From: Patescibacteria group bacterium
GTDB lineage: Bacteria; Patescibacteriota; Patescibacteriia; SG8-24; DYFX01
NCBI GenBank assembly: GCA_038062835.1
Contig: JBBTWH010000033.1
Coordinates: forward strand, 1 to 54,781
Direction of reading: 5' to 3'
DNA length: 54,781 nt
The notes under the pieces: model-generated
Told to the model about the DNA's origin: nothing
Database searches by the model: none
What the model saw: only the letters and a program-made list of their open reading frames with translations
Program-made: the position numbers and the translations under genes
Part shown: piece by piece, positions 1 to 54,781 of the stretch
How the letters are laid out: each line of letters starts with the position of its first letter
Numbering within the stretch: the stretch's first letter is position 1

Positions 1-25
1 GGTGCGAATCCCGCCATCTCCACCA
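1..25 (+). tRNA. 3' fragment of a tRNA gene (T-arm, acceptor 3' strand, discriminator A, encoded CCA); isotype not determinable
   Basis: GGTGCGAATCCCGCC T-arm-like sequence, 7-nt acceptor strand CATCTCC, A, CCA at 23-25, immediately followed by a terminator hairpin. Confidence 0.6.
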
Positions 26-66
26 AAGAAAAGAGACCCATCCGTACGATGGGTCTCTTTTCTTTG
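26..66. terminator. Bidirectional intrinsic terminator between the tRNA (+) and the pilus operon (-)
   Basis: Perfect 9-bp stem AGAGACCCA (32-40) / TGGGTCTCT (50-58), 9-nt loop, A-run on the left and T-run on the right. Confidence 0.8.
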
Positions 67-69
67 CGG

Positions 70-363
70 TCATTCACGGCCGGGGACTCGGGAGAGGGAG
101 AAGGCGTCGACGACGTCTTCCCGGCGGATGGATGGGATGGAACGCTTCTTCTCGACGCGGTCGACGACCCAGCCGACCTCCTGTCCGGCGTTCAGATCAA
201 TGGTCCTGGACGATACGGACGCTTCGCCGAGCAGGGACGCTTCCTGCTCCAGCAGACGGAAAAAGAAATAATAGGAAGAAGCCGCGAGCACCGACGAGAA
301 GATGATCGCGAGTACGAGGCCGGAGAGGACGAGGCGCTGGAGCCGAAGGGTATTCAGGTGCAT
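70..363 (-). CDS. Small single-pass membrane protein, last gene of the type IV pilus operon (function unknown; PilP-like position)
   Basis: 97-aa ORF with N-terminal hydrophobic helix (LVLSGLVLAIIFSSVLAASSYYFFF); starts 8 nt after the upstream pilO-like gene and ends 4 nt before the terminator. Confidence 0.5.
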   Translation of the reverse strand: MHLNTLRLQRLVLSGLVLAIIFSSVLAASSYYFFFRLLEQEASLLGEASVSSRTIDLNAGQEVGWVVDRVEKKRSIPSIRREDVVDAFSLSRVPGRE

Positions 364-370
364 ATCGCTT

Positions 371-889
371 TCATCTCCAATACGCGAAGCCGTCGATCTC
401 GGCCTTCGTGCCGCCAGCGCCGGTGTCGCGGACGATCCGCACTTCGGCAGGTACGAGCATCCAGGGGGCGCGGTCGAGCGCGTTCAGATACGCCGTCACC
501 GCCGGAAAATCTCCGGAAAGATCGACGCGGAACGGGACGATGTACGCTTCGGCAGCCTCGATGGGTTCGGCGCTCCGCATTTCCAACTCAGCCGATCGGA
601 CGCGAGCGCCGGCGTCTTCGTTCCTCAGGAAGCGCAGCACGTCTTCCATGTTCTCCTTGGTCACGAACAATCCGCCGCGCAGGATCGGACGCCCGTCCTC
701 GCTGTGCAGCCGCGTCAGCCTGGCCTGTACCAACACGCTGTTGAGACGCGACTCGCGCAATATCTCGATGCCGCTGGCGGCGTCCATGACGCTGAAGACG
801 GCGTATGCCAAGAAGCCCGCCGAGGCGCCTATCATGGCGGCCGTGAGCGCGAAGACGTAGAACGGCGGTTGTTCCCAGCCACGTTTCAT
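371..889 (-). CDS. pilO: PilO-like type IV pilus alignment-complex protein
   Basis: 172 aa, one N-terminal TM helix then a soluble domain. Follows pilM-pilN with an ATGA overlap at 886-889. Assignment rests on topology, size and synteny. Confidence 0.55.
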   Translation of the reverse strand: MKRGWEQPPFYVFALTAAMIGASAGFLAYAVFSVMDAASGIEILRESRLNSVLVQARLTRLHSEDGRPILRGGLFVTKENMEDVLRFLRNEDAGARVRSAELEMRSAEPIEAAEAYIVPFRVDLSGDFPAVTAYLNALDRAPWMLVPAEVRIVRDTGAGGTKAEIDGFAYWR

Positions 890-1401
890 ATGTGCGTGAG
901 TTCGACTCTCGCCTCGATGAGGAAGCGCGTGCTGCCGTCGGCGCGCAGGTCGCTGAACGTGGTGGTCGTCGTCGAAAACATTCCAGTCGCGTCGAGGGCT
1001 TCCTTGAAGCGTATGACGTCAAGGACCGACGCCGCGAACCCGTCGATGATGATGAGTCCTTCGCGCGCATCGAGGACGAGCTGGTCGAAACGGATGCCTG
1101 TCGGCGCGGCGGCCGCGGCGGCCGCGACCGCGTCGCCTGTGGCACGGAACGCGTCGAAGGCGGATGCCGCCAGGTTCGCTTCGCGCATGGCGATTTCCGC
1201 GGCGCGCTCTTTCGGCGACGAGCTGATGCCAGCGAGGGTCGTCTGTATGATCTCGCGCAGGCTGACGTCGAACGTGAGGATGACGATGCCGCCGGCGACC
1301 AGGATGAGCGACGTGAGGACGCTCAGCAGCGCGACCGTGGCGCGCAGGCGCTTCAGGTAACCGCCGCGGTATTTCTTGGGGAGGAGATCGAGGTAGCTCA
1401 T
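886..1401 (-). CDS. pilN: PilN-like type IV pilus alignment-complex protein (start trimmed to the ATG at 1401)
   Basis: MSYLDLLPKKYRGGYLKRLR then a TM helix, the typical PilN N-terminus that binds PilM. ATGA overlap with the pilM stop at 1398-1401. The 15 upstream codons of the ORF would overlap pilM. Confidence 0.65.
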   Translation of the reverse strand: MSYLDLLPKKYRGGYLKRLRATVALLSVLTSLILVAGGIVILTFDVSLREIIQTTLAGISSSPKERAAEIAMREANLAASAFDAFRATGDAVAAAAAAAPTGIRFDQLVLDAREGLIIIDGFAASVLDVIRFKEALDATGMFSTTTTTFSDLRADGSTRFLIEARVELTHI

Positions 1402-2342
1402 AGTTCTGTCCTCAGGGCCAAGCCGACGGCCGCGGCGTAAGCGCACGGCAGCTTCGCGACCGAGCCGACCGCGTCGATGTTTACCAGATGGTTTCCTTCA
1501 GACGCTTCGAACCAACCGTCCTTGCCGAGGTAGCGCGCCAAGGCTGCTGCGGCTTCAGGATCGCCGACCGTCGCGACCTTGCGGAACTTGCCGCCTTTGC
1601 GACGCTCATACCAGTCCGAGCCGAGCGCGATCCGCTCGCGGATGCGGACCGTCAGCGCTTCCATGCTGGAGCGCGGAGTATCGACAGCCAGGACGAACTG
1701 GACGCTCCCAAGGTCGAAGAACGTCAAAGTCGCGTGGTCCGCCCGGAGATCGACGAAGACCGTGCCGTCCATGACGGAGCGCTTGGACCGAGCCCCGCCA
1801 GCCAGGCCGCCGGGGACGAGCGCGCTCGCGACGGCGATGGACGTCGCCTGCATGCCGGCGATACGGACGTCGCAGGCGTGAAAGGCGGCGACGTACTCGT
1901 CGATCGCCTTCTTCGAAGAGAGCGCGGCCAGCACGACGACAGGCTCGTGCTCCGGCTGAGGTTCGATCGTCTCCCAGCTCAGGTATTTCTCCTCCTCCAT
2001 CGCCGGGAACTCCTTCTCGAAATCCGTGAGGATGAGCTTGCGGAGCTTGCGCCCATGCGCGCCGGATTCATAATCGAACTGGCGGATGAGCACGTGTTCG
2101 TCTGGGATCCCTACGAATGCCCATGCCGACTTGGCGACTGGCGCGCCGTGCGCCGAACCTGATAGCTCGCGCAGGGCGCGGCAGAAGGCGGACGCGTCCG
2201 CGATGCGTCCGTGGCGCACGACCCCGCGCGGCAAGACGCCTTCTCCGTACGAGGTGACTGCGTTGTGCGCCCCAAGCCTGACGACGCGGATGGACGCGTC
2301 GCTGATATCGATCCCGAAACTGTCATACGCGTCGGTACGCAT
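1398..2342 (-). CDS. pilM: PilM, actin-like ATPase of the type IV pilus assembly platform
   Basis: 314 aa. N-terminal GIDISDASIRVVRL phosphate-1-like motif of the actin/FtsA fold. Immediately upstream of the pilN/pilO-like genes. Confidence 0.8.
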   Translation of the reverse strand: MRTDAYDSFGIDISDASIRVVRLGAHNAVTSYGEGVLPRGVVRHGRIADASAFCRALRELSGSAHGAPVAKSAWAFVGIPDEHVLIRQFDYESGAHGRKLRKLILTDFEKEFPAMEEEKYLSWETIEPQPEHEPVVVLAALSSKKAIDEYVAAFHACDVRIAGMQATSIAVASALVPGGLAGGARSKRSVMDGTVFVDLRADHATLTFFDLGSVQFVLAVDTPRSSMEALTVRIRERIALGSDWYERRKGGKFRKVATVGDPEAAAALARYLGKDGWFEASEGNHLVNIDAVGSVAKLPCAYAAAVGLALRTEL

Positions 2343-2375
2343 GGGCTTTTCCGTCTTTATCGTACCACAAAACGG

Positions 2376-3677
2376 TCACTCGGAGCGGGCTCCGACCACC
2401 TCGAGCCAGGATGAACCCATGACGCCGAATTGAGGCGAAAAATCGAGGTCGGTCGCGGCCGGCAGGTAGACGGCGGAAGTATTGTTGTCGAGCAGCAGCT
2501 TCTCGCCGACCAGGCCGTTGACCAGCGCGTTGTTCTTGACGTGAATGAGCCCGTTCTTGGCGTAGAAGAGCGAGTTGCTCGTGTTGTTGCCGATGATGAT
2601 GGCCGGGTCGGATTCCAGACCCGAAGCGCTCCGCGTCACGACGAGGAGGACGCTGGAAGGGTCGCCGGAGCCGTAGAACGAGACCACGTTGCCGGCGTCG
2701 ATGTTACCATCGGCTGCAAGGACGCCGGAGCGCTCGCCGTACGCAGGGTCCAGCCGGATGACGGAGCCGTTGCCGGTCGTGACGCGTCCGTCGACGAAGA
2801 TCGTGCCGGTCAGGGTCAACGTGGCGTTGTTAGCGACCGTCAGGTCGCCCGCGATCCTCACTGGTCCGTACGGGTTCTGTCCGGCGCCGGAAACGACGAC
2901 GTTCCCCTGGATGACGCCGCCCGACTGGGCTTCCGCGCGCCAGAGATCTATCTGCTGATCCGTCAGCGGGAACGGCGCAGGCGCGGGATCGGGACTGCCG
3001 GGATGAAGCGCGCCGACCACCGTGCTGCCTGAAATCGACTGATACCATGCGTCGCCCGCGACCTGGCTGTTCAAGACGGAATGCGCGAACGCGTCTCCAC
3101 CGATCTCGCAGCCGCTGACGGTTCCCGACGCGCCCGCGACGGTGGCGCTGCCGGTCACGCCGGAGTCGGGCTCGCAGACGATCGAGCCGTTCAGGAAGAC
3201 CGATCCCAGGATGCGCGCATGAGGGCGCAGCGTCGCGCCGGAACCGCCGCCCTGCAAGGCTGCGGCGAAGGTCGCCTTCGAGAAGTTCCGCACGCGCGTC
3301 ATCACGGTCCTCTTCGAGCCGCGATATCCTCCGATCGACCGGATCGCGCGTTCGTTGCCGGCGCCGAAGACATCCACCTCGACCGTGCCGCCGGCGAGCG
3401 AAAAATCCTCTCCTGCGTAGCTGAGGCCGCTCCATCCGCCGCAGGCCGCGCCGGCGTCGAGAGAAGACAGGCAGGCTGCGGCCTTCTGGACGCCGGCTTC
3501 CGCCAGCCAGCGCGCCTGCTCTCGCTCGTGTCGCAGGCGGCTTCCAGAAATCTGCGCGCCGCCCGACCGAAGCGCGAGCATCACGTGGGTGAAGAGCAGG
3601 AACAGGAAAAGCGCCAGGACGAGCATCGTCTGGCCGCGCGGGACGCAGGACGCGCGATTATCGATTGCCGAGCGCAT
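2376..3677 (-). CDS. PilX-N-type pilus-associated protein with predicted beta-helical repeat body (minor pilin/tip-associated candidate)
   Basis: N-terminus RGQTMLVLALFLFLLFTHVMLAL...ARWLAEAGVQKAAACL resembles the PilX N-terminal domain. The rest is Gly/Val/Asn-rich repeats typical of beta-helices. Lies between the pseudopilins and pilM. Confidence 0.55.
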   Translation of the reverse strand: MRSAIDNRASCVPRGQTMLVLALFLFLLFTHVMLALRSGGAQISGSRLRHEREQARWLAEAGVQKAAACLSSLDAGAACGGWSGLSYAGEDFSLAGGTVEVDVFGAGNERAIRSIGGYRGSKRTVMTRVRNFSKATFAAALQGGGSGATLRPHARILGSVFLNGSIVCEPDSGVTGSATVAGASGTVSGCEIGGDAFAHSVLNSQVAGDAWYQSISGSTVVGALHPGSPDPAPAPFPLTDQQIDLWRAEAQSGGVIQGNVVVSGAGQNPYGPVRIAGDLTVANNATLTLTGTIFVDGRVTTGNGSVIRLDPAYGERSGVLAADGNIDAGNVVSFYGSGDPSSVLLVVTRSASGLESDPAIIIGNNTSNSLFYAKNGLIHVKNNALVNGLVGEKLLLDNNTSAVYLPAATDLDFSPQFGVMGSSWLEVVGARSE

Positions 3678-4242
3678 AGGTACCGTCGATTAGGGATGTG
3701 ACGTCCGCGTCGACCGAACGGACGCCTAGCACGAATCCGAACGAGACCTCGTTCGCCGCGTCGGCTGTCGCCTCGTCATATCTGAAGCCGCCGCCGCGTG
3801 CGTTCCGTAGAGCGGTCCGATCCTCCGCTTTCCTGGCTGACGCGGCGTCCGGCGCGACGATGAGCCGCACGGTACCGGCGGCCGGGTCGTAGCGGAAGGC
3901 CGCGTAGTCGAGAAGATCCGAGAGCGCCTGTCCCGACGCGTCGACGGCGGGCATCGCGAATATGACCGTGCCCGATCCGCTGGCAAGCGCGGTCCCGCCC
4001 ACCATGCGCGAAACCGCGATGCCGGAAGCGTTGCGCGCGAAGCCGGAGAAGCGGCGTTCGAAGATCCAGCCGTCCGACAACAGATCCGCGCGGTCCCGCA
4101 CCTTGGCGTATGCGCGGCTCTGCGCGACGTAGGCCGTCGTCAGGATGCCGGTCGCCACCACGAATATGCCGATGGCGATCAGCGTCTCTGAGAGCGTCAT
4201 CCCGGCGCGGCCGCGCCTTCTGTCTTGAGCGGGAATGATCAT
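3658..4242 (-). CDS. Type IV pilin-like protein (pseudopilin) with prepilin-type N-terminal cleavage/methylation signal
   Basis: RRRGRAG/MTLSETLIAIGIFVVATGILTTAYV is a class III signal (G, then hydrophobic, with E at +5). Start trimmed to the ATG at 4242, which forms an ATGA overlap with the upstream gene. Confidence 0.8.
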   Translation of the reverse strand: MIIPAQDRRRGRAGMTLSETLIAIGIFVVATGILTTAYVAQSRAYAKVRDRADLLSDGWIFERRFSGFARNASGIAVSRMVGGTALASGSGTVIFAMPAVDASGQALSDLLDYAAFRYDPAAGTVRLIVAPDAASARKAEDRTALRNARGGGFRYDEATADAANEVSFGFVLGVRSVDADVTSLIDGTYALGNR

Positions 4243-5201
4243 CGGATGTCCTTCAGGCTTTCGAGCGAAAGGGTCCGCTGATGGCCCTTCGACGTCCATT
4301 CCGCAGTGACGGATACGCGCTTGAGGCTCGGAAGCGAGGCGTCATATGCGTCGACTGTCGACGCGGTGCGGAAACCGCTGAGGTGATACGGCGCGTTGAT
4401 GACGAACGCTGCGGCGGTCGCCTGCGGCGAGACGTCTTCGAAGCCGAGCGAGGCCGAACCGCCGCTCGAGACCAGCTGAACGTCGTCGGACCTGAAACGC
4501 ACGGCGCCCAAGCCGATGAGTCCGAGCCGCGCGGGGGAGAAATCCGCGTCATCAACGCTGAACGCGAGGATGCCGTCGAGATAGGCCGTAAGCGCATGGC
4601 CGGACGTCACGACGCGCAATCGGCGCCACGCGCCCAGCGATCCAGCGGTCGCCTTCATCGCGAGAACGGTCTTCTGTCCGTCCGCGACTTTCGCGAGTTC
4701 GAGGCTAGCCTCGCCCAGCGTCAGGCGGTAGTGATTCGCTCCGTCGCGATATCCGAACGCGAGGCCCGCCTCCCAGGCACCGGATGCGCCTGAGTCGACG
4801 CGCACGTATGCCTCAAGATCGGCGTCGGAGGGCGCATACGTGCGCAGCAACGCGACGTTCGTGATTCCACCGCTCAAAGGGACGTCCGCGGGCGAAAGCC
4901 CGAGCGCCCCAATCCCCTGCCGCGCGGGTCCAGACGCATCCGCCGCCTGGCGTCCGACGCCGTAGGCGAACCCGACGGGGTCGCCACCGCGATCCGCCTC
5001 CGTCGCCGCGCCGACGGCGCCGTCGAGCGCGTCGCGCAGGAACGCGTCGACGGACGAGCGATCTTCCGCCTCCTTCAGGACGGCGGAAGAGAACCCGAGC
5101 GCGGAGACCATCTGGATGGCGAAGCCTACGATGAAGAGCGCCAGCACGCTCTCGACCAGCGACATCCCCGCAGGCGCGCGACCGAAGCGGCGTGCGCTCA
5201 T
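4239..5201 (-). CDS. Type IV pilin-like protein with prepilin signal and a ConA/LamG(DUF1080)-like lectin-fold domain
   Basis: FGRAPAG/MSLVESVLALFIVGFAIQMV is a class III signal. Central region LEAYVRVDS..AGLAFGYRDGANHYRLTL..WRRLRVVTSGHALTAYLDGILAF..LGLIGLGAVRFRSDDVQL resembles the concanavalin-like lectin/glucanase fold. ATGA overlap with the pilC stop. Confidence 0.7.
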   Translation of the reverse strand: MSARRFGRAPAGMSLVESVLALFIVGFAIQMVSALGFSSAVLKEAEDRSSVDAFLRDALDGAVGAATEADRGGDPVGFAYGVGRQAADASGPARQGIGALGLSPADVPLSGGITNVALLRTYAPSDADLEAYVRVDSGASGAWEAGLAFGYRDGANHYRLTLGEASLELAKVADGQKTVLAMKATAGSLGAWRRLRVVTSGHALTAYLDGILAFSVDDADFSPARLGLIGLGAVRFRSDDVQLVSSGGSASLGFEDVSPQATAAAFVINAPYHLSGFRTASTVDAYDASLPSLKRVSVTAEWTSKGHQRTLSLESLKDIR

Positions 5202-6262
5202 ATCGAAGCCGAGAACCGGTACATCGGCAAGAGGATGGATACGGCGACGAGCGCGATGCCGGAGCCGATGAGGAAGATGAGGACAGGTTCGATGATGGAT
5301 GGCAGCGTCTCGAGGGCCGCGAAGACGCGCTCCTCGTAGAAAGAAGCAAGATCGCCGCTGACGTCCTGGAGCGTGCCGGTCTCCTCTCCTATCGCCACCA
5401 ATTCGGAGGCGACGGACGGGTAGAGCGCGGGATAGCGCAAAAAAGTCGGGTGCAGCTGGTTGCCCTTGCGCAGCTGCGTCTTGGCTTCCTCGAGCGTCCT
5501 GCGGTATTCGGTGTTGCCTGTCGCCCCGCGGCAGGCCTCAAGCACGTCGATGATGGGCATACCCGCGCGAAGCAGCATCCCGAGGTTGCGCATGATCGCG
5601 GAAAGCTGGTGCTCGGTGACGAGGCGCCCGAAAACCGGGAGCCGCAGCGTGAACCGATGTACCGCGACCCTCATCGCGTAGAACCGATGGTACGCGACGA
5701 CGCCGAGGGCGACGGCCGCGAAGAGGAGGACGACAAGCGCGATGCCGTACGTCCCCATGAAATGCGAGAAAGCGATGACCATGCGGGTCGGAAGCGGGAG
5801 CTCGAGCTCGAAGCCCGTGAACAGGCGCTCGATCTCCGGGAAGACGACGACGGACGCGAGGATGCCGAGCGCCGCCATGGCGGAGACGACGATGGCCGGA
5901 TACGTCAGCGTGCCGGTGATCTTGCGACGCAGGCGCTGCTGGATGCGGGCGCTCGCGACGTATTGGTCGAGGACAGGCGGCAGATCCCCGCGCAGCTCGC
6001 CGATACGGATGAGGTTCAGCATCGTCGGATTGAACATCTCCTCGTGACTCCGCATGCTGCGCTCCAGCGTGTTGCCGACGACGATGCCCTTGCGGACGTC
6101 CTCGAAAGCCGCGCGATAGCGGCCGTGATCGTGCGAGGCGAGGATGGAAAAGATCTTGGGGAGCGGGATGCCGACGCGGAGCATCAGCGCGATCTGCTGG
6201 ATGATGAAGACATCCTCGTCGTGAGGAAGCTTCCGCCGAAACCCTCGGAAGCGGAGCGGCAT
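5198..6262 (-). CDS. pilC: PilC/GspF-family type IV pilus platform protein (start trimmed to ATG 6262)
   Basis: 354 aa with two T2SS-F-like repeats and 3 TM segments. C-terminal EPVLIFLIGSGIALVAVSILLPMY is typical. The ATG lies 1 nt after the pilB stop (TGATATG junction). Confidence 0.85.
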   Translation of the reverse strand: MPLRFRGFRRKLPHDEDVFIIQQIALMLRVGIPLPKIFSILASHDHGRYRAAFEDVRKGIVVGNTLERSMRSHEEMFNPTMLNLIRIGELRGDLPPVLDQYVASARIQQRLRRKITGTLTYPAIVVSAMAALGILASVVVFPEIERLFTGFELELPLPTRMVIAFSHFMGTYGIALVVLLFAAVALGVVAYHRFYAMRVAVHRFTLRLPVFGRLVTEHQLSAIMRNLGMLLRAGMPIIDVLEACRGATGNTEYRRTLEEAKTQLRKGNQLHPTFLRYPALYPSVASELVAIGEETGTLQDVSGDLASFYEERVFAALETLPSIIEPVLIFLIGSGIALVAVSILLPMYRFSASI

Positions 6263-6263
6263 A

Positions 6264-7919
6264 TCAGAACGCTTGGAGCAGTTCGTCCTTCGTGGTGAGC
6301 CCGAGGAACACCTTGCGCAGGCCGTCTTCCGCGAGCGAACGGGCTCCGGCCGCGCGCGCGATACGCTCGATCTCCTTGGCCGTGCGCCCGGCGATGATGG
6401 CGTCGTAGACGGTGGGCGACATGCGCAGGAGCTCAAAGATGCCGATGCGGCCGCGATATCCCTCCTCGCACTTCGGACAGCCGACGGGTTCCCAGACCGA
6501 AGGGCGCTTGCCGCGCTTCCCTATCGACTCTTCCGCCCGCAGGACGCCCTCGCCGAACATCGCGATGAGCTCGGCGCGCCCCTGCGCGGACAGCGGAACG
6601 GATTTCTTGCAGGCATCGCAAAGGCGGCGCGCGAGGCGTTGGGCGATCACGAGGTTCACCGTCGAAGCGATGAGATATTCCTGGACGCCCATCTCGCGCA
6701 GGCGCGTCAGCGTCGAGGCGGCGTCGTTGGTGTGGAGCGTCGAAAGCACGAGGTGGCCGGTCAGCGCCGCGCGCAGGGCCGTCGTGCCCGTCTCCATGTC
6801 GCGGATCTCGCCGACCATGATGACATCGGGGTCCTGGCGGAGGACGCCGCGGAGACCCGTGTGGAACGAATAGTCCACGGCCGGGTTGACCTGGCTCTGG
6901 TTGATGCGGCTGAAGTTGTACTCGATCGGATCCTCGATGGTCGAGATGTTGATGTCGGGGCGGTCAAGCAGCGTCAGGAGCGCGTAGAGCGTCGTCGTCT
7001 TGCCCGAACCGGTCGGTCCCGTCACCAGGATCATGCCGTGCCGCTTCTTCAGCACATCGTCGATCACGGCCCGCACATCGTCGGACAATCCGAGTTCCGG
7101 CAGCGTACTCAGATGGCGGTCCTGGGAAAGGATGCGCAGTACCGCTTTCTCGCGGTCGAGGAGCGGCAGAGTCGAGGCGCGTACGGAGACCTTGAAGCCA
7201 GGGCCGGAGAAGCTGAATCGTCCGTCCTGCGGCTGGCGATGCTCCTCAAGCTTCAGGCTGGCGAGAATCTTCACGCGAGAGATGATGGCGCTGTGGATGG
7301 ATATCGGCATGACCGCCGCTTCCTTGAGGCGGCCGTCGACGCGATAGCGCACGACGGTCCTCTGCTCATGCGGCTCGATGTGGAGATCGGAGGCGTTCTG
7401 CTTGATGGCGTTCTCGATCAGCCCCTCGACGAGATCGACGACGTCGACCTGCTCCAAGGCGGGGTCGATCTTGTCGAGCTCACGCTCGAGATCGACGCGA
7501 TACAGCCGCAGGAGGCGTCCCACATCCGTCGGCGTCGTGAACGAGATGTGCGCGGGGCGGCCCATCTTCCGTTCGATCATCCCGATGACGGCGGGGTCCG
7601 GCGGTTCGCAGGTGGCGAGCCCGACGCCTCCGGGTCCGACCTCGTACGCGACGATCAGATGCTGGGTGGCGACGGCTTCCGGGACGCGCAAGAGGACGTC
7701 TTGCGCGAGGCCGGACGGGTCAATCGCGACGAACGGCAGTCCGAAGCGCTCGGCGAGACCGCGGTAGAGCTTCTCTTCGCTGTAGCCCGGCAGCAGCGCG
7801 AGCTGTGCGACGAGCGACGACCGTTCGCGCTCGGCCTGGCGCGACAAGACATCGAGCGCCTTCGGCGTCGCGATTCCGGCCCGGACGGCCGCCTCCCGGA
7901 TATCCTTCTCCGCCACCAT
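6264..7919 (-). CDS. pilB: PilB/GspE-family type IV pilus assembly ATPase
   Basis: 551 aa. Walker A GPTGSGKTTT, Asp/His boxes, tetracysteine CDAC...CPKCEEGYRGR, and an N-terminal GSPII-type domain. Confidence 0.9.
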   Translation of the reverse strand: MVAEKDIREAAVRAGIATPKALDVLSRQAERERSSLVAQLALLPGYSEEKLYRGLAERFGLPFVAIDPSGLAQDVLLRVPEAVATQHLIVAYEVGPGGVGLATCEPPDPAVIGMIERKMGRPAHISFTTPTDVGRLLRLYRVDLERELDKIDPALEQVDVVDLVEGLIENAIKQNASDLHIEPHEQRTVVRYRVDGRLKEAAVMPISIHSAIISRVKILASLKLEEHRQPQDGRFSFSGPGFKVSVRASTLPLLDREKAVLRILSQDRHLSTLPELGLSDDVRAVIDDVLKKRHGMILVTGPTGSGKTTTLYALLTLLDRPDINISTIEDPIEYNFSRINQSQVNPAVDYSFHTGLRGVLRQDPDVIMVGEIRDMETGTTALRAALTGHLVLSTLHTNDAASTLTRLREMGVQEYLIASTVNLVIAQRLARRLCDACKKSVPLSAQGRAELIAMFGEGVLRAEESIGKRGKRPSVWEPVGCPKCEEGYRGRIGIFELLRMSPTVYDAIIAGRTAKEIERIARAAGARSLAEDGLRKVFLGLTTKDELLQAF

Positions 7920-7931
7920 AGTCTCCCCCTT

Positions 7932-7960
7932 AATAGGCCCATTCTACCACGTGGTATGAT
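7932..7960. promoter_or_regulatory. Back-to-back divergent extended -10 promoters (pilB on minus, 7969 gene on plus) sharing a 12-bp perfect palindrome
   Basis: Plus strand TGgTATGAT (7952-7960). Minus strand TGgTAGAAT (7949-7941). Palindrome TACCACGTGGTA spans 7945-7956. Confidence 0.5.
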
Positions 7961-7968
7961 GTACGCAT

Positions 7969-8598
7969 ATGCCGCTCCGCGACCTCACCCGCGACGAACG
8001 GAAGATCCTGCGCGCGCTCGATGCGCCCTGGAAGATCCAGGATTTCCTGAACGCGACGCCGACCAACCACGAGCCGGACGGCGACACCTGCCTGTCGCCG
8101 CGCCGCGTGCTGCGGGAGCGGCGGGCCCACTGCATGGAAGGCGCGATGCTCGCGGCCTTGGCGCTCCGCTTCCATGGCGAGCCGCCGCTCGTCGTCGACA
8201 TGATGGGCGCTCCGGACGATTGCGCCCATGTCGTGGCCGTCTTCAAGCGCCGCGGCCATTGGGGAGCGATCTCCAAGACGAACCACAGCGTGCTCCGATA
8301 TCGCGAACCGATCTATCGCACGATGCGCGAGCTGATGATGTCCTATTTCCACGAATACTCCTCGCAGGCGACCGGCAAGAAGACCCTGCGCTCGTATTCC
8401 GCGCCGGTCGACCTGTCGCGCTTCGACAAGCTCGGCTGGATGACGAGCGAGGACGACGTCTGGGAGATCCCCGAATACCTGGCCGACGTCCGCCACGCGC
8501 CGCTCATCACGCGCGCGCAGATCGCCTCGCTGCGGAAGGCGGATCCGATGGAATTGCGCGTCGGCGAGATCCTGGAGTGGCCGAGGACGGAGGCTTGA
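7969..8598 (+). CDS. Transglutaminase-like/papain-fold cysteine peptidase family protein (tentative)
   Basis: 209 aa. RRAHCMEGAMLAALALRFHG (Cys nucleophile context) followed by DDCAHVVAVFKRRGHWGAISKTN (His then polar residue) resembles the transglutaminase-core Cys-His-Asp/Asn arrangement. Confidence 0.4.
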   Translation: MPLRDLTRDERKILRALDAPWKIQDFLNATPTNHEPDGDTCLSPRRVLRERRAHCMEGAMLAALALRFHGEPPLVVDMMGAPDDCAHVVAVFKRRGHWGAISKTNHSVLRYREPIYRTMRELMMSYFHEYSSQATGKKTLRSYSAPVDLSRFDKLGWMTSEDDVWEIPEYLADVRHAPLITRAQIASLRKADPMELRVGEILEWPRTEA

Positions 8599-8640
8599 CC
8601 CGCCGCCGTTCTTCTGGTCTACTTTTCCGCAGGAGGAAAC

Positions 8641-8973
8641 ATGACCCAAGAGAACCCCCGCAAGTTCATCGGTCGGGCGATCGTCATAGATCAATCGACG
8701 GCCAGGACCTGGAGCGTCTCGGCCTACGTCTGCGTGCTCCTGACCGGAGCGACGGGCGTCCCGTCCGTCATCCTCGGGGAAGCCCCGACGCTCGACGGCC
8801 TGATGAAGAAGCTTCGCGCGAGCGACCTGTACGCGCACTTCGCCAAGGCGAAGCTCACGTTCGAACCGCCTATCAGCCACTGGCCGATCAGCCACACGTC
8901 GGCGCGCCAGCGCTACGAAGCGCTCTCGCTCGACGAGCTCAGCCGCGTCCAGACGATCATGTCCGGACGCTGA
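8641..8973 (+). CDS. Hypothetical protein
   Basis: 110-aa ORF with a good SD (AGGAGG, 6 nt before the ATG), followed by a terminator. No recognizable motif. Confidence 0.5.
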   Translation: MTQENPRKFIGRAIVIDQSTARTWSVSAYVCVLLTGATGVPSVILGEAPTLDGLMKKLRASDLYAHFAKAKLTFEPPISHWPISHTSARQRYEALSLDELSRVQTIMSGR

Positions 8974-9026
8974 CCGCGTAAAGGACGTAAAGAACGCTGC
9001 GCGTTCCACGTCCCACGCGGCAAGCA

Positions 9027-9063
9027 CGAAAAAGACCGACGCATGCGTCGGTCGTTTTATTTT
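9027..9063. terminator. Bidirectional intrinsic terminator between convergent genes
   Basis: Palindromic stem GACCGACGCATGCGTCGGTC (9034-9053) flanked by an A-run (9027-9033) and a T-run (9054-9063). Confidence 0.8.
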
Positions 9064-10157
9064 CCCCAGAGCTTCCGGTAGACGGCGCGGAACTCCTTCA
9101 CGTACAGGAGCGAGCCTTCGCCGATGCCGTTGCCCGGCTCGTCCCAGTCCTCGCCGTGCGCGGCGTAGACCTTGGCGGCCCCGTTCTGCCCGTGGTTGTA
9201 GGCCGCGGCCAGGTAGGCGCCGAGCTCCTCATCGTCCTCGGCGAGCTTCTTGAGATCGGCCGCGTCAAGCTGGGCAAGCGCGTAGTCGATGAAGCAATAC
9301 TGGATCTTCACCGCGTTCCGGTGATCGCGCATGCCCTTCAGGAAGTCCTTCGTGATATTCGCTTCAGGGTACTTCGCGCGGATCTCGGCGTAGGTCGTCG
9401 GAATGAACTGCGCGAGGCCGCCGGCGGCCTTCTCGGAGATCGCGTAGTCGTAGGAGTCGTCCTTGTTGGCGCCGATCGTCGCGAGCACGCGGTTCATCGT
9501 ATCGTCGACGCCGCGCGCCGTGAAGTCGTCCGGATCGATGTGCTCGATGACGAGCAGCGTCATCAGCACCTTCCACGGCACGGCTTCCGTCACGAGGCGT
9601 TCGCCGTCCGCGCGCGAGGCGACGTCGAGATCGTCGAGCTTGTCGCCGGCCCTCTCGACGAGACCCTCGAGATAGCGCCGTCCCGCCTCGCGGAACTGCG
9701 GCGCGTCTATATGGTCGCCGTACGGAACGTACGTCGCCGGCATCGATCGCCGTCCGCGCAGGTCCTTGCGGACGTTGGTGCGGATAGCCAGCACGTGCCA
9801 GTCCTCCGGACGCTCTATCTCGTAGCGCGTGTTGACTCCGTTCGGCTTGCCGACGATCTTCACGTCGAAGCCTTCGGTCTTGGAGCGGCCGTTGCGGACG
9901 TTGACGAGGCGGACGTCCTTCGTCCCCTCCTTCCACGCCGCCAGCACGGCCTGCTCGCCGCCGACGCGCGTCGTGCCGACCCTCCCCTTCTTGAGCGCCT
10001 TCTTGGCGACCGGGAGCATCTTCTCGACGCCCTTCGGCGCCTTGCGTCCGCTGCCATCGGCATACGACGAGGCGACTGGGCCGATGACGGCCATGCCGAA
10101 CCAGAAGAAAGCTCCGGCGAGCGCAGCGACGAAGACGAGCGTGCGAAGACGTGGCAT
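9057..10157 (-). CDS. Secreted/membrane-anchored lytic transglycosylase (SLT domain) with an N-terminal domain of unknown function
   Basis: 366 aa. N-terminal signal/anchor LVFVAALAGAFFWFGMAVIG. C-terminal EKAAGGLAQFIPTTY ... AAAYNHG motifs are typical of SLT/goose-lysozyme-like transglycosylases. Confidence 0.7.
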   Translation of the reverse strand: MPRLRTLVFVAALAGAFFWFGMAVIGPVASSYADGSGRKAPKGVEKMLPVAKKALKKGRVGTTRVGGEQAVLAAWKEGTKDVRLVNVRNGRSKTEGFDVKIVGKPNGVNTRYEIERPEDWHVLAIRTNVRKDLRGRRSMPATYVPYGDHIDAPQFREAGRRYLEGLVERAGDKLDDLDVASRADGERLVTEAVPWKVLMTLLVIEHIDPDDFTARGVDDTMNRVLATIGANKDDSYDYAISEKAAGGLAQFIPTTYAEIRAKYPEANITKDFLKGMRDHRNAVKIQYCFIDYALAQLDAADLKKLAEDDEELGAYLAAAYNHGQNGAAKVYAAHGEDWDEPGNGIGEGSLLYVKEFRAVYRKLWGK

Positions 10158-10221
10158 CTGGACCTCCTCTTGGAATGAACCGTATGCAGCCTAGCGCGCG
10201 CTTTCGACGCTGACAACTCCG

Positions 10222-10251
10222 GAAAAGCGAAACCCGGCCGTGAAGCCGGGT
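10222..10251 (-). terminator. Intrinsic terminator downstream of the 10258-11469 gene
   Basis: Stem ACCCGGC (10232-10238) / GCCGGGT (10245-10251); on the minus strand it is followed by TTCGCTTTTCC. Confidence 0.6.
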
Positions 10252-10257
10252 CGCGCG

Positions 10258-11469
10258 CTACAGCAGTTTTTCGAGGTTCCGACGGAAGCGCCAGGCGGCG
10301 ACGCGATTGGACGTGATGACGGTGATGCCGGCCACGACGCTCTCGGTGGAACCGACCAGCGCCAGGATCCAGCCGTTGTGCATCAGTCCGGTGACGGCGG
10401 CCAACATGCCGGCGAACGGCGCCAGCGTCGCGCCTAACAAGATTCCGAGCTGCGCTGGATTGGTGAAGTCCTGGATCATCGCGGTCTTCAGGACGGAGAC
10501 GCTGCCCGCGTGAGCGTGCAGTTTCCCCTCGATCATGAGCGACTGCACCGCCTTGCGGTACATGCCGATGCTCTGGATGACGGTGGTGAGCGATAAGGCC
10601 ACGGCCGAAAGCCCGAAGACGGCGCCGGCCAGGAGCAGGCGGTTCTCGCGGATGAGCGGTTCGACCTGGAACACGCCGTAGGTCGCGATCGCGAAGACGG
10701 GCACCAGGACGATGAAGCGCTTCCGGAGCGTCTTCCAGGAGAAGCCGGAACCGCGCAGCGCCATGATCTCGGCAGCCTCGCCGAGCAGGTCATCCGTCGA
10801 AGCCGCGAAAATCTTGCCGAAGCCGCTGGCGTATTTCTCCAGCACGTGCGCGACGGGGCCGATGACGAGCATCGCCTTGATGACGCTCTGCGCGATCTCG
10901 GTGCGTTCGTTGGCGTTGTCGACGACGGCGCGGTGGACGATGGCGTCGATCGCCAGCGGATAGACCGTCTCCGACAGCTCGTTCATGAAGCGGCGGTCCT
11001 CGTCGGCGATGCCGAGGTTGTCCTCGTCGATCAGCACCAGGCGCTTGAAGGTCAGACGCGCGTCGAGGATTGCGCGCACGTCCGCGTCCAGATCGGCGCC
11101 GTGCTCTTTGGAGCGCCGGCGATCGGCTTCGGTGAAGATCGGCAGGTGCTTCTCCCTGAGGAGTTCCGGAAGCCACGTCAGGATGCAGTTATGCTGGGAG
11201 TGGAAACTGACGTGCTTCACGGCCTCAAGCACGCGCTCGGGCGTGCGCTCGACGGTGCGGACGCCGATGGCCTTGCCGGAGCCGAGCAGGACGCGCAGGC
11301 GCTCCTTGGCCTCCGGCATCTTCTTGAAGACGTAGCGGAGCTCGACCGGGAGGAATTCGTCCCAGTCCAGCTCCTCCGGCAGCGAGACGACCTTCACGGA
11401 ATAGGAACCGACGGGCGCCCGCTTCGGCGGGTCGAGCTTCCTCTTCAGGAATTTGGGGAGGAGATCCAT
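10258..11469 (-). CDS. Hypothetical membrane protein (cytoplasmic N-terminal ~230 aa plus ~4 C-terminal TM helices)
   Basis: 403-aa ORF with hydrophobic segments in the C-terminal 170 aa. No recognized motif. Confidence 0.55.
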   Translation of the reverse strand: MDLLPKFLKRKLDPPKRAPVGSYSVKVVSLPEELDWDEFLPVELRYVFKKMPEAKERLRVLLGSGKAIGVRTVERTPERVLEAVKHVSFHSQHNCILTWLPELLREKHLPIFTEADRRRSKEHGADLDADVRAILDARLTFKRLVLIDEDNLGIADEDRRFMNELSETVYPLAIDAIVHRAVVDNANERTEIAQSVIKAMLVIGPVAHVLEKYASGFGKIFAASTDDLLGEAAEIMALRGSGFSWKTLRKRFIVLVPVFAIATYGVFQVEPLIRENRLLLAGAVFGLSAVALSLTTVIQSIGMYRKAVQSLMIEGKLHAHAGSVSVLKTAMIQDFTNPAQLGILLGATLAPFAGMLAAVTGLMHNGWILALVGSTESVVAGITVITSNRVAAWRFRRNLEKLL

Positions 11470-11484
11470 ACCGCGACAGCGTAA

Positions 11485-11513
11485 CGAAAAACCGGCCTCG
11501 CGTCGAGGTCGGT
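11485..11513 (-). terminator. Intrinsic terminator downstream of the 11513-12064 gene
   Basis: 10-bp stem ACCGGCCTCG / CGAGGTCGGT (one mismatch/wobble); on the minus strand it is followed by TTTTCGTT. Confidence 0.55.
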
Positions 11514-12064
11514 CATGTCCGGTCCGGAATCGCGCAGGCGGCGGGTTCGGCGATCTTCTTGGAAATGCTGATGGTCGAAGCGGCCAGGACCGCGAGGCCG
11601 AGCCAGGCGAATTCCTGTCCGCGGAACGGCAGCGCGGCGACGGCCCCGATGCCGAGCAGGCTCGCCAGCACGACCGAGCCGCAGGCCGCGCAGCCGATGC
11701 CGAGCAGGCCGACGATGATGCCGACGACGCTCGCTCCGGCCACGTGATTGATGCGAACCTGGTCGCGCATATAGCGGAAGACCAGCGCCGAGTTCAGGCC
11801 GAAAAACGCCGCCAGCGGGAACGCGAGCCAACCGCCGGGGTGGTCGAACGCGGCGCGACCTGCCCAGAGAACCTGCGCGGCGGTGCGCAGCTTGAGTCCG
11901 AGCGTGAATTCCGAAGCGCCGAAGGTGAAGCCGAGAAGCTTCAGGTTCGGGAGCAGGACGGTCAAGAGGACGACGAACAGCGCGCCGCACGCGGCGGCGA
12001 CGTAGCCGGACGGTCCCGCGAAGGACTTCCGGAGGGCGATGCGGAGATGTTCAAGACGCTTCAT
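11513..12064 (-). CDS. Polytopic membrane protein with intramembrane CAAC dithiol motif, co-transcribed with the suf operon
   Basis: 183 aa, ~5 hydrophobic segments. GLLGIGCAACGSVVLASLLGIG motif. Starts only 12 nt after sufT, with no terminator between. Confidence 0.55.
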   Translation of the reverse strand: MKRLEHLRIALRKSFAGPSGYVAAACGALFVVLLTVLLPNLKLLGFTFGASEFTLGLKLRTAAQVLWAGRAAFDHPGGWLAFPLAAFFGLNSALVFRYMRDQVRINHVAGASVVGIIVGLLGIGCAACGSVVLASLLGIGAVAALPFRGQEFAWLGLAVLAASTISISKKIAEPAACAIPDRT

Positions 12065-12076
12065 GCGCCTAGCGTA

Positions 12077-12367
12077 TCACACGCCGAGCATCGCGCGGAG
12101 TTCCGGCGTCGGTTCCCAGGGCGGATCGAAGGTGACTTCGATGTCGACGACGCGCAGGCCGAGCATCAGCAAGTTGCGCTTCAGCTCGCCGATGAGCTGG
12201 GGGCCGAAGGGGCACAGCGGCGTGGTGAAGGTCATCTTCACCTTGAGGATCTCGTCGTCCGCGTCGAGCTCGTAGCCGTAGATGAGGCCGAGCGTGTAGA
12301 TGTCGATGTGGAGTTCCGGGTCCTGCGTCTTCTTGAAGACTTCGAGCACTTTCTCTTTCATCGTCAT
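12077..12367 (-). CDS. sufT: SufT/DUF59 (MIP18-family) Fe-S cluster assembly protein
   Basis: 96 aa. DPELHIDIYTLGLIY ... TFTTPLCPFGP motif is characteristic of DUF59. Terminal position in the suf operon. Confidence 0.8.
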   Translation of the reverse strand: MTMKEKVLEVFKKTQDPELHIDIYTLGLIYGYELDADDEILKVKMTFTTPLCPFGPQLIGELKRNLLMLGLRVVDIEVTFDPPWEPTPELRAMLGV

Positions 12368-12368
12368 A

Positions 12369-13103
12369 TCACTTGGTGACGGATTCGTAGCCTTCCTTGC
12401 CGATGCGTTCCGCCAACTCCTTGCCGCCTTCAGCGACGATCATGCCGTCCTTCATGACATGCACGACGTCGGGCGCGAGCGCTTCGAGCATCTTCGGATT
12501 GTGGCTGATGACCAGGATGCCGATGCGTTCACCGCGCAGGCGCGCCAGGCCGTCGGTGACGATCTTGAGCGCGTCGACGTCGAGGCCGGAGTCGGTCTCG
12601 TCGAGCACGGCGTAAGCCGGGTCGAGCACCGAGAGCTGCAGCACTTCCGCGCGCTTCTTCTCGCCGCCGGAGAAGCCGGCGTTGAGATGGCGGCGGGCGA
12701 AGAGCGGATCGATCTTCAGGTCTTCCATCCGCGCCTGGAGCAGGGCGTGGAATTCCATGACGGAGAGCGGGGCGTCCTTCACCGCATTGTAGGCGGTGCG
12801 CAGGAAGTTCGAAAGCGTCACGCCGGGGATCTCCGGCGTGGACTGCATCGAGAGGAAGATGCCAGCCTTGGCGCGCTCGTGCGGCGCGGCGGAGGTGACA
12901 TCGACGCCGTCGACGAGCACGCGGCCGGCGGTCACGACGCACGACGGGTGTCCGGCGATGGCGCCGGCGAGCGTCGACTTGCCGGAGCCGTTAGGCCCCA
13001 TCAGCGCGTGGACTTCGCCTTTCTTCACTTCGAGCGAGAGGCCTTTGACGATCTCCTTGCCTTCGCGCGACACCTTCAGGTTTTCGATCTTGAGTGCGTT
13101 CAT
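12369..13103 (-). CDS. sufC: SufC, Fe-S cluster assembly ATPase
   Basis: 244 aa. Walker A GPNGSGKST, ABC signature FSGGEKKR, Walker B AVLDETDSGLD. Confidence 0.9.
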   Translation of the reverse strand: MNALKIENLKVSREGKEIVKGLSLEVKKGEVHALMGPNGSGKSTLAGAIAGHPSCVVTAGRVLVDGVDVTSAAPHERAKAGIFLSMQSTPEIPGVTLSNFLRTAYNAVKDAPLSVMEFHALLQARMEDLKIDPLFARRHLNAGFSGGEKKRAEVLQLSVLDPAYAVLDETDSGLDVDALKIVTDGLARLRGERIGILVISHNPKMLEALAPDVVHVMKDGMIVAEGGKELAERIGKEGYESVTK

Positions 13104-13104
13104 A

Positions 13105-13479
13105 TCATTTCTTGTTGGCGAGAGCGGACTTGAGGGTGCGGAGCGGGAGCATCGCGCATTTCATGCGCATCGGACCGACGTCGATGCCGAGCAGCTCGAG
13201 GATGTCGCGTTCGCCGAGGCTCATGACGTCGGCCAGCGGGCGCCCCTTGATGCGGTCGGTCAGCATCGAGACGCTCGCGGTGCTGACGGCACAGCCCTTG
13301 CCGTCGAACTTCACGTCCTTCACGCGATCGCAATCGTCGAGGACCAAGAACAGCTCGATGACGTCGCCGCAGGAGGGATTCAGCTCCTTCGCGCTCAGCG
13401 TCGCATCCTCAAGCCGCCCCGCGTTATGGGGGTGCTTGTAGTGATCGAGGATGTTCTCCATGTAGAGATTCTCTTCCAT
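13105..13479 (-). CDS. sufU: SufU/IscU-like Fe-S scaffold / sulfur acceptor
   Basis: 124 aa. LDHYKHPHN, NPSCGD, GKGCAVSTAS and C-terminal Cys motifs of the NifU-N/SufU family. Adjacent to sufS. Confidence 0.85.
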   Translation of the reverse strand: MEENLYMENILDHYKHPHNAGRLEDATLSAKELNPSCGDVIELFLVLDDCDRVKDVKFDGKGCAVSTASVSMLTDRIKGRPLADVMSLGERDILELLGIDVGPMRMKCAMLPLRTLKSALANKK

Positions 13480-13480
13480 A

Positions 13481-14719
13481 TCAGATCTTCAGGACGGCTT
13501 TCGCCTTGAGGAGCGCGTCGACGAGCGCGTCGACGTCCTTCTCTTCGTTATAGATGCCGAAGCTGGCGCGCGTCGTGCCGGCGATGCCGAGCTTCGACAT
13601 CAGCGGCATGGCGCAGTGGTGGCCGCCGCGGACGGCGACGCCTTCGCGGTCGAGGAGCGTGGCGAGGTCGTGCGGATGCGCGCCTTCGACCACGAACGAA
13701 ATGACCCCGATCCGCTTCGCCCGCGAATTTTCACGGTCGTGAAAATTTGCGGCTATGGGTCCGATCAGGCGGACGCCGGGGACTGCGGAGAGCTTTTTCA
13801 GCGCGTACGCCGTCAGCTCGCGATCATGCGCCTCGACGTTTTCCATGCCGATGTCCATGAGATATCCGAGTGCGGCGCCGAATCCGATGACGCCGGCGAT
13901 GTTGGGCGTACCCGCTTCGAACTTCCACGGGGGTTCGTTCCAGGTGGACGATCCGAGCTTCACTTCGCGGATCATGTCGCCTCCGTAGCGCGACGGCTCC
14001 AGCTTCTCGAGCAGCGCCTTCTTGCCGTAGAGCGCGCCGACGCCGGTCGGGCCGTACGTCTTGTGCGCCGAGAACGCGAGGAAGTCGCAATCGAGTTCGC
14101 GGACGTCGAGCTTCATATGCGCGGCCGACTGCGCGGCATCGAGGATGATGACGGCACCGACAGCGTGCGCGAGGACGGCGAGCCCCTTCACGGGGTTCAC
14201 CGTGCCGAGCGCGTTCGAGGCGTGCACGACGGAGACGGCCTTGGTCTTCGGCGTGATGAGGGCGCGCGCCGCGTCCATGTCGAGCGTGAAGTCCGGCCTC
14301 ATCGGGATGAACTTCAGCGCGAAGCCGTGACGCTTTGCGGCTTCCTGCCAGGGCACGAGGTCGGCGTGATGCTCCATCTCGGTCAGCACGACCTCATCTC
14401 CGGGACCGAACATACGGCCGAGCGAGGACGCGAGCAGGTTCAACGCGTCGGTCGTGCCGGACGTGAAGACGATCTCGTCGGCGGACGCGTTCAGGAATTT
14501 CGCGGCGACTTCGCGGACGGCCTCGTAACGCTCCGTCGCCTTCGCGGACGTCGCATACATGCCGCGATGCACGTTGGCGCGGAAATTAGAATAGTAATCG
14601 TCCATCGCTTCGAGCGCCGGTTTCGGCGTGAGCGAGGACGCGGCCGAATCCAAGTAGGCCCGCATGTCCATGGCATGAAGCGAAGGGAAATCCTTCAGGA
14701 TGTCGGCGGAAAGTTTCAT
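13481..14719 (-). CDS. sufS: SufS, class II cysteine desulfurase
   Basis: 412 aa. PLP lysine context SAHKTYGPTGVGALYGK and active-site loop RGGHHCAMPL. Confidence 0.9.
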   Translation of the reverse strand: MKLSADILKDFPSLHAMDMRAYLDSAASSLTPKPALEAMDDYYSNFRANVHRGMYATSAKATERYEAVREVAAKFLNASADEIVFTSGTTDALNLLASSLGRMFGPGDEVVLTEMEHHADLVPWQEAAKRHGFALKFIPMRPDFTLDMDAARALITPKTKAVSVVHASNALGTVNPVKGLAVLAHAVGAVIILDAAQSAAHMKLDVRELDCDFLAFSAHKTYGPTGVGALYGKKALLEKLEPSRYGGDMIREVKLGSSTWNEPPWKFEAGTPNIAGVIGFGAALGYLMDIGMENVEAHDRELTAYALKKLSAVPGVRLIGPIAANFHDRENSRAKRIGVISFVVEGAHPHDLATLLDREGVAVRGGHHCAMPLMSKLGIAGTTRASFGIYNEEKDVDALVDALLKAKAVLKI

Positions 14720-14720
14720 A

Positions 14721-15590
14721 TCAGGAAAGTTTGGCGAGATACGGTTCCATGAACGCGTCGATGAGCATCGACTCGGCGGAAGCGCGGTCGAGGCCGCGTG
14801 ACATCAGGTAAAACATCTTCTCGGCGTCGATGCGACCGACGGTCGCGGCATGCGAACAGCGGACGTCCTGGTTCCCGATCTCGAGCATCGGCACGGCGTC
14901 GATCTCGGCGGCGTCGGAGAGCAGAAGCGTCTCCTCCTTCTGACGGCTGATGCAGCCCGGAGCGTCCTTCTCGACGCGCACCAGGCCGCGAACGATCGCT
15001 TTCGCGTCGCCAGCGAGCACGCTGCCGACGCGGAGGTTCGAGGTCGTGCGCGGAGCGGCGTGGACGATCTCATGGAACACGTCGAAGCGCTGCTTGCCGC
15101 CGCCGCGGAGCAGGCTCGTCGCTTCGACAGAGGCGCCTTCGCCTTCCAAACGCGTCACGAAGACGGCGCGCGCGAAGTCCTGCGTGGAAGTCTCGTCGAT
15201 CCATTCGAGCTTCGCGCCTTCGGCGAGGCGCGCGGTGCGATGCACGGATTCGAACGGGGTGCCGTTCGCGGGCAAAACTGCACGGTCGCGCATAATTGCC
15301 CGCGAACCGGAAACGTATGCGGCGGCGGCGGCGGCGCCGAGATCGATTTCGACGACGCTTTCGCGCGGACCCTCCGAAATCTCGACGAAGCGCGCTTTCG
15401 CGCCCGCGCCCATGGAAATCCTCACCGACGACCGGCCCGCCGGGACGTCAATCGGAACGGTACCCGCGTCTTCCCCCGCCGCGACCGTGTACGAAAATGC
15501 GTCACCTGACGCAAAACGGTTCAGGTCGAATCCTTCCGGGGCCTCGGGCATGAAGATGCCGATGCCGTATTTGAGGAGTTTCATCGCCAT
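14721..15590 (-). CDS. sufD: SufD (short form)
   Basis: 289 aa. C-terminal beta-helix region with CSHAATVGRIDAEKMFYLMSRGL, typical of SufB/SufD. Lies between sufB and sufS. Confidence 0.8.
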   Translation of the reverse strand: MAMKLLKYGIGIFMPEAPEGFDLNRFASGDAFSYTVAAGEDAGTVPIDVPAGRSSVRISMGAGAKARFVEISEGPRESVVEIDLGAAAAAAYVSGSRAIMRDRAVLPANGTPFESVHRTARLAEGAKLEWIDETSTQDFARAVFVTRLEGEGASVEATSLLRGGGKQRFDVFHEIVHAAPRTTSNLRVGSVLAGDAKAIVRGLVRVEKDAPGCISRQKEETLLLSDAAEIDAVPMLEIGNQDVRCSHAATVGRIDAEKMFYLMSRGLDRASAESMLIDAFMEPYLAKLS

Positions 15591-15591
15591 A

Positions 15592-16980
15592 TCAACCGAC
15601 AGAACCTTCCATTTCCGATTCGATGAGCTTGTTCAGCTCCACGGCGTATTCCAAAGGCAACGACTTCACGATCGGCTCGACGAAGCCGCTCACGATCATC
15701 CGCATCGCGGCGTCCTGCGAGAGGCCGCGCGACATCAGATAGAAGAGCTCCTCTTCGCCGATCTTGCCGACCGTCGCTTCGTGCGCGACCTCGACCTTAT
15801 CGGTCGTGATCTTCATGAACGGATACGTGTTCGAGACGGAGCCCTCGTCGATCAGAAGCGCGTCGCAGTTCACGCTCGACTTCGAGCCGGCCGCCGCATG
15901 CGTGGCGCTGACGTAGCCGCGGTACGACGAGATGCCGCCGCCCTTCGAGATGCTCTTGGCGCGGATGGTGCTGGTGGTATTCGGCGCGGCGTGGATGACC
16001 TTCGAACCGGTGTCCTGGTTCTGTCCGGGACCGGCGAAGGCGACGCCCAGCGAATGCGACTGTGCACGCTCGCCGCGCAAGATCGAACACGGGTAAAGCA
16101 TCGTGACGCCCGAACCCATGTTGCCGTTGATCCATTCGACGACGCCGTCTCCGTCGACCACCGCGCGCTTGGTGTTCAGGTTGTAGGTGTTCTTGCTCCA
16201 GTTCTCGACGCTCGAATAGCGGATGCGCGCGCCTTTGAGGACGTGCAGCTCGACGCAGCCGGCGTGAATCGAACTAGCGTTCCAGCGCGGCGCGGAACAG
16301 CCTTCGATGTACTGCACCTCGCTCCCCTCGTCGGCGATGATGAGCGTGTGTTCGAACTGGCCGCCGCGTTCGGCGTTCATGCGGAAGTACGCCTGGAGCG
16401 GCACGTTCACCTTCACGCCTTTCGGCACGTAGATGAAGGTGCCGCCGCTCCAGACCGCGGCGTGCAGCATGATGAACTTGTGATCGTGCGGCGGGATGCA
16501 GTCGGTCATGAAGTGTTTCTTCACGAGTTCCGGATACTTCTGCACCGCGACATCCATGTTCTCGAAGATGACGCCTTTGTCCTCCCACTCCTTCTTGAGG
16601 TTGTGGTAGACCATCTCGGAATCGTACTGCGCGCCGACGCCGGAGAGCGCGTGGCGTTCCGCTTCGGGGATGCCGAGCTTCTCGAAGGTCTCGCGGATCT
16701 TGTCCGGCACGGTCGCCCACGACTGCGATTCTTCGGCGTCGGGGCGCACGAAATACGTGATCTGATCGAGATCGAGTCCTTCGAGCGACGGACCCCACGA
16801 CGGCATCGGCGTGCGCTTGAACATCGCGAAGGCCTTGAGGCGCAGCTCGAGCATCCAATCAGGCTCGTTCTTGGACGCCGAAATCTCCCGGACCACATCT
16901 TCGGTGATGCCGAGCTCGGCCGCATGGCGGGTCACGCCTTCGGCCGCCTTGTCGTAGACGTCGCGGAACTGATCAGCCAT
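15592..16980 (-). CDS. sufB: SufB, Fe-S cluster assembly scaffold
   Basis: 462 aa with conserved SufB blocks (GGTFIYVPKGV, HEATVGKIGEEELFYLMSRGL). Confidence 0.9.
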   Translation of the reverse strand: MADQFRDVYDKAAEGVTRHAAELGITEDVVREISASKNEPDWMLELRLKAFAMFKRTPMPSWGPSLEGLDLDQITYFVRPDAEESQSWATVPDKIRETFEKLGIPEAERHALSGVGAQYDSEMVYHNLKKEWEDKGVIFENMDVAVQKYPELVKKHFMTDCIPPHDHKFIMLHAAVWSGGTFIYVPKGVKVNVPLQAYFRMNAERGGQFEHTLIIADEGSEVQYIEGCSAPRWNASSIHAGCVELHVLKGARIRYSSVENWSKNTYNLNTKRAVVDGDGVVEWINGNMGSGVTMLYPCSILRGERAQSHSLGVAFAGPGQNQDTGSKVIHAAPNTTSTIRAKSISKGGGISSYRGYVSATHAAAGSKSSVNCDALLIDEGSVSNTYPFMKITTDKVEVAHEATVGKIGEEELFYLMSRGLSQDAAMRMIVSGFVEPIVKSLPLEYAVELNKLIESEMEGSVG

Positions 16981-16981
16981 A

Positions 16982-17392
16982 TCAAGCGAGGTCCGCGACC
17001 GTCGTGTTCATCAGCGTGGCCATCACCTGGCCCTGGACCTTCTGGATGATGGCGGGCCCTGCCACGTGGGCGCGGAGCGCCTTTACGTGGGCGGTGCACC
17101 CCTCGATCTCCATCGGACCCTCGACGGCGTTCAGCACCTCGGCGACGGTCAGCGCCTTCGGATCGCGCAGGAGGCGATAGCCGCCGGCCGCGCCGCGGAG
17201 CCCTTCGACGATCTTGGCGCGGCGAAGCTCGCCCGCCACCTCTTCCAGGAACTTGCGCGAAGCCCCCGTCTTCTTGGAAACCGCCTCAAGCGAAACGAGC
17301 TCCCCCGGATGGAGAGCAAGTTCAGACGCGAGGAGCAGGCCGAGTTCGGCCTTGCGGGTGACCTTGAGGAGGGATTTCATGAGACTTGTCAT
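16982..17392 (-). CDS. Rrf2-family transcriptional regulator (IscR/SufR-like), first gene of the suf operon
   Basis: 136 aa. N-terminal winged-helix motif with AGGYRL in GLRGAAGGYRLLRDP. Only one Cys (EIEGCTAH) is seen, so cluster ligation is uncertain. Confidence 0.8.
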   Translation of the reverse strand: MTSLMKSLLKVTRKAELGLLLASELALHPGELVSLEAVSKKTGASRKFLEEVAGELRRAKIVEGLRGAAGGYRLLRDPKALTVAEVLNAVEGPMEIEGCTAHVKALRAHVAGPAIIQKVQGQVMATLMNTTVADLA

Positions 17393-17458
17393 CCTGAACG
17401 CAGTGAAGGATCTCCTTTGTCGTAAATAAGGCAGATTCTTCGCTTCGCTCAGAATGAC
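17388..17458. repeat. Pair of inverted GTCATyCTGArCG..GAAGrATCT hairpin modules (REP/MITE-like) in the suf leader
   Basis: GTCATCCTGAACGCAGTGAAGGATCT (17388-17413) and the reverse complement of 17433-17458, GTCATTCTGAGCGAAGCGAAGAATCT, match at 21/26 positions. The first module overlaps the Rrf2 start codon. Confidence 0.6.
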
Positions 17459-17466
17459 AAAATAAT

Positions 17467-17514
17467 CATATCAACTTACTAGGAATTGATATCACGCCCG
17501 TGAAATAAGGTCAA
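17467..17514 (-). promoter_or_regulatory. Candidate suf operon promoter with overlapping inverted repeat (candidate Rrf2 operator)
   Basis: Minus strand: TTGACC, 17 nt, TATCAA. Inverted repeat ATATCAA-N11-TTGATAT (17468-17474 / 17486-17492) overlaps the -10 region. Confidence 0.45.
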
Positions 17515-17529
17515 GGGCGCATTCTCCCC

Positions 17530-17558
17530 TTGACAGAACCGCCTTTTCGTGCTATATT
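17530..17558 (+). promoter_or_regulatory. Near-consensus sigma70-type promoter
   Basis: TTGACA (17530-17535), exact 17-nt spacer, TATATT (17553-17558). About 95 nt upstream of the ATG at 17659. Confidence 0.7.
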
Positions 17559-17658
17559 GGCCCATTCGATAATTCCTGCCCGTATGGGGAGGTCGGCCGC
17601 AAGGCTCAGGGGTCGTCTCTGCCTTATCAGAGACACGTTCCAAAAAGGAGATGCCGCA

Positions 17659-17964
17659 ATGGCGCAAAAGAAGCTCTATCCGATCACCGCTGGCCCCACC
17701 AAGGAGGACCTCCTGGCCGGTCCGTTCACCAAGGACGGCGACGCCCGCACGGTGAACTTCACCATGACGAGCCCCTCGCAGACCGGCTCATGGTCGGTCG
17801 ACGCGCTGCTTGCCGAGGTCACGCCGGAGGACGGATCCGGCCAGAGCTGGTGCTTCGCCGGCTTCATCAAGGGCTTCCGTCCCGACCGGACGGCGGAGAA
17901 GCTGGTGAAGATTCGCGGCTACTACGACTCGCGCAGCAAAAAGGGCTGGATCGTGTACCTCTGA
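17659..17964 (+). CDS. Hypothetical small protein (101 aa; start trimmed to the SD-preceded ATG)
   Basis: AAGGAG at 17645-17650, 8 nt before the ATG. The ORF continues to a terminator. No recognizable motif. Confidence 0.55.
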   Translation: MAQKKLYPITAGPTKEDLLAGPFTKDGDARTVNFTMTSPSQTGSWSVDALLAEVTPEDGSGQSWCFAGFIKGFRPDRTAEKLVKIRGYYDSRSKKGWIVYL

Positions 17965-17965
17965 A

Positions 17966-18056
17966 AGCACCCGCGACGCAAAGAGCACCACTCGGCACGT
18001 AAAGACGCAAAGCGTCCACGTGCCAAGCTCTCGCGTCCGGGTGCTCTTTCTTTTTC
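17966..18056. terminator. Long compound hairpin between convergent genes, with a T-run on the plus strand
   Basis: AGAGCACC (17982-17989) / GGTGCTCT (18040-18047) and inner GGCACGT (17994-18000) / ACGTGCC (18018-18024), followed by TTTCTTTTT. Confidence 0.6.
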
Positions 18057-18327
18057 AGCCGATCAGGTCGCGTTCGCGAAGTTCGGAGCGCAAGTCACGC
18101 ATATCGCCTTTCAGCTCGACTCGCAGAGTCTGAACCGTCCGGTCCGTGTGGTCCATCAGCTCATGACGCATGACGCCGAGCTTCCCATCGAGCTTCGCGT
18201 CCCAATTCCGATCCATTTCCTCAAAACCGTCCCGGACAGCTTCAAGCACCGGTTCGAGCTTCTTATCAAGCTTTTCGTCCACGATGGCGCCGATGGCGTG
18301 CAGGTCGTCGTTCGAAAGCATACGCAT
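18055..18327 (-). CDS. Hypothetical small charged/coiled-coil protein
   Basis: 90-aa ORF rich in D/E/K/R/L heptad-like sequence. No motif recognized. Confidence 0.45.
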   Translation of the reverse strand: MRMLSNDDLHAIGAIVDEKLDKKLEPVLEAVRDGFEEMDRNWDAKLDGKLGVMRHELMDHTDRTVQTLRVELKGDMRDLRSELRERDLIG

Positions 18328-18405
18328 ATCAGGTTAATGGTACACGCCGCGTAAAGCTTGCGCCACGCGGCATGCCCGCGTCCTGCCTGAAGTCGATTCC
18401 GTATG

Positions 18406-19539
18406 TCAACCGGGGTAATGCGCGTGGTGCGACGGCTGGCCGTGGACATGCTCGTGGCCTTCATCGCCGGGCTTCACCATCAGGACCGCGAGCGCCGTGG
18501 TGATGGGTACCGCCATGACGAGGCCCAGGGATCCGACGATGGTGCGTACGATTTCAGTCGCGACGAGTTCGCCGTTCAGCGCCACCAGCGGCGGCGTCTT
18601 ATCGCTGATGAAGAGCAGGAGAAGCGGCAAGGCGCTGCCGGTGTAGGCCAAGGCGAGCGTGTTCACGAGCGCGCCGACGTGCTCCTTGCCGACGCGCAAG
18701 GCGCGCGCGTAGATCTCGCCGTTCGAAAGACGGTTCCCGACGGACTTCAGTTCCGCCACGACCGACGCCTGCGTGATGGCGATGTCGTCCAGGATGCCGA
18801 GGATGCCGATGATGATTCCGCCTAGCAGCAATCCGCGCGCGTCGAGCGTACCGCCGAGTTGGGTGTTCAGGTAGACCGCCTCGTCGGACGAGAAGCCGGT
18901 GAGTTCCGCCACGCGCACCGCCAGGGTCGCCAGGATGCCCGTCATCATGACGGTCGAGATCGTGCCGAGGAACGCCGCATGCGTCGTGCGGCGCCAGCCG
19001 TGCGTGCTGTAGAGCGCGAGGACCAGCACGATGCCGGCGACCAGGACGCTCATCAAGACCGGCGGCGCACCCTTGAGGATGCCGGGCAGGAGCACGTAGA
19101 GGATGACGAAGAAACTGCCGGCCAGGCTCAGGATCGAGCGCACGCCCTGCTTGCCGCCCAAGGCGAGAATCGCGAGCGTAAAGACGGCGACCAACCCGAG
19201 CAGGACCGGCAGACGGTCGCGCTCGAGCGCCTGATACGTCTCCTCGCCTTCCGCATCGTCCACGTATTGGAGGAAGAACGTGTCGCCCTTGGAAAGCTTG
19301 AGGTGATCGTTCACGACCTCGACCATCTTCCCCTTCTTGCCGCCGCTGAGGAGCTCAGCGCGAATCACCTGGAACGGCATTTCGACTGTCCCTTCCGGCT
19401 CGTCGGTAGCCTGGGAGACGACCTCGATCATCCGGGCTCGCCACACTTCCGAAGTCGGAACGTCCTGCGCCCGCGCGAAACCGGCCGGAGCCAGGACGGC
19501 GGCCAGGGAGATCGCCGCGAAAACGGCCTTGAATCGCAT
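18406..19539 (-). CDS. YibE/F-family integral membrane protein
   Basis: 377 aa. Signal peptide, N-terminal soluble domain, then multiple TM helices with GILGILDDIAITQAS and TLALAYTGSALPLLLLF blocks typical of YibE/F. Confidence 0.75.
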   Translation of the reverse strand: MRFKAVFAAISLAAVLAPAGFARAQDVPTSEVWRARMIEVVSQATDEPEGTVEMPFQVIRAELLSGGKKGKMVEVVNDHLKLSKGDTFFLQYVDDAEGEETYQALERDRLPVLLGLVAVFTLAILALGGKQGVRSILSLAGSFFVILYVLLPGILKGAPPVLMSVLVAGIVLVLALYSTHGWRRTTHAAFLGTISTVMMTGILATLAVRVAELTGFSSDEAVYLNTQLGGTLDARGLLLGGIIIGILGILDDIAITQASVVAELKSVGNRLSNGEIYARALRVGKEHVGALVNTLALAYTGSALPLLLLFISDKTPPLVALNGELVATEIVRTIVGSLGLVMAVPITTALAVLMVKPGDEGHEHVHGQPSHHAHYPG

Positions 19540-19560
19540 ATGGCATCAGTCTAACATATC

Positions 19561-19589
19561 TTGCCAGCGCAAAGGTTTTGGGCTACAGT
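19561..19589 (+). promoter_or_regulatory. Candidate promoter of the infC-rpmI-rplT operon
   Basis: TTGCCA (19561-19566), 17 nt, TACAGT (19584-19589). Confidence 0.5.
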
Positions 19590-19625
19590 GGCCTTCGTAA
19601 TCAATATTTTCCGCGATTCGTCCAA

Positions 19626-20177
19626 ATGCGCATCCACCCCAAAAAGTTCCATCGCCCCGTCGATCTCGGTCCCCAGTACCGCGCCAACCTCCAGATTATC
19701 GCTCCCGAAGTGCGCGTGATCGACGAAAACGGCGATAATTTGGGCGTCCTGTCCACGGCCGAAGCGGTCGCCGCCGCCCAGGAACGCGGCTACGACCTCG
19801 TCGAGGTCGACCCCCGCCCGGTTCCCCCGATCTGCAAGATCCTGAACCTCGGACAGTTCAAATACGAGCGCGAACGCGAGGCCCGCAAGAAGAAGTCCAA
19901 GGCCAAGTCGGTCGAGGTGAAGGGCATCCGCCTCTCCCCCCGCATCGGCCAGCACGACCTCGAGACCCGCCTCCGGACGGCCGAAAGTTTCCTGGAGGAC
20001 GGCGATAAGGTCAAAGTCGAGATCATCCTGCGCGGCCGCGAGAAAGCCTTCGCCCACCTGGCGCGCGGCGTCATCGAGAACTTCGTGAAGATGATGCAGG
20101 AAAAGCACGCTTTGGTCGTCGAACAGCCTATCCAGGCCCAGGGAGGACAGTTGACAACTATCGTGGGGAAGAAGTAA
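19626..20177 (+). CDS. infC: Translation initiation factor IF-3
   Basis: IIAPEVRVIDENGDNLGVL, YDLVEV, PPICKILNLGQFKYE and KVKVEIILRGRE blocks. Start uncertain: ATG at 19626 chosen, while the TTG at 19578 lies inside the predicted promoter. Confidence 0.9.
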   Translation: MRIHPKKFHRPVDLGPQYRANLQIIAPEVRVIDENGDNLGVLSTAEAVAAAQERGYDLVEVDPRPVPPICKILNLGQFKYEREREARKKKSKAKSVEVKGIRLSPRIGQHDLETRLRTAESFLEDGDKVKVEIILRGREKAFAHLARGVIENFVKMMQEKHALVVEQPIQAQGGQLTTIVGKK

Positions 20178-20215
20178 GCTCCCCCCAATCGCTACATTAC
20201 GCCCAAGTTCAACGT

Positions 20216-20416
20216 ATGAAGATGAAGACGAAAAAGTCCTTCGCGAAACGCGTCAAAGTCACCAAAAACGGCAAGTTGCTGATTCGCAAGGGCGGCCAGA
20301 ACCACTTCAACAGCCGGGACACCGGGACTGTCACGAAGAAAAAGCGCCGCGATTCCGACCTTTCGGAGTCGTACCGGCACACGATGAAGTCACAGCTTCC
20401 GCATAACCCCGTCTAA
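20216..20416 (+). CDS. rpmI: 50S ribosomal protein L35
   Basis: 66 aa. MKMKTKKSFAKRVKVTKNGKLLIRKGGQNH is a typical L35 N-terminus. Lies between infC and rplT. Confidence 0.9.
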   Translation: MKMKTKKSFAKRVKVTKNGKLLIRKGGQNHFNSRDTGTVTKKKRRDSDLSESYRHTMKSQLPHNPV

Positions 20417-20418
20417 AT

Positions 20419-20778
20419 ATGCCGCGCGTCAAACGAGGTAAAGTCCGCGCCCGCAAGCGCGCCCGCGTCCTGAAACGGACGAAGGGCATGATGTGGGGGC
20501 GCAAGAGCAAGATCAAGCTGGCCAAGACCGCCGCCACCAAGGCCGGCGCCTACGCCTACCGCGACCGCCGGAACAAGAAGCGCGAAATGCGCTCCCTCTG
20601 GCTCATCCGCCTGAACGCCGGACTCCGCGAGCTGGGACTCAGCTACAGCAAGTTCCACGGCATGCTCTCCAAAGCCAAGATCTCCCTCGACCGCAAGGTC
20701 CTGGCCGAACTGGCCGCCAGCCACCCCGCCGTCTTCAAGGCCTTGGTCGAAACGACCGTCAAGTTGGCCGCGAAGTGA
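20419..20778 (+). CDS. rplT: 50S ribosomal protein L20
   Basis: 119 aa. MPRVKRGKVRARKRARVLKRTKG...AYAYRDRRNKKREMRSLWLIRLNA is typical L20. Confidence 0.95.
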   Translation: MPRVKRGKVRARKRARVLKRTKGMMWGRKSKIKLAKTAATKAGAYAYRDRRNKKREMRSLWLIRLNAGLRELGLSYSKFHGMLSKAKISLDRKVLAELAASHPAVFKALVETTVKLAAK

Positions 20779-20815
20779 CGAGGAGGCCATAAAATGGCTT
20801 AACACTGCCGACGAC

Positions 20816-20843
20816 GTCATCCCGGCGAAAGCCGGTATCATCC
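20816..20843. repeat. Short GTCAT-type GC hairpin module with GAAA loop
   Basis: GTCATCCCGGCGAAAGCCGGTATCATCC: stem CCCGGC/GCCGG around GAAA. Same general design as the modules at 17388-17458. Confidence 0.45.
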
Positions 20844-20852
20844 GAAACCCAG

Positions 20853-20888
20853 AAAGTCAAGAATCTGTCAAAGAGTCTTGACTTTTTT
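20853..20888 (+). terminator. Intrinsic terminator of the infC-rpmI-rplT operon
   Basis: Perfect 10-bp stem AAAGTCAAGA (20853-20862) / TCTTGACTTT (20877-20886) running into TTTTTT. Confidence 0.75.
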
Positions 20889-20906
20889 GGTATTTCATGC
20901 TACACT
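20878..20906 (+). promoter_or_regulatory. Sigma70-type promoter of the 21005 gene; its -35 is embedded in the preceding terminator stem
   Basis: TTGACT (20878-20883), 17-nt spacer, TACACT (20901-20906). Confidence 0.6.
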
Positions 20907-21004
20907 GCCCGGTCCCTGGAAACCGGCATTGTGCCTCTATTCCTATGGGGCGAAACCCGAACGCCCTTTGAAAGTTCCCAACCCAAACCGAAGAGGAGTC
21001 ATCG

Positions 21005-22309
21005 ATGAGCCAGAACGCCAAGAACGACACCTGCTCCACCTGCAAGAAGGCATTGATCACCAATCACACCTTCCAAGGCGTCAGCCCCGAAGGGAAGGTC
21101 AGAGTTCAATGCCACCCGGAACCCCTCGCCACGACGGACCTCGTCCTGAAGTACGTCCTCGAGGCCATCGCTGCCAAGCTGGCGGCACAGTCCGAGCTCG
21201 TCGAGGTCAAGAAGAAGCACGCCGGCGAGATCCAGGCCAAGGTGGCCCAGACCGAGCGCGACTTCGAAGCCAAGGTGGCCTCAAGGGCCGCCGAAAAGAC
21301 GGCCGCCGAAATCATCGAGATCGAGGCGGACTACAAGCGCGAGATCGAGGAAGGCGAAGAGACGCGGGTCAACCTCGTCGCGGCGCACGACGCCAAGGTG
21401 CTCGATCTCGAGCAGCTGCTCAAGGAGGTCTGCGGCGACAATAAGACGATCCGCGAGGAGAAGACGGCGCTCGTCGAAAGTCTCGCCGCGTGCGAGGACA
21501 AGTGCCTGAAGCAGCAGCTCAAGATCGTCGAGTTGGCGGATGCGCACTCCGAACTGAAGGCCCGCTACAATGGGCTGAAGGATTCTAGCCTGGTCCTGGT
21601 CCGAAGCCTCGTCAGCATGAGCACGCGCGTGGCCGTACTCGAAGAGAAGACCGGGGTCATCCCCAAGGTCGATCCCAAGGCGATCTACGCGATGATCACC
21701 GGGCAGGAGTACGACGACGAGACGATTCCGGTCGACGACCTCATCAACGACCCTCCGCCCGCACTGCCACCGGCCCCCAAGGCTGACGTCGCGCCGGTTC
21801 CCACGGCGGCCGCCCAGGCCGCTCCCGCTCCGGCCCAGCCGACCAACGTGGTCGAGCTGGACGATTCGGAGCCCGAGTCCGAGTCGTCGTTCGCATCGTT
21901 GAACGACGAGCGCGGAGACTACGGTGAATGCATCGTCGATGACGACGTCGTGGCGCAGGATGCCGCGTCCGACGAGGATGACGAAGAGTCGTCCGAGGAA
22001 GACGAGGCGGAGAGGGGCAGCGTGTGCCACGACATCGTCGATGACGACGTCGTGGCGCAGGATGCCGCGTCCGACGAGGATGACGAAGAGTCGTCCGAGG
22101 AAGACGAGGCGGAGAAGTGCAGCGTGTGCGACCAGTCTACCGCCGAGGAGATGTCCTTCGTCAAGAAGGACGGATCCGAGGGGCGGCTGACTGCCTGCGA
22201 CCCGAGAAAGCACGCCGACGCGTTCCTGGCCTACCTGAAGCAGGCGGCCAAGAAGGCTCCCAAGAGCGCGGTGGACGTCATCTCGCTCTTCAACCCCATC
22301 CAACAGTAG
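21005..22309 (+). CDS. Acidic coiled-coil protein with CxxC...C knuckle motifs at both ends and an internal 34-aa tandem duplication
   Basis: 434 aa. SD GAGGAG 6 nt upstream. Long heptad-like E/K/A region, Pro/Ala linker, two D/E/S-rich repeats. N-terminal CSTC-x22-C and C-terminal CSVC-x22-C motifs. Confidence 0.7.
   Translation: MSQNAKNDTCSTCKKALITNHTFQGVSPEGKVRVQCHPEPLATTDLVLKYVLEAIAAKLAAQSELVEVKKKHAGEIQAKVAQTERDFEAKVASRAAEKTAAEIIEIEADYKREIEEGEETRVNLVAAHDAKVLDLEQLLKEVCGDNKTIREEKTALVESLAACEDKCLKQQLKIVELADAHSELKARYNGLKDSSLVLVRSLVSMSTRVAVLEEKTGVIPKVDPKAIYAMITGQEYDDETIPVDDLINDPPPALPPAPKADVAPVPTAAAQAAPAPAQPTNVVELDDSEPESESSFASLNDERGDYGECIVDDDVVAQDAASDEDDEESSEEDEAERGSVCHDIVDDDVVAQDAASDEDDEESSEEDEAEKCSVCDQSTAEEMSFVKKDGSEGRLTACDPRKHADAFLAYLKQAAKKAPKSAVDVISLFNPIQQ
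21932..22115 (+). repeat. In-frame tandem duplication, period 102 nt, with an 82-nt perfectly identical core
   Basis: 21932-22013 and 22034-22115 are identical (ATCGTCGATGACGACGTCGTGGCGCAGGATGCC...GAGGCGGAGA), encoding IVDDDVVAQDAASDEDDEESSEEDEAE twice. Confidence 0.95.
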
Positions 22310-22327
22310 AACAAGAAGGAGGATACG

Positions 22328-22834
22328 ATGGACGACATCGAGTGCATCCCGGCCCCAACCGCCGCTTCCCAGGAAGTCTCCGCCAAGACGGAGATCATCG
22401 ATCGCGGCAGGAGTAGCTCGCCGAAGACCAAGGTCATCGTCGCCCTGCTCTTGGCCCTCGCCCTCATCGGCGGCGTCGCCTTCACCCTCGTGAAGCGTCT
22501 CTCCAGTGGAGAAGCGGCCTCGGTCGCGACTTCGGTCGAGACCGGCTCCGGAGGGTCCGCCGAGACCGTCGTGAATGCGGCAGTCGCGGACGCGGTGCCC
22601 GAAGGGTGCCTCGGCGCCGATGCGGACCCGCAGAGGAAGTGGTACTGCGAGGAGTTCCTTCCCTTCGCCCGAAAGGCGTCGGCCGACCATGGTCGGATCG
22701 ATCGCCTGGAAGCGAACGCGGGGCACCCCCGCCTCCCCCTCTCGTTCTGGCTTATCGTCATGGGGATATTTTCCCTCACGGTGTTCAACACCGTGCTGAT
22801 ACTCCCCAAGAAGAAGGGGGCAGCCGAGAAGTAA
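22328..22834 (+). CDS. Hypothetical bitopic/two-TM membrane protein
   Basis: 168 aa. SD AAGGAGGA upstream. TM helices VIVALLLALALIGGVAFTLV and LSFWLIVMGIFSLTVFNTVLIL. Followed by a terminator. Confidence 0.6.
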   Translation: MDDIECIPAPTAASQEVSAKTEIIDRGRSSSPKTKVIVALLLALALIGGVAFTLVKRLSSGEAASVATSVETGSGGSAETVVNAAVADAVPEGCLGADADPQRKWYCEEFLPFARKASADHGRIDRLEANAGHPRLPLSFWLIVMGIFSLTVFNTVLILPKKKGAAEK

Positions 22835-22850
22835 GGAACGCTCAGTCAGA

Positions 22851-22888
22851 GGACCCGGCAGCATCACGCTGTCGGGTCCGATTTTTTT
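22851..22888 (+). terminator. Intrinsic terminator
   Basis: Stem GGACCCGGCAG (22851-22861) / CTGTCGGGTCC (22869-22879) followed by TTTTTTT. Confidence 0.8.
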
Positions 22889-22891
22889 GCG

Positions 22892-24265
22892 TCAGATGTC
22901 GATGGATGCCGGCGCGGTCATGAATCCTTGGGATGGTTCGCCGCGGCGGATGACGGGTCGCTCGTCGGCCCAGGCGTAGCCGTAGCGGCTGCCGTCATGC
23001 GCGTAGGCGGCGTAGAGCGGACGGCCGCCGAACTCGCGGCTCAGGGCGTCGAAGGCGAGGTGTCCGACCAAGGCTCCGTCGTCTCCCGCGACCGCGCGGC
23101 AACGGACCGCGCGCCCGTTCTTGCCTTCGTGCACGACGGGACGGCGGCGTCCGTCCATCACGGCGCGATAGACTTTCATTCCCGGTCGCATCGGCGCCAT
23201 CCGCGCTTCAGGAACTTCCATCCCCAGCGCCTCGGCGCAGGAGACGGCGTGCGCCGCGGGATGCCGGCGCAACGCGTCGGAAATCGTCTCGAGACGACGA
23301 CGCTTGTCTTCGGCCTGGCGCGGATCGGCAGCCTCGTCATCGATGGCTTCGGCGGCTTCGGATGCCGTCAGATGCGCGTATCGGCCGATCGTCTCCGGCG
23401 GAAGATGCGCGGGCGCGACGGTCGCTCCGGACCGGCGAGCCACCGGCTTGGAAACAGAACCCGTGCCGAGCGCGGCACTGGCTGAGGCCGCGCCCATGAG
23501 ACGCGACGTCTCCGAGTCGGCGCCGTCCCACATAGCCTCGCGAGCGCCGTTCAAAGACGCGACGGCAAGGACGAGCTCCTCCATGAAGGAAGCGTCTCCT
23601 TCGGTGCGGAGCTTGGGTTTACCGCGCAGCAACGAGGACGCGGCCGCTCCCAGCAGGAACGGGGCTTCGCCGGCCCCGTGACTCATAGCCTGACCCTTGA
23701 GATGCGCGGCGGCGGCGATCGCCTTCAGCGCCGAAGAGCGGCGATGCGCCCCGTGCAGGCGGGCGTTGGCGGCGAATTCGGATACGAGCGGGCGGGCGAC
23801 GGTATCCCAAAGATGCCCGCCGTCCTTCTCGTGGAGAAGGGCCACGCTGGCTGGGCCGCGCAGGTATCCTTGGCGGTCATCGATGTCCGCCGCGAGCGTC
23901 TCGCGCGCGGCGACGGCGATGGCCGAAGAGAGGAGCGCGTCATCGGCGCGCCTTTCGTCGTCGGTCCCGTTCACGCCTAGGCTGCCGGCGACGGACCAAT
24001 GCGTCCAAGCGCCGTCATCCGAAAGCCTCGCAGCAGCGAGCGCGCGCGTCTTCCAGTCCGTCGACGAGAGGTCGCACTTCAGCTCACGAGACCCGCGCTC
24101 GCCAGCCGTCTTCGAAGCGAGAAAAGCGTCGGCGCGGACGGCGATCTCATCGAGGCTCGATTCGGGAGCGTCGAGGATACCGCATTCGGCGAGAAGCCCT
24201 ACGAGTACGCGCGTGTCACCTGTCCAGCCGACAGGAATACCGCGCCTCATGTCGGCGGCGTTCAT
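22892..24265 (-). CDS. Hypothetical Ala-rich protein of unknown function (457 aa; start trimmed to the ATG at 24265)
   Basis: The only long ORF consistent with the ATGA-coupled upstream gene. No signal peptide, TM or motif recognized. Confidence 0.5.
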   Translation of the reverse strand: MNAADMRRGIPVGWTGDTRVLVGLLAECGILDAPESSLDEIAVRADAFLASKTAGERGSRELKCDLSSTDWKTRALAAARLSDDGAWTHWSVAGSLGVNGTDDERRADDALLSSAIAVAARETLAADIDDRQGYLRGPASVALLHEKDGGHLWDTVARPLVSEFAANARLHGAHRRSSALKAIAAAAHLKGQAMSHGAGEAPFLLGAAASSLLRGKPKLRTEGDASFMEELVLAVASLNGAREAMWDGADSETSRLMGAASASAALGTGSVSKPVARRSGATVAPAHLPPETIGRYAHLTASEAAEAIDDEAADPRQAEDKRRRLETISDALRRHPAAHAVSCAEALGMEVPEARMAPMRPGMKVYRAVMDGRRRPVVHEGKNGRAVRCRAVAGDDGALVGHLAFDALSREFGGRPLYAAYAHDGSRYGYAWADERPVIRRGEPSQGFMTAPASIDI

Positions 24266-24618
24266 AGATGCAGTTCTCCGCGAAGGCGCGCGGCGTGCTC
24301 GAGGCACTCGCGTCCGAACGCGTCGAGCGCCTGGCGGACGCGCGCCTCGGCATCCGGCACGCGGACGTCGAAAAACGCGGCCATCTCATCCTCCCCCGCT
24401 CCATCCGAGGCCATGGAGCGGAACTCTCCGAGCGAATGACGATCGATGGCGTTCGAGAGTTCGAGTCCGATCCTGCGCTGTGCTTCCGCCGTCAGCGCGG
24501 CGACCGTCTCGGCGCGCTCCTCCGCAGGCGCGTGCGCGAAACCGGCCTTGGAAAGCAGGGCTTCGACATACGCGCGGATCGGATCATGCGCGAAGGCGGA
24601 CACCGGAGGAAGATCCAT
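24262..24618 (-). CDS. Hypothetical small acidic helical protein
   Basis: 118-aa ORF, ATGA-coupled to the downstream gene. TATACT lies 8 nt upstream of the ATG and there is no SD (possibly leaderless). Confidence 0.5.
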   Translation of the reverse strand: MDLPPVSAFAHDPIRAYVEALLSKAGFAHAPAEERAETVAALTAEAQRRIGLELSNAIDRHSLGEFRSMASDGAGEDEMAAFFDVRVPDAEARVRQALDAFGRECLEHAARLRGELHL

Positions 24619-24634
24619 ACCAAGACAGTATAGC

Positions 24635-24662
24635 GAAAAAACGACCTCGCGGCGAAGGTCGT
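24635..24662 (-). terminator. Intrinsic terminator-like hairpin located just upstream of the 24618 start (attenuator or end of an upstream RNA)
   Basis: Stem ACGACCT (24641-24647) / AGGTCGT (24656-24662); on the minus strand it is followed by TTTTTT. Confidence 0.55.
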
Positions 24663-24825
24663 CTCATCGCCTGCGCGGAATCATCTTTTCCGACTCGATG
24701 AGGAGATGCGATAGGGCGCCGGCCGGCCGCGCCCCTGGAGAGCGACCGTTTTCCTGGCATGCCACGTGAACCGCGCTGAAGGAAGCCGCGTAAAATCCTC
24801 GCTGCGCTCGGATCACGCGGCACGT

Positions 24826-24855
24826 AAAAACCACCCCCTTACGGGCGCGGTTTTT
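24826..24855 (-). terminator. Intrinsic terminator downstream of tRNA-Asp
   Basis: Minus strand ACCGCGCCC-GUAA-GGGGGUGGU (8 of 9 pairs) followed by UUUU; flanked by A/T runs on both sides. Confidence 0.6.
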
Positions 24856-24858
24856 ACG

Positions 24859-24936
24859 TGGCGGGCCAGACGGGATTCGAACCCGCGACCTTCTCCGTGA
24901 CAGGGAGACGCGCTAACCGGGCTGCGCTACTGGCCC
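24859..24936 (-). tRNA. tRNA-Asp (anticodon GTC), CCA encoded
   Basis: Manual cloverleaf. Acceptor GGGCCAG/CTGGCCC, D-arm GCGC-AGCCCGGTTA-GCGC, anticodon arm TCTCC-CTGTCAC-GGAGA, variable AGGTC, T-arm GCGGG-TTCGAAT-CCCGT, discriminator G, CCA. Confidence 0.9.
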
Positions 24937-25108
24937 ACGTCGCTTACGGACAAGCTGCCGGTCAGGCAGGCTGAGCCTGCCTTCCCTATCGCTTGTCCTT
25001 CGCTCCTCCTTCGCGTCCACGCAGGCGTGGACTTGAGGGCGGTTCAAGGTGTTTTGCGCGGTCGCGCAAAGACACGTTTTATGGGGAGGATTCGTTTTCG
25101 ACTGCCCT

Positions 25109-25137
25109 AATATAGCAGAGGTCCCTGGGGGTGGCAA
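25109..25137 (-). promoter_or_regulatory. Sigma70-type promoter about 165 nt upstream of tRNA-Asp
   Basis: Minus strand TTGCCA (25137-25132), 17-nt spacer, TATATT (25114-25109). Confidence 0.6.
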
Positions 25138-25190
25138 GGCCCCGCTGATTGATCCCCCGCCCTCAGATAGGCTCATCTGCCCTGAAACCT

Positions 25191-25216
25191 AAAACGAGGC
25201 TTTCGCCTCGTTTTTT
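25191..25216 (-). terminator. Intrinsic terminator after the thioredoxin-like / Zn-ribbon gene pair
   Basis: Stem AAAACGAGGC (25191-25200) / GCCTCGTTTT (25205-25214) with a 4-nt loop; U-rich tract on both strands. Confidence 0.8.
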
Positions 25217-25377
25217 CATTCGGCCTCCTCTTCCGCTTTCTCGCTCATGGCCTCCGGCTCGTCGACGACCGTCCCGAGTCCGCCGCATTGCGGGCAGTTC
25301 TCGGGAACGCCCGGCGGTTCCTGCTGCTGTTCGAGGCTGGGTACGACGTATTCGCAGTCCTGGCAGATCTTGGTCAT
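25216..25377 (-). CDS. 53-aa zinc-ribbon protein (not in the supplied ORF track because it is under 60 aa)
   Basis: Hand translation: MTKICQDCEYVVPSLEQQQEPPGVPENCPQCGGLGTVVDEPEAMSEKAEEEAE. Two CxxC pairs. The ATG is 1 nt after the upstream stop (TGATATG). A terminator follows directly. Confidence 0.6.
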   Translation of the reverse strand: MTKICQDCEYVVPSLEQQQEPPGVPENCPQCGGLGTVVDEPEAMSEKAEEEAE

Positions 25378-25378
25378 A

Positions 25379-25642
25379 TCATTTCCCGGTCGCCCAGGCT
25401 TTCAAGGATTCGTAATCGACCGCGCCGCAGATCTTGACGCCGGTCTCCTCGTTGACGAAGAACGGCACGCCGCCGCATCCGCCGTCCGCGTCTTGCGCGG
25501 CCCGAAGCTTCTCGTTCGCGTCGTCGTGCCAGGTCTCGAACTTCTTCACCTCGACGCCGAGTTCCTTTTCGAGCCGTTCGACGTGCTCATTCATGCGGAC
25601 GCAATGGGGACATTCCTTGCCGTAGAATTCGAGGAGGGCCAT
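25379..25642 (-). CDS. Thioredoxin/glutaredoxin-fold protein with CPHC active site
   Basis: EFYGKECPHCVRM ... GGVPFFVNEETG is typical of small thioredoxin-fold proteins. Start uncertain: ATG 25642 chosen, but the ORF extends to 25729. Confidence 0.7.
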   Translation of the reverse strand: MALLEFYGKECPHCVRMNEHVERLEKELGVEVKKFETWHDDANEKLRAAQDADGGCGGVPFFVNEETGVKICGAVDYESLKAWATGK

Positions 25643-25727
25643 GCGGATGATGCTAAGTTTCGATTCCTCCTTGACTGTAGCACGCTCGCCCGATAGGTTG
25701 GAAGCATACCACGAAAGGAGGCATCTC

Positions 25728-26225
25728 ATGGGGCTCGAGAAGCTCTTCGCACGGTTCGTCGTCCGGACCGATCCTGACGACAGGAAGCTGTACCTAAGCA
25801 GCGTCCTCTGGTCCGTCTTCCACCTGTCGCTGATGTGGCATGCCTATCTACGGCTGCACCATTCGCCCCCGTATGCCTTCGTGATCGTCCACATGGTCTT
25901 TGTCGGCGTGCTCTACGCGCTCCCGAAGGAGATCCATCGCTGGCACGACGGCTCCAAGCCGCCGTCGCCCAAGGCGGGCCACCTCCTGGTGTTGGCGTGG
26001 CTCGTCAGCATCACTTTGATGGGACTCGGCGAGCAGTTCATCGACGCCAAGGAGTACAAGATCCCGGACGGCATGACCGAGATGACCGGCTTCCTGCTCG
26101 CGACCCTCGGAGTGACGCATACGTCGAAGCAGAAGCACGCTCTCAAGCATCCGCCCTGCCCGCCCCGAGAAGAAACGTCCGACTCGGCCGCTGCTCCCCC
26201 AAAAACACCGAAGCCGCCCCAGTGA
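25728..26225 (+). CDS. Hypothetical membrane protein (about 4 TM helices; start trimmed to the SD-preceded ATG)
   Basis: AAGGAGG at 25715-25721, 6 nt before the ATG. Hydrophobic segments are present. The terminator overlaps the stop codon. Confidence 0.55.
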   Translation: MGLEKLFARFVVRTDPDDRKLYLSSVLWSVFHLSLMWHAYLRLHHSPPYAFVIVHMVFVGVLYALPKEIHRWHDGSKPPSPKAGHLLVLAWLVSITLMGLGEQFIDAKEYKIPDGMTEMTGFLLATLGVTHTSKQKHALKHPPCPPREETSDSAAAPPKTPKPPQ

Positions 26226-26239
26226 GGGCGGCCTTTTTC
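26213..26239 (+). terminator. Intrinsic terminator
   Basis: Stem GCCGCCC (26213-26219) / GGGCGGC (26226-26232) followed by CTTTTTC. Confidence 0.7.
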
Positions 26240-26251
26240 ATGCGAGACGCC

Positions 26252-27403
26252 TCATGATTTGGCGACCGGGAGGCGGACCGTGAAGGTCGTACCCTTTTCT
26301 GCGGCGCTCTTGAAGGAGATGACGCCGTTCATGCCTTCGACCAGGCGCTTGGTGATGAACAGACCGAGGCCGCTGCCTTCGACGCCGCCGGAACTCTTGG
26401 CGCGCCAGAACTTCTCGAAGAGATGATGCTGTTCCTCCTGCGGTATGCCAGGACCGTCGTCCACGACGTCATACCTCATGTACGAATCCTCGCGGGTGAT
26501 CCTGACGACGACGCTCCCGCCTTGTCGATTGTACTTCACGGCGTTCGAGAGCAGGTTTACGAGCACCTCATTGACGCGGCGCTCGTCGGCCAGCGCCATC
26601 GGCACGAGCCCATCCGGTTCTTCCAGCGAAAGACCGACCTTCTTCTTCTCGGCGATCGGCCCGAGCTCCTTGAGCGCGACCTGCGCGGCCTCGACGACGT
26701 TCACGAACTCCTTCTTGAACGGGATGCGGCGCGCATCGAGACGCGCCATGTTGAGCAGGTCCTCGACCAGCGTGGCCAGGCTCTTGCTCGCGCCCATGGC
26801 GTCTTCGAAGGACTGGCGGATCTCTTCGGACATCTTGCGGTCGGCCACGGACTCGAGACTCCAGCGGATCGAGGTCACCGGCGTCCGCAGTTCGTGAGCC
26901 GCGACGAAGAGGAATTCGTCCTTGAGCTTCAGGATGTCGTTCCGGCGCTCGATCTCCTTACGCTGGGCATCCTCCAAGGCGCGCGTGCGCTCGTGGACCT
27001 TATTCTCGAGCGACTCGCGCTCGGCTTTGAGCGCGGCGGCCATCGAGTTGAAACGTTCAGCCAGGACTTCCAGTTCGTCGCCAGTCCTCACCTCGAGCTT
27101 GAGGTCGAGATCGCCTCGCATGATCTGTTCGGTGCCGCGCGTCAGCTCGGAAACCGGGCTGAAGATGCGTGTGATGACCATGTACGTCAAGTAACCGGCC
27201 AAGACCAGCGAGGCGATCAACACGACGGCTACCAGGTTCTGCCGGCTCAGGTTGAGAGCGCGCTCGAGCGCCTGCTCATCAAGGATGAGGTTCGTGACGA
27301 TGGTGTACGCCACGATCATCAGGATCTCGAAGAAGATGACCATGAAGGCCACTTTCAGCCCGACATTGATGCGGATGCGCCGCGATCGCGCCTTCGTATC
27401 CAT
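26252..27403 (-). CDS. Membrane sensor histidine kinase (TM-HAMP-HisKA-HATPase), no cognate response regulator in the window
   Basis: H-box FVAAHELRTPVTSI, N-box LLSNAVKY, DDGPGIP, GSGLGLFI. HAMP-like RGDLDLKLEVRTGDELEVLAERFNSMA. Start trimmed to ATG 27403. Confidence 0.85.
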   Translation of the reverse strand: MDTKARSRRIRINVGLKVAFMVIFFEILMIVAYTIVTNLILDEQALERALNLSRQNLVAVVLIASLVLAGYLTYMVITRIFSPVSELTRGTEQIMRGDLDLKLEVRTGDELEVLAERFNSMAAALKAERESLENKVHERTRALEDAQRKEIERRNDILKLKDEFLFVAAHELRTPVTSIRWSLESVADRKMSEEIRQSFEDAMGASKSLATLVEDLLNMARLDARRIPFKKEFVNVVEAAQVALKELGPIAEKKKVGLSLEEPDGLVPMALADERRVNEVLVNLLSNAVKYNRQGGSVVVRITREDSYMRYDVVDDGPGIPQEEQHHLFEKFWRAKSSGGVEGSGLGLFITKRLVEGMNGVISFKSAAEKGTTFTVRLPVAKS

Positions 27404-27422
27404 ACTCCTTGCAGTATAGCAC

Positions 27423-28865
27423 CTATCGGACCTCGCGGATCTCGACGCGGTCGGCCAGCGCGCCGTCGGGGTCGCCGCCGACCACCACGACCTTGTCTCC
27501 CGACGCAATCATGCCAAGACGCCGCGCTTCGGCGACGGCGGAAACGAAGAACGCTTCGACGTCCGTCGCACGATCCAGCAAGACGGGCAAGATGCCCCAG
27601 GAGAGGCAGAGCTGGCGCCTGACCCGGGCGTCATCGGTCGCGACCAGCACGGGCGGCTCGGGACGGAAGCGGCTGACGCTGCGGCCGAGATCGCCAAGCG
27701 CGGAGGCGACCATGATGAGCTTCACGTCGACGTCGCGCACGAGCACGTTGGCGATTTCAGAGACGGCCTCCTCGACGGAGCGGGCATCCCCTCGCCGATG
27801 CGTCACGTCAAGGTCGTCGAGGATCGAGGCTTCCGTCTCGCGGATTATCCTCGCCATGGTCGCGACGGCTTCGACGGGATACTTGCCGCTCGCGCTCTCC
27901 CCCGACAGCATCACGGCGTCCGCATGGTCGATGACGGCGTTGGCGACGTCCGAAACCTCCGCGCGCGTCGGACGAGGATTGCGGATCATCGAATCGAGCA
28001 TCTGGGTGGCGACGATGACCGGCTTGGCGACGTCGCGGCAGGCGTCGATGAGGCGCTTCTGCGCTATCGGCACGGCGGCGGCGTCCGTCTCGATGCCGAG
28101 GTCGCCGCGCGCGACCATGACGGCGTCGACCGCCTCGATGATCTCGGCGAGGTTCTCGAGCGCTTCGCGTTTCTCGATCTTGGCGATGACGCCGATCGGT
28201 GCCTCATGCTTCCGTTCGAAGCCGGGCATGGCCTCCGCTTGCGAGATCAGGCCGCGCAAGTCGCCGATTTCCTTGGCGGAACGGACGAACGAAAGCGCGA
28301 TGAAATCGACGTGCTGTCCGACGCCGAACACGACGTCGGCCTTGTCCTTCTCGGTGATCGGAGAGACGGTCAGGCGCGAATCGGGGAAGTTCACGCCCTT
28401 GTGGGAAGTCAGGACGCCGCCGTCGATCATCTCGCAGACGACATCGCGGCCCTTCACCTCGATGACCTTGGCCGACAGGAGTCCGTCGTCGAGCAGGATG
28501 CGTTCACCGGCTTTCACGTCCTCGTGGAGCTTCTCATACGTCACCGGCAGCTTGAGCGCGGCGATGTCGGCTTCGCCTGTCGTGAAGACGACGCGCGCGC
28601 CGTTCGCGATCGTCACGCCCTCCTTCGGCAGGTCGCCGACGCGGATCTTCGGACCCTGGAGATCCTGGAGGATGGCGACGGGGATGCCCAGCTCGTCGGA
28701 AACGGAGCGGATCTTGCGGATCAGCTCCGTATGGTCTTCGTAGGTGCCGTGCGAGAAATTGAGCCGGGCGACGTTCATGCCGGAGGCGACGAGTCGGCGC
28801 AGGGTCTCGGGTGCCGCGGAGGCCGGACCGATGGTGCAGACGATCTTGGTGCGTTTGAAATCCAT
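27423..28865 (-). CDS. pyk: Pyruvate kinase
   Basis: 480 aa. TKIVCTIGPAS, NFSHG, MVARGDLG and ATQMLDSM blocks. Confidence 0.9.
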   Translation of the reverse strand: MDFKRTKIVCTIGPASAAPETLRRLVASGMNVARLNFSHGTYEDHTELIRKIRSVSDELGIPVAILQDLQGPKIRVGDLPKEGVTIANGARVVFTTGEADIAALKLPVTYEKLHEDVKAGERILLDDGLLSAKVIEVKGRDVVCEMIDGGVLTSHKGVNFPDSRLTVSPITEKDKADVVFGVGQHVDFIALSFVRSAKEIGDLRGLISQAEAMPGFERKHEAPIGVIAKIEKREALENLAEIIEAVDAVMVARGDLGIETDAAAVPIAQKRLIDACRDVAKPVIVATQMLDSMIRNPRPTRAEVSDVANAVIDHADAVMLSGESASGKYPVEAVATMARIIRETEASILDDLDVTHRRGDARSVEEAVSEIANVLVRDVDVKLIMVASALGDLGRSVSRFRPEPPVLVATDDARVRRQLCLSWGILPVLLDRATDVEAFFVSAVAEARRLGMIASGDKVVVVGGDPDGALADRVEIREVR

Positions 28866-28873
28866 GGGGTCGT

Positions 28874-30100
28874 TTATGGCGCGGATGGTAATTCGGCGAG
28901 CGTCGCCTGGACGGACATCTCGGTCGTCTCGCGCAGGAGGCGGATCGCGACGCGGTCGCCGACGCGTTTACCGGCGATGACGCTTCCGAGCGGACGTTCG
29001 CGTCCGAGCCGGATGCCGTCGACTTCCAGCAGGACGTCTCCGGACTTGAGGTCAGCCTTTTCCGCGGGTGAACCGGACGCGATCGCGACGCCCTCCCCTT
29101 CGACGCCGCCGACGATCAGCGCGCCCTCCGACGCGAGGCTGTCGGCTTTGGCGCTCTCCGGCGTCAGCATGACGTAGCGGACGCCGAGCCACGGGCGCAC
29201 GATGCGGCCGTGCGCTTTGTAGCTGTCGATGACGACTTTGACGGCGTCGATCGGGATGGCGAAACCGATGGACTGACCCGTGCGGTTGACCGCCGTGTTG
29301 ATGCCGATGACCTCGCCGCGCAGGTCGACGAGCGGACCGCCCGAGTTTCCGGGATTGATGGCCGCGTCGGTCTGGATGGCTTCCTCGATCACCTCCGCGT
29401 CGCCGTAACCGTCGCCCGCGATGACGCGCCGGTTGATGCCTGAGATGACGCCTTTCGTGACGCTGTTGCTGTATTCGGAAAGCGCGTTGCCGATGGCGAT
29501 GACCGTCTCGCCCGCTTCGAGCTTCGAGGCGTCGCCCAGCGGAGCCACGGGCAGACCCTGCGCCTCGACCTTCAGCAGCGCGATGTCGAGGACGGCATCG
29601 ATGGCGGCGACCTTGGCCGACAGGCGGCGTCCGTCCGACATCACGGCCTCGTATTCCGCCTCGACGTCGGCCACGACATGGCGGTTGGTGACGATAAGAC
29701 CGTCGGACGAGATGATGAAGCCTGTGCCTCCGCTGATCTGCCGTTTCTGCCCCTGCTTCGGAGCCTGCGGCCGGGGGAGTTCCAAACCGAAGGACTGCTC
29801 GAACGGGAAGGCTCCGGTACTGCCGTACATCTTGGCGACGTCCTTGGTGGCGATGATGCTGACGACGGAGGGCGAGACCTCGCGCACGGCGTCGATGACC
29901 TGGCGATCCTCGGCGGAGACGGGCGCGGGCCGGTCTGACGCCGCCGCTGGCGTCTCGCGCCAGGGATAATATTCTGAGTTCAGCGAGACGGCGAACAGGA
30001 GGCCGAATGCCGCGCCTGAAAAGCTGCCGAGCAGGAAACTGGCGACGATGACGTACGCCAGCGAGCGGCGCGTCGGTTGTGTTGCGGCCATCTCCTCCAT
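28874..30100 (-). CDS. htrA: HtrA/DegP-family serine protease with PDZ domain, N-terminal membrane anchor
   Basis: 408 aa. Catalytic motifs TNRHV, DIALLK and GNSGGPL. C-terminal PDZ-like GDVLLEVDG. Confidence 0.85.
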   Translation of the reverse strand: MEEMAATQPTRRSLAYVIVASFLLGSFSGAAFGLLFAVSLNSEYYPWRETPAAASDRPAPVSAEDRQVIDAVREVSPSVVSIIATKDVAKMYGSTGAFPFEQSFGLELPRPQAPKQGQKRQISGGTGFIISSDGLIVTNRHVVADVEAEYEAVMSDGRRLSAKVAAIDAVLDIALLKVEAQGLPVAPLGDASKLEAGETVIAIGNALSEYSNSVTKGVISGINRRVIAGDGYGDAEVIEEAIQTDAAINPGNSGGPLVDLRGEVIGINTAVNRTGQSIGFAIPIDAVKVVIDSYKAHGRIVRPWLGVRYVMLTPESAKADSLASEGALIVGGVEGEGVAIASGSPAEKADLKSGDVLLEVDGIRLGRERPLGSVIAGKRVGDRVAIRLLRETTEMSVQATLAELPSAP

Positions 30101-30112
30101 ACTTCGACCACT

Positions 30113-30610
30113 CTAGCGCTTCTTCTTGCTCTTGGCTTTGGACTTGGGTCTCGCCGCCGCCGTCCTGGAAAGATGCTCAAGGGCTTCCTGGAACGTCTTC
30201 ACGTCCTCGAAGGAGCGGTAGACGGACGCGAAGCGGATGTAGGCCACGGTATCGATATGCTTCAGGCGGTTCATGACGATCTCGCCGACCTCGCGCGTCG
30301 TGACTTCGTTCTTCTTACGACGCTGAAGATCGCGTTCCACCTGATTGACCAGCTCGTGGAACGTCTCAGCGGTGATGGGGCGCTTCTGCAGAGCCTTGCG
30401 GAGGCCGCCTTCCAGCTTCTCGCGCATGTAAGCCTCGCGGCGTCCATCGCGTTTGATGACGGTCAGGTCGAGGATTTCCGCCTCCTCGACGGTCGAGAAA
30501 CGAAACTGGCACTTCAGGCATTGGCGGCGACGCCGAATCCCCATCCCGCCCTGAGAAAGACGGGAGTCTACGACTTTCGTGTCCTTGTAGTTGCAGGCGA
30601 CGCAGCGCAT
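30113..30610 (-). CDS. nrdR: NrdR transcriptional repressor (Zn ribbon + ATP-cone)
   Basis: MRCVACNYKDTKVVDSR...RRRRQCLKCQFRFSTVE, then an ATP-cone (VIKRDGRREAY..). Lys-rich tail. Confidence 0.9.
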   Translation of the reverse strand: MRCVACNYKDTKVVDSRLSQGGMGIRRRRQCLKCQFRFSTVEEAEILDLTVIKRDGRREAYMREKLEGGLRKALQKRPITAETFHELVNQVERDLQRRKKNEVTTREVGEIVMNRLKHIDTVAYIRFASVYRSFEDVKTFQEALEHLSRTAAARPKSKAKSKKKR

Positions 30611-30722
30611 GTTCGCTTTCCGGCCTCGCTGCCGCTCGGAGCCGCTCCGCGGTCCTCGCTCTCGCGAGGCCGCCGCTCACTCTTCGCGGCTGGGCAGGCC
30701 CAGCCTTGATGGCAGTTCATGG

Positions 30723-30744
30723 TTCCGGCGCGGTCGCGCCGGAA
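30723..30744 (-). other. GC-rich hairpin directly downstream of ftsZ (no U-run; possible 3' stabilizer or weak terminator)
   Basis: TTCCGGCGCG-GT-CGCGCCGGAA, a 10-bp perfect stem 8 nt after the ftsZ stop. Confidence 0.4.
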
Positions 30745-30751
30745 TCCTTCT

Positions 30752-32008
30752 TTAAAGCATCTTCTTCCGGATGAAAGCGGGTATGTCGAGCTCCTCTTCT
30801 TCGATGGCGTTCGGCGCGGCCGTAGCCGCCTGGCGGAAACGGGCCGCCTGAGGTTCCGGCTCCAACGATTTGATGCGGCGAGGCATATTGGCCTGCGGCT
30901 GGGTCACCGTCTGCTTCGACGCTTCCATAAGCGGTTTCGCGTACGAACCCGCCTGAAACAGGCTGGAGGACGGCTTTTCCGCCGGTTTTGGGGCGACATT
31001 CAAGGAGCCGGCTGAAAGGACGCTCTTCATCGAAGACGTCATCGATGACCGGGGTTGGCCGTCGAAACCAGTGGCGACGACAGTGACCTTGATCTCGTCT
31101 CGCATCGTCTCGTCGATGGTCGCTCCGAAAATGACCTTCACGTCGGCATCGGCGTTCTTGGTGATGACGTCGGCCACGTCGGCGACTTCTTTCATTCCCA
31201 AATCGGCGCCGCCCGTGACGTTGAAGAGGATCCCACGGGCGCCGTCGATGGCGACCTCGAGCAAGGGGCTCGCGATAGCCTGCTTGGCGGCATCCGTAGC
31301 GCGATTCTCGCCGGAAGCGCGGCCGATGCCCATGAGGGCCGAGCCCTGGCCGAGCATGATGGTCTTCACGTCGGCGAAGTCGACGTTGATGAGTCCGGGG
31401 ACGGTGATGAGCTCGCTGATGCCTTGGACGCCCTGGCGCAGGACATCATCGATGACCTTGAAGGCGTCGAGCATCGAGGTCTTCTTGTCGATCAGGCCGA
31501 GCACGCGGTCGTTCGGGATGGTGATGATGGTGTCGAGCCGCTCCTTGAGTTCCTTGTAGCCGGCCTCGGCCACGTCCCGGCGCTTGGCGCCTTCGAACGT
31601 GAACGGCCGCGTGACGACGGCGACGGTGAGCGCGCCGAGGTCTCGGGCGATTTCAGCGACGACGGGACCGGCACCGGTGCCGGTTCCTCCGCCGAGGCCG
31701 CAGGTCACGAAGACCATATCCGCGTCCTTGAGGGCTTCGCGGATCTCGTTGGCGCTCTCTTCGGCGGCGCGCTTGCCCATTTCAGGATCCATGCCGGCAC
31801 CGAGGCCGCGCGTGACGGTCTTGCCGATGTGCAGCTTGACCGGGGCGTGCGAGTGGTGCAGCGCCTGGACATCCGTGTTGATGGCGATGAACTCGACCCC
31901 CCTGATCTTGGAGGTGATCATGCGATTGACGGCCGAGTTGCCGGAGCCGCCGACGCCGACGACTTTGATCTTCGCGAACGTCTCGACTGCGGGTTTGACT
32001 TCGCCCAT
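30752..32008 (-). CDS. ftsZ: Cell division protein FtsZ
   Basis: [17 protein letters not shown] and [16 protein letters not shown] tubulin signature, with a long C-terminal linker and terminal DIPAFIRKK peptide. Start uncertain: ATG 32008 chosen over the TTG at 32044. Confidence 0.9.
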
Positions 32009-32115
32009 ACGGTGCGCGCGTGCGGTTAGGTGTCTTCCATGCAAGCGTACTAAAAAAACGACCTTCCTTCAACGGTCGCTGAACACGTCCATTGTTCACT
32101 TTATCCCCGTCAGGA

Positions 32116-33375
32116 TCAGGGCAAGAGCGACTTGATGAGCCTCTTGATATGGTTGCCGATCCGCGGTCCGCCGAGCTTGCTGACGAGTCCGCCGCGCCCG
32201 CCGCCGTTTTCCGAAAGATGGTGGCCCCAAAGCACCAGTCCGACGGCCGTCGAGAAGGCGATGTCGTTGGTGCGGTCGGTGATGCTGGAGACGTTGACCG
32301 GGTAGCCGAGCGAGGCCGGAAGGCGGAGTTCCGTCTTGGCCATGTCGACCAGGCCGTTCAGCTTCGCTCCCCCGCCGGTCAGGATGATGCCTGCCGGGAG
32401 CCTGCCGCTCCGATCGATCTTCTTCAGCTCCTTGTCGATCTTGCCGAAGATCTCCTCGACGCGCGCTTCGATGATCTCGGCCACGAACTTTTTGGAGACG
32501 ATCTCGTCCTCTTCCGCGCCGAGGTCGGCAAGACGGATATCCTCTTTCTTCACGTCGCGTGACGAAGCGAGCCCGTGCTCGACCTTCACGCGTTCAGCGA
32601 CCTCGATGGAAGTACGCAGGCCGATGGCGATGTCGGAGGTGATGTGGTCGCTGCCGATGGGAAGGACGACGGTGCGGAGCGCGTCGCCTTCCTCGAAGAC
32701 TGCCAGCGAGGTCGTCGATCCTCCGATAGACGCGACGGCGACGCCGAGCTCCTTCTGACGCTGGGTGGCGACCGCGTCGGCGGCGGCCAGGATGCCGAGA
32801 ACGACGTCGTCGATCTCGATGCCGGTGCGATAGACGCACTTGGTGAGGTTCTTGAGCTGGGAGGACAGGCTTTGGATGATCTGCGCGTCGACTTCAAGAC
32901 GGATGCCGGTCATGCCGACCGGATCCTTGATGCCGGACTGGCCGTCGACGATGAAGCTCTTGGGCAGGACGTGGAGGATCTCGTAATTCAAAGGCGTCGC
33001 TACGGTGCGGGCGGCCTCGAGCGCGCGATCGACGTCTTCCTCGCGGACCTCGCCGTCGGAACGAGAGACGGCCACGACGCCCTTGGATTCCTGGGAGACG
33101 ATATGGCTGCCGGAGATCCCGACGAAGGCGCGATCGATCTGGACCCCCGTCATGCGCTCGACCTTCTCGAGGCAGGTGGATACGGAAGAGATCGCGTCTT
33201 CGATGGACGTGATGACGCCTTTGCTGACGCCGATGGAGGGAGCCTCCGCCGCGCCGATGATCTGGATGGCCTCGCGCCCCGAACCCGAAGACGAGCGCTG
33301 TCCGACGGCGACGCGCACCGACGTGGAGCCGATGTCGAGCCCGGTGATGATGTCGCTGGCGGAAGACTTGGCCAT
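32116..33375 (-). CDS. ftsA: Cell division protein FtsA
   Basis: 419 aa, actin-fold. GLDIGSTSVRVAV and GGGAKLNGLVDMAK motifs. Directly upstream of ftsZ. Confidence 0.9.
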   Translation of the reverse strand: MAKSSASDIITGLDIGSTSVRVAVGQRSSSGSGREAIQIIGAAEAPSIGVSKGVITSIEDAISSVSTCLEKVERMTGVQIDRAFVGISGSHIVSQESKGVVAVSRSDGEVREEDVDRALEAARTVATPLNYEILHVLPKSFIVDGQSGIKDPVGMTGIRLEVDAQIIQSLSSQLKNLTKCVYRTGIEIDDVVLGILAAADAVATQRQKELGVAVASIGGSTTSLAVFEEGDALRTVVLPIGSDHITSDIAIGLRTSIEVAERVKVEHGLASSRDVKKEDIRLADLGAEEDEIVSKKFVAEIIEARVEEIFGKIDKELKKIDRSGRLPAGIILTGGGAKLNGLVDMAKTELRLPASLGYPVNVSSITDRTNDIAFSTAVGLVLWGHHLSENGGGRGGLVSKLGGPRIGNHIKRLIKSLLP

Positions 33376-33383
33376 TGGGACGG

Positions 33384-33749
33384 TTAGAAGGTTTCTGCCA
33401 CGTGCGGCCAGAACACCAAGATGCCGACGACGAGCGCGCCGATCGAACAGACGAGCACGGCGCCCGCCATCATGTCCTTGATCTGTTCCGCGTACGCGTG
33501 GATGCGCGGCTTGAACAGGTCGACGAGGCGTTCGACGGCGCCGTTCAGCAATTCTAGCACGAGCGTAAAGGCGGCCACAACGACGATGAGGGCCGTTTCT
33601 CCCCTGCTGAGTTCGAAGACGAAGACCAGGGCGGCCACGACGAAAGCCGCGAGAATCTGCAGGCGGAAACTCTGCTCCTCCTTGGCCAGGGTCGCGATGC
33701 CGTTCCAGGCGAATTTCAGGCTGCGGGCGAATCGGCGCGGGTCAAGCAT
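33384..33749 (-). CDS. dgkA: Diacylglycerol/undecaprenol kinase (DgkA family)
   Basis: 121 aa, 3 TM. Conserved LVLELLNGAVERLVD and KDMMAGAVL blocks. Confidence 0.8.
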   Translation of the reverse strand: MLDPRRFARSLKFAWNGIATLAKEEQSFRLQILAAFVVAALVFVFELSRGETALIVVVAAFTLVLELLNGAVERLVDLFKPRIHAYAEQIKDMMAGAVLVCSIGALVVGILVFWPHVAETF

Positions 33750-34230
33750 ATCCGAGTTTCTTCAGGATGCGTTTCTGGAGCGGGAACATCTTCTTTTCGT
33801 CCTTGGCGGTCTCATGATCGTGGCCGAGAAGGTGCAGGACGCCGTGGACGAGCATCATGGCGAGCTCGTCACGGACAGCCTTGCCGGCTTCGACGGCCTG
33901 ACGCTTGATCTGCGGCATCGAGATGACGATGTCCCCCAGCAACCCACCCGGCCACACATCGTTGCTTGCCCCGTGACCGCGAAGCGGTTTTACGGGGCCG
34001 AAGGAAAGGACGTCGGTCGTCTTCCGCTTGCCGCGATAGGCGGTATTCAAGGCGATCATCTCCTTATCGGCGACGAAGACCACGCCGACCTCGCCACGTA
34101 AAGCGGCTGTGCCGCCACGTGGCAAGCCTCCTGCCTTGGCGCCCTTGAGCGCCGCTTCCACCGCTTTTTTGACCCAGGCGTCGCTGACCGGCGCCGTCAC
34201 GCGGCGGGCGACGGACACCGTCACCTTCAT
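33742..34230 (-). CDS. ybeY: YbeY endoribonuclease (rRNA maturation factor); start trimmed to ATG 34230
   Basis: HGVLHLLGHDHE zinc-binding motif. ATGA overlap with the upstream gene, and an 8-nt overlap with dgkA. Confidence 0.85.
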   Translation of the reverse strand: MKVTVSVARRVTAPVSDAWVKKAVEAALKGAKAGGLPRGGTAALRGEVGVVFVADKEMIALNTAYRGKRKTTDVLSFGPVKPLRGHGASNDVWPGGLLGDIVISMPQIKRQAVEAGKAVRDELAMMLVHGVLHLLGHDHETAKDEKKMFPLQKRILKKLGYA

Positions 34231-35162
34231 GGCTTCGCGCTGAAACTGTTGACGAACATGACGAACGTCGTCCTGAACATGACCCGAGCGACGCCGCCAT
34301 GCCGCAACTCGTAGATCTTGCCTCCCAATGCGATATAGGCGGTGTCGCCGTCGGGAGTGCGGACGCCTTCGAGCCCGGATTTGGTGGTGAACACCTGCGC
34401 CTCCGAAGGGGAAGCGTCGGGATTCCGCGAAAGATACCAATCAAGCGGCGATTTTCCTTCCGGATTCTCACGTCTCCATACGGCGAAGACCTCATCGCCT
34501 TCGAGTTCGACGTCCAGGACGGTTTCCGCGACGCCCCGACCCGCTACCGACGATGCGGGCATGAGGAGCTCAAAACCGGCGTCCGAAGCATAGGTCTTTA
34601 CCTGACCCGCCTCGATCAGCTTCGTCGGTCGAAAGCCTGCCGGATTGTACAGGTTCGTGACTTCGACCGAATCGGAGAAGCCGTCTTCGTCGGAATCGGA
34701 TTTCTTCGCGTCGGTACGGAAGAGCGCCTCTTCGACCGTCGTCAGACCGTCGCCGTCTTCGTCGGCCGAAGGCGAGGGCGCCGCCGGGACTTCCGGGGTC
34801 GTGGTGGTCGATTCGGGCGGAGGCGCCGGTTCCTGTTCCGACTGAGGTTCAGGTCGCGGTTGCGGCGCGGGAGTCGTCGGCAGCGTAACGGAAGGTCTCG
34901 TGGGAGCGGGCGCAGGCTTCGGCTTCAGGAGATACCACGCGCCGAACCCGAGACCGAAGACGAGCAGGAGCGCGATGACGGGAATGAGGATCCATGCCTT
35001 GCTCCCTTTCTCTTGCGGAGCGGCGGATGGCGCCTGAGCCGCCGGCGCGGCGGACTCCTTCGAGAGCTGCGCCTTCGCCGCCAGACCGTAAAACTGCTCG
35101 GGGATGGTGTAGATCTCCGGATCTTTCGAGGCTCCTGCAAGTCGTATCGGCTGATCGGGCAT
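34227..35162 (-). CDS. Membrane-anchored surface protein with Pro-rich stalk, thrombospondin type-3-like Ca-binding repeats and a C-terminal globular domain
   Basis: 311 aa. TM WILIPVIALLLVFGLGFGAWYLL. PxP-rich linker. DEDGDGLTTVEE and DSDEDGFSDSVE (DxDxDGxxDxxE) motifs. Confidence 0.7.
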   Translation of the reverse strand: MPDQPIRLAGASKDPEIYTIPEQFYGLAAKAQLSKESAAPAAQAPSAAPQEKGSKAWILIPVIALLLVFGLGFGAWYLLKPKPAPAPTRPSVTLPTTPAPQPRPEPQSEQEPAPPPESTTTTPEVPAAPSPSADEDGDGLTTVEEALFRTDAKKSDSDEDGFSDSVEVTNLYNPAGFRPTKLIEAGQVKTYASDAGFELLMPASSVAGRGVAETVLDVELEGDEVFAVWRRENPEGKSPLDWYLSRNPDASPSEAQVFTTKSGLEGVRTPDGDTAYIALGGKIYELRHGGVARVMFRTTFVMFVNSFSAKP

Positions 35163-35173
35163 GGCGAGTGATT

Positions 35174-35761
35174 TTAGCGGGCGGTCGGAATCTCTCCGAG
35201 GCGGCCGTCGCCCTTAGGGTCGTAGAGGTTCTTCACTTCGGCGCCGTCTTTGAAGGTGTCTCCGTCCGTATCCGGGTTCAGCGGATCCGTCTGATAGGTC
35301 TGGACTTCCTCGCGGTCGGAAAGTCCGTCATCGTCCGAATCGACATTCGCCGGGTCGGTACCGAGGCTGACTTCCTGCGCATCCGACAATCCGTCCCTGT
35401 CAGAGTCCGTCTCGTCCGCAGGAGCCGGGGTCGGCTCTGGTTCCGGTTGCGGTTGTGGTTCCGGTATCGGTTCCGGCTGCGTCTCGGGCTGCGTCGCCGC
35501 CGGGACGACAGGAGTCGGCTCGCCTTTTCCGCTGAGCGTCAGGAAGGCGGCGGCGGCACCTCCGCCTACGAGCAGCAGGGCGACGAGGCCGATGACGACA
35601 CGCTTCTTGCCGAAAGGCGCAGACTCGAGGATGACGCCGGAAGCGCCGACGGCAAGCGGCGTCGTGCCGGTCGGCATCTGGCCGGGCGCGAGAGGCTTTT
35701 CCGAAGGGATGTCGGCGAAGATGTCGGCCGGTTCGTCCTTGTCGTCGAAGATGAAGATCAT
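35174..35761 (-). CDS. Membrane-anchored protein with Pro/Glu-rich stalk and four TSP3-like Ca-binding repeats (paralogue of the 34227-35162 repeat region)
   Basis: Start trimmed to MIFIFDDKDEP. TM VVIGLVALLLVGGGAAAAFL. DSDRDGLSDAQE, DSDDDGLSDREE, DTDGDTFKDGAE. Shares the ...V(K/T)NLY(D/N)P motif with its neighbour. Confidence 0.7.
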   Translation of the reverse strand: MIFIFDDKDEPADIFADIPSEKPLAPGQMPTGTTPLAVGASGVILESAPFGKKRVVIGLVALLLVGGGAAAAFLTLSGKGEPTPVVPAATQPETQPEPIPEPQPQPEPEPTPAPADETDSDRDGLSDAQEVSLGTDPANVDSDDDGLSDREEVQTYQTDPLNPDTDGDTFKDGAEVKNLYDPKGDGRLGEIPTAR

Positions 35762-35777
35762 ACTTCCTTTTCTCTGA

Positions 35778-36311
35778 TTATCGTCCGGGCGTCTCGAAGG
35801 CCATCGCGTCAGATTCCCAAACCTTTCCGTCGGCGTCCGTGGCCTTGACACGTACCGCGTAGGTCACGCCTGGGGACAGGCCCGTGAGACGGACCTCCTG
35901 CGTCACGGAGGGCGAGGCGGCGCGCGCCGTGCCGAGCTCGTAGCGCTCCGTCTGGCCATAGGAGACTTCCCCGGTCGAGGGCTTCGACGTCTTCCAGCCG
36001 ATCGTGAGGGATGTCGGCGTCACGTCAGTGGCGACGATGGAGCCGAGGAACCTGTCTTCCTCGCTGCCGCAATCGGACTTGCACCAGGACTCACCTTCCG
36101 AGCAGACGCCGTCACCGCACGGTCCGGCTTGGGCCGGCGACGGCGCTGAGGCGCCTTCTTCGGAAGCCTCATCCGCGCCGTCCGGCGAGACTCCCGCATC
36201 GACCGAGGTCTCGCCGACCAAGGCTCTCGACCTGACGAAGACCACCGCGAAAGCCGCGGCCGCGACCAGGACCGAAGCCGCGCTGATTCCGATGATGAGC
36301 TTCTTCGGCAT
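35778..36311 (-). CDS. Membrane-anchored fibronectin type III domain protein
   Basis: 177 aa. N-terminal anchor, small Cys knot (CGDGVCSEGESWCKSDC), then an FN3-like TPTSLTIGWKTSKPSTGEVSYG...LSPGVTYAVRVKATD. Confidence 0.7.
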   Translation of the reverse strand: MPKKLIIGISAASVLVAAAAFAVVFVRSRALVGETSVDAGVSPDGADEASEEGASAPSPAQAGPCGDGVCSEGESWCKSDCGSEEDRFLGSIVATDVTPTSLTIGWKTSKPSTGEVSYGQTERYELGTARAASPSVTQEVRLTGLSPGVTYAVRVKATDADGKVWESDAMAFETPGR

Positions 36312-36337
36312 ACGGAGGGTCGTTCAGCTGGAGTATA

Positions 36338-39300
36338 TCACAGGGCAGGACCCGTGCCCGGACTCGCGGACCGGCCGATGGTGCAGACGTTGGCGAAGGT
36401 CGTCGCCTGGAGCTTGCCGTAGTAGTAGTCGCTGGAACCCGGGGCTCCGTCCGGCGCTATCTCGATGAAGCGTCCGGGCTGGTCGCCATAGACGATGGAG
36501 TCCCACTTGCCGTAGTGCGCCGTCGGCGCGATGACGAACGTCTCGACCCTGAATCCCGGGTCGCCGCCGCAGCCTGAAATCTCGCAGGCGTTCACCTTGT
36601 CGAAGACCGTGCTTTCGTCCTTCCAATGGCTGTCATCGGAGGTGAGGCAGTGATACGCAGGCCCTGATATCGGATTGCCGCACCTGGGGGGCTCATCGGT
36701 CACGACGACGATATACGGGTGCCCGTCATCGCTCCAGTTGATGCCGTACTTATTGGCGCTGCTGGCCAGCTCGTACACCGAGTCGTACATCGGCTCGTTT
36801 CCGCCTCCATTCGCCAGAAGGGACGAGAAGGCCGTCTGGAAGGCCGCGACGCCGGTCAAGTCGATGACGACGCGCCCCTGAGGACCCGCCGTCTGCAGCG
36901 GCGATCCCGTCGACTGTCCGAAGACGACGAGTCCGAAACGGTGATCGGTACCGGCATAGTTGCCGACGAATCTCGAGATGGCGTCCGAGATGCCGTCGAT
37001 GTAACCCTGCATCGAACCGGAGATGTCGACGGCGAAGACCATGTCGACCTTGGTGTGCAGGTTCGGGTTATCGTTGATGGTGCCGTTGCAGTCGTTGTCG
37101 TACGCGTCGCAGGTCTCGGGATGCGCCGGGATATCGATCTTGCTTCCGTCGCTCGGGTACTTGTACGCGGCGTGCATCGCCGGGTTCGTCGGTCCGCAGT
37201 CGAATTCGTCCGGCACGCCGTCGTTGTCGTCGTCGGGGTCGCAGGCGTTCTTCAGCACGACTGCCGAGCTCGCCGGCGGCTGCTCGTCATAGCGCGGGTC
37301 TCCGGATGCGGAAATCTGGCAGGAGGCGACGCTTCCGCCGGTCGGACAGACGGAGCGGTACGGGCTCGCGGCGCATTCGGCGCTTCCGGCCGGGCATGCC
37401 TCGTCCGCGCCGCCGTAGCGGTCGCTGTTGGCCGTACCTTGGGCGTTGTCGCAGATGCGGCTTTCCGAATCGACGCAGCCTTGCTGGCAGCTGCCGATGG
37501 TGCAGGCGACGAAGCCCGTGATGCGGCCGAACGACTGGTGCTCCGGCTTCGTACTGACGCAGACGAAGCTGTTCGCGAGCCCCTGGTCCTTGTCGCACTG
37601 TTCAGGCCCCGGCGGACTGGCGACCGCGTTCTGGAAGACCTGGTCGCCGCAGAAGCCGCCGGTCAATGTCTTGACGGCGCAGGCGTTGTCGCAATAGTTG
37701 CAGGTCAGGCCGTACTTCGGCAGGCAGAGCACGCCGTTGGCGGCGCCGTTGTCGCATTGCTCGACGCCGGCGCGGACGAACCCGTCATTGCAGACGTTGC
37801 GCTTGCAGGTGGGCAGGCATTCTCCGGTCGTCGAGTTGGCGGTGCCGGCGTCGCACTGTTCCGCGCCTTCCACTTTGCCGTTGCCGCAGGCGCCCGAAGG
37901 CTTGCAGGATGACCAGTCGTCGAACGTGCAGGCCTGCCCCACGCGAGCCGTGGCCGGGAAGCAGCTCTTGGCGCGGGTCTGCGGCAGGCCGCCGGCGGTC
38001 GCGGCGCACAGGGCGCACTTCTTTCCGGCGCCGCAATCGGCGTCCCTCGCGCAGGCTTGGGCCGATCCGGAAATCGTCGCGCCGTCGGACAAGATGGAGG
38101 CCGCGTCGATGCAGACGCCGGAAGCCGCCTGTCGGTTTCCGTCGCAGAGTTCGCCGCCGTTCGTCTCGGCGTCGCCGCAGCGCGGACCGGCTCCGCGGCA
38201 GTCCCAGGCGCACTTCCCGTATTGGCCGTTCTGGGCGCCGTCATCGCAAAGCTCCGGGCCGTTCTTCACGCCGTCTCCGCAGAAGTTCATCCGATCGGTG
38301 CAGACTCGCGAGGGGCCGCACTCGGCATTGGTGTTGCAGACCGGACCGAGGTCGCCGAGGCTGAACGAGGAACGCTTGGCGATGTTGACGCAGCGTTCGA
38401 CGCAGCCGAAGCCGCCGGATCGGCAGCGGCCGTATTGGCCGGTCTGCGATCCGTCGTCGCAGGTCTCTCCGGCGAAGGTCTCGAGCGAACCGTTGCCGCA
38501 AGCGGAGGCTCCGGGGCAGGCCTGGACGATGTTCCATCCCGTGCAGGCATCGTTGCAGGCTTCGCGGCGGGAACCCTGACCGGCTCCGCAAGCGACAGTC
38601 TGGGTCGCGCCGATCTCGCATGTTTCGGAGCCTTCGAGCAGGCCATTGCCGCAGACCGCGGCCGCGGCCGGCCCGAAGAGCGGAACGTTCCTGGGAACGC
38701 AGGCGTCTTCAGGAGCGCAGGTGGACGATTCAGAGCAGGCGACGCCGGTGGCGAGGCACTTGTTCGCGCCGTCCGTGAACAGGCCGGAGCAGGACGAGAC
38801 GGTCGAGATACGCGTCTCGCAAGCGCCCGTACCTGGCCCCGTCGGGAACCATGAACACCCGACGGCGGCCTCGCAGAAGCTCTCGTTCGATTTGGCCGAG
38901 CAATCGGACTGGGTCCAAGGATACGCGGTATATTCCAACCCGACGTTCATGCGATAGTCGTCTCCTCCGATGGCGCGGTACTGGTAGACGTGGGAGGCGG
39001 CCGGGCAAGCGAAGACGGAAGCGCGGTCGTCGTAACAGGTCGCGGATTCGAACTTCACGCGGCAGACGTCGCCGGTGCCGCCCTCGCAGTCGCCGTCGGC
39101 GGCGCAGGCCTTGCGGCTCACGACGCATTCGGACCCGAACGATTCGCAGCGGTTGAAGCGGTTGAGCGGATCGACGATCTCGCCGGCGGCGCCGAGCAGG
39201 CGGCTCCAGGAAGGCCACGAAGACGTCGTGAAGCCGCGGATGAAGCTTCCGGATCCTATTTCCGGATAGGATCCGGAGTCGGCGCGCGCGCTCTCCAAGG

Positions 39301-42300
39301 CCGACTCTATCTCGCGCATATCCTGCCAGCGGCGCATGTCGCGGCGGATCTTATCCTTGTCGGAGTCGCAGGTCAGCCCGGCGGGCGGAGCCTGGAAGGC
39401 GGCGAAGCAGTCGAGGTCGCTGGAGCAGACGGTCGGCGGCGTTTCGGCGCCTCCGGCGCGGGCGATCTGCCCGTCCGGCGTCTTGCAGACGTCGGTCACG
39501 CGATCAGACGGCACCAGGTTCGTATTGAAGCGCACGTTCTTGACGAGCCGATTGAAGATCTCGGCCGTGCGCGCGTCAGCGTTCTCGTTATAGGCGAAGA
39601 CGTACATGTACGAACGCAGTTCCGGATCGCCGTACTTGTCGACGGCGCCGACATACGTCGTGCGGTCGGCCTGAATCGCCATATAGCCGTCGACGGTCGA
39701 GGGCTGGGTCTTTCCCGAGAAGTTCTGCGCTTCATACCACTCCTGCGGCGTCAGGCGGTTCGGGTCGTCATAGGCACGCACGCCGATCACGTCGGAAAGC
39801 TTCCAGACCGGGTCGAAGCGGAAGAACATGTCCTTGGAGAGGCACTGGTCGGCGGCTCCGCAGTCGGCGTCGCTGAAGCAGGACTTCGGCTGTTCGCCGT
39901 CGCGGGTCGTGCGGCAGAAGCGAAGGATGGACGCCCCCGAACCTGATTGTCCTTGCACCGGAGCGGCTAGGAGTTCCGGCAAGGCCGCTCCCGCGTTGTC
40001 GCGGCAGTAGAAGAACTCGAAGTGGGTCGCCGGATCGACGTACGGTCTCCACGCGCCGGTCGCCGGGTCGCGGCGCGGCCAAGGCTGTTCGCAGAGCATC
40101 ACGGTAATCGACGAAATGCCCGCTTTCTCCTTGCCCACGGTCGGAGGAGTCAGGATGATATCGGTCGTGATGCGCGCCGAAGCGACGACCTGTTCGCGGC
40201 CGTTCAGCTCCTTGGAGGCGCGGACCGTGGCGGACGGGTCGGAAGCGGCCGTGAGCGTCAGGAGAGATCCCGGCGGAGCGGCCTCGGGCACGGTGGTCCA
40301 GCTCCATGTCCAGTCATAGACGCCGGCGATCGGAGCGATGGCCTCGAGCTGGCCGGCGCGGTTGGTCATGGCGGTAGCGCTGATCGGAAGCGGGGCGTCG
40401 GCCGTCTGGATCAGTTCCGTGGCCGGATCCACCTCGACGACGTCGAAGTCGCAGATTTCCGCGCCTGTCGTGAAGACCTGGGTCGTGTCGTCGCCGTCCG
40501 GATACCCGACTCCCTTTACGGTCTTGGCGCCGGTGACGCCGCCGCGGACCGTCACGCGATACGTCCGATTCTCGTCGTACAGCTGTTTGGGCGCGAACTT
40601 GGAGACGGTGCGGTTCCCGGCGGGGCCGACATCGACGGCGTGCCTGAACGATCCCTCGACAGGGCTGCAGACGGCCTGCGCCGCGGCTGACGCGCCGACG
40701 AGCGAGCGCAGGAAGCGTCCGGCTGCGGCGAGCGCCCGCGAGAGCCAGTTGCCGTCTTCGGAACGCGCGGCGAGGCCGGCGCACGATTCGACGATGATGC
40801 CGCCCTGGAGCGAACCGACGTTCATCTCCTCGCCGAACGTCACGGTCACGAGAGCGTTGCGGCACTCGTTTCCGCCCTTGGGATCGATGTCGGGCTTGTC
40901 CGGACGCCGGTAGCAGCAGGCGCCGGCGCCGCAGGAAAGCCCCGCTCCGAACGCGCTGCAGTCGCTGTCGTTGCGGCACGCGCACTCGACGCTGACGCCG
41001 CCCTTTCCGGAAACGGAACCGATCGAGGCGGTCACGGAGGCCGCGCAGCTGTTCCTGGCGTCGCACTGATTGAGCGCCTCGACGACCTGAAGCGGATCGA
41101 TGTCGGCATCGAGCGAGCCGGCTTCGCATTCCTCGCCGCCGCCGTTCTGGGCGGACGTGAGCGGATCGGCCGGCTTGACGTTGATGTTCATGTCGCCGCA
41201 GTACGCGCGCAGCGCGGGGTTCGAACCTGTCTTGGTGCAATTCGACGAGCAGCCGGAAGCCGGGTCGCCGTTGGCGGCGCCGGCGTCGCAGCCCTCCCCC
41301 TTCGCGAAGTCGATGGCGCCGTTGCCGCAACAGTCGGCGCCGGACGCGCATGTCGCGGTATTGCCGCGCAGGAGGCAGGACGGACCGCAGGCGAAACCCG
41401 GCCGCGTCGGGTTCTGCTCGTCGCCCGCCCCGAGCGCGATAGGCGCACGGCCGAGGATCAACAGGCTCGTACCCAAACCGGCCGCGCCGAGCTCGTAATC
41501 GCACTGCTCGCCGGGTTCGAGCACGCCGTTTCCGCAGACGTACGCGTCCTGCGAAGACCCATCCAAGGTGCAGCTGGATCCGCAACCGTCGCCGCCGTCC
41601 GTATCGCCGTCGTCGCAAGCTTCGCCCACGCCGACCGAACCGTTGCCGCACGAAGAAAGGCCCGGCGACGAGCCGGTCAGGAGGCAGGCGGCCGTACAGC
41701 CGGAATCCGCGGCACCGTTCTCCGCGGCGGCGTCGCATTCCTCGCCGCGGTCGGCCTGGACGGTACCGTCGCCGCAGCCGTTGGCCTGCGTGTTACCGGT
41801 GCGCAGGCAGCTGGAGTTGCAGCCGTTCAGGTTCGGCGTGTCGCAAGCTTCGCCCGTCTCGATGATGCCGTTGCCGCACTTCGGAGTGCCTGGCGGCTTG
41901 CTGCCTGTCATCACGCAGGAAGACGAGCATCCGGCAGGGAGCGCGGGATTGGTGTTCAGCAGGGCTCCGGGCGGCACGTTCGGCAGGTAGCGGAAGGATA
42001 TCGGGTCGGCCGGGGCCTGCGCCTTGGTCCAGCCCCAGTTGAAGGAACTGGATGCCAGGATCTGGCCATTGGCCGCGCAGGCGTCCGGAGAGCTGCGCGG
42101 CAAGGCGGAGATCTGCGCGACGGCGCCGATGTAGCGGAGCGTCGTCTGCGTCGGCTCGATCTGGATCTTCTGGGGTCCGCATGGATTGGCGCTCTGGCGC
42201 GTACGGAACGTCCAGCTGAAGGCGGCGTTCTCGAAGTTCAAGCCCGTCAGCGGCGCGTCGCTGGTGCTGAGGGCGGAGGCGAGCACCGAGACTCGATAGA

Positions 42301-45300
42301 AGGCGTTCGGCGCGAGTCCAGGGTTGTCGAACGTCAGGAGGCGCGCCGGCGCGTTGTACCGCGGCGCGACAAGCACCTCGCCCTCATACGCCAGGCAGGA
42401 CTCGTTGCGGCAGCGGCGCATCTTCACGTTGCTCAGCACGCTGCCTGATCCGTCGGTCCGCATCGGCGTGTTGAAGTACGCGAACGCGACGGTGTTCACG
42501 CAGGCTTGGTCGCATTCGCGCGGTCCGTAATCCACGACGCGAGGATTGGCGTAATCGATCGTCAATCTTCCGGCGTCGTTGAAGCCGTCGACGGTCGAGC
42601 GGATCTCGATCGGCGGGCCTGGATCGGTTTCGGAAACGGGCGTCGCGACGGCTTCGCACCGTCGCGCGCCGCCGAAATCCGCGACGGTCGCCTTGGCGGC
42701 GTCGGACGAAGTCCAGCTGACGGCTCGTCCTTCGCAGGAGAGGATCACGCAGCGGGCCGAGAGCGGGAAAGCCGCATAGGCTTCGGTCTCGTCCGCTCCG
42801 GCGATGAGCGCGTTCGCCGGCTCGACGTTCAGTCCGGCGATGGCGCAGGGTCCCGCGCCTGTCTTGAAGGCCGTGACGTACGCTCCGCCGCCGCGCGCGT
42901 CGAAGTCGCCATCCAGCTGCTGGGCGGCGCGTTCGACGGTACCGATGCTGCGGACCTGATCGCGGATGGTGAGCCGGAACCAGGTGCCCTGAGCGAGGCC
43001 GCCGATCGGCAGCATCAGCATCGAGCGGCCTTCCGCGTCATAGGCCAAGACCTGGGGGGCGCCGACTCCTGCGACAGGAGCGCAATCAGACGCGACCGCG
43101 GGACCGGAGCCGCAAGATTCGAGTTCTACGTTGTTGGTGTTGAGAGTCGCCGCGTCCATCGGCAGGCTGAAACGGACTGTCATCGCCCCGATGTCCGTGC
43201 AGACGTCCGTCGCCCCCTTGAACGGGTTCGGGCTCGGCATCGTGGACGGCGGCGAGACCTGGCAAGTCGCGTTCTCGATGACGACCGGGAAGACCGGAAT
43301 AGGACCGGTGGAGAACTGCCAGGCGAAACCGCCGGCGGCGGCCGCGGCGCCGCAGGAAGAGCGGCAAGCGCCGTCGTCGCAGCAAGAGCGTCCGCTGCCG
43401 CAGACAGGGTCGCCGCCCGCCTCGCGACAGTCGCGCACCATGAAATTCACGCCGTTCGAATCGAGCGGGCCGGACGCGCCGAAGACGCGGACGCGCGCGG
43501 GTCCGGTGACGGCGCCTTCCGGCACGATCGCCGCGACGTCCGAAGAACGCCACTGTCCGACCGAAGCCGCGTTCGCATCCACGCTGAACCTGACGGCGTC
43601 CGGATGCAGAGTCATGAAGGCCGGCAGGTCGGTCGAGCCGATTTCACCGAAGCCGGCGCCGTAGAGCGAAACGGCGGTGCCGGCAGGTCCGTTGTCGGGG
43701 TCGACGCGGCAGATGCCGGGAGGCAGAGGATCGGTGTTGAGCGTGAAGGATCGCGCGTTCGAGACGCGGCCGTCCGAGCGCGCGACGGTGACGTCGTAGG
43801 CGCCGAGCGTCATTGCGGCATTGGCCGGGGTCGTGAAGCGGGACGGAATCTTGATCGTCACGCTCGCGTCAGTCCAATATCCGGCCGCGCATTGCGCCGG
43901 GAAACTGATGTCGCCGACGGCCTCGCCGGCGGCGTTCTTGAAACGCACGGTGCCGCCGGACCCGAAGTTCGCTCCGAAGACCGTCATATAGGTGCCGACC
44001 GAGCCGTCTTCCGGCGTCAGGAAATCGATGCGAGGTTCCGTGCCGGCCTCCGGAGGCTCCGCGCGGATGCAGCCGGTATTGGAAGACTGTCCGCCGACGA
44101 CCACGCGGACGAGATAGTTCGCGCCGCTCGCGCCCGTCTCGACGTTCGGGACCGTCGGACTGAGCGCCGTCTCGGCCCACGGCGAGACCGTCGCCGCTTC
44201 GGCGGCCTGGCTCCAGTCCTGGATCTGGCTGCAGTCGGCGCCCGCGCGGGCGAACTGGACGCGTGAACCGGCCTGGACGGCGCCGAACGCGCGGCCGGTG
44301 ACGCGGAGAGCCTGTCCCGTCTTGATCGAAGAGGGGGAAATGCCGCAGATGCCCGGACGCGCGGCGTCGTTGACCTGGAAATCGGTGATGATGGGGCCGT
44401 ACGCATCGTTGGTCGCGTCTTTCTTGCCGCCGGAGACGGTGATTTCGACGGGTCCGGTCACGGCGCCTTCTGGCACGGCTACGACGACGCGCCCGCCGGA
44501 CCAGGAGCCTGCGCAAGCGGCGAGGTCGGCCTCCTTGTCATCGGCCGCGTCGGCGGTTCCGACGAAGACGACCTTGCCCGCGAGCGCGCCGAAACGCACG
44601 CCGGTTATGGTCACGAGGTTTCCAGGCTTGCCGTCGCGAAGCTGGACGTCGGTGATCTGCGGACTTTCGGCGCACCGGCCGCTCACGCACTGGCCGGAAA
44701 CGCACTGGGCGTTATCGGCGCAGGTTCCGCCGGTGCAGGCGCCGCAGGAACCGCCGCAGTCGACGGCCGCCTCGTCTCCGTCCTTCACCGCGTTGAAGCA
44801 ATGCTGGGGGCGCACGGTGACGCGCACGTTCGCGGATACCGCCTCGTCGCCGTCGATGTTGATGCCGCGGGCACGAAGCGTCACGGTCTTCACCGGAACG
44901 TACGGCGTCGTGTCGAGGACGGTCTGGCTGGAATATGCGGAAGGCGCGATGGGCTGGGCATTGCCGTCGGCCGAGAAGAACGCCCCGTCGGCGGAATATT
45001 CGACGGCGGCGATGCCGTTCTCGTCGGTCAACAAGGCCTGGATCGGCACGGACTCCCCGGCCGGCACGGATTGGCCGTCGGTCGGGCTGGAGATGGCGAT
45101 CGTCGGCGGCTCCGTCGTCACGGCGTCTCCGGTACGGAAGCTGCGCGTACAGACGGCCCCGAGTCCGCAGGTGACCGTGTTCGCTCCGGAAGCGTTCTTC
45201 AGTCCGGCGCTGACAGTGATCTGGTAATCGGAATTCGGCTCGAGGCAGCGTCGGTCCGCGTTCGGTTCCGGGCAGATCGCGACGGGGCGCAGGCGGATGG

Positions 45301-45946
45301 TGTCGTTCTCGACGACGGGTTCGTAGTCGACGGCCGTGCGCGAAGAACCCGCGATCTTCTCGAGCCGCAGGTTGGCGCGGATGTTGGCCGTGTCGCCCGT
45401 CGGGGCGCCGCTGAACGTGACTGCGGAGAAGACGTCGTACTTGGCGAGCGAGCCGCTCGGCTGGATGGCCGTCGGCCGGAAGGCGCCGCCGGAACCTCCG
45501 AAGCCGCCTCCTCCTCCACCACCACCTCCGTCGCCTCCGTCGCCCTGGCCGACCGTCGCGCCGACGAGCGAAGCGATGATGAACGACGTGACTGCGAACG
45601 CGGACATCATGATCACGAGACCGATCACGGCGGATGCCAGCGTCTTCTTGGCGCTCGTGATCTTCGCGTCATCCCCAGCCGCAGTCATCCAAAGGAAGCC
45701 TGCGTACAGGATGAGGAGGAGCGCGATCGTGCCAAGCAGGCCGAAAGCGACGCGGATGACGCGCGCGATCGTGATGCGGATGTCCTGGGTGCCGGTGCCG
45801 ATCGTCTGTCCGACCTGCTCAGGCAGGAGCTCGTTCGACGACACGCCCTGCGCCAATGCCGCGTGATGCGACGCGAACCACAAGCCCGGCACGAGAAGCG
45901 CCAGGGCGAGGATCAGGGAACGATGTCGGCGGAAGAACTCCCTCAT
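36338..45946 (-). CDS. Giant (3,202 aa) membrane-anchored multidomain surface protein / putative adhesin
   Basis: Uninterrupted ORF with recognizable modules along its whole length (see the sub-features that follow). One-nt spacing (TAGTATG) to the upstream paralogue. Confidence 0.9.
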   Translation of the reverse strand: MREFFRRHRSLILALALLVPGLWFASHHAALAQGVSSNELLPEQVGQTIGTGTQDIRITIARVIRVAFGLLGTIALLLILYAGFLWMTAAGDDAKITSAKKTLASAVIGLVIMMSAFAVTSFIIASLVGATVGQGDGGDGGGGGGGGGFGGSGGAFRPTAIQPSGSLAKYDVFSAVTFSGAPTGDTANIRANLRLEKIAGSSRTAVDYEPVVENDTIRLRPVAICPEPNADRRCLEPNSDYQITVSAGLKNASGANTVTCGLGAVCTRSFRTGDAVTTEPPTIAISSPTDGQSVPAGESVPIQALLTDENGIAAVEYSADGAFFSADGNAQPIAPSAYSSQTVLDTTPYVPVKTVTLRARGINIDGDEAVSANVRVTVRPQHCFNAVKDGDEAAVDCGGSCGACTGGTCADNAQCVSGQCVSGRCAESPQITDVQLRDGKPGNLVTITGVRFGALAGKVVFVGTADAADDKEADLAACAGSWSGGRVVVAVPEGAVTGPVEITVSGGKKDATNDAYGPIITDFQVNDAARPGICGISPSSIKTGQALRVTGRAFGAVQAGSRVQFARAGADCSQIQDWSQAAEAATVSPWAETALSPTVPNVETGASGANYLVRVVVGGQSSNTGCIRAEPPEAGTEPRIDFLTPEDGSVGTYMTVFGANFGSGGTVRFKNAAGEAVGDISFPAQCAAGYWTDASVTIKIPSRFTTPANAAMTLGAYDVTVARSDGRVSNARSFTLNTDPLPPGICRVDPDNGPAGTAVSLYGAGFGEIGSTDLPAFMTLHPDAVRFSVDANAASVGQWRSSDVAAIVPEGAVTGPARVRVFGASGPLDSNGVNFMVRDCREAGGDPVCGSGRSCCDDGACRSSCGAAAAAGGFAWQFSTGPIPVFPVVIENATCQVSPPSTMPSPNPFKGATDVCTDIGAMTVRFSLPMDAATLNTNNVELESCGSGPAVASDCAPVAGVGAPQVLAYDAEGRSMLMLPIGGLAQGTWFRLTIRDQVRSIGTVERAAQQLDGDFDARGGGAYVTAFKTGAGPCAIAGLNVEPANALIAGADETEAYAAFPLSARCVILSCEGRAVSWTSSDAAKATVADFGGARRCEAVATPVSETDPGPPIEIRSTVDGFNDAGRLTIDYANPRVVDYGPRECDQACVNTVAFAYFNTPMRTDGSGSVLSNVKMRRCRNESCLAYEGEVLVAPRYNAPARLLTFDNPGLAPNAFYRVSVLASALSTSDAPLTGLNFENAAFSWTFRTRQSANPCGPQKIQIEPTQTTLRYIGAVAQISALPRSSPDACAANGQILASSSFNWGWTKAQAPADPISFRYLPNVPPGALLNTNPALPAGCSSSCVMTGSKPPGTPKCGNGIIETGEACDTPNLNGCNSSCLRTGNTQANGCGDGTVQADRGEECDAAAENGAADSGCTAACLLTGSSPGLSSCGNGSVGVGEACDDGDTDGGDGCGSSCTLDGSSQDAYVCGNGVLEPGEQCDYELGAAGLGTSLLILGRAPIALGAGDEQNPTRPGFACGPSCLLRGNTATCASGADCCGNGAIDFAKGEGCDAGAANGDPASGCSSNCTKTGSNPALRAYCGDMNINVKPADPLTSAQNGGGEECEAGSLDADIDPLQVVEALNQCDARNSCAASVTASIGSVSGKGGVSVECACRNDSDCSAFGAGLSCGAGACCYRRPDKPDIDPKGGNECRNALVTVTFGEEMNVGSLQGGIIVESCAGLAARSEDGNWLSRALAAAGRFLRSLVGASAAAQAVCSPVEGSFRHAVDVGPAGNRTVSKFAPKQLYDENRTYRVTVRGGVTGAKTVKGVGYPDGDDTTQVFTTGAEICDFDVVEVDPATELIQTADAPLPISATAMTNRAGQLEAIAPIAGVYDWTWSWTTVPEAAPPGSLLTLTAASDPSATVRASKELNGREQVVASARITTDIILTPPTVGKEKAGISSITVMLCEQPWPRRDPATGAWRPYVDPATHFEFFYCRDNAGAALPELLAAPVQGQSGSGASILRFCRTTRDGEQPKSCFSDADCGAADQCLSKDMFFRFDPVWKLSDVIGVRAYDDPNRLTPQEWYEAQNFSGKTQPSTVDGYMAIQADRTTYVGAVDKYGDPELRSYMYVFAYNENADARTAEIFNRLVKNVRFNTNLVPSDRVTDVCKTPDGQIARAGGAETPPTVCSSDLDCFAAFQAPPAGLTCDSDKDKIRRDMRRWQDMREIESALESARADSGSYPEIGSGSFIRGFTTSSWPSWSRLLGAAGEIVDPLNRFNRCESFGSECVVSRKACAADGDCEGGTGDVCRVKFESATCYDDRASVFACPAASHVYQYRAIGGDDYRMNVGLEYTAYPWTQSDCSAKSNESFCEAAVGCSWFPTGPGTGACETRISTVSSCSGLFTDGANKCLATGVACSESSTCAPEDACVPRNVPLFGPAAAAVCGNGLLEGSETCEIGATQTVACGAGQGSRREACNDACTGWNIVQACPGASACGNGSLETFAGETCDDGSQTGQYGRCRSGGFGCVERCVNIAKRSSFSLGDLGPVCNTNAECGPSRVCTDRMNFCGDGVKNGPELCDDGAQNGQYGKCAWDCRGAGPRCGDAETNGGELCDGNRQAASGVCIDAASILSDGATISGSAQACARDADCGAGKKCALCAATAGGLPQTRAKSCFPATARVGQACTFDDWSSCKPSGACGNGKVEGAEQCDAGTANSTTGECLPTCKRNVCNDGFVRAGVEQCDNGAANGVLCLPKYGLTCNYCDNACAVKTLTGGFCGDQVFQNAVASPPGPEQCDKDQGLANSFVCVSTKPEHQSFGRITGFVACTIGSCQQGCVDSESRICDNAQGTANSDRYGGADEACPAGSAECAASPYRSVCPTGGSVASCQISASGDPRYDEQPPASSAVVLKNACDPDDDNDGVPDEFDCGPTNPAMHAAYKYPSDGSKIDIPAHPETCDAYDNDCNGTINDNPNLHTKVDMVFAVDISGSMQGYIDGISDAISRFVGNYAGTDHRFGLVVFGQSTGSPLQTAGPQGRVVIDLTGVAAFQTAFSSLLANGGGNEPMYDSVYELASSANKYGINWSDDGHPYIVVVTDEPPRCGNPISGPAYHCLTSDDSHWKDESTVFDKVNACEISGCGGDPGFRVETFVIAPTAHYGKWDSIVYGDQPGRFIEIAPDGAPGSSDYYYGKLQATTFANVCTIGRSASPGTGPAL
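36497..37051 (-). other. Domain: C-terminal von Willebrand factor A (vWA) domain with MIDAS motif (aa ~2966-3150)
   Basis: VDMVFAVDISGSMQ (DxSxS), ...GGGNEP..., IVVVTDEP. Preceded by CDPDDDNDGVPDEFDC and ETCDAYDNDCNG metal-binding-like motifs. Confidence 0.75.
37577..38653 (-). other. Domain block: cysteine-rich repeats, cluster 2 (aa ~2432-2790)
   Basis: CGNGLLEGSETCE, CGNGSLETFAGETCDDGSQTGQYGRC, CGDGVKNGPELCDDGAQNGQYGKC, CGDAETNGGELCDG, CGNGKVEGAEQCDAG, CNDGFVRAGVEQCDNG, CGDQV..PEQCDKD. Confidence 0.65.
38957..39361 (-). other. Domain: type IV pilin globular-head-like region without N-terminal hydrophobic helix (aa ~2196-2330)
   Basis: DKIRRDMRRWQDMREIESALESARADSGSYP ... GEIVDPLN ... HVYQYRAIGGDDYRMNVGLEY parallels the RDakR.sDl..i..ALelY..dnGsYP ... 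DP.n ... Y.Y....y.L.a.LE layout of Gram-positive/CPR-type pilins. Confidence 0.5.
41117..41878 (-). other. Domain block: cysteine-rich repeats, cluster 1 (aa ~1357-1610)
   Basis: At least 6 units of CGNG/CGDG-x(5-9)-GE.CD-x(6-12)-C-x3-C (e.g. CGNGIIETGEACDTPNLNGCNSSC), like the myxococcal cysteine-rich repeat (DUF4215-type). Confidence 0.65.
43427..44665 (-). other. Domain block: four IPT/TIG-like Ig-fold repeats (aa ~428-840)
   Basis: Repeated P.I..v.P..G..G..vtI.G..FG pattern (e.g. SPQITDVQLRDGKPGNLVTITGVRFG; EPRIDFLTPEDGSVGTYMTVFGANFG; PPGICRVDPDNGPAGTAVSLYGAGFG). Confidence 0.65.
45479..45550 (-). repeat. Low-complexity poly-Gly linker (GQGDGGDGGGGGGGGGFGGSGG)
   Basis: The CCNCC-rich run on the plus strand translates to a ~24-aa Gly tract separating the membrane module from the ectodomain. 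Confidence 0.9.
45557..45946 (-). other. Domain: signal peptide + two-TM TrbC/VirB2-type (T4SS-pilin-like) module, aa 1-130 of the giant protein
   Basis: LLPEQVGQTIGTGTQDIRITIARVIRVAFGLLGTIALLLILYAGFLWMTAAGDDAKITSAKKTLASAVIGLVIMMSAFAVTSF: hairpin of two hydrophobic helices preceded by a cleavable signal. Recognized from memory of the T4SS_pilin family. Confidence 0.6.
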
Positions 45947-45947
45947 A

Positions 45948-47729
45948 CTATCGGATGAACCCGCAGGCCGTCAGAGAAGGCGTGCCGTTGCAGCAATACG
46001 GTTCGGTACCGGTGCAGACCGTCTGCCCGGCGCCAGGGAAGAAGCAGTTCTGTCGCAGATCGCGGAGGCCCGACGTCAGGTGCGCGGCGTACGGTTGGTT
46101 GACGGAAAGCAGGTCGTGGCGGATGAGGGCCTGGCCCTGATCCGGTTCTCCTCCGGCGACCGACGAGACGGTGCCGCCCTCGACCCAGTAGTTGGTCGGC
46201 GCTCCGTCCGGTCCCGGTACGAGGCGGACGCTCGAGGTCGACATGCTGGTGAAGCTCATCAGCTTCGAGAAGGTGGCCTTCATGCCCAGGTCGCGCGGGA
46301 TATTGCCCTGGAGCGTCGCCGGATCCTGCGAAACCACCTTCGGCGGCACGAGATCGATCCGGTTCGATGTGTCGAAATCATAGGCATAGTCGTCGCCTGT
46401 CGGACCCTCGGCTGCGCCGTCGCCGTCGCCGTCGAGCGAGTTGCCGGCCATGTCGGTCACGCCGTTGGGCGGGAAGATGCCGGTAGGAGGCGTGACGGTC
46501 AGCCCGTCGGACTTCACGCGCACGCCGACGCGCTGATTGCCGGGCAGGCAGTAGACCTTTTCGCCGCATGAGTTCGTGCCGCAAAGCTCGTCCGTGCGGA
46601 ACTCGACGCTGCGATACGAATTGCCGACGGCCTGCACGCCCTGGATGACGGCGCCTGCTCCGCGCGTCACGCTCATGCCGGAGGCGACGCTGACCGGATC
46701 GACCGCTTCGTTGAACGTCACCTGGACGAGCGAGTTGCGTGGCACGGCTTGGTCGCCGTCGGCCGGGACGGCGTAATCGACGCGCGGCGGCGTCAGGTCC
46801 AGCACGGTCGAGACCTGGAACTCCCAGAGGTAGCCGGAGTTGAACGTGCCGCCGAAGGCCGCCGATCCGCCCGTTTTTTTCACGCCGTCCGATCCGCCGC
46901 GGAGCGCGACGGTGTAGAAGACGTTCTCGGAGGGGCTGCCGAAGCAGTCGGTCGGGCAGTTCTTCTGGATGAAGGCGAAGGTGCGGTTGTCAGGCGTCGC
47001 CACGACCTCGATGGCGTCGCTCACGAGGCTCTGGGCGAACTTCTCGGCGAACTGATTGGAAGTTCCGACGACCTGCGAAGAGCGAAGGATAGCCGCGGTC
47101 GGCGCAGTCCCGCCCAGCACGATGGATGCCGGATCGATGGCTTCCTTGAACGTGACGACGACACGCGTGTTGCGGGCGATGCCCGTGGCGTTGCGTGTCG
47201 GGAAGTGGCCCTCGATGATGCCGTTGCCCAGGGCTCCGGCGGGGCAGGTGGAAGAGAGGCCGATGCAGGCGCGGTCGTCGGGAGCGCTTGACGAGGACCC
47301 GCCCCCTCCAAAACCGGTGCCGGCTTCAAGCAGGCGGCTGATGACGAACGACGTGATGCCGAAGGCCGACAGCAGGATGACGAGGCCGACGATGGCCGAG
47401 ATCAGGGTTTTCTTGGCACGATCGACTTTATCGACTTCCCCGGCGGCGGTCATCCAAAGGAAGCCCGCGTAGAGGATGATGAGGACGGCGATGACGCCCA
47501 GGAAACCGAAGGCCGCGCGGATGAGGCGGGCGATGATTATGCGGATATCTTCCGTGCCGGTCCCGATGACTTCTCCGACCTCTTGCGGCAAGAGCTCATC
47601 GGACGTGACGTCCTGCGCGCGTACGGCGGTCGGAAGGGCCGTATACGCAAAAACCGCCAACACGAAAGTCAGGACCGTGAAAGCGGTTATCGCGAGCGTT
47701 CGGGCTGATAGCTTCCTTCCTGAGAGCAT
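45948..47729 (-). CDS. 593-aa membrane-anchored surface protein: T4SS-pilin-like N-terminus (paralogue of the giant protein N-terminus) + SbsA/Big_5-like Ig domains
   Basis: N-terminal 130 aa are ~70% identical to the giant protein N-terminus. Then a G/S linker and repeats of the P....v.v.F.eavdp.sv type. Confidence 0.8.
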   Translation of the reverse strand: MLSGRKLSARTLAITAFTVLTFVLAVFAYTALPTAVRAQDVTSDELLPQEVGEVIGTGTEDIRIIIARLIRAAFGFLGVIAVLIILYAGFLWMTAAGEVDKVDRAKKTLISAIVGLVILLSAFGITSFVISRLLEAGTGFGGGGSSSSAPDDRACIGLSSTCPAGALGNGIIEGHFPTRNATGIARNTRVVVTFKEAIDPASIVLGGTAPTAAILRSSQVVGTSNQFAEKFAQSLVSDAIEVVATPDNRTFAFIQKNCPTDCFGSPSENVFYTVALRGGSDGVKKTGGSAAFGGTFNSGYLWEFQVSTVLDLTPPRVDYAVPADGDQAVPRNSLVQVTFNEAVDPVSVASGMSVTRGAGAVIQGVQAVGNSYRSVEFRTDELCGTNSCGEKVYCLPGNQRVGVRVKSDGLTVTPPTGIFPPNGVTDMAGNSLDGDGDGAAEGPTGDDYAYDFDTSNRIDLVPPKVVSQDPATLQGNIPRDLGMKATFSKLMSFTSMSTSSVRLVPGPDGAPTNYWVEGGTVSSVAGGEPDQGQALIRHDLLSVNQPYAAHLTSGLRDLRQNCFFPGAGQTVCTGTEPYCCNGTPSLTACGFIR

Positions 47730-47755
47730 GGAACAGGAGGGTAGTGATCCCGGAA

Positions 47756-48211
47756 CTAATTTTTGTTTTGCAGGAACTCTTTGACCGCTTTACCGACCGT
47801 TCCTCCGTCCGCCTTGCCTTTCAGGTCCTTCATGACCTCTCCCATCAGTCTACCATACGCGGCTTCTCCAGAGAGGCCCAGCTCAGCGGCCTTGGCGGCG
47901 ACCGCCGAGAGGACTTCCGCTTCGGAGAGCTGCGCGGGCAGGAAGCCTGACAAGAGAGCGAGTTCGGCTTCGGTCTTTTCCTTGAGCTCGGTCCGTCCGG
48001 CCTTCTCGAAGTCGGCCAGGGCGTCCTTGAGCTTCTTGACTTCCCTGCCGACGACTTCGATGACCTGGTCGTCGGAGAGCTGGGCGATCTGCTTGTCGAT
48101 TTCGGCGTTCTTGAACGCCGCGCGGAGCATGCGGTAGGTCGAGACCTTGTCGGCCTCCTTGGCCTTCATCGCCTCGATGAACTTCGCTTCGATGTCGGTT
48201 CGGAGTGACAT
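47756..48211 (-). CDS. yqeY: GatB/YqeY domain protein
   Basis: 151 aa. IEAKFIEAMKAKEADKVSTYRMLRAAFKNAEID is a typical YqeY N-terminus. Downstream of rpsU as in many bacteria. Confidence 0.85.
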   Translation of the reverse strand: MSLRTDIEAKFIEAMKAKEADKVSTYRMLRAAFKNAEIDKQIAQLSDDQVIEVVGREVKKLKDALADFEKAGRTELKEKTEAELALLSGFLPAQLSEAEVLSAVAAKAAELGLSGEAAYGRLMGEVMKDLKGKADGGTVGKAVKEFLQNKN

Positions 48212-48221
48212 GGCGTTTCGA

Positions 48222-48476
48222 TTAACCGCGGTAGCTCTTACGCTTGCGACCGAAATCCTCTTCCTTCATCTTGCCGCTCTTCAGCATGTATTCGCGGCGG
48301 GCCGAGAGGTATTCGCGGCGGAGCGCCGCGGAGCGGAGCGAGTTCTTGTTCTCTTCGCCCTTGTGGAAGCGGACCTTCTTGGCCTGGAGGACGCGGCCGC
48401 TTTGCTGAATACGTCGGCTAAAGCGACGGAGCAGAGCTTCGAAACTCTCGCCTTTCTTACGTTTGACTTCAACCAT
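48222..48476 (-). CDS. rpsU: 30S ribosomal protein S21
   Basis: 84 aa. VEVKRKKGESFEALLRRFSRRIQQSGRVLQAKKVRFHKGE is typical S21. SD AAAGGAGAG upstream. Confidence 0.9.
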   Translation of the reverse strand: MVEVKRKKGESFEALLRRFSRRIQQSGRVLQAKKVRFHKGEENKNSLRSAALRREYLSARREYMLKSGKMKEEDFGRKRKSYRG

Positions 48477-48529
48477 AACGATTCACTCTCCTTTCTACTA
48501 AAAATAGAGAGACTGAGGTCTCAGGAGGG

Positions 48530-48558
48530 AGGATAACAAAGGTACGTAATAAGGTCAA
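48530..48558 (-). promoter_or_regulatory. Candidate promoter of the rpsU-yqeY-surface module operon
   Basis: Minus strand TTGACC (48558-48553), 17 nt, TATCCT (48535-48530). Confidence 0.5.
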
Positions 48559-48564
48559 CTATAG

Positions 48565-48588
48565 CAAAAACCCGCCATGATGGCGGGT
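48565..48588 (-). terminator. Intrinsic terminator after the 48597-48917 gene
   Basis: Palindrome ACCCGCCAT-G-ATGGCGGGT (48570-48588); on the minus strand it is followed by TTTTTGC. Confidence 0.75.
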
Positions 48589-48596
48589 CGGCGGAG

Positions 48597-48917
48597 TCAC
48601 TCGGCGTAGAGGTAGTATTCGACGCTTTCCGCGTCGTCGCTCATGTTCTCGAAGTCGGGACAGGCCGAGACTCTGTAGCCTGCAGCGGCGAAGGCAGGCT
48701 CCAGGTGGTCCCCCATCGGGAACCGCTTGGAACGCTCCACATCGATCGGTGGCGTCCTGAGGGCGGTCACTTCATACTTGGCCACCCACTTCTCCCCTTC
48801 TTCCGGAAGGACGAGGACGCACCGCTCCCCTTCGCGGAAATATCCTTGCTCGCGAAGGCAATCAACGGCCTGCTCCGCCGCTCGCTCGCGGCCCTCCAGA
48901 CGTTCGCCCTTGCTCAT
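48597..48917 (-). CDS. Hypothetical small protein (106 aa; start trimmed to the SD-preceded ATG)
   Basis: GAGGAG lies 6 nt before the ATG at 48917. The longer track ORF would start inside the predicted promoter. No motif recognized. Confidence 0.5.
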   Translation of the reverse strand: MSKGERLEGRERAAEQAVDCLREQGYFREGERCVLVLPEEGEKWVAKYEVTALRTPPIDVERSKRFPMGDHLEPAFAAAGYRVSACPDFENMSDDAESVEYYLYAE

Positions 48918-48966
48918 GCGCTTCTCCTCTTCTGCGGACGGCCCCGCACCGAATTCAGGACGTTCA

Positions 48967-48995
48967 ATCATACGGCAATTCAAGCGTTACGTCAA
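48967..48995 (-). promoter_or_regulatory. Sigma70-type promoter of the 48917 gene
   Basis: Minus strand TTGACG (48995-48990), 17 nt, TATGAT (48972-48967). Confidence 0.55.
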
Positions 48996-49070
48996 TGCTT
49001 AGGAGGATAGCATACGAGAAGAAAACCCCGCTACGAAGCAGGGTTTACATGCTTGCCTGTCCCTTTGGTG

Positions 49071-49094
49071 CCAGGCACCGGACCAGGCACCGGA
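49071..49094. repeat. Perfect 12-nt tandem direct repeat (2 copies) in an intergenic region
   Basis: CCAGGCACCGGA CCAGGCACCGGA. The first copy also forms the palindrome GGTGCC-A-GGCACC (49067-49079). Confidence 0.9.
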
Positions 49095-49132
49095 CTAAGG
49101 TCAACCAGACGGAAAAGGATGGCACAGGATAA

Positions 49133-49162
49133 CAAAAACCCCGCCTCGTGGCGGGGTTTTTG
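49133..49162. terminator. Bidirectional intrinsic terminator after the 49166-52369 gene
   Basis: Perfect 11-bp stem AAAACCCCGCC (49135-49145) / GGCGGGGTTTT (49150-49160) with loop TCGT. Confidence 0.85.
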
Positions 49163-49165
49163 GTC

Positions 49166-52100
49166 CTAGAGCGCCGTCATCTCGACGGTGAAGTCGCAGG
49201 TCGGCTTGGTGATCTCGACGCGCCAGCCGGAGTTGAAGTCGCTGTCGACGCTGGTCATGCTGACGAACCGCACGCTTGTGCCGGCGCCCGGGACGATCTT
49301 GAGGTTGCCGGCTTTCACCGAACCGTCGGCCTGGGTCGCCGGCTGGACCGGGACCTGGACCTGGAAGATCGGCGTCACGCCGGTGCCGACGTCGCAGACG
49401 TCATGCACGCGCATGATGCTGCCCTCGTAGTGGACGTCGCGCGTCCAGGCGCGGACGTCCGCGGAGTTCCGCGAGTAGGCGGGCGTCAGCGTCGCGTGGA
49501 TGTCGATAGCGACGCCGGTGCGGGCGTACGTCATCGTCGAGGTCGATTCGTTCTGGCCGATATCCGCTCCCCCCTTCACGAAGCGGAGGACGTTGTGGTT
49601 GCCGGTCTCTTGGTGGATGCCGCTGTGCGACCAGATGTTGTTCGTCACCGAGAGCCAGCCGTTCTTGAAGAAGGTGAACGAGCCCTGGTCCTGATGTGCA
49701 TGCGACTGGTCGTACGGGCCGGCGTGGAAGGACATCCAGGAGGCGTCGGTCGCCCACGAGCTTCGGGCGAAAAGGTTGCCGGTGCCTTGCGAGAAATACT
49801 CGAGGGAGGTCGGGGCGGTGGCCGTGTCCGAGGTCGTCATGAGCGACGGGCGGCGGTTGAAGCCCGAGAGCGAGGCGACCGAGTTGTTGGCGATCCACCA
49901 CAGGCCGCGGCGAGCCTGCTCGGTGCCTGGGTTCAGGACGACAGCCTCGCGGACGAGGTTCTCCTGGTAGTCGTAGAGGTCGGGATGCGAAACGCGGGAC
50001 TGGTCGCCGATCGGGGCGAAGCGGTCGCGGGTCGGGACGGTCGCGTGGACCCAGAAGTCGATGGTGTCCTTGGCGTGCGAGGAGAGCCTCGAGAGGTCCT
50101 CCCCCGTCGAGGCCTTCCACATGCGGTAGTCCTCGAACAGGTTCTTGTGGGCGGTGCCGTAGCCCGTGCCTTCGCGGCTGCCGCCGCCCGGAATCTGGGC
50201 GTAGTAATCGGCGAGCTGGGGCCATTTGTTGTCCTGGAGGAAGTCGATCCATGTCGTGCTCTTCGAAGCGAGCGCCCAGAGCTGCGTCGCCTTGATGAAG
50301 CTATAGAAGTAGTTGTTGCCCGGGTCATCGACCGACCAGCCGCTCCACGGGGCCGAGCGGGTGCCCCAAACGGCGTGCTCGTTATCCCAGACGTTGGCGA
50401 CGGCGCGCTCGGCCAACGCCGCCCAGCGCGTGCGTTGGGACGCAGTCAGGCGGTCGTAACCGCGGTCGTAAGCGAAGGCGATCTCTTCGATGTAGTCGCC
50501 TACTTCGAGATACGAGTCTCCGGCCAACTCCGGATTGCGGCCGGCGGCGATGTCGGCTTCAGCTTCGGCGACCATGGCGTCGACGTCGCGAATGGCGCTC
50601 GTGATGTAGTTCTCTTGACCAGTCAGCGCGTACATCACGACGGCGTCGGACGGCGTATAGCCGTAGCCGGCGTTCCCCGAAACGGCCTGGTCCACGAAAC
50701 TCTTGAAGCTGGCGTAGCCCGGCGAGGACGCGCTGAAGTCCGTGAGCGCGATATAGGGCCGATTGGAGGGAAGATGATAGGTGTAGCCGGGGTAGACCGA
50801 GCCGGGCGGCGGAATCGGCGGTGGCGTGGTCGGCGGCGTGCAGGATTGCGAGGTGGCCGGGCTCGGGGTCGAAACGCCCGGGCAATCATCGGTCATCGTG
50901 CAGGTGCGCGTCTGCGTGCCGGAAGCCGAACAGGTGCCGTACGTCGTGCATGTCCAGGTGTCGGCGGTGCAGGAAGGCGGCGGGGTGCCAGTTCCTGCGC
51001 CGAGGTTCTTGTCGGCGTTGATGCTCGGAGCGGAATTCAGCTCACTCTGGACGTTATAGTCGCTCGAGGAATTCACCGCCGCGCCCATCGCGTAATTTAC
51101 GAAGAAGGCGTCCGGGATGTCGTCGATGGTGGTGGCCCAAGCGGAACCGTACAGCGAAGCGGCCACGGCTTCGGAGGCGAGCGGCCGGAGGATGCCGCCG
51201 CGCGAGACGGCGTAGACCTTCGGATCGGTGTCGATCTTGATCATCCGCGAACCCGGGCGGTACGTGACATTGCCGCCGATCGCGATGGCGGCCATCTCGG
51301 AAGCGGTGACGGTCTGGACGCCCGAAAAATCCGCGTACCAGGTACGGAACGTCCGTTCGTTCGGGAAGACGTAGCGCTTACCGTCGGCCGCGAGGTAATA
51401 GACGGCCGGGTGGTCGCCGCGCTTGATGAGCGTGCCGGAAGGATACGTCGTGGATGGAGGCGCCGTGGTCGGCGGCGTGCAGGATTGGGCGGTGGCCGGG
51501 CTCGGGGTCGAAACGCCCGGGCAATCATCGGTCATCGTGCAGGTGCGCGTCTGCGTGCCGGAAGCGGAGCACGCGCTGAAGGCGGTGCAAGACCAGGCGT
51601 CGGCGGTGCAGACGGTCGGAGGGGTGCAAGATTGAGTCGTCGCCGGGCTCGGCGTCGTCACGCTCGCGCAGTCGTCCGTCATCGTGCAGGTGCGCGTCTG
51701 GGTGCCGCTCAAAGAGCAGGCGCCGTACGAAGTGCAGTTCCAGGTGTCGGCGGAGCAGGAAGGAGGCGGCGGCGTGCTCGCACCGGGCTGGACGACGTAG
51801 AAATGCGCGTCGTCGACGGTGGCGGTGAGCGTACCGCCGTCATCGAGCTTGAATTGCGGGAAAGTGTAGTCGAGTCGCAGGCCGTCCGTGTCGGTCGTCA
51901 GGAATACTTCGACGACGGACGAGGGACTCACGGGATAGTCCTGGCAGGTCGAGCGGGGGTTGCCCGTCTGGAAGTACGCGATCGAGCAGACCTGCAGCTT
52001 CCGGTCGGAGGCGGAAGCGGCATCGACGCGGACTTTCGCGGAAAAACTGACGGAATCGGCGAGCGGCCCGCCGTCCCAGGGATAATCCTTCCACAAGCTG

Positions 52101-52369
52101 ACGCGGCCGTAGGCGTTCAGGTCCACTTTGAGGCTGGCGAAGCCGCTGATGGGATTCGTCGTCGTGCGGGAAACAGCGCCGTCCTGAGGATACGCCGGCG
52201 CGAAACCGAGCGGGGCGGAGGCGTCCTCGAAACCGGTATTGGTGATGATGTCGACCATCTCGTACCCCGAAGGTACCGTGGGCACGGCGGCTGCGGCGGA
52301 AAAAGGCGAACTCGCGACGCTGGAGGCGACGAAGAGGCCGAGGACGAGGAACTTGAGGAAGTTTTTCAT
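49166..52369 (-). CDS. Secreted multidomain polysaccharide lyase candidate: CBM-like N-domain, three TSR-like 6-Cys modules, a conserved VYYL..DGKRYVFPN domain, and a C-terminal alginate-lyase/heparinase II/III-like catalytic region
   Basis: 1,067 aa. Signal peptide MKNFLKFLVLGLFVASSVASS. C-terminal HAGPYDQSHAHQDQGSFTFFKNGW matches the heparinase II/III-like His motif. An alpha/alpha-toroid-like region (aa ~540-860) precedes it. Confidence 0.7.
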   Translation of the reverse strand: MKNFLKFLVLGLFVASSVASSPFSAAAAVPTVPSGYEMVDIITNTGFEDASAPLGFAPAYPQDGAVSRTTTNPISGFASLKVDLNAYGRVSLWKDYPWDGGPLADSVSFSAKVRVDAASASDRKLQVCSIAYFQTGNPRSTCQDYPVSPSSVVEVFLTTDTDGLRLDYTFPQFKLDDGGTLTATVDDAHFYVVQPGASTPPPPSCSADTWNCTSYGACSLSGTQTRTCTMTDDCASVTTPSPATTQSCTPPTVCTADAWSCTAFSACSASGTQTRTCTMTDDCPGVSTPSPATAQSCTPPTTAPPSTTYPSGTLIKRGDHPAVYYLAADGKRYVFPNERTFRTWYADFSGVQTVTASEMAAIAIGGNVTYRPGSRMIKIDTDPKVYAVSRGGILRPLASEAVAASLYGSAWATTIDDIPDAFFVNYAMGAAVNSSSDYNVQSELNSAPSINADKNLGAGTGTPPPSCTADTWTCTTYGTCSASGTQTRTCTMTDDCPGVSTPSPATSQSCTPPTTPPPIPPPGSVYPGYTYHLPSNRPYIALTDFSASSPGYASFKSFVDQAVSGNAGYGYTPSDAVVMYALTGQENYITSAIRDVDAMVAEAEADIAAGRNPELAGDSYLEVGDYIEEIAFAYDRGYDRLTASQRTRWAALAERAVANVWDNEHAVWGTRSAPWSGWSVDDPGNNYFYSFIKATQLWALASKSTTWIDFLQDNKWPQLADYYAQIPGGGSREGTGYGTAHKNLFEDYRMWKASTGEDLSRLSSHAKDTIDFWVHATVPTRDRFAPIGDQSRVSHPDLYDYQENLVREAVVLNPGTEQARRGLWWIANNSVASLSGFNRRPSLMTTSDTATAPTSLEYFSQGTGNLFARSSWATDASWMSFHAGPYDQSHAHQDQGSFTFFKNGWLSVTNNIWSHSGIHQETGNHNVLRFVKGGADIGQNESTSTMTYARTGVAIDIHATLTPAYSRNSADVRAWTRDVHYEGSIMRVHDVCDVGTGVTPIFQVQVPVQPATQADGSVKAGNLKIVPGAGTSVRFVSMTSVDSDFNSGWRVEITKPTCDFTVEMTAL
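50828..50974 (-). repeat. Third TSR-like 6-Cys module (aa 466-514), 213 aa downstream of module 2
   Basis: CTADTWTCTTYGTCSASGTQTRTCTMTDDCPGVSTPSPATSQSC. Nucleotides 50826-50848 and 50853-50926 are identical to 51465-51487 and 51492-51565. Confidence 0.9.
51467..51760 (-). repeat. Two tandem TSR-like 6-Cys modules (aa 204-301)
   Basis: CSADTWNCTSYGACSLSGTQTRTCTMTDDCASVTTPSPATTQSC and CTADAWSCTAFSACSASGTQTRTCTMTDDCPGVSTPSPATAQSC. Confidence 0.85.
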
Positions 52370-52412
52370 TGACGCTGTGAGCGGCGAGACGCCTTGTTAA
52401 TCATGAAGCGGA

Positions 52413-52441
52413 ATCATAGCAGGAGAGTCCCCGCATATCAA
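52413..52441 (-). promoter_or_regulatory. Strong sigma70-type promoter of the lyase gene
   Basis: Minus strand TTGATA (52441-52436), 17 nt, TATGAT (52418-52413). Confidence 0.6.
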
Positions 52442-52491
52442 CGATGACGTATCGATCATCAGAAACTTACGGTGGATATCTTCCGTCGGGA

Positions 52492-52523
52492 CAAAAAGCC
52501 CCGCCTGATGGCGAGGCTTTTTC
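52492..52523 (-). terminator. Intrinsic terminator after hisS
   Basis: Stem AAAGCCCCGCC (52495-52505) / GGCGAGGCTTT (52510-52520), with a G-U pair on the minus strand, followed there by TTTTGTCCC. Confidence 0.75.
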
Positions 52524-52524
52524 C

Positions 52525-54054
52525 TTATTCGTCTCCCTTTTTCTTCTTGCCCTTCTTCCCTTCTTCGGCCGGCTCTTCCGGCTCCTCTTCCTTCAGGAGA
52601 GGCTCTTCGGCCAGGAGGGGGTCTTCGATGGCGGGGGCGGGCGGGGGCGGGGCTTTCGGAGGCGCGGGCATGGCGAGCTTGCGCTTGAGTTCGGCGGCGC
52701 ACTTCTTGAAGTCCAGGATCTCCTGGATGCCCGAGTCCATGTCGCGGATGAGGGCGGTGCCGTCGAGCACTTCCTTCTGTCCGAGGATGACGGTGAAGCG
52801 GACGCCCATGCGATTGGCGATCTCGAGCTGTTGCTTGAGCGCGTCGCGCGAGAAGCTTTCGGCCACCTTCACGCCGTCCTTGCGGAGGGCGTTGAAGAGC
52901 GCGAGCGTCTTGCGGCGCGCGGGTTCGCCGAGCTGTGCGACGAAGACTTCCGGCTGATTGAGGTCCTGCACGGCCACCTGCTTCTCCTTCAGTCGCAGGA
53001 TGACGCGCTCGATGCCCCACGAGAAGCCGCAAGCCGCGGTCGGCTGGCCCCCGAGCGTCTCGATGAGCGCGTCGTAGCGGCCGCCGGCCGCGAGGGCGGT
53101 CTGGCTGCCGGGCTTGTCGGCGTCTTCGGCGCCGACGACCTCGAAGACGGTGTGGCCGTAGTAGTCGAGCCCGCGCACGAGGTGCGGTTGGAGCTGGTAC
53201 GGGACCTCGAGCTCATCGAGGTACTCGAGCACGCGGATGAAGTGGTTCTTGGATTCCTCGTTCAGGAAATCGACGATCTGCGGCGCCTCGGCCTTCACGG
53301 CCGCGCAGCCCTCTTCCTTGCAGTCGAGGACGCGCATCGGGTTGCGCTGGAGGCGCTTCTTGCAGTTCTCGCAGATGTGCGAGCGCTTGGAGCGGTAGTA
53401 CGTCACGAGCTGCTCCTTGAACGCTTCGCGCGAGGCCGCGTCGCCGATGGAGTTGACCATCACGACGGCGTCGAGGCCGACGTCCTTGAAGAGGGAGTAG
53501 GCGGCGAAGATGAGATTGGCGTCGATGACCGGATGGCGGTCGCCGAAGACGTCGAGGCCGGCCTGGGTGAACTGGCGGTAGCGTCCGGCCTGCGGGCGCT
53601 CATGGCGGAAGACCTGTCCCCAGGTGAACCACTTGATCGGCTGCGGATGGTTCCACATCCCATGATTGATGTAGGCGCGGGCGAGCGGAGCGGTCAGTTC
53701 CGGACGGAGCGTCATCGACTCCCCTCCCTGGTCGACGAAGCTGAACATCTCCTTCTCGACGATGTCGGTCTGCTTGCCGACGCCGCGGACGAAGAGCGCC
53801 GTCTCCTCGAGTACCGGCGTGTCGACGCGATCGAAACCGAACGACGAGGCGATATGCTCGGCGGCGCCGCGGACGAGCGCCCAGTATTTCTGGTCGCCTG
53901 GAAGGATGTCCTTCATGCCGCGCAAAAGATTGGGCGCGGGGGCGGTGCGCTTCGGCTTGGGCAGGACCTCTTCCGCCGTCGTTCCGGTAGGTTTGACGGG
54001 TTTTTCCGCAGTCGGCTTGACGGGGGCGGCGGGCTTTTTGACTGTCTTCGGCAT
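52525..54054 (-). CDS. hisS: Histidyl-tRNA synthetase with Lys/Pro-rich N-terminal and Pro/Glu/Lys-rich C-terminal extensions
   Basis: Class II motifs (RGMKDILP, LRPELTAPLAR, FRHERPQAGRYRQF, GGRYD). About 42 extra aa at the N-terminus and about 55 at the C-terminus. Confidence 0.9.
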   Translation of the reverse strand: MPKTVKKPAAPVKPTAEKPVKPTGTTAEEVLPKPKRTAPAPNLLRGMKDILPGDQKYWALVRGAAEHIASSFGFDRVDTPVLEETALFVRGVGKQTDIVEKEMFSFVDQGGESMTLRPELTAPLARAYINHGMWNHPQPIKWFTWGQVFRHERPQAGRYRQFTQAGLDVFGDRHPVIDANLIFAAYSLFKDVGLDAVVMVNSIGDAASREAFKEQLVTYYRSKRSHICENCKKRLQRNPMRVLDCKEEGCAAVKAEAPQIVDFLNEESKNHFIRVLEYLDELEVPYQLQPHLVRGLDYYGHTVFEVVGAEDADKPGSQTALAAGGRYDALIETLGGQPTAACGFSWGIERVILRLKEKQVAVQDLNQPEVFVAQLGEPARRKTLALFNALRKDGVKVAESFSRDALKQQLEIANRMGVRFTVILGQKEVLDGTALIRDMDSGIQEILDFKKCAAELKRKLAMPAPPKAPPPPAPAIEDPLLAEEPLLKEEEPEEPAEEGKKGKKKKGDE

Positions 54055-54077
54055 GCGAGCGGTGTAGTTGCTTAGGA

Positions 54078-54704
54078 TTACGGGGCGCTGAACACGGTGG
54101 CGCGGTCGAGGGGCCAGCCGCGGATCCAGACGCGTCCGACGACGTTCTTGGAGGGGAGGGGTCCGAATGTCCTCGAGTCGAGGCTGGCGGTGCGGTTGTC
54201 GCCCATGACGAAGTATTCGTCGGAAGCGAGGGTGACCGTCTTGTCGCCGTGCGTGATGGCGTCCGGACTCAGGTACGCGCTCTCGTCGAGGGTGAAACCG
54301 TCCGGATGCTCGGCGTTCGTGACGATGATCTTGCTGTCCGACACGCGCACTGTCTCGCCGGGCATTCCGACGATGCGCTTGATGAAATACTGGCGCGGAT
54401 CGAGCGGATAGCGGAACACCACGACCTCGCCGCGCTCCGGCTGGCGGAGCCGATAACTCAGCTCGTCGATGATCAGGTACTCGTGGTCGTCGAAGGTCGG
54501 CTCCATCGAGGCCCCCTTGACGTAGAACGGCTGGATCAGGAAGTAGCGGATCGGCAAAATGATGGCGAGCGAGATCACGACGATCTCGACCAGCTCCAGC
54601 GCGAACCGACCGATCGATCCGAGCAGCGACGAAGTCTCTCCGTCTCCTGGCATCGCCGGTCCGGGAGGGACTGCCGGAATGACGGGCTGTGGGGTGTTTT
54701 CCAT
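54078..54704 (-). CDS. lepB: Signal peptidase I
   Basis: GASMEPT (Ser box), RGEVVVFRYP, GDNRTASLDSR motifs. Start trimmed to ATG 54704 because the longer ORF would overlap the tRNA. Confidence 0.85.
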   Translation of the reverse strand: MENTPQPVIPAVPPGPAMPGDGETSSLLGSIGRFALELVEIVVISLAIILPIRYFLIQPFYVKGASMEPTFDDHEYLIIDELSYRLRQPERGEVVVFRYPLDPRQYFIKRIVGMPGETVRVSDSKIIVTNAEHPDGFTLDESAYLSPDAITHGDKTVTLASDEYFVMGDNRTASLDSRTFGPLPSKNVVGRVWIRGWPLDRATVFSAP

Positions 54705-54725
54705 GGAAAAGCGGGAATGGCGACG

Positions 54726-54781
54726 TGGTGGACGTTGGTGGGATCGAACCACCGACCTCTGTCGTGTGAGGACAGCGCTCT
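54726..54781 (-). tRNA. tRNA-Val (anticodon CAC), 3' portion; the 5' end lies beyond the window
   Basis: Reverse complement reads AGAGCGC-TGTCC-TCACACG.. : anticodon arm CTGTC-CTCACAC-GACAG, variable AGGTC, T-arm GGTGG-TTCGATC-CCACC, acceptor AACGTCC, A, CCA ending at 54726. Confidence 0.8.

What the first reader, a model, noticed from the sequence alone, without database searches (positions are those of the whole stretch)
36338..45946. 3,202-aa mosaic surface protein anchored by a T4SS-pilin-type (TrbC/VirB2-like) N-terminus and ending in a vWA domain
One uninterrupted 9.6-kb ORF carries, in order:
- a cleavable signal plus a two-helix membrane hairpin resembling conjugative-pilin (TrbC/VirB2) modules
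- a poly-Gly linker
- SbsA-type Ig domains
- four IPT/TIG repeats
- two separate blocks (at least 6 and at least 7 units) of CGNG..GE.CD..C...C cysteine-rich repeats
- a region resembling a type IV pilin head
- TSP3-like and CxxxDNDCNG metal-binding-like motifs
- a C-terminal vWA domain with an intact DxSxS MIDAS motif

vWA domains cap adhesive fibres in sortase pili and in PilY1/PilC-type tip adhesins. Here the vWA domain is fused to a protein whose anchor looks like a T4SS pilin subunit. I do not recognise this combination from any characterised system. It could be a self-contained, membrane-rooted adhesive stalk or host-attachment organelle.
Basis: partly seen in the sequence, partly recalled or inferred. 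Interest (0 to 1): 0.85.

Follow-up and report, generated by a model that had tools for sequence, protein, structure and literature searches.

The report
Giant pilin-rooted adhesin with swappable tip
This is a real 3,202-residue surface protein of an ultra-small groundwater bacterium (Patescibacteria), rooted in the membrane by a conjugative-pilin-type hairpin and ending in an exchangeable binding domain; it belongs to a large, conserved family that I could not find described, and it may be how these bacteria attach to hosts.

Summary
The ORF (36338-45946, minus strand) is real. The identical protein is encoded on at least six contigs from independent assemblies, and collinear orthologues occur in many species.
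- T4SS_pilin (PF18895) hairpin, above Pfam's threshold
- Gly-rich linker
- Big_5 and Big_7 Ig domains
- four TIG domains
- 6 + 7 cysteine-rich repeats
- a C-terminal vWA domain with an intact DxSxS motif, confirmed by profile and by predicted fold

The "type IV pilin head" has only weak support.

The protein is not a one-off:
- It is the second gene of a conserved tandem pair. A 593-aa protein with the same pilin module lies 1 nt upstream.
- The pair was found at 569 or more places in species-representative genomes; named records are class ABY1 Patescibacteria.
- An exhaustive search found about 1,150 clusters with the conserved core. Of 78 representatives of at least 2,500 aa, 72 start with the pilin module.

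Orthologues match residues 1-2785 and then stop abruptly. The last 417 residues plus a downstream fn3 gene form a swapped cassette. Other family members end in other vWA, C-type lectin, CBM60 or CarboxypepD_reg-like modules.

Best reading: a pilin-rooted fibrillar adhesin with an interchangeable tip. Whether it joins a T4SS-type pilus is unresolved.

The parts
36338..45946 (-). Giant gene, 3,202 aa: pilin-rooted modular surface protein
   Evidence: ORF. Identical protein on at least 6 contigs from independent assemblies. Collinear orthologues in dozens of species.
45851..45946 (-). Residues 1-32: Sec-type signal peptide, predicted cleavage after ALA (A32|Q33)
   Evidence: Hydrophobic segment 11-29. 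An AxA|Q motif is conserved in orthologues. Signal peptidase I is encoded at 54078-54752. Cleavage itself is inferred.
45542..45850 (-). Residues 33-135: T4SS_pilin (VirB2-like) module. Short N-terminal stretch, helix 1 with YAGFLWMTAAG, basic loop DDAKITSAKK, helix 2
   Evidence: PF18895 at 37.6 bits against a cut-off of 26.6. It is 40-60% identical to 113-233-aa stand-alone pilins. AF2 hairpin pLDDT is 86-94. It is the most conserved block of the protein, at 60% mean identity.
45479..45541 (-). Residues 136-156: Gly-rich flexible linker
   Evidence: Read from the sequence. A Gly/Ser-rich linker occupies the same position in all 30 orthologues and in the 593-aa neighbour.
44807..45478 (-). 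Residues 157-380: Ig-like domains (weak Big_5, then Big_7 at 281-330)
43433..44665 (-). Residues 428-838: four IPT/TIG domains
   Evidence: PF01833, 4 stretches, 65 bits.
41927..43309 (-). Residues 880-1340: Big_5 (902-1001) and further unassigned beta-rich stalk
40907..41878 (-). Residues 1357-1680: cysteine-rich repeat block 1 (6 CG[ND]G..E.CD units) plus a Cys-rich knot
   Evidence: Regex count. TIGR02232 at 23.5 bits against a cut-off of 20.8.
38657..40879 (-). Residues 1690-2430: family-defining conserved core with no known homologue. It includes a weak Big_5-like piece and the 'pilin-head-like' motif at 2196-2350
   Evidence: Conserved in 29 orthologues. About 1,150 clusters at E<=1e-10 for residues 1950-2360. 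No PDB or Pfam match. Weak match to a type IV pilin alpha1C region.
37592..38653 (-). Residues 2432-2785: cysteine-rich repeat block 2 (7 units). The last unit ends exactly at the homology breakpoint
36341..37591 (-). Residues 2786-3202: variable tip cassette. Cys-rich region, TSP3-like and MopE-like CxxxDNDCNG motifs (2901-2955), then a vWA domain (about 2965-3185) with D2974/S2976/S2978, E3051 and D3084
   Evidence: No similarity to the tails of orthologues that are 65-78% identical up to residue 2785. Relatives are MopE+vWA proteins of 600-660 aa. vWA fold shown.
45948..47729 (-). Partner gene, 593 aa: same pilin module (62% identical), Gly/Ser linker, two Big_5 Ig domains, conserved C-terminal Cys motif (NCFFP..C..CCN..C). 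Its stop codon lies 1 nt before the giant's ATG
   Evidence: It sits directly upstream of a giant in nearly all of the 80 loci where downstream sequence is held and in further ABY1 genomes.
35778..36311 (-). 177-aa membrane-anchored protein with one CGDGVC..GE.WC..DC unit and an fn3 domain. It is part of the swapped cassette
   Evidence: Pfam fn3. It lies inside the segment that lacks DNA homology to L005, L006, L011 and L014. A 51% identical homologue again follows the same tip type in L086.
34227..35761 (-). Two membrane-anchored Pro-rich proteins with bacterial TSP3 repeats (195 and 311 aa), syntenic downstream neighbours. Whether they belong to the system is uncertain
   Evidence: TSP3_bac E 1.7e-16. 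Present downstream of the giant in L005, L006 and L086.

Best explanation
The gene encodes a giant fibrillar adhesin of an ABY1-class Patescibacterium, rooted in the cytoplasmic membrane by a VirB2-type pilin module.

**Proposed mechanism:**
1. The Sec system exports the N-terminus, and signal peptidase I cuts after Ala32.
2. The two hydrophobic helices form a hairpin whose short basic loop faces the cytoplasm. Both ends of the module, and hence the whole C-terminal 3,070 residues, are then outside the cell.
3. A Gly-rich hinge connects to a long stalk of Ig, TIG and disulfide-rich repeats. The stalk contains a conserved core of unknown fold.
4. The stalk presents a distal binding module. In this genome that module is a vWA domain, which would bind its ligand through a metal-ion site (DxSxS plus Asp).
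5. The tip is a cassette exchanged between lineages, here together with a small downstream fn3 gene. This retargets the fibre to different partners, presumably host-cell surfaces.
6. The protein works together with the 593-aa pilin-Ig protein encoded 1 nt upstream.

**Shown:** the architecture, the predicted topology elements, the family-wide conservation, the gene pairing, the tip replacement and the vWA fold.

**Inferred:** signal-peptide cleavage, orientation in the membrane, the extended fibre shape, metal-dependent adhesion and host binding.
For: - Architecture and predicted topology.
- The pilin module is 40-60% identical to stand-alone Patescibacterial pilins and keeps their invariant residues G72, G83, F84, W86, M87, T88, A89, G91, G109 and L110.
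- It is the best-conserved block of the protein.
- The tandem pair is conserved in 569 or more places in species-representative genomes and in nearly every locus examined.
- About 1,150 50%-identity clusters carry the core. Of 78 representatives of at least 2,500 aa, 72 start with the pilin module.
- There is a sharp homology break at residue 2785 at both protein and DNA level.
- The same tip type plus an fn3 gene occurs in a second lineage.
- Where recognisable, tips elsewhere in the family are binding or Ig-like modules: other vWA, Lectin_C, CBM60, CarboxypepD_reg and SdrD_B.
- vWA fold and DxSxS motif.
- The neighbouring genes are all membrane-anchored or secreted surface proteins.
Against: - No experiment or expression data exist for any family member.
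- The strong conservation of the pilin module is more than a passive membrane anchor would seem to need.
- The canonical MIDAS Thr is not evident. An invariant Glu (E3051) occupies that loop, so metal binding is not assured.
- vWA scores are below Pfam's curated cut-offs.
- The first 176 residues of the tip and the conserved core could not be modelled or assigned.
- 43 of 72 representative tips matched none of my three tip profiles, and only some of a sample of them gave Pfam hits. 'All tips are binding modules' is therefore an extrapolation.
Confidence: 0.5

Rival explanations
1. Modular minor pilin of a T4SS-type pilus. The pilin modules of the giant and of the 593-aa partner are extracted from the membrane by the Patescibacterial VirB4/VirB3/VirB6 machinery. 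They are built into a VirB2-like filament together with small pilins, at its tip or sparsely along it. The adhesin would then be displayed at a distance from the cell. This would be a VirB5-like tip or PrgB-like adhesin role, analogous to the vWA-bearing modular type IV pilin PilB of Streptococcus sanguinis.
For: - The pilin module keeps every invariant residue of the stand-alone pilins and is the most conserved block of the protein.
- The tandem of two pilin-fusion genes has an extra 124-190-aa stand-alone pilin between them in about 10 loci. This resembles the pilin arrays described for Patescibacteria.
- In VirB2/TraA-type pili both termini face outward, so a C-terminal fusion is topologically permitted (my own knowledge of the solved F and T pili).
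- VirB4 is listed as present in 5 of 6 named genomes that carry the pair.
- The survey found no PrgB-like adhesin in Patescibacteria, and I saw no report of VirB5 among their T4SS components, which leaves a gap this pair could fill.
- The modular-pilin precedent includes a vWA module.
Against: - No VirB4, VirB6, VirB3 or stand-alone pilin gene lies in the 54.8-kb window. The pair sits in a conserved housekeeping neighbourhood (HisRS-YqeY ... YbeY-FtsA-FtsZ).
- In one excerpt of the survey's Table S1, 10 of 16 Uhrbacteria MAGs are scored VirB4-negative.
- It is not established that Patescibacterial VirB2-like proteins form pili at all.
- Foldseek on the hairpin gave nothing significant.
Confidence: 0.3
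2. A structural envelope protein: an S-layer-like or wall-spanning scaffold of a monoderm Patescibacterium, rather than an adhesin. The variable tip would reflect surface diversification (for example phage or predator evasion) rather than ligand choice.
For: - Big_5 domains are typical of S-layer proteins.
- The pair is widespread in its clade and lies next to cell-division genes.
- Its neighbours are other anchored surface proteins.
Against: - The recognisable tips are ligand-binding modules (vWA with DxSxS, C-type lectin, CBM60).
- A single N-terminal anchor with 3,000 residues of serial domains is the design of fibrillar adhesins, not of lattice-forming S-layer proteins (inference).
Confidence: 0.12
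3. A polymorphic-toxin or contact-dependent-inhibition type protein. The conserved stalk would deliver a variable C-terminal effector, and the co-swapped downstream gene would be its immunity partner.
For: Sharp breakpoint after a conserved repeat, and a cassette made of the C-terminal region plus a small downstream gene that co-occur in two lineages.
Against: - No toxin, nuclease, peptidase or other enzymatic family was detected in this tip or in 40 other tips.
- The downstream protein is an externally displayed, membrane-anchored fn3 protein, not a typical cytoplasmic immunity protein.
- The closest relatives L005 and L006 have no such extra gene.
Confidence: 0.04
4. An artefact: an assembly chimera across repeats, or a chance long ORF in GC-rich DNA.
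For: The DNA is 65-69% GC and produces long spurious antisense ORFs, for example 49148-52372 on the plus strand. The gene also contains internal repeats.
Against: - The identical protein comes from independent assemblies.
- Orthologues of 2,500-4,670 aa are collinear over 2,785 residues in many species.
- There are Pfam hits along its whole length.
Confidence: 0.01

Closest known systems
Patescibacterial VirB2-like pilins (Pfam PF18895 T4SS_pilin; pilin arrays of Southlakia epibionticum and Nanosynbacter lyticus)
   Same: The N-terminal 135 residues are a bona fide member of this family. They score above Pfam's threshold and are 40-60% identical to the small pilins. They share the same signal peptide, the YAGFLWMTAGG helix, the basic loop and the second helix. 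Like those pilins, the gene occurs in tandem with paralogues.
   Different: Described pilins are about 100-230 aa, stand alone, and are often next to virB4. This protein carries 3,070 further extracellular residues and is not in a T4SS locus. The published survey counted pilins by HMM but does not mention fused forms in the text I read, and it reports no adhesins.
Modular type IV pilins, e.g. PilB of Streptococcus sanguinis (pilin module plus grafted vWA module; PMC8179133)
   Same: The same design idea: a small filament-subunit or membrane module with an adhesive module grafted onto it, including a vWA domain with a metal-ion site.
   Different: PilB has a class III signal peptide and a type IV pilin fold. 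This protein has a Sec signal peptide and a two-helix VirB2-type hairpin, and my regex found no prepilin motif in it. Its graft is about ten times larger and its tip is exchangeable.
Giant N-terminally retained fibrillar adhesins (LapA, MpIBP and SiiE-type RTX adhesins) and sortase-pilus tip adhesins with vWA (RrgA, GBS104)
   Same: A long stalk of Ig-like repeats that presents ligand-binding modules, often vWA, at the far end from the anchor (my own knowledge of these families).
   Different: No RTX repeats or T1SS genes, and no LPXTG sorting signal at the C-terminus. The anchoring principle is different.
MopE-motif plus vWA proteins of 600-660 aa from marine and other metagenomes (P0148-P0159)
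   Same: The tip (residues about 2900-3202) is 26-40% identical to their C-terminal CxxxDNDCDG motif plus vWA region, with the same invariant DxSGS, E and D residues.
   Different: Those are short stand-alone secreted proteins with many MopE-type repeats. One sits in an unrelated gene neighbourhood with no pilin-domain or Ig-domain gene among its annotated neighbours.

Membership tests
PF18895 T4SS_pilin (VirB2-like pilins of Patescibacteria) | Match to the family HMM above the curated threshold | tested here: met
   31.7 bits (whole protein) and 37.6 bits (segment), against a cut-off of 26.6. Close relatives P0059 and P0127 also hit PF04956 TrbC/VirB2.
PF18895 T4SS_pilin (VirB2-like pilins of Patescibacteria) | Signal peptide followed by two hydrophobic helices joined by a short basic loop | tested here: met
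   Hydropathy gives segments 11-29, 58-92 and 101-134 only. AF2 gives helices 56-88 and 93-132 with pLDDT 86-94. The loop is DDAKITSAKK.
PF18895 T4SS_pilin (VirB2-like pilins of Patescibacteria) | Small stand-alone subunit (about 100-230 aa) | tested here: not met
   3,202 aa. The 120 best relatives of the module are 113-233 aa.
PF18895 T4SS_pilin (VirB2-like pilins of Patescibacteria) | Encoded with or near T4SS genes (virB4, virB3, virB6) | tested here: not met
   None in the 54.8-kb window or in syntenic loci. VirB4 is listed elsewhere in 5 of 6 named genomes that carry the pair.
PF18895 T4SS_pilin (VirB2-like pilins of Patescibacteria) | Structural similarity to solved conjugative pilins | tested here: inconclusive
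   Foldseek against PDB: best E 3.2. The Aeropyrum conjugation pilus 8dfu ranks 4th at E 4.8, TM 0.51. Helical hairpins are too simple for this test.
PF18895 T4SS_pilin (VirB2-like pilins of Patescibacteria) | Polymerises into a pilus | not testable with these tools
   This needs cryo-EM, cryo-ET or biochemistry. It is unproven even for the small Patescibacterial pilins.
von Willebrand factor A (vWA) domain | Match to Pfam VWA or VWA_2 above the curated threshold | tested here: not met
   VWA_2 at 24.5 bits against 27; VWA at 20.6 against 23.8. E-values of 4e-5 and 6e-4 are suggestive only.
von Willebrand factor A (vWA) domain | vWA/Rossmann-like fold | tested here: met
   AF2 pLDDT of 75-93 over most of tail residues 180-400. 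Foldseek hits the integrin alpha2 I-domain 1aox at E 6e-10, TM 0.67, and 433 hits have E<=1e-3. The family profile hits the integrin alphaX I-domain at E 4.8e-5.
von Willebrand factor A (vWA) domain | MIDAS residues DxSxS ... T ... D | tested here: inconclusive
   D2974, S2976, S2978 and D3084 are invariant in 14 relatives. The Thr position is not evident, and an invariant E3051 lies in that loop. Metal binding was not tested.
Modular type IV pilins (PilB-like) | Class III signal peptide / prepilin cleavage motif and an alpha1N helix at the N-terminus | tested here: not met
   A regex for the G|F-T-L-I-E motif finds none in this ORF. The N-terminus is a Sec signal plus a two-helix hairpin.
TIGR02232 myxo_disulf_rpt / DUF4215 cysteine-rich repeats | Repeat HMM above threshold and a repeated Cys pattern | tested here: met
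   TIGR02232 at 23.5 bits against 20.8, 4 stretches. 13 units found by regex. DUF4215 is below threshold.
Polymorphic toxin / CDI systems | Variable C-terminal toxin domain with a cognate downstream immunity gene | tested here: not met
   The variable C-terminus and the co-swapped downstream gene are present. No toxin or enzyme family was found in this tip or in 40 others.
RTX/T1SS giant adhesins and sortase-anchored adhesins | C-terminal RTX repeats with T1SS genes, or a C-terminal LPXTG signal | tested here: not met
   No such Pfam hits. The C-terminus reads ...IGRSASPGTGPAL. No T1SS or sortase gene was seen among the window ORFs scanned.

The most novel reading that the evidence does not exclude
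Patescibacteria of class ABY1 may build a T4SS-type (VirB2-like) pilus whose tip complex consists of 'modular VirB2 pilins'. These would be the conserved 593-aa pilin-Ig protein and the giant pilin-adhesin, which replace VirB5 and PrgB. The giant's exchangeable distal cassette (vWA, lectin, CBM, ...) would set host specificity. This would be the first modular conjugative-type pilin and the missing adhesin of the Patescibacterial T4SS, which is essential in the one species tested.
Probability: 0.3. Interest if true: 0.85.

Novelty: new variant of a known kind. Interest (0 to 1): 0.62.

Why it matters
Patescibacteria are a large part of uncultivated bacterial diversity, and all cultivated members live attached to host cells. 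How most of them recognise and hold on to hosts is unknown.

Their T4SS, with its arrays of VirB2-like pilins, is essential in the one genetically tractable species. Whether it makes a pilus is unknown, and no adhesin has been found for it.

This family offers a concrete candidate:
- It has about 1,150 clusters carrying the conserved core.
- It forms a conserved gene pair.
- It carries a pilin-type root on a 2,500-4,700-residue stalk.
- Its distal binding module is exchangeable.

It also gives testable handles. Tip type could be compared with host range, and the pilin module's co-occurrence with VirB4 could be measured. It would extend the 'modular pilin' principle from type IV pili to conjugative-type pilins.

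If instead the hairpin is only an anchor, it would be a phylum-specific way of displaying surface proteins. That would also be worth knowing.

Tried and rejected
- A whole-protein database search timed out and was not counted.
- Profiles of the conserved core (residues 1690-1990, 1990-2200 and 2190-2360 in 29 orthologues) found nothing in PDB sequences. Pfam found nothing for 2000-2430. The core stays unassigned.
- The second structure job went to the pilin module. Its Foldseek search was uninformative.
- The 'type IV pilin head' idea could be tested against only one real type IV pilin found in all the loci held. The result is weak.
- I looked for repeats or inverted repeats marking the cassette junctions. 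Only the Cys-repeat periodicity appeared. GC3 of the tip equals that of the rest of the gene, so there is no compositional sign of recent foreign origin.
- I tried to learn whether the complete genome CP129476.1 (L011), which carries the pair, has VirB4. It is not in the stored part of the survey's supplement, and the tools cannot scan one chosen genome.
- The toxin-cassette reading was rejected for lack of any toxin or enzyme domain.
- The artefact reading was rejected.
Full report
**1.

The window is 61-69% GC and full of spurious ORFs. The ORF at 36338-45946 on the minus strand is nevertheless a real 3,202-codon gene. Exactly the same protein is encoded on at least six contigs from separate ENA and Logan assemblies of Hainich groundwater, well H41, 0.2-um fraction. 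Its predicted start (MREFFRRHRS...) is conserved in orthologues.

Pfam and NCBIfam scans of the whole protein and of nine overlapping segments gave these results:

| Feature | Residues | Result |
|---|---|---|
| T4SS_pilin PF18895 | 59-123 | 31.7 / 37.6 bits, cut-off 26.6 |
| Big_7 | 281-330 | above cut-off |
| TIG | four stretches | 65 bits |
| Big_5 | 902-1001 | above cut-off, plus two weak matches |
| TIGR02232 Cys-rich repeat | four stretches | 23.5 bits, cut-off 20.8 |
| DUF4215, TSP_3, Cu-binding_MopE | | sub-threshold |
| VWA_2 / VWA | 2968-3084 | sub-threshold |

- Hydropathy shows a signal-peptide-like segment and just two transmembrane-length helices, all within the first 134 residues.

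**2. vWA and pilin modules checked independently**

*vWA tip.*
- The last 417 residues have 14 relatives in the protein database. One is 67% identical, and twelve are 600-660-aa proteins annotated with MopE motifs.
- In their alignment the DxSGS motif, a Glu and the TDE Asp are invariant.
- The family profile hits integrin I-domains in PDB at E 4.8e-5.
- An AF2 model has pLDDT 75-93 over most of the domain. It matches the integrin alpha2 I-domain at E 6e-10, TM 0.67.
- The vWA domain is therefore real, although it falls below Pfam's cut-off. The canonical MIDAS Thr is not evident.

*Pilin module.*
- Residues 1-136 retrieve 259 proteins. The best 120 are 113-233-aa PF18895 proteins at 36-62% identity, and those with an organism name are from Patescibacteria or unclassified bacteria.
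- AF2 gives a confident helix-loop-helix.
- Foldseek cannot discriminate such a simple fold.

*'Type IV pilin head' (about 2196-2350).*
- This is a strongly conserved motif in 29 orthologues.
- It has no Pfam or PDB match.
- It gives only an 11-bit match to the alpha1C/G-x-YP part of one genuine Patescibacterial type IV pilin. I regard it as unproven.

**3. The protein belongs to a large conserved family and a conserved gene pair**

- Immediately upstream, with its stop codon 1 nt before the giant's ATG, lies a 593-aa gene. It has the same pilin module (62% identity), a Gly/Ser linker, two Big_5 domains and a conserved C-terminal Cys motif.
- A search with residues 1-900 found 26 proteins. Nearly all combine PF18895 with TIG, Big_5 or Big_7 and come from Ca. 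Uhrbacteria or other Patescibacteria. Their sources name them only 'IPT/TIG' or 'Ig-like domain-containing protein'.
- Contigs carrying orthologues of the 593-aa gene show the same order: YqeY, pilin-Ig, then a giant of 3,252 or 3,420 aa.
- I scanned the 80 best loci with an HMM I built from 120 small pilins. In nearly every locus that holds downstream sequence, a second ORF follows directly. It has an N-terminal pilin module and 2,500 to more than 3,600 residues, or is cut by the contig or locus end. Eight loci have an extra small pilin in between.
- A second scan extended this to Magasanikbacteria, Falkowbacteria and Buchananbacteria. It also showed separate arrays of 9-12 small pilins.
- An exhaustive HMMER search with residues 1950-2360 found 1,285 clusters at 50% identity, of which 1,155 have E<=1e-10. 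Of the 78 listed representatives of at least 2,500 aa, 72 begin with the pilin module; the other six look N-terminally truncated. Sizes reach 4,671 aa.
- By the GTDB classes in Table S1 of Quinonero-Coronel et al. 2025, the named genomes are class ABY1.

**4. Conserved stalk, exchangeable tip**

- Thirty complete orthologues align collinearly with residues 1-2785. The closest are 65-78% identical and the rest about 30%. The pilin module is the best-conserved block, at 60% mean identity. Similarity then falls to background.
- The break lies right after the last Cys-rich unit...PEQCD|KDQGL here, against ...PESCD|PGPV..WCSRTY in the relatives.
- At DNA level, 70-81% identity with four relatives runs from window position 48588 down to about 37630 and stops. 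It resumes at about 35765, in the TSP3 gene. The replaced segment is therefore the tip plus the 177-aa fn3 gene.
- A 2.9-kb contig from another sample carries the same tip type, at 67% identity against 79% for the adjacent stalk. It too is followed by an fn3 gene (51% identical) and the TSP3 gene. The cassette therefore exists in at least two lineages, while equally related lineages (L005, L006) carry a different tip and no fn3 gene.
- Tips elsewhere in the family vary:
  - Of 21 ortholog tips, 8 have VWA/VWA_2 (best E 2e-13), seven of them with DxSxS; these are unrelated in sequence to this tip. Another 8 have CarboxypepD_reg-like domains.
  - Among 72 representative giants, 22 have that second type, 7 have the first vWA type, and 43 have neither.
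  - A sample of those 43 gave Lectin_C (E 1.5e-16), CBM60, VWA, MopE, fn3, Big_7 and DUF1554.
- No toxin or enzyme family appeared in any tip.
- GC3 of the tip matches the rest of the gene, and no junction repeats were found.

**5. Context**

- The window has no T4SS gene.
- It does carry type IV pilus genes (PilM, PilC, PilB) at 1398-7919, 28 kb away.
- Around the pair are signal peptidase I, HisRS, a secreted 1,067-aa protein of unknown family, YqeY, then the pair, the fn3 gene, two anchored TSP3-repeat proteins, YbeY, DAGK, FtsA, FtsZ, NrdR, HtrA and pyruvate kinase.
- Only the two fused genes in the window match the pilin HMM.

**6. Literature**

- VirB2-like pilins (PF18895) and arrays of 2-11 of them are known in Patescibacteria. 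The T4SS is of the monoderm MPF-FATA type and usually lacks a relaxase. 'No adhesins, such as the MPF-FATA PrgB, were detected'.
- In Southlakia epibionticum the T4SS and its pilin array are essential for epibiotic growth.
- Whether these systems make pili is open.
- PF18895 is the most abundant domain in freshwater-specific structure clusters.
- I found no paper describing pilin-fused giant proteins.
- The closest characterised analogue in design is PilB of S. sanguinis, a type IV pilin with a grafted vWA module that sits at the pilus tip.

**7. Mechanism**

*Topology (inferred).* If the basic loop faces the cytoplasm, as the positive-inside rule and VirB2/TraA biology suggest, then both ends of the mature pilin module are outside the cell, and so are the following 3,070 residues. 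The Gly-rich linker, conserved in position in all orthologues and in the partner, gives a hinge.

*What I commit to.* This is a pilin-rooted fibrillar adhesin whose distal cassette determines what it binds. It acts together with the 593-aa partner.

*What remains open.* The root may stay in the membrane (my slight preference, 0.5), or it may be built into a T4SS-type filament as a modular minor or tip pilin (0.3).

- For incorporation into a filament:
  - the module keeps all invariant pilin residues and is the most conserved part of the protein;
  - the genes have an array-like arrangement;
  - VirB4 is listed in 5 of 6 named genomes that carry the pair.
- Against incorporation:
  - the locus is never next to T4SS genes in the loci examined;
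  - 10 of 16 Uhrbacteria MAGs in one excerpt are VirB4-negative, although these are drafts;
  - pili are unproven in this phylum.

**8. Verdict**

Its sense that the combination is uncharacterised is right.

The protein is, however, a typical member of a very large unnamed family rather than a singular mosaic, and the vWA domain is one of many interchangeable tips. I rate it a new variant of known kinds (VirB2-like pilins, modular pilins, fibrillar adhesins). Interest is moderate to high because it bears on an open question in Patescibacterial biology.

Noticed in passing
window 49166-52369 (-): A secreted 1,067-aa protein with no Pfam hit. It carries three copies of a roughly 45-aa motif, C[ST]ADxWxCTxxxxCSxSGTQTRTCTMTDDC, separated by Pro/Thr linkers. 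The gene is absent from the syntenic HisRS-YqeY interval of L003 and L005, so it is a lineage-specific insertion. A similar C.YTY..G.C..G.G..W.Q repeat forms the tip of one family member (P0262).
   Followed up: partly
window 1398-7919 (-): A type IV pilus gene cluster: PilM-like (1398-2342), three ORFs with no Pfam hit (one at 4239-5201 has a pseudopilin-like GMSLVES motif), PilC/T2SSF (5198-6436) and PilB/T2SSE (6264-7919). The genome therefore has a type IV pilus machinery in the same 55 kb as the T4SS-pilin-type fusions.
   Followed up: partly
L018, L025, L031, L045, L046, L049, L057, L061, L101, L103 (between the two pilin-fusion genes): In about ten species a stand-alone 124-190-aa PF18895-type pilin gene is inserted between the pilin-Ig gene and the giant gene. 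This makes a three-gene pilin array.
   Followed up: partly
L126, L128, L147 and about 30 other loci: Arrays of 5-12 consecutive small pilin-module ORFs (130-370 aa) in Magasanikbacteria and other Patescibacteria. This is consistent with, and at the upper end of, the 2-11-gene 'VirB2 arrays' in the literature.
   Followed up: no
window 34227-35761 (-): Two membrane-anchored proteins with Pro-rich spacers and bacterial TSP3 (Ca-binding-type) repeats. They are conserved directly downstream of the giant gene in L005, L006 and L086. They may belong to the same surface apparatus.
   Followed up: partly
record titles of many loci: Dozens of MAG records that clearly carry Patescibacterial synteny are titled 'uncultured Gammaproteobacteria bacterium' (the SRP*/ERP*/binchicken series). 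Single records are titled Ca. Methylomirabilis, Ca. Binatia and Ca. Kapaibacterium. These look like default or wrong taxonomic labels, or mis-binned contigs.
   Followed up: no
window 45948-47729 (-), residues about 560-593, and L084 orthologue: The 593-aa partner ends in a conserved Cys motif, QNCFFP....C.......CCN.......C. It is conserved between relatives only about 32% identical overall. It could be a disulfide knot or an interaction site.
   Followed up: no
tails of P0208 and P0227 (representative giants): The tips are themselves mosaics. P0208 combines the TSP3-like/MopE-like proximal part seen in this window with the CarboxypepD_reg-type distal part. P0227 has a proximal part and a vWA like the window's. 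This suggests shuffling at two or more junctions.
   Followed up: no
window 49148-52372 (+) and 52444-54075 (+): Long antisense 'shadow' ORFs of 1,074 and 543 aa lie opposite real genes. This is typical of the high GC content and shows that ORF length alone is not evidence here.
   Followed up: yes
window 54729-54781 (-) and 24859-24936 (-): A tRNA cut by the window end, and a complete tRNA-Asp(GTC).
   Followed up: no
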